From Eledone cirrhosa (lineage: Eukaryota): 64,000 nt of DNA. The notes under the pieces were generated by a model, which was not told the DNA's origin, did no database searches, and worked only from the letters and a program-made list of their open reading frames with translations. The stretch spans positions 204,972,001 through 205,036,000 of the forward strand of contig OZ024743.1 in the NCBI GenBank assembly GCA_964016885.1, written 5' to 3'. The position numbers and the translations under genes were made by a program. How positions within the stretch are numbered: the stretch's first letter is position 1; every line of letters begins with the position of its first letter. Shown here piece after piece: positions 1 to 64,000 of this stretch.

Positions 1-919
1 GGTTTTTTAAAGGACTATTATTATGGGTTTTTTATGTAATTTTATAATGGGATTTTCAGTAGGGTTTTTAATTGGATTTTTAATGGAGTTTATAATATGT
101 TTTTTAATTGGATTTTTAAAGAATTTATAATTGCGGTTTTAATATAGTGTTTAATGGAGTATTTAATTGGTTTTTAATGGTAATTTTAATGGAGTGTTTA
201 ATGTGTTTTTAATGGGGGAGGAGGGGGTAAAATGCAGTTTTTAATTGAGTTATCAATGGAGTTTTTAATGACATTTTTAATGACGTTTTAATAGCGTTTT
301 ATGACGTTTTAATGACGTTTTAATGGTTTTTTTATTGGGATTTGGGAGTTTTTATGAGCTTCTAATTAGGTTTTAAATGGGGTTTTCAATGAGGTTTTTA
401 GTGGAATTTTTAATGGGCCTTTAATGTATTTTTAATGGGATTTTAATGTTTTTTATGGCGTTTTTAATGGTATTTTAAATGCTGTTTTAATGTTTCTTTT
501 ATGGCCTTTTAATTGGGTTTTTGATTGAGTTTTTAATGGATTTTTTTAACGAGAATTATGAAGTTTAATGGGTTTCCAGTGTGTTTTAAATGAAGTTTTT
601 GATAATATTTTTAATGGAATTTTAATGGCGGTTATGGGATTTTAATGGGTTCTGGTGGTATTTTTGTGGATTTTAATGGGGTGTTAAATGGTTTTAATGT
701 TGTTTTACTTGCGCTTTCGATTACGTTTACAATTAAGTTTTTACTGTTTTTAATTGGATTTTTAATGGATTTTAATGTGGTTTTTAATGGAATTTTAATG
801 GTGTTTTAATATAGTTTTTAATGGGTTTCGGATGTAGCTTTTAATGGTGGTTTAGTGTGCTTTTTATTGGGTTTTTAATGAGTTTTTATGAGCTTTTCAA
901 TGGAGTTTTTAATGGTGTT

Positions 920-1087
920 TATATATATATATATACATACATACATATATATGTATATATATATATTTACACATATATATGTGTATATATATATGTGTAT
1001 ATATATATTTACACATATATATGTGTATATATATATTTACACATATATATGTGTATTAAATATATATATATATATATATACATATAT

Positions 1088-1171
<84 letters not shown>

Positions 1172-1267
1172 TATATATATATATATATATATTAAATATA
1201 TATATATATATATATATATTAAATATATATATATATATATATTAAATATATATATATATATATATAT

Positions 1268-1328
<61 letters not shown>

Positions 1329-1349
1329 TATATATATATATATATATAT
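920..1349. repeat. (TA)n microsatellite block punctuated by TTTACACATATATATGTG and TTAA; present in every unit
   Basis: Read directly: three TTTACACATATATATGTGTA motifs (four in unit 8), then 7-9 (TA)n runs separated by TTAA. Confidence 0.95.
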
Positions 1350-1550
1350 TCCACTTTCATGTTACACAATATATATAAACTGGGATTTATATTTTGCGTT
1401 AGTGCCATATTAAGCTGACAACGATATATTCGTATCTTAAAAAATATTTTTTTTAGATCACATTGTTCTAGATATTATTAAAATTATTAAATCTATTTTC
1501 AATTTGCACGAACACTTGCATATACTACATACATACATTTATATAGACAC

Positions 1551-1944
1551 TAACACAAATATTAGCATATACATAATTTCTTAGTCATTGAGGATGTGTT
1601 TTTATACATACATATGCATATTGCATACATACATACATACACACATACAAGCATATACATAGACATACACACACACATATATAAACACACTGTATATATA
1701 TATATACATACACACACACACACATATATATATACACACACACACTATATATATATATAGTGTGTGGTGTATATATATATATGTGTGTGTGTGTATGTAT
1801 ATATATACAGTGTGTGTATATATATGTGTGTGTATGTGTATGTATATGATTGTATGTGTGTATGTATGGATGCAATATGCATATGTATGTATAAAAAACA
1901 CATCCTCAATTACTAAGAAAATATGTATATGCTAATATTTGTGT

Positions 1945-1946
<2 letters not shown>
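1551..1946. repeat. ~396 bp near-perfect inverted repeat (foldback/MITE-like hairpin), unit 1 copy
   Basis: TAACACAAATATTAGCATATACATAATTTCTTAGTCATTGAGGATGTGTTTTTATACATACATATGCATATTGCAT... is the reverse complement of ...ATGCAATATGCATATGTATGTATAAAAAACACATCCTCAATTACTAAGAAAATATGTATATGCTAATATTTGTGTTA with few mismatches. The centre is CACTATATATATATATAGTG at ~1752. Other copies: 8031-8426, 14490-14885, 20659-21054, 26797-27192, 32918-33313, 48377-48772, 54620-55015, 61023-61416. Confidence 0.93.
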
Positions 1947-1976
<30 letters not shown>

Positions 1977-2039
1977 CGCACACACTATATATATATATAT
2001 ATATACATACACACTATATATATATATATACACACACAC

Positions 2040-2086
<47 letters not shown>

Positions 2087-2088
<2 letters not shown>

Positions 2089-2738
2089 AATCCCATTAAA
2101 AACCACATTAAAAATTCAATTAAAAATCTATTTTGAAAAACCCATTAAAAACCCCATTATAAGCTCATAAAACACTCCATTAAAACCCCAACCAAACCCC
2201 CCATTAAAACACAATTAAAACATCATTAAGAATGCCAATAAAAGCGCCATTAAAAACCACATTGGAAACCCATAAAAACCCAATTAAAACAAAATTAAAG
2301 TTTCCATTAAAAGTCCCCATTAAAACTCCATTAAAACCCCCATTAACCCCCCCCCCCCTCGAAAAGACATTAAAACCTCAAATTTAAACCGAAATAAAAA
2401 CTCAATAAAAACGCAATTAAAAACTCAATTAAAACACCATTAAAAACACAATTAAAAGCCCATTAAACCAATTAAAATTGCATTAACACACCACTAAGGT
2501 TCCATTGGAAAACCATTAAAAATGTCATTAAAAACTACACTGAAAACCCATTAAACCCCTATTAAAAGCGCACCCAAAACTTTATAAAAAACCAAATAAA
2601 AACCCCATTAAAATACCATTAAAACGGCATAAAACACCATTAAAACTACATTAAAACTCAATTAAAAATTCCATTTAAATCTCCATTATAAACTCAATTA
2701 AAACTCCATTAAAACTCAATTAAAAACTCCATTAAAAA
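2087..2738 (-). repeat. A-rich (inverted) orientation of the 10-11 bp periodic repeat (CCATTAAAA); a second block lies at ~3667-4128
   Basis: CCATTAAAA/CAATTAAAA repeats are the reverse complement of the T-rich repeat. Confidence 0.9.
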
Positions 2739-2849
2739 CACACACACATGAAGTTACATGCTGGCTTGCACACTTATAGCGATTGCTATTTCCTTTTAAT
2801 TTCATTAAAACTAGGATGTTTTAGAAAGATAAAAACAAAACTGAATAAT

Positions 2850-2981
2850 GAAGAGACTAGGGAGGGGTAAAGAAAGGCAGATCAGGCTGTAGAGGACAGT
2901 AGGGGGAGAAGAGGGAAGAGACTTGGGAGGGGTAAAGAAAGGCAGATCTGGCTGTAGAGGACAGTAGGGGGAGAAGAGGGA
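2850..2981 (+). repeat. Purine/G-rich 65 bp tandem dimer; present in every unit
   Basis: GAAGAGACTWGGGAGGGGTAAAGAAAGGCAGATCWGGCTGTAGAGGACAGTAGGGGGAGAAGAGG x2, starting at 2850 and 2915, with 2 differences between monomers. Other copies start near 9329, 15792, 21953, 28086, 34214, 49668, 55915 and 62343. Confidence 0.93.
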
Positions 2982-2985
2982 GAAA

Positions 2986-3666
2986 TAAACTAAATTATAA
3001 ACTAAGTTATAAACTAAATTATAAACTAAATTAAAAACTCAATAAAATAAAATAAAATAAAATAAAATAAAATAAAATAAAATAAAATAAAATAAAATAA
3101 AATAAAATAAAATAAAATAAAATAAAAAATAAAATAAAATAAAATAAAATAAAATAAAATAAAATAAAATAAAATAAAATAAAAAAAAATAAAATAAAAT
3201 AAAATAAAAAAAACTAAAAAATATAAATAAAATAAAATAAAATAAATAAAATAAAATAAAATAAAATAAAATAAATAAAAATAAAATAAAATAAAAAAAA
3301 ATAAAAAAAAATTAAATATAAAAAATAAATAAAATAAAATAAAATAAAATAAAATAAAATAAAATAAAATAAAATAAAATAAAATAAAGTAAAAAAAATA
3401 AAATAAAATAAAATAAAATAAAATAAAAAATAAAATAAAATAAAATAAAATAAAATAAAATAAAATAAAATAAAATAAAATAAAATAAAATAAAAAAAAT
3501 AAAATAAAATAAAATAAAAAAAAATAAAAAATATAAATAAAATAAAATAAAATAAATAAAATAAAATAAAATAAAATAAAATAAAATAAAATAAATAAAA
3601 ATAAAATAAAATAAAAAAAAATAAAAAAAAATTAAATATAAAAAATAAATAAAATAAAATAAAATA
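2986..3666 (+). repeat. (TAAACTAAATTA)x~4 followed by an (AAAAT)n pentanucleotide tract
   Basis: Read directly. The tract is ~600-625 bp in units 1, 2 and 8, and ~300-350 bp in units 3-7 and 9. Confidence 0.95.
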
Positions 3667-4134
3667 AGAACTCAATTAAAAACTCAGTAAAAACTCAATT
3701 AAAAACTCAATTAAAAACTCAATCGAAGCACCATTAAAACACCATTAAAAACTCCACTATAAACCCACTAAACCCATTAAAAACCAATTAAAAATTCAAT
3801 TACACATCCCATTAGAAATTTCATTAAAAACTCAATTAAAAGTTCCATTGAAAACACATTCAAAACCCATTAACCCCATATTAAAAGTTCATAAAACTCT
3901 ATTAAAAACCCAATAACAAACCAATTAAAACGCCATTAAAACGCCACAAAACACAATAAAATGTCATAAAAACGCCATTAAAACATCACAAAAAGCCCAA
4001 TTAAAAAACCATTAATAATGTCATTAAAAATTCCATAAAAATCCATTAAAAACTCCACTAAAAGCCCATTAAAAAGTTCATTAAAAGCCATATTATAAAT
4101 TTCATAAAAAACAATTGAAAACCCCATTATTTAT

Positions 4135-7100
4135 GAGCCTTTTTTATGAGTTTTTAATAGTGTTTTAATTCAGTTTTTAATTGCGTTTAAAATTGGGTTT
4201 TAATGGCTTTTTAATGGTGTTTTAATGGAATTTTAATGTGATTTTCGATGGTGTTTAATGGGTTTTTTATGGAGTTTTTAATTGGGTTTTCAATGGTGTT
4301 GTTTATGAGTTTTAAATGGGTTTTTAATGGAATTTTTGATTGCGTTTTTAATGAAATTTTTAATAGATTCAAGGATGTTTTAATGGAGTTTTTAATGGTC
4401 TTTTTAATGGCGTTTTAATTGTGTTTTTATGGTGTTTAAATGCGTTTTAATGATTTTTAATTGGGTTTTTAATGGAGTATTTTTAATGAGCTCTTAATGG
4501 ATTTTTCAATTGGATACTTAATGGGTTTTAATGGAATTTATAATAAGGGTTCTAATTGACTTTAAATATGATTTTTAATGGAGTTTTTAATGAAATTTCT
4601 AATGGTGTTTTTAATTGCGTTTCCCCCCGTGAGGGTTTTAATGGCATTTTAAATGACATTTTAATGAGTTTTTATGATGTTTTAATGGCGTTGTAATTGT
4701 TTTTTATTGGGTTTTTAATATAATTTTGTATGAGCTTTTAATGGGGGTTTTCAATGTTGTTTTTAATGGAGTGTTTAATGGAATTTTAATGGGGGTTTGA
4801 TAAAAAAAATTAATTGCTTTTTAATTTAATTTTTAATGCGTTTTTGATGGTGTTTAAGTGCGTTCATGATGATCTTTTCAATGGATTTTTAATGGGGTTT
4901 TAATTGACTTTTTAATGGTGTTTTCAATGTAATTTTTAATGATAGTTTAATGGTGTTTTAATGACGTTTTAATTGTGTTTTTTATGGTGTTTTAGTGACG
5001 TTTAAATATGATTTTTAATTGGTTTTTTAATTGAGTATTTATATGAGTTTTCACTGGTGTTTTTAATGGGTTTTTCAATATTGCATTTAATGAAATTTTT
5101 AATATGGTTTCAAATGGAATTTTTAATGTGTTTTTAATTGGGTTTCTAGTGACGTTTTTAATGGTACTTTAAATGACGTTTTAATGACTTTTATGGCGTT
5201 TTAATGGGTTTTTTAATTGGGTTTTTAATGTAGTTTTTTAAAAGATCTTTACTTGGGATTTTATGGGTTTTCAATGCGGTTTTTAATGGTATATAAATGG
5301 AGTTTTTGGTGTGGTTGTTAATGGTATTAGTGACATTTTAATGTGTTTTTAATGGTGTTTTAAGCGAGTTTCTGATTTAGTTTAAATTTAAATATTTGAT
5401 GGTCCTTCTAATGGGCTTTAATGGATGTGTAATGTGTTTAATGCAATTTTAATGGGGTTTAATGGGGGTAGTAGGTTTCAATGGGTTTTAATGGAGTTTT
5501 AATGGCTAGTGCTCTTTTTTTTTTAGAGTTTTTAATGGTGTTTTTAATGGTTTTTCATTGAGCTTTTAATTGCGTTTTTAATTGCGTTTTTAATCTAGTT
5601 TAAAAATTGAGTTTTAATGGGTTTTTCAATTAGGTTTTTAATGGATTTATAATGGTGTTTTTTACGGACCCTTTAATTTTTTATAATGGGTTTTCAATGC
5701 CGTTTTAATGGTGTTTTTTAATGGTATCCTTAATGACGCTTCGATAAGTTTCAATGTTATTTTAATGGGGTTTAGATTGATTTTTTAATGGAGTTTTTTT
5801 TAATGAACTTTTATTGGGGTTTTCAATCAGGTTTTTAACTGAATTTTTAATGTTTTTCAATTAGATTTTTTATGGAGTTTTTATGGGCTTTTTAATGAGT
5901 TTTTAATGGTGTGCTAATTGAGTTTTCAATTACCTTTTTAATTGAGTATAAAATCGAGTTTTTACTAAGTTTTTAATGAATTTTTAATGGAATTTTAATG
6001 GGGTTTCCAATGGACTTTTAATTGTGTTTTAATGGGGTTTTAAAATTGGTTTTTAGTTGCATTTTCAGGGGCTTTTAATGGGGCTTAATGGGGGTTTAAT
6101 GGGGGATTTAATTGAGTTTTTAATGGAGTTTAATAGAGTTTATAATGTAGGTTTTAATGGAGTTTTTAATGAAGTTTTAATGTAGTTTTTAATGAGGTTT
6201 TTAATGACGATTTTAATGGCGTTCTTAATGGCGTTTTAATGGTATTTTATGGCATTTTAATGACGGTTGTAATGGTTTTTAATGGAGTGTTAATTGGTTA
6301 TTAATTGTATTTTAATGGGTTTTATGAGCTTTTTAATGGACTTTTTAGTGGTGTTTTTAATGGAGTTTTTAATGGGTCTTTTAATGGAATTTGCAATGTA
6401 TTTTTTAATGGTGTTTTCAATTGTATTTTTAATGACGTTTTAATGGTGTTTTTTATGGCGTTTTAATAGGATTTTTAATTGGTTTTTTAAAGGACTATTA
6501 TTATGGGTTTTTTATGTAATTTTATAATGGGATTTTCAGTAGGGTTTTTAATTGGATTTTTAATGGAGTTTATAATATGTTTTTTAATTGGATTTTTAAA
6601 GAATTTATAATTGCGGTTTTAATATAGTGTTTAATGGAGTATTTAATTGGTTTTTAATGGTAATTTTAATGGAGTGTTTAATGTGTTTTTAATGGGGGAG
6701 GAGGGGGTAAAATGCAGTTTTTAATTGAGTTATCAATGGAGTTTTTAATGACATTTTTAATGACGTTTTAATAGCGTTTTATGACGTTTTAATGACGTTT
6801 TAATGGTTTTTTTATTGGGATTTGGGAGTTTTTATGAGCTTCTAATTAGGTTTTGAATGGGGTTTTCAATGAGGTTTTTAGTGGAATTTTTAATGGGCCT
6901 TTAATGTATTTTTAATGGGATTTTAATGTTTTTTATGGCGTTTTTAATGGTATTTTAAATGCTGTTTTAATGTTTCTTTTATGGCCTTTTAATTGGGTTT
7001 TTGATTGAGTTTTTAATGGATTTTTTTAACGAGAATTATGAAGTTTAATGGGTTTCCAGTGTGTTTTAAATGAAGTTTTTGATAATATTTTTAATGGAAT

Positions 7101-7399
7101 TTTAATGGCGGTTATGGGATTTTAATGGGTTCTGGTGGTATTTTTGTGGGTTTTAATGGGGTGTTAAATGGTTTTAATGTTGTTTTACTTGCGCTTTCGA
7201 TTACGTTTACAATTAAGTTTTTACTGTTTTTAATTGGATTTTTAATGGATTTTAATGTGGTTTTTAATGGAATTTTAATGGTGTTTTAATATAGTTTTTA
7301 ATGGGTTTCGGATGTAGCTTTTAATGGTGGTTTAGTGTGCTTTTTATTGGGTTTTTAATGAGTTTTTATGAGCTTTTCAATGGAGTTTTTAATGGTGTT
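4135..7399 (+). repeat. T-rich orientation of degenerate 10-11 bp periodic repeat (consensus about TTTT(T)AATGGNG); present in every unit
   Basis: Continuous TTTTAATGG/TTTTAATTG variants spaced about 10-11 bp over ~3.3 kb, running across the arbitrary unit boundary at 6481 (also 1-919). Confidence 0.9.
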
Positions 7400-7567
7400 T
7401 ATATATATATATATACATACATACATATATATGTATATATATATATTTACACATATATATGTGTATATATATATGTGTATATATATATTTACACATATAT
7501 ATGTGTATATATATATTTACACATATATATGTGTATTAAATATATATATATATATATATACATATAT

Positions 7568-7651
<84 letters not shown>

Positions 7652-7747
7652 TATATATATATATATATATATTAAATATATATATATATATATATATATT
7701 AAATATATATATATATATATATTAAATATATATATATATATATATAT

Positions 7748-7808
<61 letters not shown>

Positions 7809-8424
7809 TATATATATATATATATATATTCCACTTTCATGTTACACAATATATATAAACTGGGATTTATATTTTGCGTTAGTGCCATATTAAGCTGACA
7901 ACGATATATTCGTATCTTAAAAAATATTTTTTTTAGATCACATTGTTCTAGATATTATTAAAATTATTAAATCTATTTTCAATTTGCACGAACACTTGCA
8001 TATACTACATACATACATTTATATAGACACTAACACAAATATTAGCATATACATAATTTCTTAGTCATTGAGGATGTGTTTTTATACATACATATGCATA
8101 TTGCATACATACATACATACACACATACAAGCATATACATAGACATACACACACACATATATAAACACACTGTATATATATATATACATACACACACACA
8201 CACATATATATATACACACACACACTATATATATATATAGTGTGTGGTGTATATATATATATGTGTGTGTGTGTATGTATATATATACAGTGTGTGTATA
8301 TATATGTGTGTGTATGTGTATGTATATGATTGTATGTGTGTATGTATGGATGCAATATGCATATGTATGTATAAAAAACACATCCTCAATTACTAAGAAA
8401 ATATGTATATGCTAATATTTGTGT

Positions 8425-8456
<32 letters not shown>

Positions 8457-8519
8457 CGCACACACTATATATATATATATATATACATACACACTATATA
8501 TATATATATACACACACAC

Positions 8520-8568
<49 letters not shown>

Positions 8569-11500
8569 AATCCCATTAAAAACCACATTAAAAATTCAAT
8601 TAAAAATCTATTTTGAAAAACCCATTAAAAACCCCATTATAAGCTCATAAAACACTCCATTAAAACCCCAACCAAACCCCCCATTAAAACACAATTAAAA
8701 CATCATTAAGAATGCCAATAAAAGCGCCATTAAAAACCACATTGGAAACCCATAAAAACCCAATTAAAACAAAATTAAAGTTTCCATTAAAAGTCCCCAT
8801 TAAAACTCCATTAAAACCCCCATTAACCCCCCCCCCCTCGAAAAGACATTAAAACCTCAAATTTAAACCGAAATAAAAACTCAATAAAAACGCAATTAAA
8901 AACTCAATTAAAACACCATTAAAAACACAATTAAAAGCCCATTAAACCAATTAAAATTGCATTAACACACCACTAAGGTTCCATTGGAAAACCATTAAAA
9001 ATGTCATTAAAAACTACACTGAAAACCCATTAAACCCCCATTAAAAGCGCACCCAAAACTTTATAAAAAACCAAATAAAAACCCCATTAAAATACCATTA
9101 AAACGGCATAAAACACCATTAAAACTACATTAAAACTCAATTAAAAATTCCATTTAAATCTCCATTATAAACTCAATTAAAACTCCATTAAAACTCAATT
9201 AAAAACTCCATTAAAAACACACACACATGAAGTTACATGCTGGCTTGCACACTTATAGCGATTGCTATTTCCTTTTAATTTCATTAAAACTAGGATGTTT
9301 TAGAAAGATAAAAACAAAACTGAATAATGAAGAGACTAGGGAGGGGTAAAGAAAGGCAGATCAGGCTGTAGAGGACAGTAGGGGGAGAAGAGGGAAGAGA
9401 CTTGGGAGGGGTAAAGAAAGGCAGATCTGGCTGTAGAGGACAGTAGGGGGAGAAGAGGGAGAAATAAACTAAATTATAAACTAAGTTATAAACTAAATTA
9501 TAAACTAAATTAAAAACTCAATAAAATAAAATAAAATAAAATAAAATAAAATAAAATAAAATAAAATAAAATAAAATAAAATAAAATAAAATAAAATAAA
9601 ATAAAAAATAAAATAAAATAAAATAAAATAAAATAAAATAAAATAAAATAAAATAAAATAAAAAAAAATAAAATAAAATAAAATAAAAAAAACTAAAAAA
9701 TATAAATAAAATAAAATAAAATAAATAAAATAAAATAAAATAAAATAAAATAAATAAAAATAAAATAAAATAAAAAAAAATAAAAAAAAATTAAATATAA
9801 AAAATAAATAAAATAAAATAAAATAAAATAAAATAAAATAAAATAAAATAAAATAAAATAAAATAAAGTAAAAAAAATAAAATAAAATAAAATAAAATAA
9901 AATAAAAAATAAAATAAAATAAAATAAAATAAAATAAAATAAAATAAAATAAAATAAAATAAAATAAAATAAAAAAAATAAAATAAAATAAAATAAAAAA
10001 AAATAAAAAATATAAATAAAATAAAATAAAATAAATAAAATAAAATAAAATAAAATAAAATAAAATAAAATAAATAAAAATAAAATAAAATAAAAAAAAA
10101 TTAAATATAAAAAATAAATAAAATAAAATAAAATAAGAACTCAATTAAAAACTCAGTAAAAACTCAATTAAAAACTCAATTAAAAACTCAATCGAAGCAC
10201 CATTAAAACACCATTAAAAACTCCACTATAAACCCACTAAACCCATTAAAAACCAATTAAAAATTCAATTACACATCCCATTAGAAATTTCATTAAAAAC
10301 TCAATTAAAAGTTCCATTGAAAACACATTCAAAACCCATTAACCCCATATTAAAAGTTCATAAAACTCTATTAAAAACCCAATAACAAACCAATTAAAAC
10401 GCCATTAAAACGCCACAAAACACAATAAAATGTCATAAAAACGCCATTAAAACATCACAAAAAGCCCAATTAAAAAACCATTAATAATGTCATTAAAAAT
10501 TCCATAAAAATCCATTAAAAACTCCACTAAAAGCCCATTAAAAAGTTCATTAAAAGCCATATTATAAATTTCATAAAAAACAATTGAAAACCCCATTATT
10601 TATGAGCCTTTTTTATGAGTTTTTAATAGTGTTTTAATTCAGTTTTTAATTGCGTTTAAAATTGGGTTTTAATGGCTTTTTAATGGTGTTTTAATGGAAT
10701 TTTAATGTGATTTTCGATGGTGTTTAATGGGTTTTTTATGGAGTTTTTAATTGGGTTTTCAATGGTGTTGTTTATGAGTTTTAAATGGGTTTTTAATGGA
10801 ATTTTTGATTGCGTTTTTAATGAAATTTTTAATAGATTCAAGGATGTTTTAATGGAGTTTTTAATGGTCTTTTTAATGGCGTTTTAATTGTGTTTTTATG
10901 GTGTTTAAATGCGTTTTAATGATTTTTAATTGGGTTTTTAATGGAGTATTTTTAATGAGCTCTTAATGGATTTTTCAATTGGATACTTAATGGGTTTTAA
11001 TGGAATTTATAATAAGGGTTCTAATTGACTTTAAATATGATTTTTAATGGAGTTTTTAATGAAATTTCTAATGGTGTTTTTAATTGCGTTTCCCCCCGTG
11101 AGGGTTTTAATGGCATTTTAAATGACATTTTAATGAGTTTTTATGATGTTTTAATGGCGTTGTAATTGTTTTTTATTGGGTTTTTAATATAATTTTGTAT
11201 GAGCTTTTAATGGGGGTTTTCAATGTTGTTTTTAATGGAGTGTTTAATGGAATTTTAATGGGGGTTTGATAAAAAAAATTAATTGCTTTTTAATTTAATT
11301 TTTAATGCGTTTTTGATGGTGTTTAAGTGCGTTCATGATGATCTTTTCAATGGATTTTTAATGGGGTTTTAATTGACTTTTTAATGGTGTTTTCAATGTA
11401 ATTTTTAATGATAGTTTAATGGTGTTTTAATGACGTTTTAATTGTGTTTTTTATGGTGTTTTAGTGACGTTTAAATATGATTTTTAATTGGTTTTTTAAT

Positions 11501-14007
11501 TGAGTATTTATATGAGTTTTCACTGGTGTTTTTAATGGGTTTTTCAATATTGCATTTAATGAAATTTTTAATATGGTTTCAAATGGAATTTTTAATGTGT
11601 TTTTAATTGGGTTTCTAGTGACGTTTTTAATGGTACTTTAAATGACGTTTTAATGACTTTTATGGCGTTTTAATGGGTTTTTTAATTGGGTTTTTAATGT
11701 AGTTTTTTAAAAGATCTTTACTTGGGATTTTATGGGTTTTCAATGCGGTTTTTAATGGTATATAAATGGAGTTTTTGGTGTGGTTGTTAATGGTATTAGT
11801 GACATTTTAATGTGTTTTTAATGGTGTTTTAAGCGAGTTTCTGATTTAGTTTAAATTTAAATATTTGATGGTCCTTCTAATGGGCTTTAATGGATGTGTA
11901 ATGTGTTTAATGCAATTTTAATGGGGTTTAATGGGGGTAGTAGGTTTCAATGGGTTTTAATGGAGTTTTAATGGCTAGTGCTCTTTTTTTTTAGAGTTTT
12001 TAATGGTGTTTTTAATGGTTTTTCATTGAGCTTTTAATTGCGTTTTTAATTGCGTTTTTAATCTAGTTTAAAAATTGAGTTTTAATGGGTTTTTCAATTA
12101 GGTTTTTAATGGATTTATAATGGTGTTTTTTACGGACCCTTTAATTTTTTATAATGGGTTTTCAATGCCGTTTTAATGGTGTTTTTTAATGGTATCCTTA
12201 ATGACGCTTCGATAAGTTTCAATGTTATTTTAATGGGGTTTAGATTGATTTTTTAATGGAGTTTTTTTTAATGAACTTTTATTGGGGTTTTCAATCAGGT
12301 TTTTAACTGAATTTTTAATGTTTTTCAATTAGATTTTTTATGGAGTTTTTATGGGCTTTTTAATGAGTTTTTAATGGTGTGCTAATTGAGTTTTCAATTA
12401 CCTTTTTAATTGAGTATAAAATCGAGTTTTTACTAAGTTTTTAATGAATTTTTAATGGAATTTTAATGGGGTTTCCAATGGACTTTTAATTGTGTTTTAA
12501 TGGGGTTTTAAAATTGGTTTTTAGTTGCATTTTCAGGGGCTTTTAATGGGGCTTAATGGGGGTTTAATGGGGGATTTAATTGAGTTTTTAATGGAGTTTA
12601 ATAGAGTTTATAATGTAGGTTTTAATGGAGTTTTTAATGAAGTTTTAATGTAGTTTTTAATGAGGTTTTTAATGACGATTTTAATGGCGTTCTTAATGGC
12701 GTTTTAATGGTATTTTATGGCATTTTAATGACGGTTGTAATGGTTTTTAATGGAGTGTTAATTGGTTATTAATTGTATTTTAATGGGTTTTATGAGCTTT
12801 TTAATGGACTTTTTAGTGGTGTTTTTAATGGAGTTTTTAATGGGTCTTTTAATGGAATTTGCAATGTATTTTTTAATGGTGTTTTCAATTGTATTTTTAA
12901 TGACGTTTTAATGGTGTTTTTTATGGCGTTTTAATAGGATTTTTAATTGGTTTTTTAAAGGACTATTATTATGGGTTTTTTATGTAATTTTATAATGGGA
13001 TTTTCAGTAGGGTTTTTAATTGGATTTTTAATGGAGTTTATAATATGTTTTTTAATTGGATTTTTAAAGAATTTATAATTGCGGTTTTAATATAGTGTTT
13101 AATGGAGTATTTAATTGGTTTTTAATGGTAATTTTAATGGAGTGTTTAATGTGTTTTTAATGGGGGAGGAGGGGGTAAAATGCAGTTTTTAATTGAGTTA
13201 TCAATGGAGTTTTTAATGACATTTTTAATGACGTTTTAATAGCGTTTTATGACGTTTTAATGACGTTTTAATGGTTTTTTTATTGGGATTTGGGAGTTTT
13301 TATGAGCTTCTAATTAGGTTTTAAATGGGGTTTTCAATGAGGTTTTTAGTGGAATTTTTAATGGGCCTTTAATGTATTTTTAATGGGATTTTAATGTTTT
13401 TTATGGCGTTTTTAATGGTATTTTAAATGCTGTTTTAATGTTTCTTTTATGGCCTTTTAATTGGGTTTTTGATTGAGTTTTTAATGGATTTTTTTAACGA
13501 GAATTATGAAGTTTAATGGGTTTCCAGTGTGTTTTAAATGAAGTTTTTGATAATATTTTTAATGGAATTTTAATGGCGGTTATGGGATTTTAATGGGTTC
13601 TGGTGGTATTTTTGTGGGTTTTAATGGGGTGTTAAATGGTTTTAATGTTGTTTTACTTGCGCTTTCGATTACGTTTACAATTAAGTTTTTACTGTTTTTA
13701 ATTGGATTTTTAATGGATTTTAATGTGGTTTTTAATGGAATTTTAATGGTGTTTTAATATAGTTTTTAATGGGTTTCGGATGTAGCTTTTAATGGTGGTT
13801 TAGTGTGCTTTTTATTGGGTTTTTAATGAGTTTTTATGAGCTTTTCAATGGAGTTTTTAATGGTGTTTATATATATATATATACATACATACATATATAT
13901 GTATATATATATATTTACACATATATATGTGTATATATATATGTGTATATATATATTTACACATATATATGTGTATATATATATTTACACATATATATGT
14001 GTATTAA

Positions 14008-14040
<33 letters not shown>

Positions 14041-14041
14041 T

Positions 14042-14119
<78 letters not shown>

Positions 14120-14214
14120 TATATATATATATATATATATTAAATATATATATATATATATATATATTAAATATATATATATATATATATTAAATATATA
14201 TATATATATATATA

Positions 14215-14267
<53 letters not shown>

Positions 14268-14883
14268 TATATATATATATATATATATTCCACTTTCATG
14301 TTACACAATATATATAAACTGGGATTTATATTTTGCGTTAGTGCCATATTAAGCTGACAACGATATATTCGTATCTTAAAAAATATTTTTTTTAGATCAC
14401 ATTGTTCTAGATATTATTAAAATTATTAAATCTATTTTCAATTTGCACGAACACTTGCATATACTACATACATACATTTATATAGACACTAACACAAATA
14501 TTAGCATATACATAATTTCTTAGTCATTGAGGATGTGTTTTTATACATACATATGCATATTGCATACATACATACATACACACATACAAGCATATACATA
14601 GACATACACACACACATATATAAACACACTGTATATATATATATACATACACACACACACACATATATATATACACACACACACTATATATATATATAGT
14701 GTGTGGTGTATATATATATATGTGTGTGTGTGTATGTATATATATACAGTGTGTGTATATATATGTGTGTGTATGTGTATGTATATGATTGTATGTGTGT
14801 ATGTATGGATGCAATATGCATATGTATGTATAAAAAACACATCCTCAATTACTAAGAAAATATGTATATGCTAATATTTGTGT

Positions 14884-14915
<32 letters not shown>

Positions 14916-14978
14916 CGCACACACTATATATATATATATATATACATACACACTATATATATATATATACACACACAC

Positions 14979-15031
<53 letters not shown>

Positions 15032-18000
15032 AATCCCATTAAAAACCACATTAAAAATTCAATTAAAAATCTATTTTGAAAAACCCATTAAAAACCCCAT
15101 TATAAGCTCATAAAACACTCCATTAAAACCCCAACCAAACCCCCCATTAAAACACAATTAAAACATCATTAAGAATGCCAATAAAAGCGCCATTAAAAAC
15201 CACATTGGAAACCCATAAAAACCCAATTAAAACAAAATTAAAGTTTCCATTAAAAGTCCCCATTAAAACTCCATTAAAACCCCCATTAACCCCCCCCCCT
15301 CGAAAAGACATTAAAACCTCAAATTTAAACCGAAATAAAAACTCAATAAAAACGCAATTAAAAACTCAATTAAAACACCATTAAAAACACAATTAAAAGC
15401 CCATTAAACCAATTAAAATTGCATTAACACACCACTAAGGTTCCATTGGAAAACCATTAAAAATGTCATTAAAAACTACACTGAAAACCCATTAAACCCC
15501 TATTAAAAGCGCACCCAAAACTTTATAAAAAAACCAAATAAAAACCCCATTAAAATACCATTAAAACGGCATAAAACACCATTAAAACTACATTAAAACT
15601 CAATTAAAAATTCCATTTAAATCTCCATTATAAACTCAATTAAAACTCCATTAAAACTCAATTAAAAACTCCATTAAAAACACACACACATGAAGTTACA
15701 TGCTGGCTTGCACACTTATAGCGATTGCTATTTCCTTTTAATTTCATTAAAACTAGGATGTTTTAGAAAGATAAAAACAAAACTGAATAATGAAGAGACT
15801 AGGGAGGGGTAAAGAAAGGCAGATCAGGCTGTAGAGGACAGTAGGGGGAGAAGAGGGAAGAGACTTGGGAGGGGTAAAGAAAGGCAGATCTGGCTGTAGA
15901 GGACAGTAGGGGGAGAAGAGGGAGAAATAAACTAAATTATAAACTAAGTTATAAACTAAATTATAAACTAAATTAAAAACTCAATACAATAAAATAAAAT
16001 AAAATAAAATAAAATAAAATAAAATAAAATAAAATAAAATAAAATAAAATAAAATAAAATAAAATAAAATAAAATAAAAAATAAAATAAAATAAAATAAA
16101 ATAAAATAAAATAAAATAAAATAAAATAAAAAAAATAAAATAAAATAAAATAAAAAAAACTAAAAAATATAAATAAAATAAAATAAAATAAATAAAATAA
16201 AATAAAATAAAATAAAATAAAATAAATAAAAATAAAATAAAATAAAAAAAAATAAAAAAAAATTAAATATAAAAAATAAATAAAATAAAATAAAATAAGA
16301 ACTCAATTAAAAACTCAGTAAAAACTCAATTAAAAACTCAATTAAAAACTCAATCGAAGCACCATTAAAACACCATTAAAAACTCCACTATAAACCCACT
16401 AAACCCATTAAAAACCAATTAAAAATTCAATTACACATCCCATTAGAAATTTCATTAAAAACTCAATTAAAAGTTCCATTGAAAACACATTCAAAACCCA
16501 TTAACCCCATATTAAAAGTTCATAAAACTCTATTAAAAACCCAATAACAAACCAATTAAAACGCCATTAAAACGCCACAAAACACAATAAAATGTCATAA
16601 AAACGCCATTAAAACATCACAAAAAGCCCAATTAAAAAACCATTAATAATGTCATTAAAAATTCCATAAAAATCCATTAAAAACTCCACTAAAAGCCCAT
16701 TAAAAAGTTCATTAAAAGCCATATTATAAATTTCATAAAAAACAATTGAAAACCCCATTATTTATGAGCCTTTTTTATGAGTTTTTAATAGTGTTTTATT
16801 CAGTTTTTAATTGCGTTTAAAATTGGGTTTTAATGGCTTTTTAATGGTGTTTTAATGGAATTTTAATGTGATTTTCGATGGTGTTTAATGGGTTTTTTAT
16901 GGAGTTTTTAATTGGGTTTTCAATGGTGTTGTTTATGAGTTTTAAATGGGTTTTTAATGGAATTTTTGATTGCGTTTTTAATGAAATTTTTAATAGATTC
17001 AAGGATGTTTTAATGGAGTTTTTAATGGTCTTTTTAATGGCGTTTTAATTGTGTTTTTATGGTGTTTAAATGCGTTTTAATGATTTTTAATTGGGTTTTT
17101 AATGGAGTATTTTTAATGAGCTCTTAATGGATTTTTCAATTGGATACTTAATGGGTTTTAATGGAATTTATAATAAGGGTTCTAATTGACTTTAAATATG
17201 ATTTTTAATGGAGTTTTTAATGAAATTTCTAATGGTGTTTTTAATTGCGTTTCCCCCCGTGAGGGTTTTAATGGCATTTTAAATGACATTTTAATGAGTT
17301 TTTATGATGTTTTAATGGCGTTGTAATTGTTTTTTATTGGGTTTTTAATATAATTTTGTATGAGCTTTTAATGGGGGTTTTCAATGTTGTTTTTAATGGA
17401 GTGTTTAATGGAATTTTAATGGGGGTTTGATAAAAAAAATTAATTGCTTTTTAATTTAATTTTTAATGCGTTTTTGATGGTGTTTAAGTGCGTTCATGAT
17501 GATCTTTTCAATGGATTTTTAATGGGGTTTTAATTGACTTTTTAATGGTGTTTTCAATGTAATTTTTAATGATAGTTTAATGGTGTTTTAATGACGTTTT
17601 AATTGTGTTTTTTATGGTGTTTTAGTGACGTTTAAATATGATTTTTAATTGGTTTTTTAATTGAGTATTTATATGAGTTTTCACTGGTGTTTTTAATGGG
17701 TTTTTCAATATTGCATTTAATGAAATTTTTAATATGGTTTCAAATGGAATTTTTAATGTGTTTTTAATTGGGTTTCTAGTGACGTTTTTAATGGTACTTT
17801 AAATGACGTTTTAATGACTTTTATGGCGTTTTAATGGGTTTTTTAATTGGGTTTTTAATGTAGTTTTTTAAAAGATCTTTACTTGGGATTTTATGGGTTT
17901 TCAATGCGGTTTTTAATGGTATATAAATGGAGTTTTTGGTGTGGTTGTTAATGGTATTAGTGACATTTTAATGTGTTTTTAATGGTGTTTTAAGCGAGTT

Positions 18001-20169
18001 TCTGATTTAGTTTAAATTTAAATATTTGATGGTCCTTCTAATGGGCTTTAATGGATGTGTAATGTGTTTAATGCAATTTTAATGGGGTTTAATGGGGGTA
18101 GTAGGTTTCAATGGGTTTTAATGGAGTTTTAATGGCTAGTGCTCTTTTTTTTTTAGAGTTTTTAATGGTGTTTTTAATGGTTTTTCATTGAGCTTTTAAT
18201 TGCGTTTTTAATTGCGTTTTTAATCTAGTTTAAAAATTGAGTTTTAATGGGTTTTTCAATTAGGTTTTTAATGGATTTATAATGGTGTTTTTTACGGACC
18301 CTTTAATTTTTTATAATGGGTTTTCAATGCCGTTTTAATGGTGTTTTTTAATGGTATCCTTAATGACGCTTCGATAAGTTTCAATGTTATTTTAATGGGG
18401 TTTAGATTGATTTTTTAATGGAGTTTTTTTTAATGAACTTTTATTGGGGTTTTCAATCAGGTTTTTAACTGAATTTTTAATGTTTTTCAATTAGATTTTT
18501 TATGGAGTTTTTATGGGCTTTTTAATGAGTTTTTAATGGTGTGCTAATTGAGTTTTCAATTACCTTTTTAATTGAGTATAAAATCGAGTTTTTACTAAGT
18601 TTTTAATGAATTTTTAATGGAATTTTAATGGGGTTTCCAATGGACTTTTAATTGTGTTTTAATGGGGTTTTAAAATTGGTTTTTAGTTGCATTTTCAGGG
18701 GCTTTTAATGGGGCTTAATGGGGGTTTAATGGGGGATTTAATTGAGTTTTTAATGGAGTTTAATAGAGTTTATAATGTAGGTTTTAATGGAGTTTTTAAT
18801 GAAGTTTTAATGTAGTTTTTAATGAGGTTTTTAATGACGATTTTAATGGCGTTCTTAATGGCGTTTTAATGGTATTTTATGGCATTTTAATGACGGTTGT
18901 AATGGTTTTTAATGGAGTGTTAATTGGTTATTAATTGTATTTTAATGGGTTTTATGAGCTTTTTAATGGACTTTTTAGTGGTGTTTTTAATGGAGTTTTT
19001 AATGGGTCTTTTAATGGAATTTGCAATGTAGTTTTTAATGGTGTTTTCAATTGTATTTTTAATGACGTTTTAATGGTGTTTTTTATGGCGTTTTAATAGG
19101 ATTTTTAATTGGTTTTTTAAAGGACTATTATTATGGGTTTTTTATGTAATTTTATAATGGGATTTTCAGTAGGGTTTTTAATTGGATTTTTAATGGAGTT
19201 TATAATATGTTTTTTAATTGGATTTTTAAAGAATTTATAATTGCGGTTTTAATATAGTGTTTAATGGAGTATTTAATTGGTTTTTAATGGTAATTTTAAT
19301 GGAGTGTTTAATGTGTTTTTAATGGGGGAGGAGGGGGTAAAATGCAGTTTTTAATTGAGTTATCAATGGAGTTTTTAATGACATTTTTAATGACGTTTTA
19401 ATAGCGTTTTATGACGTTTTAATGACGTTTTAATGGTTTTTTTATTGGGTTTTGGGAGTTTTTATGAGCTTCTAATTAGGTTTTAAATGGGGTTTTCAAT
19501 GAGGTTTTTAGTGGAATTTTTAATGGGCCTTTAATGTATTTTTAATGGGATTTTAATGTTTTTTATGGCGTTTTTAATGGTATTTTAAATGCTGTTTTAA
19601 TGTTTCTTTTATGGCCTTTTAATTGGGTTTTTGATTGAGTTTTTAATGGATTTTTTTAACGAGAATTATGAAGTTTAATGGGTTTCCAGTGTGTTTTAAA
19701 TGAAGTTTTTGATAATATTTTTAATGGAATTTTAATGGCGGTTATGGGATTTTAATGGGTTCTGGTGGTATTTTTGTGGATTTTAATGGGGTGTTAAATG
19801 GTTTTAATGTTGTTTTACTTGCGCTTTCGATTACGTTTACAATTAAGTTTTTACTGTTTTTAATTGGATTTTTAATGGATTTTAATGTGGTTTTTAATGG
19901 AATTTTAATGGTGTTTTAATATAGTTTTTAATGGGTTTCGGATGTAGCTTTTAATGGTGGTTTAGTGTGCTTTTTATTGGGTTTTTAATGAGTTTTTATG
20001 AGCTTTACAATGGAGTTTTTAATGGTGTTTATATATATATATATACATACATACATATATATGTATATATATATATTTACACATATATATGTGTATATAT
20101 ATATGTGTATATATATATTTACACATATATATGTGTATATATATATTTACACATATATATGTGTATTAA

Positions 20170-20200
<31 letters not shown>

Positions 20201-20201
20201 T

Positions 20202-20271
<70 letters not shown>

Positions 20272-20369
20272 TATATATATATATATATATATTAAATATA
20301 TATATATATATATATATATTAAATATATATATATATATATATATTAAATATATATATATATATATATAT

Positions 20370-20436
<67 letters not shown>

Positions 20437-21052
20437 TATATATATATATATATATATTCCACTTTCATGTTACACAATATATATAAACTGGGATTTATAT
20501 TTTGCGTTAGTGCCATATTAAGCTGACAACGATATATTCGTATCTTAAAAAATATTTTTTTTAGATCACATTGTTCTAGATATTATTAAAATTATTAAAT
20601 CTATTTTCAATTTGCACGAACACTTGCATATACTACATACATACATTTATATAGACACTAACACAAATATTAGCATATACATAATTTCTTAGTCATTGAG
20701 GATGTGTTTTTATACATACATATGCATATTGCATACATACATACATACACACATACAAGCATATACATAGACATACACACACACATATATACACACACTG
20801 TATATATATATATACATACACACACACACACATATATATATACACACACACACTATATATATATATAGTGTGTGGTGTATATATATATATGTGTGTGTGT
20901 GTATGTATATATATACAGTGTGTGTATATATATGTGTGTGTATGTGTATGAATATGCTTGTATGTGTGTATGTATGGATGCAATATGCATATGTATGTAT
21001 AAAAAACACATCCTCAATTACTAAGAAAATATGTATATGCTAATATTTGTGT

Positions 21053-21086
<34 letters not shown>

Positions 21087-21160
21087 CGCACACACTATAT
21101 ATATATATATATATACATACACACTATATATATATATATACACACACACTATATATTATA

Positions 21161-21192
<32 letters not shown>

Positions 21193-24100
21193 AATCCCAT
21201 TAAAAACCACATTAAAAATTCAATTAAAAATCTATTTTGAAAAACCCATTAAAAACCCCATTATAAGCTCATAAAACACTCCATTAAAACCCCAACCAAA
21301 CCCCCCATTAAAACACAATTAAAACATCATTAAGAATGCCAATAAAAGCGCCATTAAAAACCACATTGGAAACCCATAAAAACCCAATTAAAACAAAATT
21401 AAAGTTTCCATTAAAAGTCCCCATTAAAACACCATTAAAACACCCATTAAACCCCCCCCCCCTCGAAAAGACATTAAAACCTCAAATTTAAACCGAAATA
21501 AAAACTCAATTAAAACGCAATTAAAAACTCAATTAAAACACCATTGAAAACACTATTAAAAGCCCATTAAACCAATTAAAATTGCATTAACACACCACTA
21601 AGGTTCCATTGGAAAACCATTAAAAATGTCATTAAACCTACAGTGAAAACCCATTAAACCCCCATTAAAAGCGCACCCAAAACTTTATAAAAAACCAAAT
21701 AAAAACCCCATTAAAATACCATTAAAACGGCATAAAACACCATTAAAACTACATTAAAACTCAATTAAAAATTCCATTTAAATCTCCATTATAAACTCAA
21801 TTAAAACTCCATTAAAACTCAATTAAAAACTCCATTAAAAACACACACACATGAAGTTACATGCTGGCTTGCACACTTATAGCGATTGCTATTTCCTTTT
21901 AATTTCATTAAAACTAGGATGTTTTAGAAAGATAAAAACAAAACTGAATAATGAAGAGACTAGGGAGGGGTAAAGAAAGGCAGATCAGGCTGTAGAGGAC
22001 AGTAGGGGGAGAAGAGGGAAGAGACTTGGGAGGGGTAAAGAAAGGCAGATCTGGCTGTAGAGGACAGTAGGGGGAGAAGAGGGAGAAATAAACTAAATTA
22101 TAAACTAAGTTATAAACTAAATTATAAACTAAATTAAAAACTCAATAAAATAAAATAAAATAAAATAAAATAAAATAAAATAAAATAAAATAAAATAAAA
22201 TAAAATAAAATAAAGTAAAAAAAATAAAATAAAATAAAATAAAATAAAATAAAAAATAAAATAAAATAAAATAAAATAAAATAAAATAAAATAAAATAAA
22301 ATAAAATAAAATAAAATAAAAAAAATAAAATAAAATAAAATAAAAAAAAATAAAAAATATAAATAAATAAAATAAAATAAATAAAATAAAATAAAATAAA
22401 ATAAAATAAAATAAAATAAATAAAAATAAAATAAAATAAAAAAAAATAAAAAAAAATTAAATATAAAAAATAAATAAAATAAAATAAAATAAGAACTCAA
22501 TTAAAAACTCAGTAAAAACTCAATTAAAAACTCAATTAAAAACTCAATCGAAGCACCATTAAAACACCATTAAAAACTCCACTATAAACCCACTAAACCC
22601 ATTAAAACCAATTAAAAATTCAATTACACATCCCATTAGAAATTTCATTAAAAACTCAATTAAAAGTTCCATTGAAAACACATTCAAAACCCATTAACCC
22701 CATATTAAAAGTTCATAAAACTCTATTAAAAACCCAATAACAAACCAATTAAAACGCCATTAAAACGCCACAAAACACAATAAAATGTCATAAAAACGCC
22801 ATTAAAACATCACAAAAAGCCCAATTAAAAAACCATTAATAATGCCATTAAAAATTCCATAAAAATCCATTAAAAACTCCACTAAAAGCCCATTAAAAAG
22901 TTCATTAAAAGCCATATTATAAATTTCATAAAAAACAATTGAAAACCCCATTATTTATGAGCCTTTTTTATGAGTTTTTAATAGTGTTTTAATTCAGTTT
23001 TTAATTGCGTTTAAAATTGGGTTTTAATGGCTTTTTAATGGTGTTTTAATGGAATTTTAATGTGATTTTCGATGGTGTTTAATGGGTTTTTTATGGAGTT
23101 TTTAATTGGGTTTTCAATGGTGTTGTTTATGAGTTTTAAATGGGTTTTTAATGGAATTTTTGATTGCGTTTTTAATGAAATTTTTAATAGATTCAAGGAT
23201 GTTTTAATGGAGTTTTTAATGGTCTTTTTAATGGCGTTTTAATTGTGTTTTTATGGTGTTTAAATGCGTTTTAATGATTTTTAATTGGGTTTTTAATGGA
23301 GTATTTTTAATGAGCTCTTAATGGATTTTTCAATTGGATACTTAATGGGTTTTAATGGAATTTATAATAAGGGTTTTAATTGACTTTAAATATGATTTTT
23401 AATGGAGTTTTTAATGAAATTTCTAATGGTGTTTTTAATTGCGTTTCCCCCCGTGAGGGTTTTAATGGCATTTTAAATGACATTTTAATGAGTTTTTATG
23501 ATGTTTTAATGGCGTTGTAATTGTTTTTTATTGGGTTTTTAATATAATTTTGTATGAGCTTTTAATGGGGGTTTTCAATGTTGTTTTTAATGGAGTGTTT
23601 AATGGAATTTTAATGGGGGTTTGATAAAAAAAATTAATTGCTTTTTAATTTAATTTTTAATGCGTTTTTGATGGTGTTTAAGTGCGTTCATGATGATCTT
23701 TTTAATGGATTTTTAATGGGGTTTTAATTGAATTTTTAATGGTGTTTTCAATGTAATTTTTAATGATAGTTTAATGGTGTTTTAATGACGTTTTAATTGT
23801 GTTTTTTATGGTGTTTTAGTGACGTTTAAATATGATTTTTAATTGGTTTTTTAATTGAGTATTTATATGAGTTTTCACTGGTGTTTTTAATGGGTTTTTC
23901 AATATTGCATTTAATGAAATTTTTAATATGGTTTCAAATGGAATTTTTAATGTATTTTTAATTGGGTTTCTAGTGACGTTTTTAATGGTACTTTAAATGA
24001 CGTTTTAATGACTTTTATGGCGTTTTAATGGGTTTTTTAATTGGGTTTTTAATGTAGTTTTTTAAAAGATCTTTACTTGGGATTTTATGGGTTTTCAATG

Positions 24101-26351
24101 CGGTTTTTAATGGTATATTAATGGAGTTTTTGGTGTGGTTGTTAATGGTATTAGTGACATTTTAATGTGTTTTTAATGGTGTTTTAAGCGAGTTTCTGAT
24201 TTAGTTTAAATTTAAATATTTGATGGTCCTTCTAATGGGCTTTAATGGATGTGTAATGTGTTTAATGCAATTTTAATGGGGTTTAATGGGGGTAGTAGGT
24301 TTCAATGGGTTTTAATGGAGTTTTAATGGCTAGTGCTCTTTTTTTTAGAGTTTTTAATGGTGTTTTTAATGGTTTTTCATTGAGCTTTTAATTGCGTTTT
24401 TAATTGCGTTTTTAATCTAGTTTAAAAATTGAGTTTTAATGGGTTTTTCAATTAGGTTTTTAATGGATTTATAATGGTGTTTTTTACGGACCCTTTAATT
24501 TTTTATAATGGGTTTTCAATGCCGTTTTAATGGTGTTTTTTAATGGTATCCTTAATGACGCTTCGATAAGTTTCAATGTTATTTTAATGGGGTTTTGATT
24601 GATTTTTTAATGGAGTTTTTTTAATGAACTTTTATTGGGGTTTTCAATCAGGTTTTTAACTGAATTTTTAATGTTTTTCAATTAAATTTTTTATGGAGTT
24701 TTTATGGGCTTTTTAATGAGTTTTTAATGGTGTGCTAATTGAGTTTTCAATTACCTTTTTAATTGAGTATAAAATCGAGTTTTTACTAAGTTTTTAATGA
24801 ATTTTTAATGGAATTTTAATGGGGTTTCCAATGGACTTTTAATTGTGTTTTAATGGGGTTTTAAAATTGGTTTTTAGTTGCATTTTCAGGGGCTTTTAAT
24901 GGGGCTTAATGGGGGTTTAATGGGGGATTTAATTGAGTTTTTAATGGAGTTTAATAGAGTTTATAATGTAGGTTTTAATGGAGTTTTTAATGAAGTTTTA
25001 ATGTAGTTTTTAATGAGGTTTTTAATGACGATTTTAATGGCGTTCTTAATGGCGTTTTAATGGTATTTTATGGCATTTTAATGACGGTTGTAATGGTTTT
25101 TAATGGAGTGTTAATTGGTTATTAATTGTATTTTAATGGGTTTTATGAGCTTTTTAATGGACTTTTTAGTGGTGTTTTTAATGGAGTTTTTAATGGGTCT
25201 TTTAATGGAATTTGCAATGTAGTTTTTAATGGTGTTTTCAATTGTATTTTTAATGACGTTTTAATGGTGTTTTTTATGGCGTTTTAATAGGATTTTTAAT
25301 TGGTTTTTTAAAGGACTATTATTATGGGTTTTTTATGTAATTTTATAATGGGATTTTCAGTAGGGTTTTTAATTGGATTTTTAATGGAGTTTATGTTTTT
25401 TAATTGGATTTTTAAAGAATTTATAATTGCGGTTTTAATATAGTGTTTAATGGAGTATTTAATTGGTTTTTAATGGTAATTTTAATGGAGTGTTTAATGT
25501 GTTTTTAATGGGGGAGGAGGGGGTAAAATGCAGTTTTTAATTGAGTTATCAATGGAGTTTTTAATGACATTTTTAATGACGTTTTAATAGCGTTTTATGA
25601 CGTTTTAATGACGTTTTAATGGTTTTTTTGGGGGGTTTTGGGAGTTTTTATGAGCTTCTAATTAGGTTTTAAATGGGGTTTTCAATGAGGTTTTTAGTGG
25701 AATTTTTAATGGGCCTTTAATGTATTTTTAATGGGATTTTAATGTTTTTTATGGCGTTTTTAATGGTATTTTAAATGCTGTTTTAATGTTTCTTTTATGG
25801 CCTTTTAATTGGGTTTTTGATTGAGTTTTTAATGAATTTTTTTTAACGAGAATTATGAAGTTTAATGGGTTTCCAGTGTGTTTTAAATGAAGTTTTTGAT
25901 AATATTTTTAATGGAATTTTAATGGCGGTTATGGGATTTTAATGGGTTCTGGTGGTATTTTTGTGGGTTTTAATGGGGTGTTAAATGGTTTTAATGTTGT
26001 TTTACTTGCGCTTTCGATTACGTTTACAATTAAGTTTTTACTGTTTTTAATTGGATTTTTAATGGATTTTAATGTGGTTTTTAATGGAATTTTAATGGTG
26101 TTTTAATATAGTTTTTAATGGGTTTCGGATGTAGCTTTTAATGGTGGTTTAGTGTGCTTTTTATTGGGTTTTTAATGAGTTTTTATGAGCTTTTCAATGG
26201 AGTTTTTAATGGTGTTTATATATATATATATATACATACATATATATGTATATATATATATTTACACATATATATGTGTATATATATATGTGTATATATA
26301 TATTTACACATATATATGTGTATATATATATTTACACATATATATGTGTAT

Positions 26352-26391
<40 letters not shown>

Positions 26392-26392
26392 T

Positions 26393-26460
<68 letters not shown>

Positions 26461-26483
26461 TATATATATATATATATATATAT

Positions 26484-26518
<35 letters not shown>

Positions 26519-26554
26519 TATATATATATATATATATATATATTAAATATATAT

Positions 26555-26597
<43 letters not shown>

Positions 26598-27190
26598 CAC
26601 TTTCATGTTACACACTATATATAAACTGGGATTTATATTTTGCGTTAGTGCCATATTAAGCTGACAACGATATATTCGTATCTTAAAAAATATTTTTTTT
26701 AGATCACATTGTTCTAGATATTATTAAAATTATTAAATCTATTTTCAATTTGCACGAACACTTGCATATACTACATACATACATTTATATAGACACTAAC
26801 ACAAATATTAGCATATACATAATTTCTTAGTCATTGAGGATGTGTTTTTATACATACATATGCATATTGCATACATACATACATACACACATACAAGCAT
26901 ATACATAGACATACACACACACATATATACACACACTGTATATATATATATACATACACACACACACACATATATATATACACACACACACTATATATAT
27001 ATATAGTGTGTGGTGTATATATATATATGTGTGTGTGTGTATGTATATATATACAGTGTGTGTATATATATGTGTGTGTATGTGTATGTATATGCTTGTA
27101 TGTGTGTATGTATGGATGCAATATGCATATGTATGTATAAAAAACACATCCTCAATTACTAAGAAAATATGTATATGCTAATATTTGTGT

Positions 27191-27222
<32 letters not shown>

Positions 27223-27285
27223 CGCACACACTATATATATATATATATATACATACACACTATATATATATATATACACACACAC

Positions 27286-27348
<63 letters not shown>

Positions 27349-30300
27349 AATCCCATTAAAAACCACATTAAAAATTCAATTAAAAATCTATTTTGAAAAA
27401 CCCATTAAAAACCCCATTATAAGCTCATAAAACACTCCATTAAAACCCCAACAAAAACCCCCCATTAAAACACAATTAAAACATCATTAAGAATGCCAAT
27501 AAAAGCGCCATTAAAAACCACATTGGAAACCCATAAAAACCCAATTAAAACAAAATTAAAGTTTCCATTAAAAGTCCCCATTAAAACTCCATTAAAACAC
27601 CCATTAAACCCCCCCTCGAAAAGACATTAAAACCTCAAATTTAAACCGAAATAAAAACTCAATTAAAACGCAATTAAAAACCCAATTAAAACACCATTAA
27701 AAACACAATTAAAAGCCCATTAAACCAATTAAAATTGCATTAACACACCACTAAGGTTCCATTGGAAAACCATTAAAAATGTCATTAAAAACTACACTGA
27801 AAACCCATTAAACCCCCATTAAAAGCGCACCCAAAACTTTATAAAAAACCAAATAAAAACCCCATTAAAATACCATTAAAACTACATTAAAACTCAATTA
27901 AAAATTCCATTTAATTCTCCATTATAAACTCAATTAAAACTCCATTAAAACTCAATTAAAAACTCCATTAAAAACACACACACATGAAGTTACATGCTGG
28001 CTTGCACACTTATAGCGATTGCTATTTCCTTTTAATTTCATTAAAACTAGGATGTTTTAGAAAGATAAAAACAAAACTGAATAATGAAGAGACTAGGGAG
28101 GGGTAAAGAAAGGCAGATCAGGCTGTAGAGGACAGTAGGGGGAGAAGAGGGAAGAGACTTGGGAGGGGTAAAGAAAGGCAGATCTGGCTGTAGAGGACAG
28201 TAGGGGGAGAAGAGGGAGAAATAAACTAAATTATAAACTAAGTTATAAACTAAATTATAAACTAAATTAAAAACTCAATAAAATAAAATAAAATAAAATA
28301 AAATAAAATAAAATAAAATAAAATAAAATAAAATAAAATAAAATAAAATAAAATAAAAAATAAAATAAAATAAAATAAAATAAAATAAAATAAAATAAAA
28401 TAAAATAAAATAAAAAAAATAAAATAAAATAAAATAAAAAAAACTAAAAAATATAAATAAAATAAAATAAAATAAATAAAATAAAATAAAATAAAATAAA
28501 ATAAAATAAATAAAAATAAAATAAAATAAAAAAAATAAAAAAAAATTAAATATAAAAAATAAATAAAATAAAATAAAATAAGAACTCAATTAAAAACTCA
28601 GTAAAAACTCAATTAAAAACTCAATTAAAAACTCAATCGAAGCACCATTAAAACACCATTAAAAACTCCACTATAAACCCACTAAACCCATTAAAAACCA
28701 ATTAAAAATTCAATTACACATCCCATTAGAAATTTCATTAAAAACTCAATTAAAAGTTCCATTGAAAACACATTCAAAACCCATTAACCCCATATTAAAA
28801 GTTCATAAAACTCTATTAAAAACCCAATAACAAACCAATTAAAACGCCATTAAAACGCCACAAAACACAATAAAATGTCATAAAAACGCCATTAAAACAT
28901 CACAAAAAGCCCAATTAAAAACCATTAATAATGCCATTAAAAATTCCATAAAAATCCATTAAAAACTCCACTAAAAGCCCATTAAAAAGTTCATTAAAAG
29001 CCATATTATAAATTTCATAAAAAACAATTGAAAACCCCATTATTTATGAGCCTTTTTTATGAGTTTTTAATAGTGTTTTAATTCAGTTTTTAATTGCGTT
29101 TAAAATTGGGTTTTAATGGCTTTTTAATGGTGTTTTAATGGAATTTTAATGTGATTTTCGATGGTGTTTAATGGGTTTTTTATGGAGTTTTTAATTGGGT
29201 TTTCAATGGTGTTGTTTATGAGTTTTAAATGGGTTTTTAATGGAATTTTTGATTGCGTTTTTAATGAAATTTTTAATAGATTCAAGGATGTTTTAATGGA
29301 GTTTTTAATGGTCTTTTTAATGGCGTTTTAATTGTGTTTTTATGGTGTTTAAATGCGTTTTAATGATTTTTAATTGGGTTTTTAATGGAGTATTTTTAAT
29401 GAGCTCTTAATGGATTTTTCAATTGGATACTTAATGGGTTTTAATGGAATTTATAATAAGGGTTCTAATTGACTTTAAATATGATTTTTAATGGAGTTTT
29501 TAATGAAATTTCTAATGGTGTTTTTAATTGCGTTTCCCCCCGTGAGGGTTTTAATGGCATTTTAAATGACATTTTAATGAGTTTTTATGATGTTTTAATG
29601 GCGTTGTAATTGTTTTTTATTGGGTTTTTAATATAATTTTGTATGAGCTTTTAATGGGGGTTTTCAATGTTGTTTTTAATGGAGTGTTTAATGGAATTTT
29701 AATGGGGGTTTGATAAAAAAAATTAATTGCTTTTTAATTTAATTTTTAATGCGTTTTTGATGGTGTTTAAGTGCGTTCATGATGATCTTTTTAATGGATT
29801 TTTAATGGGGTTTTAATTGAATTTTTAATGGTGTTTTCAATGTAATTTTTAATGATAGTTTAATGGTGTTTTAATGACGTTTTAATTGTGTTTTTTATGG
29901 TGTTTTAGTGACGTTTAAATAGGATTTTTAATTGGTTTTTTAATTGAGTATTTATATGAGTTTTCACTGGTGTTTTTAATGGGTTTTTCAATATTGCATT
30001 TAATGAAATTTTTAATATGGTTTCAAATGGAATTTTTAATGTATTTTTAATTGGGTTTCTAGTGACGTTTTTAATGGTACTTTAAATGACGTTTTAATGA
30101 CTTTTATGGCGTTTTAATGGGTTTTTTAATTGGGTTTTTAATGTAGTTTTTTAAAAGATCTTTACTTGGGATTTTATGGGTTTTCAATGCGGTTTTTAAT
30201 GGTATATTAATGGAGTTTTTGGTGTGGTTGTTAATGGTATTAGTGACATTTTAATGTGTTTTTAATGGTGTTTTAAGCGAGTTTCTGATTTAGTTTAAAT

Positions 30301-32448
30301 TTAAATATTTGATGGTCCTTCTAATGGGCTTTAATGGATGTGTAATGTGTTTAATGCAATTTTAATGGGGTTTAATGGGGGTAGTAGGTTTCAATGGGTT
30401 TTAATGGAGTTTTAATGGCTAGTGCTCTTTTTTTTTAGAGTTTTTAATGGTGTTTTTAATGGTTTTTCATTGAGCTTTTAATTGCGTTTTTAATTGCGTT
30501 TTTAATCTAGTTTAAAAATTGAGTTTTAATGGGTTTTTCAATTAGGTTTTTAATGGATTTATAATGGTGTTTTTTACGGACCCTTTAATTTTTTATAATG
30601 GGTTTTCAATGCCGTTTTAATGGTGTTTTTTAATGGTATCCTTAATGACGCTTCGATAAGTTTCAATGTTATTTTAATGGGGTTTTGATTGATTTTTTAA
30701 TGGAGTTTTTTTAATGAACTTTTATTGGGGTTTTCAATCAGGTTTTTAACTGAATTTTTAATGTTTTTCAATTAGATTTTTTATGGAGTTTTTATGGACT
30801 TTTTAATGAGTTTTTAATAGTGTGCTAATTGAGTTTTCAATTACCTTTTTAATTGAGTATAAAATCGAGTTTTTACTAAGTTTTTAATGAATTTTTAATG
30901 GAATTTTAATGGGGGTTTCCAATGGACTTTTAATTGTGTTTTAATGGGGTTTTAAAATTGGTTTTTAGTTGCATTTTTCAGGGGCTTTTAATGGGGCTTA
31001 ATGGGGGTTTAATGGGGGATTTAATTGAGTTTTTAATGGAGTTTAATAGAGTTTATAATGGAGGTTTTAATGGAGTTTTTAATGAAGTTTTAATGTAGTT
31101 TTTAATGAGGTTTTTAATGACGATTTTAATGGCGTTCTTAATGGCGTTTTAATGGTATTTTATGGCATTTTAATGACGGTTGTAATGGTTTTTAATGGAG
31201 TGTTAATTGGTTATTAATTGTATTTTAATGGGTTTTATGAGCTTTTTAATGGACTTTTTAGTGGTGTTTTTAATGGAGTTTTTAATGGGTCTTTTAATGG
31301 AATTTGCAATGTAGTTTTTAATGGTGTTTTCAATTGTATTTTTAATGACGTTTTAATGGTGTTTTTTATGGCGTTTTAATAGGATTTTTAATTGGTTTTT
31401 TAAAGGACTATTATTATGGGTTTTTTATGTAATTTTATAATGGGATTTTCAGTAGGGTTTTTAATTGGATTTTTAATGGAGTTTATAATATGTTTTTTAA
31501 TTGGATTTTTAAAGAATTTATAATTGCGGTTTTAATATAGTGTTTAATGGAGTATTTAATTGGTTTTTAATGGTAATTTTAATGGAGTGTTTAATGTGTT
31601 TTTAATGGGGGAGGAGGGGGTAAAATGCAGTTTTTAATTGAGTTATCAATGGAGTTTTTAATGACATTTTTAATGACGTTTTAATAGCGTTTTATGACGT
31701 TTTAATGACGTTTTAATGGTTTTTTTATTGGGTTTTGGGAGTTTTTATGAGCTTCTAATTAGGTTTTAAATGGGGTTTTCAATGAGGTTTTTAGTGGAAT
31801 TTTTAATGGGCCTTTAATGTATTTTTAATGGGATTTTAATGTTTTTTATGGCGTTTTTAATGGTATTTTAAATGCTGTTTTAATGTTTCTTTTATGGCCT
31901 TTTAATTAGGTTTTTGATTGAGTTTTTAATGGATTTTTTTTAACGAGAATTATGAAGTTTAATGGGTTTCCAGTGTGTTTTAAATGAAGTTTTTGATAAT
32001 ATTTTTAATGGAATTTTAATGGCGGTTATGGGATTTTAATGGGTTCTGGTGGTATTTTTGTGGGTTTTAATGGGGTGTTAAATGGTTTTAGTGTTGTTTT
32101 ACTTGCGCTTTCGATTACGTTTACAATTAAGTTTTTACTGTTTTTAATTGGATTTTTAATGGATTTTAATGTGGTTTTTAATGGAATTTTAATGGTGTTT
32201 TAATATAGTTCTTAATGGGTTCCGGATGTAGCTTTTAATGGTGGTTTAGTGTGCTTTTTATTGGGTTTTTAATGAGTTTTTATGAGCTTTTCAATGGAGT
32301 TTTTAATGGTGTTTATATATATATATATATACATACATATATATGTATATATATATATTTACACATATATATGTGTATATATATATGTGTATATATATAT
32401 TTACACATATATATGTGTATATATATATTTACACATATATATGTGTAT

Positions 32449-32486
<38 letters not shown>

Positions 32487-32487
32487 T

Positions 32488-32522
<35 letters not shown>

Positions 32523-32676
32523 TATATATATATATATATATATATTAAATATATATATATATATATTAAATATATATATATATATATATATATTAAATAT
32601 ATATATATATATATATATATTAAATATATATATATATATATATATATATTAAATATATATATATATATATATATAT

Positions 32677-32721
<45 letters not shown>

Positions 32722-33311
32722 CACTTTCATGTTACACACTATATATAAACTGGGATTTATATTTTGCGTTAGTGCCATATTAAGGTGACAACGATATATT
32801 CGTATCTTAAAAAATATTTTTTTTAGATCACATTGTTCTAGATATTAAAATTATTAAATCTATTTTCAATTTGCACGAACACTTGCATATACTACATACA
32901 TACATTTATATAGACACTAACACAAATATTAGCATATACATAATTTCTTAGTCATTGAGGATGTGTTTTTATACATACATATGCATATTGCATACATACA
33001 TACATACACACATACAAGCATATACATAGACATACACACACACATATATACACACACTGTATATATATATATACATGCACACACACACACATATATATAT
33101 ACACACACACACTATATATATATATAGTGTGTGGTGTATATATATATATGTGTGTGTGTGTATGTATATATATACAGTGTGTGTATATATATGTGTGTGT
33201 ATGTGTATGTATATGCTTGTATGTGTGTATGTATGGATGCAATATGCATATGTATGTATAAAAAACACATCCTCAATTACTAAGAAAATATGTATATGCT
33301 AATATTTGTGT

Positions 33312-33343
<32 letters not shown>

Positions 33344-33406
33344 CGCACACACTATATATATATATATATATACATACACACTATATATATATATATACAC
33401 ACACAC

Positions 33407-33457
<51 letters not shown>

Positions 33458-36400
33458 AATCCCATTAAAAACCACATTAAAAATTCAATTAAAAATCTAT
33501 TTTGAAAAACCCATTAAAAACCCCATTATAAGCTCATAAAACACTCCATTAAAACCCCAACCAAACCCCCCATTAAAACACAATTAAAACATCATTAAGA
33601 ATGCCAATAAAAGCGCCATTAAAAACCACATTGGAAACCCATAAAAACCCAATTAAAACAAAATTAAAGTTTCCATTAAAAGTCCCCATTAAAACTCCAT
33701 TAAAACCCCCATTAACCCCCCCTCGAAAAGACATTAAAACCTCAAATTTAAACCGAAATAAAAACTCAATAAAAACGCAATTAAAAACTCAATTAAAACA
33801 CCATTAAAAACACAATTAAAAGCCCATTAAACCAATTAAAATTGCATTAACACACCACTAAGGTTCCATTGGAAAACCATTAAAAATGTCATTAAAAACT
33901 ACACTGAAAACCCATTAAACCCCCATTAAAAGCGCACCCAAAACTTTATAAAAAACCAAATAAAAACCCCATTAAAATACCATTAAAACGGCATAAAACA
34001 CCATTAAAACTACATTAAAACTCAATTAAAAATTCCATTTAAATCTCCATTATAAACTCAATTAAAACTCCATTAAAACTCAATTAAAAACTCCATTAAA
34101 AACACACACACATGAAGTTACATGCTGGCTTGCACACTTATAGCGATTGCTATTTCCTTTTAATTTCATTAAAACTAGGATGTTTTAGAAAGATAAAAAC
34201 AAAACTGAATAATGAAGAGACTAGGGAGGGGTAAAGAAAGGCAGATCAGGCTGTAGAGGACAGTAGGGGGAGAAGAGGGAAGAGACTTGGGAGGGGTAAA
34301 GAAAGGCAGATCTGGCTGTAGAGGACAGTAGGGGGAGAAGAGGGAGAAATAAACTAAATTATAAACTAAGTTATAAACTAAATTATAAACTAAATTAAAA
34401 ACTCAATAAAATAAAATAAAATAAAATAAAATAAAATAAAATAAAATAAAATAAAATAAAATAAAATAAAATAAAATAAAAAATAAAATAAAATAAAATA
34501 AAATAAAATAAAATAAAATAAAATAAAATAAAAAAAAATAAAATAAAATAAAATAAAAAAAACTAAAAAATATAAATAAAATAAAATAAAATAAATAAAA
34601 TAAAATAAAATAAAATAAAATAAAATAAATAAAAATAAAATAAAATAAAAAAAAATAAAAAAAAATTAAATATAAAAAATAAATAAAATAAAATAAAATA
34701 AGAACTCAATTAAAAACTCAGTAAAAACTCAATTAAAAACTCAATTAAAAACTCAATCGAAGCACCATTAAAACACCATTAAAAACTCCACTATAAACCC
34801 ACTAAACCCATTAAAAACCAATTAAAAATTCAATTACACATCCCATTAGAAATTTCATTAAAAACTCAATTAAAAGTTCCATTGAAGACACATTCAAAAC
34901 CCATTAACCCCATATTAAAAGTTCATAAAACTCTATTAAAAACCCAATAACAAACCAATTAAAACGCCATTAAAACGCCACAAAACACAATAAAATGTCA
35001 TAAAAACGCCATTAAAACATCACAAAAAGCCCAATTAAAAACCATTAATAATGCCATTAAAAATTCCATAAAAATCCATTAAAAACTCCACTAAAAGCCC
35101 ATTAAAAAGTTCATTAAAAGCCATATTATAAATTTCATAAAAAACAATTGAAAACCCCATTATTTATGAGCCTTTTTTATGAGTTTTTAATAGTGTTTTA
35201 ATTCAGTTTTTAATTGCGTTTAAAATTGGGTTTTAATGGCTTTTTAATGGTGTTTTAATGGAATTTTAATGTGATTTTCGATGGTGTTTAATGGGTTTTT
35301 TATGGAGTTTTTAATTGGGTTTTCAATGGTGTTGTTTATGAGTTTTAAATGGGTTTTTAATGGAATTTTTGATTGCGTTTTTAATGAAATTTTTAATAGA
35401 TTCAAGGATGTTTTAATGGAGTTTTTAATGGTCTTTTTAATGGCGTTTTAATTGTGTTTTTATGGTGTTTAAATGCGTTTTAATGATTTTTAATTGGGTT
35501 TTTAATGGAGTATTTTTAATGAGCTCTTAATGGATTTTTCAATTGGATACTTAATGGGTTTTAATGGAATTTATAATAAGGGTTCTAATTGACTTTAAAT
35601 ATGATTTTTAATGGAGTTTTTAATGAAATTTCTAATGGTGTTTTTAATTGCGTTTCCCCCCGTGAGGGTTTTAATGGCATTTTAAATGACATTTTAATGA
35701 GTTTTTATAATGTTTTAATGGCGTTGTAATTGTTTTTTATTGGGTTTTTAATATAATTTTGTATGAGCTTTTAATGGGGGCTTTCAATGTTGTTTTTAAT
35801 GGAGTGTTTAATGGAATTTTAATGGGGGTTTGATAAAAAAAATTAATTGCTTTTTAATTTAATTTTTAATGCGTTTTTGATGGTGTTTAAGTGCGTTCAT
35901 GATGATCTTTTTAATGGATTTTTAATGGGGTTTTAATTGAATTTTTAATGGTGTTTTCAATGTAATTTTTAATGATAGTTTAATGGTGTTTTAATGACGT
36001 TTTAATTGTGTTTTTTATGGTGTTTTAGTGACGTTTAAATAGGATTTTTAATTGGTTTTTTAATTGAGTATTTATATGAGTTTTCACTGGTGTTTTTAAT
36101 GGGTTTTTCAATATTGCATTTAATGAAATTTTTAATATGGTTTCAAATGGAATTTTTAATGTATTTTTAATTGGGTTTCTAGTGACGTTTTTAATGGTAC
36201 TTTAAATGACGTTTTAATGACTTTTATGGCGTTTTAATGGGTTTTTTAATTGGGTTTTTAATGTAGTTTTTTAAAAGATCTTTACTTGGGATTTTATGGG
36301 TTTTCAATGCGGTTTTTAATGGTATATTAATGGAGTTTTTGGTGTGGTTGTTAATGGTATTAGTGACATTTTAATGTGTTTTTAATGGTGTTTTAAGCGA

Positions 36401-38569
36401 GTTTCTGATTTAGTTTAAATTTAAATATTTGATGGTCCTTCTAATGGGCTTTAATGGATGTGTAATGTGTTTAATGCAATTTTAATGGGGTTTAATGGGG
36501 GTAGTAGGTTTCAATGGGTTTTAATGGAGTTTTAATGGCTAGTGCTCTTTTTTTTTAGAGTTTTTAATGGTGTTTTTAATGGTTTTTCATTGAGCTTTTA
36601 ATTGCGTTTTTAATTGCGTTTTTAATCTAGTTTAAAAATTGAGTTTTAATGGGTTTTTCAATTAGGTTTTTAATGGATTTATAATGGTGTTTTTTACGGA
36701 CCCTTTAATTTTTTATAATGGGTTTTCAATGCCGTTTTAATGGTGTTTTTTAATGGTATCCTTAATGACGCTTCGATAAGTTTCAATGTTATTTTAATGG
36801 GGTTTTGATTGATTTTTTAATGGAGTTTTTTTAATGAACTTTTATTGGGGTTTTCAATCAGGTTTTTAACTGAATTTTTAATGTTTTTCAATTAGATTTT
36901 TTATGGAGTTTTTATGGGCTTTTTAATGAGTTTTTAATAGTGTGCTAATTGAGTTTTCAACTACCTTTTTAATTGAGTATAAAATCGAGTTTTTACTAAG
37001 TTTTTAATGAATTTTTAATGGAATTTTAATGGGGGTTTCCAATGGACTTTTAATTGTGTTTTAATGGGGTTTTAAAATTGGTTTTTAGTTGCATTTTTCA
37101 GGGGCTTTTAATGGGGCTTAATGGGGGTTTAATGGGGGATTTAATTGAGTTTTTAATGGAGTTTAATAGAGTTTATAATGGAGGTTTTAATGGAGTTTTT
37201 AATGAAGTTTTAATGTAGTTTTTAATGAGGTTTTTAATGACGATTTTAATGGCGTTCTTAATGGCGTTTTAATGGTATTTTATGGCATTTTAATGACGGT
37301 TGTAATGGTTTTTAATGGAGTGTTAATTGGTTATTAATTGTATTTTAATGGGTTTTATGAGCTTTTTAATGGGCTTTTTAGTGATGTTTTTAATGGAGTT
37401 TTTAATGGGTCTTTTAATGGAATTTGCAATGTATTTTTTAATGGTGTTTTCAACTGTATTTTTAATGACGTTTTAATGGTGTTTTTTATGGCGTTTTAAT
37501 AGGATTTTTAATTGGTTTTTTAAAGGACTATTATTATGGGTTTTTTATGTAATTTTATAATGGGATTTTCAGTAGGGTTTTTAATTGGATTTTTAATGGA
37601 GTTTATAATATGGTTTTTAATTGGATTTTTAAAGAATTTATAATTGCGGTTTTAATATAGTGTTTAATGGAGTATTTAATTGGTTTTTAATGGTAATTTT
37701 AATGGAGTGTTTAATGTGTTTTTAATGGGGGAGGAGGGGGGTAAAATGCAGTTTTTAATTGAGTTATCAATGGAGTTTTTAATGACATTTTTAATGACGT
37801 TTTAATAGCGTTTTATGACGTTTTAATGACGTTTTAATGGTTTTTTTATTGGGTTTTGGGAGTTTTTATGAGCTTCTAATTAGGTTTTAAATGGGGTTTT
37901 CAATGAGGTTTTTAGTGGAATTTTTAATGGGCCTTTAATGTATTTTTAATGGGATTTTAATGTTTTTTATGGCGTTTTTAATGGTATTTTAAATGCTGTT
38001 TTAATGTTTCTTTTATGGCCTTTTAATTGGGTTTTTGATTGAGTTTTTAATGGATTTTTTTTAACGAGAATTATGAAGTTTAATGGGTTTCCAGTGTGTT
38101 TTAAATGAAGTTTTTGATAATATTTTTAATGGAATTTTAATGGCGGTTATGGGATTTTAATGGGTTCTGGTGGTATTTTTGTGGGTTTTAATGGGGTGTT
38201 AAATGGTTTTAGTGTTGTTTTACTTGCGCTTTCGATTACGTTTACAATTAAGTTTTTACTGTTTTTAATTGGATTTTTAATGGATTTTAATGTGGTTTTT
38301 AATGGAATTTTAATGGTGTTTTAATATAGTTCTTAATGGGTTCCGGATGTAGCTTTTAATGGTGGTTTAGTGTGCTTTTTATTGGGTTTTTAATGAGTTT
38401 TTATGAGCTTTTCAATGGAGTTTTTAATGGTGTTTATATATATATATATATACATACATATATATGTATATATATATATTTACACATATATATGTGTATA
38501 TATATATGTGTATATATATATTTACACATATATATGTGTATATATATATTTACACATATATATGTGTAT

Positions 38570-38607
<38 letters not shown>

Positions 38608-38608
38608 T

Positions 38609-38643
<35 letters not shown>

Positions 38644-38730
38644 TATATATATATATATATATATATTAAATATATATATATATATATTAAATATATATAT
38701 ATATATATTAAATATATATATATATATATA

Positions 38731-39841
38731 TGTAGATAAATCTACCAAGAGTTTACGGTAGTGTCCAATCCGTATGAAGAACTCAATGTATTCCGGATAT
38801 CATGGAAAGAAGAGATGTAATGAAAATCCAATTTCGGTGAAAGATAAACGGTATACAGAGTCAAGATAAAATATTAAACAAATAATGAACAAACAATTCC
38901 TTATATTAAACAAAAAAAGTTCACTATTTAACGATCGTTTCTAGGGCATATATGTGTTATAATTGGTATGCATATTTAACAGATCTATGTACAAAATTAT
39001 ACAAAATTATACAAATTATCAAGATTAAATATACATACCTAACTCATATATACGCCGTCTTCAGAAATAATGAAGTATATTTATTGATAATAACAACAAT
39101 TCAAAATATCAGTTCAAAATTGACCAATGAAAACACAAAGGGTTAAAAAGCAGTTTGGTGTGTGTATATACATGTAAAAACCTTACACACATTTTACAAT
39201 AATATGTGTATAATTTGTATGTGCATACTAAAAAGATGGATGCAAATAAAAAATTTCAAGGTTAATATCTCTGTAAGCTTAATGCGCTGATAAGATACGC
39301 AATGATACTTATGGAGTCAAGCATATAAATATATTTTTTTCATACTCACACATATCAGTATAATCACACATACATGTGCGTATATGTATAAATATACACA
39401 TAACCACGAACATACAAACACACACACTCCCCCACTCACATTTATATATGTGGATATAAAATCATAAGCAAATAGAAATAAAGTCACTCACATAAAACAC
39501 TGGTACACACATTTCAAGATCAAGATACAGAAATTAGGTGGGAGGGGGGGGAGGGGTCAGCATTAGATTGTCAGACCAGACAGCCTAATATAAATGTATC
39601 TATAAATTATGAAAAATAAAAAAATAAAAATAATAAAATATAATACATATAATATAATGTATATACGCATACAGATATACATACACATACATACATGTAC
39701 GCGCACATAGAGATATCTACACATACATACATACACACATACCTATACTGTCATAGACACACATACATTTACACGAACATACACATACACATATAAAAAG
39801 ATATAAATACAGACACACACACGCGCAACACATACACACAT

Positions 39842-39894
<53 letters not shown>

Positions 39895-40003
39895 TATACA
39901 CACACACATAGACTCATATATATATACATACACATACATATACTCATACACAAACATATATATTCCACACTCATACCACCATAAAAACACATACAAACAC
40001 CCA

Positions 40004-40052
<49 letters not shown>

Positions 40053-40261
40053 ACATACACACACGTACACATATATGTATATATATATACACATATACAC
40101 ACATACACACATATATATACACACACACATAAAATACAGACATGCACACACATATACATATATATATATTTCATTACTCTTATATATACACATAGTATAT
40201 ATATATACACAACCTCACTTATACATACATACACACAAGTTATATTACAATAATAATAAAG

Positions 40262-40314
<53 letters not shown>

Positions 40315-40433
40315 TACATACACGCATATACATATACATACATACATACACATACATACATACACCTAAATATATACATATATAAATACACACATACGAA
40401 TAAAGACATATATTCACACATAGACACCTATAT

Positions 40434-40474
<41 letters not shown>

Positions 40475-40515
40475 TATATACACACACATACACATACATA
40501 CACATATATATATAT

Positions 40516-40546
<31 letters not shown>

Positions 40547-43500
40547 GACACACATATACACTCACATATATATATATATATATATATATGTGTATGTGAG
40601 TGTGCGCAAATACATATATATATACACACACACATACAAACACACAAAAAACACATACATATGCATACGTGCACACACACACACATATATCACATAGATA
40701 CAAAGATAAACATATAAATAGAGAGACATACAAATATATACAAAACCCATATACACATACATACAAACACGCATATACATATATATACATATATACACAC
40801 ATATATATTCCTATATACAAGCATACACATACACACACATATATACATATACATACACATATACATACTACACATTCACATACACACACATATATAATAC
40901 ATATATATACATATATATACATACATATGTATGTACAATCATATATACACACTCAATCTTACATTCATATTTACATGCTCATATATGTATTTTTATATTT
41001 AGAAATAAATACCAAAAAACTAAATAGACACCCGTCTACACATATATTCATACGTATACACTTACAAAAACAGATGATAATAGTATGGGGGAAAGGGGGG
41101 GTTTGGAGAAGGGGATCAAAGTAAATATATGTTTCAAGAAACATATAATATTTTCCATATCTTAATTCAATGTATGTTCTTACATATTTTCAGTGCTAGG
41201 AAACACGAAATCTATGCATCACAAAATAAAAAAGTATACCATTAATCATATGTCAACTAAACCAAAGATAGTCAACATATTGATTTCCAAGGTGTAAATT
41301 AGTTAGGTTTAAATATTTGAAGCAGAATTATGAAGTCAAACAGTAGTAGATTATTAATTACATTATAACTAAATTAAAGTTAATAACGTTATGGTATCAA
41401 TATTAGGAGATGAATTTAGTAATAGGGAAAAGAAACCCAAATAAAAATAAAATAAAGTATTACATCGGTAGTAGCATATAAATTATATGTTAACTAAGTT
41501 AAAAATTATATATTTATTTCAATAGTATACGTTAATTAGTATATGTTAATTAGGTATACAATACATAAAGCAGATATTGTATTTCATCAATAGCATAATA
41601 TAATTATATGCAAATAAAAATCAAAATTAATACGCATACATATACATATACATACACATACACATACATATACATATACATACACATATATATATATATA
41701 CATATACATATATATACACATACATACATATATAGTCACATAAAAATACATACGGATACACATACAACACACACATATACATATACATATAGATCTACAT
41801 ATCTTTTTCAAAAAATTGCACAGAATATATTAACTAGGTATATATCCAAAACACCTCCCATTCTATGATTACATGACATTCTGCAATTCGTCTGTACAAG
41901 GATACTAATTTTAAGCAAATTAAAATTAAAGTTTTAGGTTGATTAAAACTAAAACCAAATAATAAATATATTTCCAAAATGTATATTAATTAGGTCAATA
42001 ATACTAAAAATTCTTTCTCCGTCATAGGATACATGATATTATTTTGTTATATTTTATCTGTAAAAGAATTATAAAAAATTATAATAAAAGGTTAAACTAA
42101 ATTAAAAAATTATAATAAAAGGTTAAAATAAGTTAAAATTAATCTATAAATTAAATTACTGAATATATATTAGTAATATTTAAAGGTTTTTCAAAATTTA
42201 TGATTACATAATATTTTCTCATCTGTAATAAAATATTAATTAAATTAAATTTATAGGTTAACTAACATTTAAATTAAATTAAATTCTAGAATAATGTTAT
42301 TAATTAGGTTTATAATATTTAAATGTTTTTTTTAGTTTATGATTACACGATATAATTAATTCCTGTCTTTTATTTAATAAGATATCTCTAGACTTCATTA
42401 TTTCAAATAGTTCTTGGGAACATAATCTACATTCCTTTCTATTATTTTGATAAGGGGTGGCTCTCTTGAGCACACTCCAGGTCAAATCATATTTTATATT
42501 TTTATTTTTATAACTATTGATTTTTTCTGCTAGAGATGTTGTATTAGCCAGTGCGGCATTTTTAAAGCTATGTTTGTGGGTATTATACCTTGTCTTAAAA
42601 TTGTTAGAGGTAGCTCCTATATATGAGCAAATAGAATCTTTAGTTTTAACATTACATTTATAGACTATGTTGTTAACAAGACAATTCCCTTTTAATGGGC
42701 AGTTTGTTTTGTTTCTACAGTTACATCCTTTCGTTAATTCTGTATTTGAGGAGATATTATTGTTAATTTGATGTACTGGTGGTATACTTATGGTTTTCTT
42801 ACATTTATATGCATTATATGCACTTATATTTTGTTTTATGTTATTTGTTGTAGAGTATGAGAATTTAACTGTAGACCTATTTAAGATTTGATGGTATTTG
42901 TGGTTTGGCGGGAAGTTTTTCTCAAGGATATAAAAAAATTTTTTAGCAATATTATCCTTAACTTGTAAATTAAAAGGAGCATTATACCAAGTAACTCGTC
43001 TATTACGGTTTCTATGTTGTTTATTATTTTTATTATTTTTATATGTTGTATCATGATTTTTACTAGGAGGAATAATGTTAATGATCTCGCCACAACTATT
43101 TTTAGTTATATTTGTAGATTTAGGTGTTTTATCTTTTTTATTAGGAGTTTTATTATTAATATTTATTATAGTCGTATGATGAGTAGTTTTTTGAGGGTTA
43201 CTATACTTTATATTAGAAGATTTAGTATTTTGGGGTATACTGTGGGTGGCATTTAGGTGTGTACTTTTCATTTGGTGTTTGTTGGTAATATTATGCTGTA
43301 TGCTTTCAGTATTTTTAGTAGAAGGTATATATTCTAATCTATTTTTGTGGCCACTTCTATCTAGAGCTTCATTATAAAAGGTCACATTTTTATCAAATAC
43401 ATCTTGGTTAGAAGAAAGGTTAGAAATTCTAAGTGATATATTATATGCAAGGTTTTTAAGGATAGATTTAGGGTGATTAGATTGTGAGTGTATGTAATGT

Positions 43501-43758
43501 AAGTTTTGGTTAGGTTTATGGTAAGGTTGGTATATACCCGTAGCTAAATCTAAAGTTATATCTAGGAAATTTACTACTTTACTTGTTTTTTCAAAAGTAA
43601 TATTAAGATTATAATAGTCTTTAAGGAAAGTTCTAATATGCTTTTTGTTTTTTTCGATTTCTGAAAGGCTAAGGTTGTTAGAAAGAAGAAGACAGTCATC
43701 ACGATATAAACCACCTTTGAGGTGGGGAAAAGAGGCATTTATGTTGAAAAGGAGAAAG
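38731..43758 (-). mobile_element. Longer 5'-truncated PLE copy (RT C-terminal part + GIY-YIG + 3' region + hammerhead + ~135 bp extra 3' tail)
   Basis: The minus-strand frame reads FLLFNINASFPHLKGGLYRDD from ~43758 and stops at 42300. The 3' region runs to the (TA)n at ~38731. Confidence 0.88.
38920..39074 (-). ncRNA. Putative type I hammerhead ribozyme (mirror copy)
   Basis: Reverse complement of 47840-47994; TCTTCAG at 39058-39064 and AACGATCGTTTC at 38930-38941. Confidence 0.72.
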
Positions 43759-43907
43759 ATATTAATAATAAAACTCCTAATAAAAAAGATAAAACACCTA
43801 AATCTACAAATATAACTAAAAATAGTTGTGGCGAGATCATTAACATTATTCCTCCTAGTAAAAATCATGATACAACATATAAAAATAATAAAAATAATAA
43901 ACAACAT
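42300..43907 (-). CDS. 5'-truncated Penelope-like (Neptune-type) reverse transcriptase/GIY-YIG endonuclease; first ~49 aa are antisense of the inverted copy
   Basis: RT catalytic GLYRDD (YRDD at 43706-43695), VNFLDITL, thumb YxKP...YIHxxSNHP...LRISNLSS, RxVTWYNAPF, Cys cluster CNCRNKTNCPLKGNC, IVY-x12-YIG, FKTRYNTH, CRLCSQE, LLNKRQE and terminal CNH. The N-terminal RT motifs are absent. No internal stops. Confidence 0.88.
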   Translation of the reverse strand: MLFIIFIIFICCIMIFTRRNNVNDLATTIFSYICRFRCFIFFIRSFIINIFLLFNINASFPHLKGGLYRDDCLLLSNNLSLSEIEKNKKHIRTFLKDYYNLNITFEKTSKVVNFLDITLDLATGIYQPYHKPNQNLHYIHSQSNHPKSILKNLAYNISLRISNLSSNQDVFDKNVTFYNEALDRSGHKNRLEYIPSTKNTESIQHNITNKHQMKSTHLNATHSIPQNTKSSNIKYSNPQKTTHHTTIININNKTPNKKDKTPKSTNITKNSCGEIINIIPPSKNHDTTYKNNKNNKQHRNRNRRVTWYNAPFNLQVKDNIAKKFFYILEKNFPPNHKYHQILNRSTVKFSYSTTNNIKQNISAYNAYKCKKTISIPPVHQINNNISSNTELTKGCNCRNKTNCPLKGNCLVNNIVYKCNVKTKDSICSYIGATSNNFKTRYNTHKHSFKNAALANTTSLAEKINSYKNKNIKYDLTWSVLKRATPYQNNRKECRLCSQELFEIMKSRDILLNKRQELIISCNHKLKKTFKYYKPN

Positions 43908-44621
43908 AGAAACCGTAATAGACGAGTTACTTGGTATAATGCTCCTTTTAATTTACAAGTTAAGGATAATATTGCTAAAAAATTTTTTTATATCCTTGAG
44001 AAAAACTTCCCGCCAAACCACAAATACCATCAAATCTTAAATAGGTCTACAGTTAAATTCTCATACTCTACAACAAATAACATAAAACAAAATATAAGTG
44101 CATATAATGCATATAAATGTAAGAAAACCATAAGTATACCACCAGTACATCAAATTAACAATAATATCTCCTCAAATACAGAATTAACGAAAGGATGTAA
44201 CTGTAGAAACAAAACAAACTGCCCATTAAAAGGGAATTGTCTTGTTAACAACATAGTCTATAAATGTAATGTTAAAACTAAAGATTCTATTTGCTCATAT
44301 ATAGGAGCTACCTCTAACAATTTTAAGACAAGGTATAATACCCACAAACATAGCTTTAAAAATGCCGCACTGGCTAATACAACATCTCTAGCAGAAAAAA
44401 TCAATAGTTATAAAAATAAAAATATAAAATATGATTTGACCTGGAGTGTGCTCAAGAGAGCCACCCCTTATCAAAATAATAGAAAGGAATGTAGATTATG
44501 TTCCCAAGAACTATTTGAAATAATGAAGTCTAGAGATATCTTATTAAATAAAAGACAGGAATTAATTATATCGTGTAATCATAAACTAAAAAAAACATTT
44601 AAATATTATAAACCTAATTAA
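43722..44621 (+). CDS. Duplicate C-terminal fragment of the PLE ORF (linker, Cys cluster, GIY-YIG endonuclease); true homology begins at 43759
   Basis: Protein is identical to the minus ORF from INNKTPNKKDK to the end. Cys cluster starts at 44196, IVY at 44253-44261, YIG at 44298-44306. The start is GTG in the antisense spacer, so translation is doubtful. Confidence 0.8.
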   Translation: MGKRGIYVEKEKDINNKTPNKKDKTPKSTNITKNSCGEIINIIPPSKNHDTTYKNNKNNKQHRNRNRRVTWYNAPFNLQVKDNIAKKFFYILEKNFPPNHKYHQILNRSTVKFSYSTTNNIKQNISAYNAYKCKKTISIPPVHQINNNISSNTELTKGCNCRNKTNCPLKGNCLVNNIVYKCNVKTKDSICSYIGATSNNFKTRYNTHKHSFKNAALANTTSLAEKINSYKNKNIKYDLTWSVLKRATPYQNNRKECRLCSQELFEIMKSRDILLNKRQELIISCNHKLKKTFKYYKPN

Positions 44622-45119
44622 TAACATTATTCTAGAATTTAATTTAATTTAAATGTTAGTTAACCTATAAATTTAATTTAATTAATATTTTATTACAGAT
44701 GAGAAAATATTATGTAATCATAAATTTTGAAAAACCTTTAAATATTACTAATATATATTCAGTAATTTAATTTATAGATTAATTTTAACTTATTTTAACC
44801 TTTTATTATAATTTTTTAATTTAGTTTAACCTTTTATTATAATTTTTTATAATTCTTTTACAGATAAAATATAACAAAATAATATCATGTATCCTATGAC
44901 GGAGAAAGAATTTTTAGTATTATTGACCTAATTAATATACATTTTGGAAATATATTTATTATTTGGTTTTAGTTTTAATCAACCTAAAACTTTAATTTTA
45001 ATTTGCTTAAAATTAGTATCCTTGTACAGACGAATTGCAGAATGTCATGTAATCATAGAATGGGAGGTGTTTTGGATATATACCTAGTTAATATATTCTG
45101 TGCAATTTTTTGAAAAAGA

Positions 45120-46372
45120 TATGTAGATCTATATGTATATGTATATGTGTGTGTTGTATGTGTATCCGTATGTATTTTTATGTGACTATATATGTATGTA
45201 TGTGTATATATATGTATATGTATATATATATATGTGTATGTATATGTATATGTATGTGTATGTGTATGTATATGTATATGTATGCGTATTAATTTTGATT
45301 TTTATTTGCATATAATTATATTATGCTATTGATGAAATACAATATCTGCTTTATGTATTGTATACCTAATTAACATATACTAATTAACGTATACTATTGA
45401 AATAAATATATAATTTTTAACTTAGTTAACATATAATTTATATGCTACTACCGATGTAATACTTTATTTTATTTTTATTTGGGTTTCTTTTCCTTATTAC
45501 TAAATTCATCTCCTAATATTGATACCATAACGTTATTAACTTTAATTTAGTTATAATGTAATTAATAATCTACTACTGTTTGACTTCATAATTCTGCTTC
45601 AAATATTTAAACCTAACTAATTTACACCTTGGAAATCAATATGTTGACTATCTTTGGTTTAGTTGACATATGATTAATGGTATACTTTTTTATTTTGTGA
45701 TGCATAGATTTCGTGTTTCCTAGCACTGAAAATATGTAAGAACATACATTGAATTAAGATATGGAAAATATTATATGTTTCTTGAAACATATATTTACTT
45801 TGATCCCCTTCTCCAAACCCCCCCTTTCCCCCATACTATTATCATCTGTTTTTGTAAGTGTATACGTATGAATATATGTGTAGACGGGTGTCTATTTAGT
45901 TTTTTGGTATTTATTTCTAAATATAAAAATACATATATGAGCATGTAAATATGAATGTAAGATTGAGTGTGTATATATGATTGTACATACATATGTATGT
46001 ATATATATGTATATATATGTATTATATATGTGTGTGTATGTGAATGTGTAGTATGTATATGTGTATGTATATGTATATATGTGTGTGTATGTGTATGCTT
46101 GTATATAGGAATATATATGTGTGTATATATGTATATATATGTATATGCGTGTTTGTATGTATGTGTATATGGGTTTTGTATATATTTGTATGTCTCTCTA
46201 TTTATATGTTTATCTTTGTATCTATGTGATATATGTGTGTGTGTGTGCATGTATGCATATGTATGTGTTTTTTGTGTGTTTGTATGTGTGTGTGTATATA
46301 TATATGTATTTGCGCACACTCACATACACATATATATATATATATATATATATGTGAGTGTATATGTGTGTC

Positions 46373-46403
<31 letters not shown>

Positions 46404-46444
46404 ATATATATATATGTGTATGTATGTGTATGTGTGTGTATATA

Positions 46445-46485
<41 letters not shown>

Positions 46486-46604
46486 ATATAGGTGTCTATG
46501 TGTGAATATATGTCTTTATTCGTATGTGTGTATTTATATATGTATATATTTAGGTGTATGTATGTATGTGTATGTATGTATGTATATGTATATGCGTGTA
46601 TGTA

Positions 46605-46657
<53 letters not shown>

Positions 46658-46866
46658 CTTTATTATTATTGTAATATAACTTGTGTGTATGTATGTATAA
46701 GTGAGGTTGTGTATATATATATACTATGTGTATATATAAGAGTAATGAAATATATATATATGTATATGTGTGTGCATGTCTGTATTTTATGTGTGTGTGT
46801 ATATATATGTGTGTATGTGTGTATATGTGTATATATATATACATATATGTGTACGTGTGTGTATGT

Positions 46867-46911
<45 letters not shown>

Positions 46912-47020
46912 TGGGTGTTTGTATGTGTTTTTATGATGGTATGAGTGTGGAATATATATGTTTGTGTATGAGTATATGTATGTGTATGTATATATATATG
47001 AGTCTATGTGTGTGTGTATA

Positions 47021-47067
<47 letters not shown>

Positions 47068-47250
47068 ATGTGTGTATGTGTTGCGCGTGTGTGTGTCTGT
47101 ATTTATATCTTTTTATATGTGTATGTGTATGTTCGTGTAAATGTATGTGTGTCTATGACAGTATAGGTATGTGTGTATGTATGTATGTGTAGATATCTCT
47201 ATGTGCGCGTACATGTATGTATGTGTATGTATATCTGTATGCGTATATAC
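45120..47250 (+). repeat. Complex (TA)/(TG)/(TATG) microsatellite islands inside the PLE 3' region (mirror at ~39660-41800)
   Basis: TG/TA-rich blocks at ~45120-45290 and ~45960-47250, present in both arms. Confidence 0.85.
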
Positions 47251-47839
47251 ATTATATTATATGTATTATATTTTATTATTTTTATTTTTTTATTTTTCAT
47301 AATTTATAGATACATTTATATTAGGCTGTCTGGTCTGACAATCTAATGCTGACCCCTCCCCCCCCCCCCTCCCACCTAATTTCTGTATCTTGATCTTGAA
47401 ATGTGTGTACCAGTGTTTTATGTGAGTGACTTTATTTCTATTTGCTTATGATTTTATATCCACATATATAAATGTGAGTGGGGGGAGTGTGTGTGTTTGT
47501 ATGTTCGTGGTTATGTGTATATTTATACATATACGCACATGTATGTGTGATTATACTGATATGTGTGAGTATGAAAAAAATATATTTATATGCTTGACTC
47601 CATAAGTATCATTGCGTATCTTATCAGCGCATTAAGCTTACAGAGATATTAACCTTGAAATTTTTTATTTGCATCCATCTTTTTAGTATGCACATACAAA
47701 TTATACACATATTATTGTAAAATGTGTGTAAGGTTTTTACATGTATATACACACACCAAACTGCTTTTTAACCCTTTGTGTTTTCATTGGTCAATTTTGA
47801 ACTGATATTTTGAATTGTTGTTATTATCAATAAATATAC

Positions 47840-47994
47840 TTCATTATTTCTGAAGACGGCGTATATATGAGTTAGGTATGTATATTTAATCTTGATAATT
47901 TGTATAATTTTGTATAATTTTGTACATAGATCTGTTAAATATGCATACCAATTATAACACATATATGCCCTAGAAACGATCGTTAAATAGTGAA
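47840..47994 (+). ncRNA. Putative type I hammerhead ribozyme with extended helix II
   Basis: Helix I is TTCATTATTT (47840-49) pairing with AAATAGTGAA (47985-94). Core CTGAAGA (47850-56) and GAAA (47973-76). Minimal palindromic helix III C-GATC-G within AACGATCGTT; cleavage triplet GTT (47982-84). Its position near the 3' end fits known PLE hammerheads. Confidence 0.72.
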
Positions 47995-48145
47995 CTTTTT
48001 TTGTTTAATATAAGGAATTGTTTGTTCATTATTTGTTTAATATTTTATATATATATATATATTAAATATATATATATATATATATATATTAAATATATAT
48101 ATATATATATATATATATTAAATATATATATATATATATATATAT

Positions 48146-48180
<35 letters not shown>

Positions 48181-48770
48181 CACTTTCATGTTACACACTA
48201 TATATAAACTGGGATTTATATTTTGCGTTAGTGCCATATTAAGGTGACAACGATATATTCGTATCTTAAAAAATATTTTTTTTAGATCACATTGTTCTAG
48301 ATATTAAAATTATTAAATCTATTTTCAATTTGCACGAACACTTGCATATACTACATACATACATTTATATAGACACTAACACAAATATTAGCATATACAT
48401 AATTTCTTAGTCATTGAGGATGTGTTTTTATACATACATATGCATATTGCATACATACATACATACACACATACAAGCATATACATAGACATACACACAC
48501 ACATATATAAACACACTGTATATATATATATACATACACACACACACACATATATATATACACACACACACTATATATATATATAGTGTGTGGTGTATAT
48601 ATATATATGTTTGTGTGTGTATGTATATATATACAGTGTGTGTATATATATGTGTGTGTATGTGTATGTATATGCTTGTATGTCTGTATGTATGGATGCA
48701 ATATGCATATGTATGTATAAAAAACACATCCTCAATTACTAAGAAAATATGTATATGCTAATATTTGTGT

Positions 48771-48802
<32 letters not shown>

Positions 48803-48876
48803 CGCACACACTATATATATATATATATATACATACACACTATATATATATATATACACACACACTATATATTATA

Positions 48877-48910
<34 letters not shown>

Positions 48911-51900
48911 AATCCCATTAAAAACCACATTAAAAATTCAATTAAAAATCTATTTTGAAAAACCCATTAAAAACCCCATTATAAGCTCATAAAACACTCC
49001 ATTAAAACCCCAACCAAACCCCCCATTAAAACACAATTAAAACATCATTAAGAATGCCAATAAAAGCGCCATTAAAAACTACATTGGAAACCCATAAAAA
49101 CCCAATTAAAACAAAATTAAAGTTTCCATTAAAAGTCCCCATTAAAACTCCATTAAAACCCCCATTAACCCCCCCTCGAAAAGACATTAAAACCTCAAAT
49201 TTAAACCGAAATAAAAACTCAATTAAAACGCAATTAAAAACTCAATTAAAACACCATTAAAAACACAATTAAAAGCCCATTAAACCAATTAAAATTGCAT
49301 TAACACACCACTAAGGTTCTATTGGAAAACCATTAAAAATGTCATTAAAAACTACACTGAAAACCCATTAAACCCCCATTAAAAGCGCACCCAAAACTTT
49401 ATAAAAAAACAAATAAAAAACCCCATTAAAATACCATTAAAACGGCATAAAACACCATTAAAACTACATTAAAACTCAATTAAAAATTCCATTTAAATCT
49501 CCATTATAAACTCAATTAAAACTCCATTAAAACTCAATTAAAAACTCCATTAAAAACACACACACATGAAGTTACATGCTGGCTTGCACACTTATAGCGA
49601 TTGCTATTTCCTTTTAATTTCATTAAAACTAGGATGTTTTAGAAAGATAAAAACAAAACTGAATAATGAAGAGACTAGGGAGGGGTAAAGAAAGGCAGAT
49701 CAGGCTGTAGAGGACAGTAGGGGGAGAAGAGGGAAGAGACTTGGGAGGGGTAAAGAAAGGCAGATCTGGCTGTAGAGGACAGTAGGGGGAGAAGAGGGAG
49801 AAATAAACTAAATTATAAACTAAGTTATAAACTAAATTATAAACTAAATTAAAAACTCAATAAAATAAAATAAAATAAAATAAAATAAAATAAAATAAAA
49901 TAAAATAAAATAAAATAAAATAAAATAAAATAAAATAAAATAAAATAAAATAAAATAAAATAAAAAAAAATAAAATAAAATAAAATAAAATAAAATAAAA
50001 TAAAATAAAATAAAATAAAATAAAAAAAATAAAATAAAATAAAATAAAAAAAACTAAAAAATATAAATAAAATAAAATAAAATAAATAAAATAAAATAAA
50101 ATAAAATAAAATAAATAAAAATAAAATAAAATAAAAAAAAATAAAAAAAAATTAAATATAAAAAATAAATAAAATAAAATAAAATAAGAACTCAATTAAA
50201 AACTCAGTAAAAACTCAATTAAAAACTCAATTAAAAACTCAATCGAAGCACCATTAAAACACCATTAAAAACTCCACTATAAACCCACTAAACCCATTAA
50301 AAACCAATTAAAAATTCAATTACACATCCCATTAGAAATTTCATTAAAAACTCAATTAAAAGTTCCATTGAAAACACATTCAAAACCCATTAACCCCATA
50401 TTAAAAGTTCATAAAACTCTATTAAAAACCCAATAACAAACCAATTAAAACGCCATTAAAACGCCACAAAACACAATAAAATGTCATAAAAACGCCATTA
50501 AAACACCACAAAAAGCCCAATTAAAAAACCATTAATAATGTCATTAAAAATTCCATAAAAATCCATTAAAAACTCCACTAAAAGCCCATTAAAAAGTTCA
50601 TTAAAAGCCATATTATAAATTTCATAAAAAACAATTGAAAACCCCATTATTTATGAGCCTTTTTTTATGAGTTTTTAATAGTGTTTTAATTCAGTTTTTA
50701 ATTGCGTTTAAAATTGGGTTTTAATGGCTTTTTAATGGTGTTTTAATGGGATTTTCGATGGTGTTTAATGGGTTTTTTATGGAGTTTTTAATTGGGTTTT
50801 CAATGGTGTTGTTTATGAGTTTTTAAATGGGTTTTTAATGGAATTTTTGATTGCGTTTTTAATGAAATTTTTAATAGATTCAAGGATGTTTTAATGGAGT
50901 TTTTAATGGCGTTTTAATTGTGTTTTTATGGTGTTTAAATGCGTTTTAATGATTTTTAATTGGGTTTTTAATGGAGTATTTTTAATGAGCTCTTAATGGA
51001 TTTTTCAATTGGATACTTAATGGGTTTTAATGGAATTTATAATAAGGGTTCTAATTGACTTTAAATATGATTTTTAATGGAGTTTTTAATGAAATTTCTA
51101 ATGGTGTTTTTAATTGCGTTTCCCCCCGTGAGGGTTTTAATGGCATTTTAAATGACATTTTAATGAGTTTTTATGATGTTTTAATGGCGTTGTAATTGTT
51201 TTTTATTGGGTTTTTAATATAATTTTGTATGAGCTTTTAATGGGGGTTTTCAATGTTGTTTTTAATGGAGTGTTTAATGGAATTTTAATGGGGGTTTGAT
51301 AAAAAAAATTAATTGCTTTTTAATTTAATTTTTAATGCGTTTTTGATGGTGTTTAAGTGCGTTCATGATGATCTTTTTAATGGATTTTTAATGGGGTTTT
51401 AATTGAATTTTTAATGGTGTTTTCAATGTAATTTTTAATGATAGTTTAATGGTGTTTTAATGACGTTTTAATTGTGTTTTTTATGGTGTTTTAGTGACGT
51501 TTAAATAGGATTTTTAATTGGTTTTTTAATTGAGTATTTATATGAGTTTTCACTGGTGTTTTTAATGGGTTTTTCAATATTGCATTTAATGAAATTTTTA
51601 ATATGGTTTCAAATGGAATTTTTAATGTGTTTTTAATTGGGTTTCTAGTGACGTTTTTAATGGTACTTTAAATGACGTTTTAATGACTTTTATGGCGTTT
51701 TAATGGGTTTTTTAATTGGGTTTTTAATGTAGTTTTTTAAAAGATCTTTACTTGGGATTTTATGGGTTTTCAATGCGGTTTTTAATGGTATATTAATGGA
51801 GTTTTTGGTGTGGTTGTTAATGGTATTAGTGACATTTTAATGTGTTTTTAATGGTGTTTTAAGCGAGTTTCTGATTTAGTTTAAATTTAAATATTTGATG

Positions 51901-53493
51901 GTCCTTCTAATGGGCTTTAATGGATGTGTAATGTGTTTAATGCAATTTTAATGGGGTTTAATGGGGGTAGTAGGTTTCAATGGGTTTTAATGGAGTTTTA
52001 ATGGCTAGTGCTCTTTTTTAAAGAGTTTTTAATGGTGTTTTTAATGGTTTTTCATTGAGCTTTTAATTGCGTTTTTAATCTAGTTTAAAAATTGAGTTTT
52101 AATGGGTTTTTCAATTAGGTTTTTAATGGATTTATAATGGTGTTTTTTACGGACCCTTTAATTTTTTATAATGGGTTTTCAATGCCGTTTTAATGGTGTT
52201 TTTTAATGGTATCCTTAATGACGCTTCGATAAGTTTCAATGTTATTTTAATGGGGTTTTGATTGATTTTTTAATGGAGTTTTTTTAATGAACTTTTATTG
52301 GGGTTTTCAATCAGGTTTTTAACTGAATTTTTAATGTTTTTCAATTAGATTTTTTATGGAGTTTTTATGGGCTTTTTAATGAGTTTTTAATGGTGTGCTA
52401 ATTGAGTTTTCAATTACCTTTTTAATTGAGTATAAAATCGAGTTTTTACTAAGTTTTTAATGAATTTTTAATGGAATTTTAATGGGGTTTCCAATGGACT
52501 TTTAATTGTGTTTTAATGGGGTTTTAAAATTGGTTTTTAGTTGCATTTTTCAGGGGCTTTTAATGGGGCTTAATGGGGGTTTAATGGGGGATTTAATTGA
52601 GTTTTTAATGGAGTTTAATAGAGTTTATAATGGAGGTTTTAATGGAGTTTTTAATGAAGTTTTAATGTAGTTTTTAATGAGGTTTTTAATGACGATTTTA
52701 ATGGCGTTCTTAATGGCGTTTTAATGGTATTTTATGGCATTTTAATGACGGTTGTAATGGTTTTTAATGGAGTGTTAATTGGTTATTGATTGTATTTTAA
52801 TGGGTTTTATGAGCTTTTTAATGGGCTTTTTAGTGGTGTTTTTAATGGAGTTTTTAATGGGTCTTTTAATGGAATTTGCAATGTAGTTTTTAATGGTGTT
52901 TTTAATTGTATTTTTAATGACGTTTTAATGGTGTTTTTTATGGCGTTTTAATAGGATTTTTAATTGGTTTTTTAAAAAACTATTATTATGGGTTTTATGT
53001 AATTTTATAATGGGATTTTCAGTAGGGTTTTTAATTGGATTTTTAATGGAGTTTATGTTTTTTAATTGGATTTTTAAAGAATTTATAATTGCGGTTTTAA
53101 TATAGTGTTTAATGGAGTATTTAATTGGTTTTTAATGGTAATTTTAATGGAGTGTTTAATGTGTTTTTAATGGGGGAGGAGGGGGGTAAAATGCAGTTTT
53201 TAATTGAGTTATCAATGGAGTTTTTAATGACATTTTTAATGACGTTTTAATAGCGTTTTATGACGTTTTAATGACGTTTTAATGGTTTTTTTATTGGGTT
53301 TTGGGAGTTTTTATGAGCTTCTAATTAGGTTTTAAATGGGGTTTTCAATGAGGTTTTTAGTGGAATTTTTAATGGGCCTTTAATGTATTTTTAATGGGAT
53401 TTTAATGTTTTTTATGGCGTTTTTAATGGTATTTTAAATGCTGTTTTAATGTTTCTTTTATGGCCTTTTAATTGGGTTTTTGATTGAGTTTTT

Positions 53494-53592
53494 AATGGAT
53501 TTTTTTTAACGGATTTTTTTTTAATGGATTTTTTTTAATGGATTTTTTTTTTATGGATTTTTTTTTATGGATTTTTTTTAATGGATTTTTTA
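53494..53592 (+). repeat. Unit-8-specific expansion of (A)ATGGA(T)6-10, ~7 copies
   Basis: Replaces ...GGATTTTTTTAACGAGAATTATGAAG seen in all other units. Confidence 0.9.
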
Positions 53593-54131
53593 ATGAAGTT
53601 TAATGGGTTTCCAGTGTGTTTTAAATGAAGTTTTTGATAATATTTTTAATGGAATTTTAATGGCGGTTATGGGATTTTAATGAGTTCTGGTGGTATTTTT
53701 GTGGGTTTTAATGGGGTGTTAAATGGTTTTAATGTTGTTTTACTTGCGCTTTCGATTACGTTTACAATTAAGTTTTTACTGTTTTTAATTGGATTTTTAA
53801 TGGATTTTAATGTGGTTTTTAATGGAATTTTAATGGTGTTTTAATATAGTTTTTAATGGGTTTCGGATGTAGCTTTTAATGGTGGTTTAGTGTGCTTTTT
53901 ATTGGGTTTTTAATGAGTTTTTATGAGCTTTTCAATGGAGTTTTTAATGGTGTTTATATATATATATATATACATACATATATATGTATATATATATATT
54001 TACACATATATATGTGTATATATATATGTATATATATATATTTACACATATATATGTGTATATATATATGTGTATATATATATTTACACATATATATGTG
54101 TATATATATATTTACACATATATATGTGTAT

Positions 54132-54169
<38 letters not shown>

Positions 54170-54170
54170 T

Positions 54171-54205
<35 letters not shown>

Positions 54206-54301
54206 TATATATATATATATATATATTAAATATATATATATATATATATATTAAATATATATATATATATATATATATTAAATATATATATATATATATA
54301 T

Positions 54302-54338
<37 letters not shown>

Positions 54339-54361
54339 TATATATATATATATATATATAT

Positions 54362-54420
<59 letters not shown>

Positions 54421-55013
54421 CACTTTCATGTTACACACTATATATAAACTGGGATTTATATTTTGCGTTAGTGCCATAATAAGCTGACAACGATATATTC
54501 GTATCTTAAAAAATATTTTTTTTAGATCACATTGTTCTAGATATTATTAAAATTATTAAATCTATTTTCAATTTGCACGAACACTTGCATATACTACATA
54601 CATACATTTATATAGACACTAACACAAATATTAGCATATACATAATTTCTTAGTCATTGAGGATGTGTTTTTATACATACATATGCATATTGCATACATA
54701 CATACATACACACATACAAGCATATACATAGACATACACACACACATATATACACACACTGTATATATATATATACATACACACACACACACATATATAT
54801 ATACACACACACACTATATATATATATAGTGTGTGGTGTATATATATATATGTGTGTGTGTGTATGTATATATATACAGTGTGTGTATATATATGTGTGT
54901 GTATGTGTATGTATATGCTTGTATGTGTGTATGTATGGATGCAATATGCATATGTATGTATAAAAAACACATCCTCAATTACTAAGAAAATATGTATATG
55001 CTAATATTTGTGT

Positions 55014-55045
<32 letters not shown>

Positions 55046-55108
55046 CGCACACACTATATATATATATATATATACATACACACTATATATATATATATAC
55101 ACACACAC

Positions 55109-55157
<49 letters not shown>

Positions 55158-58100
55158 AATCCCATTAAAAACCACATTAAAAATTCAATTAAAAATCTAT
55201 TTTGAAAAACCCATTAAAAACCCCATTATAAGCTCATAAAACACTCCATTAAAACCCCAACCAAACCCCCCATTAAAACACAATTAAAACATCATTAAGA
55301 ATGCCAATAAAAGCGCCATTAAAAACCACATTGGAAACCCATAAAAACCCAATTAAAACAAAATTAAAGTTTCCATTAAAAGTCCCCATTAAAACTCCAT
55401 TAAAACCCCCATTAACCCCCCCCTCGAAAAGACATTAAAACCTCAAATTTAAACCGAAATAAAAACTCAATAAAAACGCAATTAAAAACTCAATTAAAAC
55501 ACCATTAAAAACACAATTAAAAGCCCATTAAACCAATTAAAATTGCATTAACACACCACTAAGGTTCCATTGGAAAACCATTAAAAATGTCATTAAAAAC
55601 TACACTGAAAACCCATTAAACCCCCATTAAAAGCGCACCCAAAACTTTATAAAAAACAAAATAAAAACCCCATTAAAATACCATTAAAACGGCATAAAAC
55701 ACCATTAAAACTACATTAAAACTCAATTAAAAATTCCATTTAAATCTCCATTATAAACTCAATTAAAACTCCATTAAAACTCAATTAAAAACTCCATTAA
55801 AAACACACACACATGAAGTTACATGCTGGCTTGCACACTTATAGCGATTGCTATTTCCTTTTAATTTCATTAAAACTAGGATGTTTTAGAAAGATAAAAA
55901 CAAAACTGAATATTGAAGAGACTAGGGAGGGGTAAAGAAAGGCAGATCAGGCTGTAGAGGACAGTAGGGGGAGAAGAGGGAAGAGACTTGGGAGGGGTAA
56001 AGAAAGGCAGATCTGGCTGTAGAGGACAGTAGGGGGAGAAGAGGGAGAAATAAACTAAATTATAAACTAAGTTATAAACTAAATTATAAACTAAATTAAA
56101 AACTCAATAAAATAAAATAAAATAAAATAAAATAAAATAAAATAAAATAAAATAAAATAAAATAAAATAAAATAAAATAAAATAAAATAAAATAAAATAA
56201 AATAAAATAAAAAATAAAATAAAATAAAATAAAATAAAATAAAATAAAATAAAATAAAATAAAATAAAATAAAAAAAAATAAAATAAAATAAAATAAAAA
56301 AAACTAAAAAATATAAATAAAATAAAATAAAATAAATAAAATAAAATAAAATAAAATAAATAAAAATAAAATAAAATAAAATAAAATAAAATAAAATAAT
56401 ATAAAATAAAATAAAATAAAATAAAATAAAATAAAATAAAATAAAATAAAATAAAATAAAATAAAATAAAATAAAATAAAAAATAAAATAAAATAAAATA
56501 AAATAAAATAAAATAAAATAAAATAAAATAAAATAAAATAAAAAAAAATAAAATAAAATAAAATAAAAAAAACTAAAAAATATAAATAAAATAAAATAAA
56601 ATAAATAAAATAAAATAAAATAAAATAAAATAAATAAAAATAAAATAAAATAAAAAAAAATAAAAAAAAATTAAATATAAAAAATAAATAAAATAAAATA
56701 AAATAAGAACTCAATTAAAAACTCAGTAAAAACTCAATTAAAAACTCAATTAAAAACTCAATCGAAGCACCATTAAAACACCATTAAAAACTCCACTATA
56801 AACCCACTAAACCCATTAAAAACCAATTAAAAATTCAATTACACATCCCATTAGAAATTTTATTAAAAACTCAATTAAAAGTTCCATTGAAAGCACATTC
56901 AAAACCCATTAACCCCATATTAAAAGTTCATAAAACTCTATTAAAAACCCAATAACAAACCAATTAAAACGCCATTAAAACGCCACAAAACACAATAAAA
57001 TGTCATAAAAACGCCATTAAAACATCACAAAAAGCCCAATTAAAAAACCATTAATAATGCCATTAAAAATTCCATAAAAATCCATTAAAAACTCCACTAA
57101 AAGCCCATTATAAAGTTCATTAAAAGCCATATTATAAATTTCATAAAAAACAATTGAAAACCCCATTATTTATGAGCCTTTTTTATGAGTTTTTAATAGT
57201 GTTTTAATTCAGTTTTTAATTGCGTTTAAAATTGGGTTTTAATGGCTTTTTAATGGTGTTTTAATGGAATTTTAATGTGATTTTCGATGGTGTTTAATGG
57301 GTTTTTTATGGAGTTTTTAATTGGGTTTTCAATGGTGTTGTTTATGAGTTTTAAATGGGTTTTTAATGGAATTTTTGATTGCGTTTTTAATGAAATTTTT
57401 AATAGATTCAAGGATGTTTTAATGGAGTTTTTAATGGTCTTTTTAATGGCGTTTTAATTGTGTTTTTATGGTGTTTAAATGCGTTTTAATGATTTTTAAT
57501 TGGGTTTTTAATGGAGTATTTTTAATGAGCTCTTAATGGATTTTTCAATTGGATACTTAATGGGTTTTAATGGAATTTATAATAAGGGTTCTAATTGACT
57601 TTAAATATGATTTTTAATGGAGTTTTTAATGAAATTTCTAATGGTGTTTTTAATTGCGTTTCCCCCCGTGAGGGTTTTAATGGCATTTTAAATGACATTT
57701 TAATGAGTTTTTATGATGTTTTAATGGCGTTGTAATTGTTTTTTATTGGGTTTTTAATATAATTTTGTATGAGCTTTTAATGGGGGTTTTCAATGTTGTT
57801 TTTAATGGAGTGTTTAATGGAATTTTAATGGGGGTTTGATAAAAAAAATTAATTGCTTTTTAATTTAATTTTTAATGCGTTTTTGATGGTGTTTAAGTGC
57901 GTTCATGATGATCTTTTTAATGGATTTTTAATGGGGTTTTAATTGAATTTTTAATGGTGTTTTCAATGTAATTTTTAATGATAGTTTAATGGTGTTTTAA
58001 TGACGTTTTAATTGTGTTTTTATGGTGTTTTAGTGACGTTTAAATAGGATTTTTAATTGGTTTTTTAATTGAGTATTTATATGAGTTTTCACTGGTGTTT

Positions 58101-60608
58101 TTAATGGGTTTTTCAATATTGCATTTAATGAAATTTTTAATATGGTTTCAAATGGAATTTTTAATGTGTTTTTAATTGGGTTTCTAGTGACGTTTTTAAT
58201 GGTACTTTAAATGACGTTTTAATGACTTTTATGGCGTTTTAATGGGTTTTTTAATTGGGTTTTTAATGTAGTTTTTTAAAAGATCTTTACTTGGGATTTT
58301 ATGGGTTTTCAATGCGGTTTTTAATGGTATATTAATGGAGTTTTTGGTGTGGTTGTTAATGGTATTAGTGACATTTTAATGTGTTTTTAATGGTGTTTTA
58401 AGCGAGTTTCTGATTTAGTTTAAATTTAAATATTTGATGGTCCTTCTAATGGGCTTTAATGGATGTGTAATGTGTTTAATGCAATTTTAATGGGGTTTAA
58501 TGGGGGTAGTAGGTTTCAATGGGTTTTAATGGAGTTTTAATGGCTAGCGCTCTTTTTTTAAGAGTTTTTAATGGTGTTTTTAATGGTTTTTCATTGAGCT
58601 TTTAATTGCGTTTTTAATTGCGTTTTTAATCTAGTTTAAAAATTGAGTTTTAATGGGTTTTTCAATTAGGTTTTTAATGGATTTATAATGGTGTTTTTTA
58701 CGGACCCTTTAATTTTTTATAATGGGTTTTCAATGCCGTTTTAATGGTGTTTTTTAATGGTATCCTTAATGACGCTTCGATAAGTTTCAATGTTATTTTA
58801 ATGGGGTTTTGATTGATTTTTTAATGGAGTTTTTTTAATGAACTTTTATTGGGGTTTTCAATCAGGTTTTTAACTGAATTTTTAATGTTTTTCAATTAGA
58901 TTTTTTATGGAGTTTTTATGGGCTTTTTAATGAGTTTTTAATGGTGTGCTAATTGAGTTTTCAATTACCTTTTTAATTGAGTATAAAATCGAGTTTTTAC
59001 TAAGTTTTTAATGAATTTTTAATGGAATTTTAATGGGGTTTCCAATGGACTTTTAATTGTGTTTTAATGGGGTTTTAAAATTGGTTTTTAGTTGCATTTT
59101 CAGGGGCTTTTAATGGGGCTTAATGGGGGTTTAATGGGGGATTTAATTGAGTTTTTAATGGAGTTTAATAGAGTTTATAATGTAGGTTTTAATGGAGTTT
59201 TTAATGAAGTTTTAATGTAGTTTTTAATGAGGTTTTTAATGACGATTTTAATGGCGTTCTTAATGGCGTTTTAATGGTATTTTATGGCATTTTAATGACG
59301 GTTGTAATGGTTTTTAATGGAGTGTTAATTGGTTATTAATTGTATTTTAATGGGTTTTATGAGCTTTTTAATGGACTTTTTAGTGGTGTTTTTAATGGAG
59401 TTTTTAATGGGTCTTTTAATGGAATTTGCAATGTAGTTTTTAATGGTGTTTTCAATTGTATTTTTAATGACGTTTTAATGGTGTTTTTTATGGCGTTTTA
59501 ATAGGATTTTTAATTGGTTTTTTAAAGGACTATTATTATGGGTTTTTTATGTAATTTTATAATGGGATTTTCAGTAGGGTTTTTAATTGGATTTTTAATG
59601 GAGTTTATAATATGTTTTTTAATTGGATTTTTAAAGAATTTATAATTGCGGTTTTAATATAGTGTTTAATGGAGTATTTAATTGGTTTTTAATGGTAATT
59701 TTAATGGAGTGTTTAATGTGTTTTTAATGGGGGAGGAGGGGGTAAAATGCAGTTTTTAATTGAGTTATCAATGGAGTTTTTAATGACATTTTTAATGACG
59801 TTTTAATAGCGTTTTATGACGTTTTAATGACGTTTTAATGGTTTTTTTATTGGGTTTTGGGAGTTTTTATGAGCTTCTAATTAGGTTTTAAATGGGGTTT
59901 TCAATGAGGTTTTTAGTGGAATTTTTAATGGGCCTTTAATGTATTTTTAATGGGATTTTAATGTTTTTTATGGCGTTTTTAATGGTATTTTAAATGCTGT
60001 TTTAATGTTTCTTTTATGGCCTTTTAATTGGGTTTTTGATTGAGTTTTTAATGGATTTTTTTAACGAGAATTATGAAGTTTAATGGGTTTCCAGTGTGTT
60101 TTAAATGAAGTTTTTGATAATATTTTTAATGGAATTTTAATGGCGGTTATGGGATTTTAATGGGTTCTGGTGGTATTTTTGTGGGTTTTAATGGGGTGTT
60201 AAATGGTTTTAATGTTGTTTTACTTGCGCTTTCGATTACGTTTACAATTAAGTTTTTACTGTTTTTAATTGGATTTTTAATGGATTTTAATGTGGTTTTT
60301 AATGGAATTTTAATGGTGTTTTAATATAGTTTTTAATGGGTTTCGGATGTAGCTTTTAATGGTGGTTTAGTGTGCTTTTTATTGGGTTTTTAATGAGTTT
60401 TTATGAGCTTTTCAATGGAGTTTTTAATGGTGTTTATATATATATATATACATACATACATATATATGTATATATATGTATTTACACATATATATGTGTA
60501 TATATATATGTGTATATATATATTTACACATATATATGTGTATATATATATTTACACATATATATGTGTATTAAATATATATATATATATAAATATATAT
60601 ACATATAT

Positions 60609-60676
<68 letters not shown>

Positions 60677-60751
60677 TATATATATATATATATATATTAA
60701 ATATATATATATATATATATATATTAAATATATATATATATATATATATAT

Positions 60752-60796
<45 letters not shown>

Positions 60797-61414
60797 TATA
60801 TATATATATATATATATATATTCCACTTTCATGTTACACACTATATAAAAACTGGGATTTATATTTTGCGTTAGTGCCATATTAAGCTGACAACGATATA
60901 TTCGTATCTTAAAAAATATTTTTTTTAGATCACATTGTTCTAGATATTATTAAAATTATGAAATCTATTTTCAATTTGCACGAACACTTGCATATACTAC
61001 ATACATACATTTATATAGACACTAACACAAATATTAGCATATACATAATTTCTTAGTCATTGAGGATGTGTTTTTATACATACATATGCATATTGCATAC
61101 ATACATACATACACACATACAAGCATATACATAGACATACACACACACATATATACACACACTGTATATATATATATACATACACACACACACACATATA
61201 TATATACACACACACACTATATATATATAGTGTGTGGTGTATATATATATATGTGTGTGTGTGTATGTATATATATACAGTGTGTGTATATATATGTGTG
61301 TGTATGTGTATGTATATGCTTGTATGTGTGTATGTATGGATGCAATATGCATATGTATGTATAAAAAACACATCCTCAATTACTAAGAAAATATGTATAT
61401 GCTAATATTTGTGT

Positions 61415-61446
<32 letters not shown>

Positions 61447-61507
61447 CGCACACACTATATATATATATATATACATACACACTATATATATATATATACA
61501 CACACAC

Positions 61508-61586
<79 letters not shown>

Positions 61587-64000
61587 AATCCCATTAAAAA
61601 CCACATTAAAAATTCAATTAAAAATCTATTTTGAAAAACCCATTAAAAACCCCATTATAAGCTCATAAAACACTCCATTAAAACCCCAACCAAACCCCCC
61701 ATTAAAACACAATTAAAACATCATTAAGAATGCCAATAAAAGCGCCATTAAAAACCACATTGGAAACCCATAAAAACCCAATTAAAACAAAATTAAAGTT
61801 TCCATTAAAAGTCCCCATTAAAACTCCATTAAAACCCCCATTAACCCCCCCTCGAAAAGACATTAAAACCTCAAATTTAAACCGAAATAAAAACTCAATT
61901 AAAACGCAATTAAAAACTCAATTAAAACACCATTAAAAACACAATTAAAAGCCCATTAAACCAATTAAAATTGCATTAACACACCACTAAGGTTCCATTG
62001 GAAAACCATTAAAAATGTCATTAAAAACTACACTGAAAACCCATTAAACCCCCATTAAAAGCGCACCCAAAACTTTATAAAAAACCAAATAAAAACCCCA
62101 TTAAAATACCATTAAAACGGCATAAAACACCATTAAAACTACATTAAAACTCAATTAAAAATTCCATTTAAATCTCCATTATAAACTCAATTAAAACTCC
62201 ATTAAAACTCAATTAAAAACTCCATTAAAAACACACACACATGAAGTTACATGCTGGCTTGCACACTTATAGCGATTGCTATTTCCTTTTAATTTCATTA
62301 AAACTAGGATGTTTTAGAAAGATAAAAACAAAACTGAATAATGAAGAGACTAGGGAGGGGTAAAGAAAGGCAGATCAGGCTGTAGAGGACAGTAGGGGGA
62401 GAAGAGGGAAGAGACTTGGGAGGGGTAAAGAAAGGCAGATCTGGCTGTAGAGGACAGTAGGGGGAGAAGAGGGAGAAATAAACTAAATTATAAACTAAGT
62501 TATAAACTAAATTATAAACTAAATTAAAAACTCAATAAAATAAAATAAAATAAAATAAAATAAAATAAAATAAAATAAAATAAAATAAAATAAAATAAAA
62601 TAAAATAAAATAAAATAAAATAAAAAATAAAATAAAATAAAATAAAATAAAATAAAATAAAATAAAATAAAATAAAATAAAATAAAATAAAAAAAATAAA
62701 ATAAAATAAAATAAAATAAAAAAAAATAAAAAATATAAATAAAATAAAATAAAATAAATAAAATAAAATAAAATAAAATAAAATAAAATAAATAAAAATA
62801 AAATAAAATAAAAAAAAATAAAAAAAAATTAAATATAAAAAATAAATAAAATAAAATAAAATAAGAACTCAATTAAAAACTCAGTAAAAACTCAATTAAA
62901 AACTCAATTAAAAACTCAATCGAAGCACCATTAAAACACCATTAAAAACTCCACTATAAACCCACTAAACCCATTAAAAACCAATTAAAAATTCAATTAC
63001 ACATCCCATTAGAAATTTCATTAAAAACTCAATTAAAAGTTCCATTGAAAACACATTCAAAACCCATTAACCCCATATTAAAAGTTCATAAAACTCTATT
63101 AAAAACCCAATAACAAACCAATTAAAACGCCATTAAAACGCCACAAAACACAATAAAATGTCATAAAAACGCCATTAAAACATCACAAAAAGCCCAACTA
63201 AAAAACCATTAATAATGTCATTAAAAATTCCATAAAAATCCATTAAAAACTCCACTAAAAGCCCATTAAAAAGTTCATTAAAAGCCATATTATAAATTTC
63301 ATAAAAAACAATTGAAAACCCCATTATTTATGAGCCTTTTTTTATGAGTTTTTAATAGTGTTTTAATTCAGTTTTTAATTGCGTTTAAAATTGGGTTTTA
63401 ATGGCTTTTTAATGGTGTTTTAATGGGATTTTCGATGGTGTTTAATGGGTTTTTTATGGAGTTTTTAATTGGGTTTTCAATGGTGTTGTTTATGAGTTTT
63501 TAAATGGGTTTTTAATGGAATTTTTGATTGCGTTTTTAATGAAATTTTTAATAGATTCAAGGATGTTTTAATGGAGTTTTTAATGGCGTTTTAATTGTGT
63601 TTTTATGGTGTTTAAATGCGTTTTAATGATTTTTAATTGGGTTTTTAATGGAGTATTTTTAATGAGCTCTTAATGGATTTTTCAATTGGATACTTAATGG
63701 GTTTTAATGGAATTTATAATAAGGGTTCTAATTGACTTTAAATATGATTTTTAATGGAGTTTTTAATGAAATTTCTAATGGTGTTTTTAATTGCGTTTCC
63801 CCCCGTGAGGGTTTTAATGGCATTTTAAATGACATTTTAATGAGTTTTTATGATGTTTTAATGGCGTTGTAATTGTTTTTTATTGGGTTTTTAATATAAT
63901 TTTGTATGAGCTTTTAATGGGGGTTTTCAATGTTGTTTTTAATGGAGTGTTTAATGGAATTTTAATGGGGGTTTGATAAAAAAAATTAATTGCTTTTTAA

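What the first reader, a model, noticed from the sequence alone, without database searches (positions are those of the whole stretch)
47840..47994. Hammerhead ribozyme with ~115 nt helix II and palindromic minimal helix III
Seen: the core CUGAAGA...GAAAC-GAUC-GUU is closed by a 10 bp helix I. The ~115 nt between the core halves pairs as a long rod: GGC/GCC, ATATATG/CATATAT, GTTA/TAAC and 15 bp GGTATGTATATTTAA/TTAAATATGCATACC, capped by a region with TGTATAATTT repeats. Known: PLE hammerheads are typically minimal type I motifs with a palindromic helix III that act as dimers. Inference: this long helix II, with a non-canonical base (C opposite CUA before GAAA) and a GUU triplet, may be a variant that standard descriptors miss. 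G-U pairs fit pairing on this strand as RNA.
Basis: partly seen in the sequence, partly recalled or inferred. Interest (0 to 1): 0.78.

Follow-up and report, generated by a model that had tools for sequence, protein, structure and literature searches.

The report
Long-armed hammerhead in Hydra-clade retrotransposons
The motif is a real hammerhead-ribozyme fold at the end of a high-copy Penelope-like jumping gene, and its second arm is over 100 bases long, is kept by compensating base changes in five related families, and contains what looks like a short intron; the element's RNA likely starts seven bases before the catalytic core and is likely copied back into DNA uncut.

Summary
It is a type I hammerhead in the pseudo-LTR of a Penelope-like element (PLE) of the Hydra clade, not Neptune, with at least 7,000 complete copies in the genome.

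The 'odd' features are ordinary. GUU and a mismatch at 10.1/11.1 are common in published Hydra hammerheads. The true helix II base is C·A, G·U, G-C, C·C, not GGC/GCC.

The long helix II is new among the sets checked: about 100-126 nt between the core halves, against 10-26 nt in 25 published and 55 metagenomic Hydra motifs. Five related families (endonuclease 56-87% identical, one clade) keep it, with compensatory changes. One family swaps C3-G8 for U3-A8, so the core is under selection. Rfam misses it.

Two further findings:
- 31 of 100 copies begin 7 nt before the core, often after an extra G, and none begins at the cut site. This suggests a capped start inside helix I and an uncut template.
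- The extension carries conserved donor-, branch- and acceptor-like signals (42-54 nt), and the donor is paired inside the helix.

No RNA data were available; cleavage and splicing are untested.

The parts
47840..47849 (+). Helix I 5' strand; only 47843-47849 would be in a transcript starting at A47843
   Evidence: covariation U-A/C-G/U·G at one pair
47843..47843 (+). Likely capped transcription start (context TC-A-TT); hot spot of 5' ends of genomic copies
   Evidence: 17 of 100 copies begin exactly here and 31 within 47842-47846; extra G; same offset in family G
47829..47834 (+). AATAAA upstream of the start site, present in all five long-helix families; possible poly(A) signal (inferred)
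47850..47856 (+). Core C3-A9, CUGAAGA (UUGAAAA/UUGACAA in family G)
47857..47972 (+). Helix II, 116 nt; base C·A, G·U, G-C, C·C, then about 9 bp, a 4-bp stem, a 15-bp stem and an apical GAU/AUC + UGUA/UACA hairpin whose loop has 1-3 copies of a 10-mer
47876..47929 (+). Intron-like module inside helix II: donor-like AG|GTATGTA (47876), branch-like TCTTGAT (A47895), acceptor-like TTTTGTACATAG| (47929); 54 nt; splicing untested
47973..47984 (+). Core G12-A15.1, 2-bp helix III with GAUC loop (palindrome AACGAUCGUU), triplet GUU; predicted cut after 47984
47985..47994 (+). Helix I 3' strand
43759..48048 (+). Right arm of the PLE insertion: 5'-truncated ORF end with linker and endonuclease (to 44621), 3.4-kb 3' UTR, hammerhead, end at TTTTAT|(TA)n
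38730..43760 (-). Left, inverted arm: longer 5'-truncated ORF piece (42300-43760), 3' UTR and 136-nt 'tail' (38730-38865); 99.5% identical to the right arm over 4.3 kb
38920..39074 (-). Second, identical copy of the hammerhead

Best explanation
This is a hammerhead fold with a 116-nt, covariation-supported helix II in the terminal repeat of a Hydra-clade Penelope-like retrotransposon, and it likely sits at the very start of the element's capped RNA, likely cuts only weakly and as a dimer, and is likely left uncut in the RNA that is reverse-transcribed.

Shown: the fold; its register; five families carrying it; the U3-A8 core swap in one family; 5' ends of copies piling up 7 nt before the core and none at the cut site; two 3' end points 136 nt apart; (TA)n targets.

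Inferred mechanism: in a tandem copy, RNA polymerase II starts at the A of TC-A-TT (A47843 equivalent). The transcript runs through the hammerhead, two reverse-transcription start points (+206, +343), the ATG (+499) and the ORF to a second hammerhead 6.1 kb downstream. The 5' hammerhead has only 7 bp of helix I and is predicted to misfold (UUUCU pairs with AGAAA). The RT-endonuclease nicks (TA)n and primes twice, at the two internal points. Run-off at the cap (adding C opposite the cap G) gives the short inverted pairs; templates that include upstream 3' UTR give long copies. Cleavage would need two copies pairing through ACGAUCGU, possibly with protein help, and would process or circularise a minor pool. 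The long arm arose once in the ancestor of these families. It is probably kept because it houses the promoter-proximal intron/promoter module that other PLEs carry upstream of the ribozyme, with the donor-like site hidden in the stem.
For: Clade: P0003 has RWR, DKT, CxCX5C, CxxC and CxH, as defined in PMC8557442 section 11, and resembles the Hydra rows seen in its supplement; the insertion is in (TA)n.

Structure: with helix II counted inward from both core halves, without alignment, 49 of 60 majority pairs are standard, against 12/55-37/60 for shifted registers. Pair 10.2-11.2 is G·U, A-U or G-C by family; family D has G-C where others have A-U at four pairs; C·C at 10.4/11.4 is kept in all families. 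On 22 aligned copies, 93.5% of cells pair, against 26-59% for slid controls. Representatives of B, C, D and G fold at z -2.6 to -4.4. A model built without family G finds G copies end to end at 73-87 bits.

Core selection: 19 of 30 unselected family-G copies read TTGA(A/C)AA, 0 read CTGANGA, 11 are truncated or decayed; U3-A8 is a known core covariation (PMC4209133).

One origin: the 12 long-helix rows form one clade, support 98/98.

Start site: 31 of 100 consecutive copies (22 insertions) begin at 47842-47846 and 0 within 3 nt of the cut. G:T before A47843 is 22:24, against 9:76 one base further in (P=3.5e-6). Predicted for family G and found: G in 34 of 83 non-native bases, and 24 of 25 inspected are true junctions.

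Precedent: the Anolis Poseidon RT starts at two internal sites bounding the tail, uses uncut RNA, and its hammerhead is protein-assisted (PMC11167929).
Against: No RNA run was listed, so start site, cleavage and splicing are read from DNA only. The extra G is not universal (6 of 17 exact starts in the 100 copies). A plain positional control is unclear: G at -1 in 8 of 29 but at -6 in 9 of 29, because the opposite arm's CAG lies there; against all bases the G excess is P=0.018. A circularised, cleaved RNA would leave no 5' ends at the cut site, so cleavage in vivo is not excluded. For the window copy, RNAfold prefers a slipped register at the helix II base (P 0.7-0.97, against 0.01-0.08 for the comparative one), helix III is rarely formed (P 0.13), and the best dimer is an extended duplex (-122 against -111 kcal/mol for the double hammerhead). 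The shuffle control for pair types was not exceeded (229/500 and 155/500), and MAFFT misaligned family D in the middle stem. The apical stems are invariant and give no covariation. The sense-strand folding preference is strong only in family A (42/42; B 13/20, C 5/16, D 11/18).
Confidence: 0.62

Rival explanations
1. The extension is a real, short spliceosomal intron built into helix II. The folded arm hides the donor and so keeps the intron in the template RNA, while unfolded or protein-opened RNA is spliced to a 62-nt helix II form, so splicing and ribozyme folding act as a switch. This is compatible with the best explanation and is its bolder form.
For: Of 119 distinct long helix II sequences, 108 have GTA(T/A)GTA and 108 have YAG|RTC, mostly 42-54 nt apart. 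The exon-side bases vary (TTG, TAG, AAG, GAC, CAT), and family G has the canonical GTAAGT. The donor lies at +32 to +34 in all five families and is paired at P about 0.9-1.0 in four (0.5-1.0 in G); a YNYTRAY-like branch lies 23-34 nt before the AG. Short-helix family E has GGTA(T/C)GT about 40 nt after its own apparent start, upstream of the core. Penelope has a 75-bp intron 46 bp after its start (PMC2377424) that ends at helix I (PMC4209133).
Against: 42-54 nt, and 19-25 nt from donor to branch, are short for most animals (own knowledge). No spliced copy among the 77 matches whose length class would hold one, though PLE copies are known to retain introns. A donor-like hexamer also occurs on the antisense strand of 41 of 119, and a loose acceptor pattern on 113 of 119. 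The donor could use another acceptor, such as one about 40 nt before the ATG.
Confidence: 0.33
2. The conserved apical motifs are a binding site for the element's own RT-endonuclease, or DNA-level downstream promoter elements, not splice signals; the long arm is a scaffold that presents them.
For: The apical GAU/AUC and UGUA/UACA stems and their internal loop are nearly invariant over families whose endonucleases differ by up to 44%. They lie +45 to +90 from the inferred start, where PLE promoters are internal (PMC2377424). The Anolis hammerhead needs the element's protein (PMC11167929).
Against: Does not explain the GTATGT/GTAAGT interchange or the donor-like motif at a similar offset in family E. 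In Anolis, the RNA region required lies near the RT start site, and the hammerhead is dispensable.
Confidence: 0.3
3. An efficient processing ribozyme: both copies cut during transcription, the 6.1-kb monomer is circularised, and the circle is the main template, as proposed for PLEs and retrozymes.
For: Core under selection; palindromic helix III in all families; model of PMC4209133; 49 of 100 copies run on upstream of +1.
Against: 31 of 100 copies stop at +1 with a G excess, which needs a linear, capped RNA intact across the cut site; 0 of 100 begin at the cut. The cap-started copy is predicted to misfold. Uncut RNA dominates in Anolis.
Confidence: 0.15
4. A neutral fold-back insertion in a decaying ribozyme: the arm is an inverted duplication made by template switching and the motif is dead.
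For: PLEs make inverted repeats readily; the stems are rich in (TA)n, which pairs easily; the loop 10-mer varies in number.
Against: Compensatory changes and the fixed C·C in five families, the U3-A8 swap, and invariant GAAACGAUCGU. Fold-back may be the origin but not the present state.
Confidence: 0.05

Closest known systems
Hammerheads of Hydra-clade PLEs (Craig et al. 2021, PMC8557442, File S2)
   Same: Type I; near the 3' end of the element; short palindromic helix III; frequent mismatch at 10.1/11.1 (15 of 25 families) and U at the cut site (10 of 25); (TA)n targets; protein motifs.
   Different: Published motifs have 12-26 nt between the core halves and 55 metagenomic Hydra loci have 10-25 nt; here about 100-126 nt. 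Published elements are under about 3 kb; this unit is 6.1 kb.
Minimal hammerheads of metazoan PLEs (Cervera & De la Pena 2014, PMC4209133)
   Same: Dimer-type architecture, extra or unpaired base after A9, U3-A8 core variant (S. mansoni), low activity expected.
   Different: Their 'larger than usual' helix II is 7-8 bp; G10.1-C11.1 is replaced here by C·A or U-A followed by G·U, A-U or G-C.
Penelope of Drosophila virilis (PMC2377424; PMC4209133)
   Same: Start site and internal promoter in the pseudo-LTR; short intron beginning about 46 nt after the start, next to the hammerhead; inverted and tandem insertions.
   Different: There the intron ends at helix I and the ribozyme follows it. Here the core would start at +8 and the intron-like module lies inside helix II.
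Poseidon of Anolis carolinensis (Frangieh et al. 2024, PMC11167929)
   Same: Two internal RT start sites bounding an optional tail; uncut RNA as template; no ends at the cut site.
   Different: Different clade; ORF starts within the hammerhead; the PLE tail described there is 30-40 nt, against 136 nt here; no long helix II or cap hot spot in the parts read.
PLE-X1 hammerheads of Selaginella (PMC8557442 File S2, marked as deviating)
   Same: Enlarged stem/loop II, about 54 nt between the core halves: the longest in that table.
   Different: Half the length, a large loop rather than a rod, long helix III or other deviations, different clade.

Membership tests
Type I hammerhead ribozyme | CUGANGA and GAAA core with NUH triplet in a three-way junction, helix I open | tested here: met
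Type I hammerhead ribozyme | Helices I and II supported by covariation; C3-G8 pair | tested here: met
   U3-A8 in family G
Type I hammerhead ribozyme | G10.1-C11.1 pair of canonical motifs | tested here: not met
   C·A (A, B, D, G) or U-A (C); also unmet in 15 of 25 published Hydra motifs listed as canonical and C·A in L337
Type I hammerhead ribozyme | Self-cleavage after H17 | not testable with these tools
   no RNA run listed
Rfam hammerhead families | Match to the covariance model | tested here: not met
   no hammerhead among 143 matches at E<=1; none at gathering score
PLE minimal/dimer-type hammerhead | [quoted passage not shown] | tested here: met
   P(helix III) 0.13; tandem copies 6,112 nt apart around an 813-aa ORF in L015
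PLE minimal/dimer-type hammerhead | Helix II of 3-9 bp with a small loop | tested here: not met
   116 nt here; about 100-126 nt in relatives
Hydra clade of PLEs | RWK motif, DKT, CxCX5C linker, CxxC and CxH around E/N, C-terminal endonuclease without CCHH | tested here: met
   P0003: RWRA, SDKTG, CNCRNKTNC, CRLC, CNH, read against PMC8557442 section 11
Hydra clade of PLEs | Insertion into (TA)n | tested here: met
Hydra clade of PLEs | Placement in an RT tree with the named reference elements | not tested
   reference proteins seen only as text in the supplement; the tree holds unnamed relatives only
Neptune clade of PLEs | CX2-5CxxC linker, CCHH in the endonuclease, DKG | tested here: not met
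U2-type spliceosomal intron | GT donor, branch motif, pyrimidine tract and YAG acceptor, conserved | tested here: met
   108 of 119 for each end; spacing
U2-type spliceosomal intron | Removal from RNA | not testable with these tools
   no RNA run; no spliced genomic copy among 77 matches, which is uninformative for PLEs

The most novel reading that the evidence does not exclude
A natural hammerhead that carries a spliceosomal intron inside helix II and starts 7 nt after the cap. The arm masks its own splice donor and the short helix I keeps the 5' ribozyme off, so one RNA fold selects the unspliced, uncut RNA as transposition template. That would be a structural answer to why Penelope-like elements retain introns and keep a ribozyme they do not need for insertion.
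Probability: 0.28. Interest if true: 0.8.

Novelty: new variant of a known kind. Interest (0 to 1): 0.57.

Why it matters
The role of PLE hammerheads and the reason PLEs retain introns are both stated as unknown in PMC8557442. This lineage gives natural variants for testing both: thousands of copies, five families with different arms, a U3-A8 core, a short-arm sister family and intact ORFs. The 5' ends of genomic copies appear to map the transcription start and the state of the template without RNA data, and that approach could be applied to any PLE family. It also shows that high-copy hammerheads (over 7,000 complete copies here) escape Rfam when helix II is long, so censuses may undercount. 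Self-cleavage itself would be no surprise.

Tried and rejected
- Rfam scans: only (TA)n-driven microRNA matches, no hammerhead.
- Pfam gave nothing for P0001-P0003, P0006 or P0017, so the clade was assigned by motifs.
- Viral contigs: 13 pattern hits, no relative.
- Sequencing runs: no RNA holder listed. Two unclassified contig runs laid on L015 show a depth rise near +1 and a fall at the tail end, but contigs cannot show starts; not used as evidence.
- Neptune: rejected on motifs.
- GGC/GCC register and RNAfold's slipped register: rejected by covariation.
- Copies preceded by '...GTAGAAACA' looked like 5' ends at +1 but are another repeat inserted with a duplicated target (seen in L181 and L204; assumed for L196 and L199). 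They were moved by hand to 'not truncated'.
- The first 5'-end tally against one reference over-called truncations in diverged families and was replaced.
- A 149-nt antisense hit in L320 lies in the ORF and was dropped as chance.
- A strict 3' splice site just before helix I in metagenomic Hydra loci: AG within 7 nt in 28 of 52 rows, with no control; not claimed.
- Literature: searches found no report of a >100-nt helix II in a PLE hammerhead, an intron inside helix II, or a cap-site hot spot. The library lacks most subscription papers, and the Terminon paper PMC5850863 was not held.
- Earlier scan notes: nothing by sequence or in this genome.

Full report
Observation. The sequence at 47840-47994 is as described: a 10-bp helix I, CUGAAGA, 116 nt, GAAA, the palindrome AACGAUCGUU and a GUU triplet ending at 47984. 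The region folds far better than shuffles (z -4.8; helix II alone z -6.5, and 14 kcal/mol better on the + strand). Rfam lists no hammerhead here at E<=1 or at gathering score. An identical copy lies on the - strand at 38920-39074.

Context. The window is a roughly 6.2-kb tandem array of simple repeats. One unit carries a 9.3-kb insertion (38730-48048) in a (TA)n tract, made of two 5'-truncated arms in inverted orientation, 99.5% identical over 4.3 kb, with a 136-nt tail on the left arm only. Both arms lack the ORF start, so this copy cannot be autonomous. All 40 scored genome hits of the 176-nt query were 100% identical. Among 20 stretches fetched, intact ORFs occur, for example 813 aa in L015 between two hammerheads 6,112 nt apart. 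The protein has RWR, DKT, a CxCX5C linker, CxxC and CxH and no CCHH. These are the features by which Craig et al. define the Hydra clade (PMC8557442; I read passages, section 11, supplement parts 1-2 and searched rows). It is not Neptune.

What is ordinary. File S2 of that paper lists 25 Hydra families. By my count, 10 cut after U and 15 have a mismatch at 10.1/11.1. Cervera and De la Pena (PMC4209133, parts 1-2 of 4) describe the palindromic helix III, the extra base after A9, weak dimeric cleavage and a U3-A8 core variant. Counting inward from both core halves in 104 distinct copies of families A-E, the base is C·A (U-A in C), then G·U/A-U/G-C, G-C and an invariant C·C; 49 of 60 majority pairs are standard, against 12/55 to 37/60 when shifted.

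What is unusual. Complete motifs with 71-100 and 101-130 nt in the pattern's gap number 716 and 6,350 (controls 1 and 1). The 3' half-core matches 18,022 times, with some double counting. A sister family E with a 31-nt helix II dominates 5,545 matches. Long arms occur in families A (this one), B, C, D and G, whose endonuclease domains are 85-87, 74-76, 62-66 and 56-60% identical to A, against 41-45% for E. The 12 long-arm rows form one clade (98/98; segments were cut against the A query, and G's ORF was assigned by adjacency). On 22 aligned copies of A-D, 93.5% of cells pair, against 26-59% for slid controls. Two shuffle measures were not exceeded, and D is misaligned in the middle stem. One representative each of B, C, D and G folds at z -4.2, -4.4, -3.8 and -2.6. 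Family G, left out of the model, is found end to end at 73-87 bits. It has a different basal stem with the same C·A and C·C, and its core is UUGA(A/C)AA in 19 of 30 unselected copies, CUGANGA in none, with 11 truncated or decayed. That is a double change of the C3-G8 pair, and it indicates selection on the core. Of 77 related loci from metagenomes, 55 have a sense-strand hammerhead with 10-25 nt between the core halves and 22 gave none in the strict scan (three of these show short ones). None of the 17 scanned with the model had the long form.

Where the RNA likely starts. I took the first 100 listed matches of an anchor 19 nt downstream of the cut site (loci) and mapped how far each extends (three rows reassigned by hand). 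49 run on upstream, 31 begin at 47842-47846 (17 exactly at A47843; 22 separate insertions), 7 begin within 14 nt of it, 13 begin further in, and none begins within 3 nt of the cut (four within about 7 nt). Genome-wide, 3,105 copies have a non-native base before A47843 and 486 before T47844. In the first 100 listed of each, G:T is 22:24 and 9:76 (counted by hand; Fisher P 3.5e-6, and 0.018 against all bases). A positional control on 29 junctions was not clean. I then predicted the same offset in family G: of 83 matches, 34 have G, 30 C and 19 A, and 24 of 25 inspected are true junctions, 12 with G. An untemplated G at a fixed 5' end is what reverse transcription over a cap leaves (own knowledge), and the context TC-A-TT is initiator-like (recalled). 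Family E copies seem to cluster at TC-A-CT about 90 nt before its core (seen by eye, not tallied). These templates were intact across the cut site. This agrees with the Anolis Poseidon work, in which RT starts at two internal sites bounding the tail, uncut RNA is the main substrate and the hammerhead needs the protein (PMC11167929, parts 1-2 of 4). From +1, helix I has 7 bp and is predicted not to form (P 0.02, against 0.6-1.0 with 10 bp), because UUUCU pairs with AGAAA (25 C).

What the arm contains. The most conserved stretches read as splice signals. Of 119 distinct long arms, 108 have GTA(T/A)GTA and 108 have YAG|RTC, mostly 42-54 nt apart, with a TGAT branch-like motif 23-34 nt before the AG. 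The donor is at +32 to +34 in all five families, is GTAAGT in G, and is paired inside the middle stem. Family E has GGTA(T/C)GT at about +40, upstream of its core. Penelope has a 75-bp intron 46 bp after its start, overlapping the internal promoter (PMC2377424, passages) and ending at helix I. Against this: the length is short; the loose patterns also match the antisense strand often (41 and 113 of 119); and none of 77 matches in the length class of a spliced copy is one, though PLE copies keep introns. A protein-binding hairpin or DNA promoter elements explain the apical conservation about as well.

Mechanism and verdict. Best reading (0.62): a selected, weak, dimer-type hammerhead at the capped 5' end of a Hydra-clade PLE transcript, mostly uncut in the template. 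Its helix II expanded once and now houses the promoter-proximal module. Fold, covariation, core swap, clade and 5'-end distribution are shown; cap, cleavage and splicing are inferred and untested, as no RNA run was listed. Ten literature searches found no matching report, within a library lacking most subscription papers. 'Long helix II' in PMC13725137 means 6 bp (passages). PMC7229834 (passages) and bioRxiv 2026.07.22.740005 (part 1 of 5) add nothing on arm length. Supplements of PMC4209133, which hold more alignments, were not read. New variant of a known kind; interest 0.57.

Noticed in passing
window 1-38740 and 48049-64000: About nine copies of a roughly 6.2-kb tandem unit (93-99% identical), built from diverged 11-12-mer TTTTAATGG-type repeats in both orientations, (AAAAT)n, (TA)n and a purine-rich 65-mer; no tRNA, Rfam match or clear gene found.
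   Followed up: partly
L181, L196, L199, L204, L262, L263 (at the A47843-equivalent site): Another repeat ending in ...GTAGAAACAATT has inserted at the ATTATTT of family-B copies, with target duplications of different lengths in L181 and L204, suggesting repeated targeting of this site.
   Followed up: partly
L405-L407, L033-L052, L385-L404: Family E: about 5,500-copy Hydra-like PLE with a 31-nt helix II, the same C·C mismatch, an (AU)n palindromic helix III, an AUA triplet and 3.7-4.1-kb tandem units.
   Followed up: partly
L154/L205 and L448: Junctions with two or three head-to-tail copies of the first 13 bases after +1, suggesting repeated template jumps at the RNA 5' end.
   Followed up: no
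window 44622-47839: 3' UTR of about 3.2 kb, rich in (TG)/(TA) microsatellites, much longer than in published Hydra elements (under about 3 kb in total).
   Followed up: no
P0003 residues about 480-575: Low-complexity N/K/T/H-rich insertion between the RT and the linker; most homologues are about 100 aa shorter.
   Followed up: no
L245 (G000:C1:162168500-162178400): Four same-strand copies with a one-repeat loop, spaced 2.2-2.9 kb apart, each beginning at +1 after a short inverted stub; looks like later segmental amplification.
   Followed up: no
L283-L359: In many metagenomic Hydra loci, a U-rich tract and AG end 0-7 nt before the core, as at the Penelope intron end (28 of 52 rows, no control).
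   Followed up: partly
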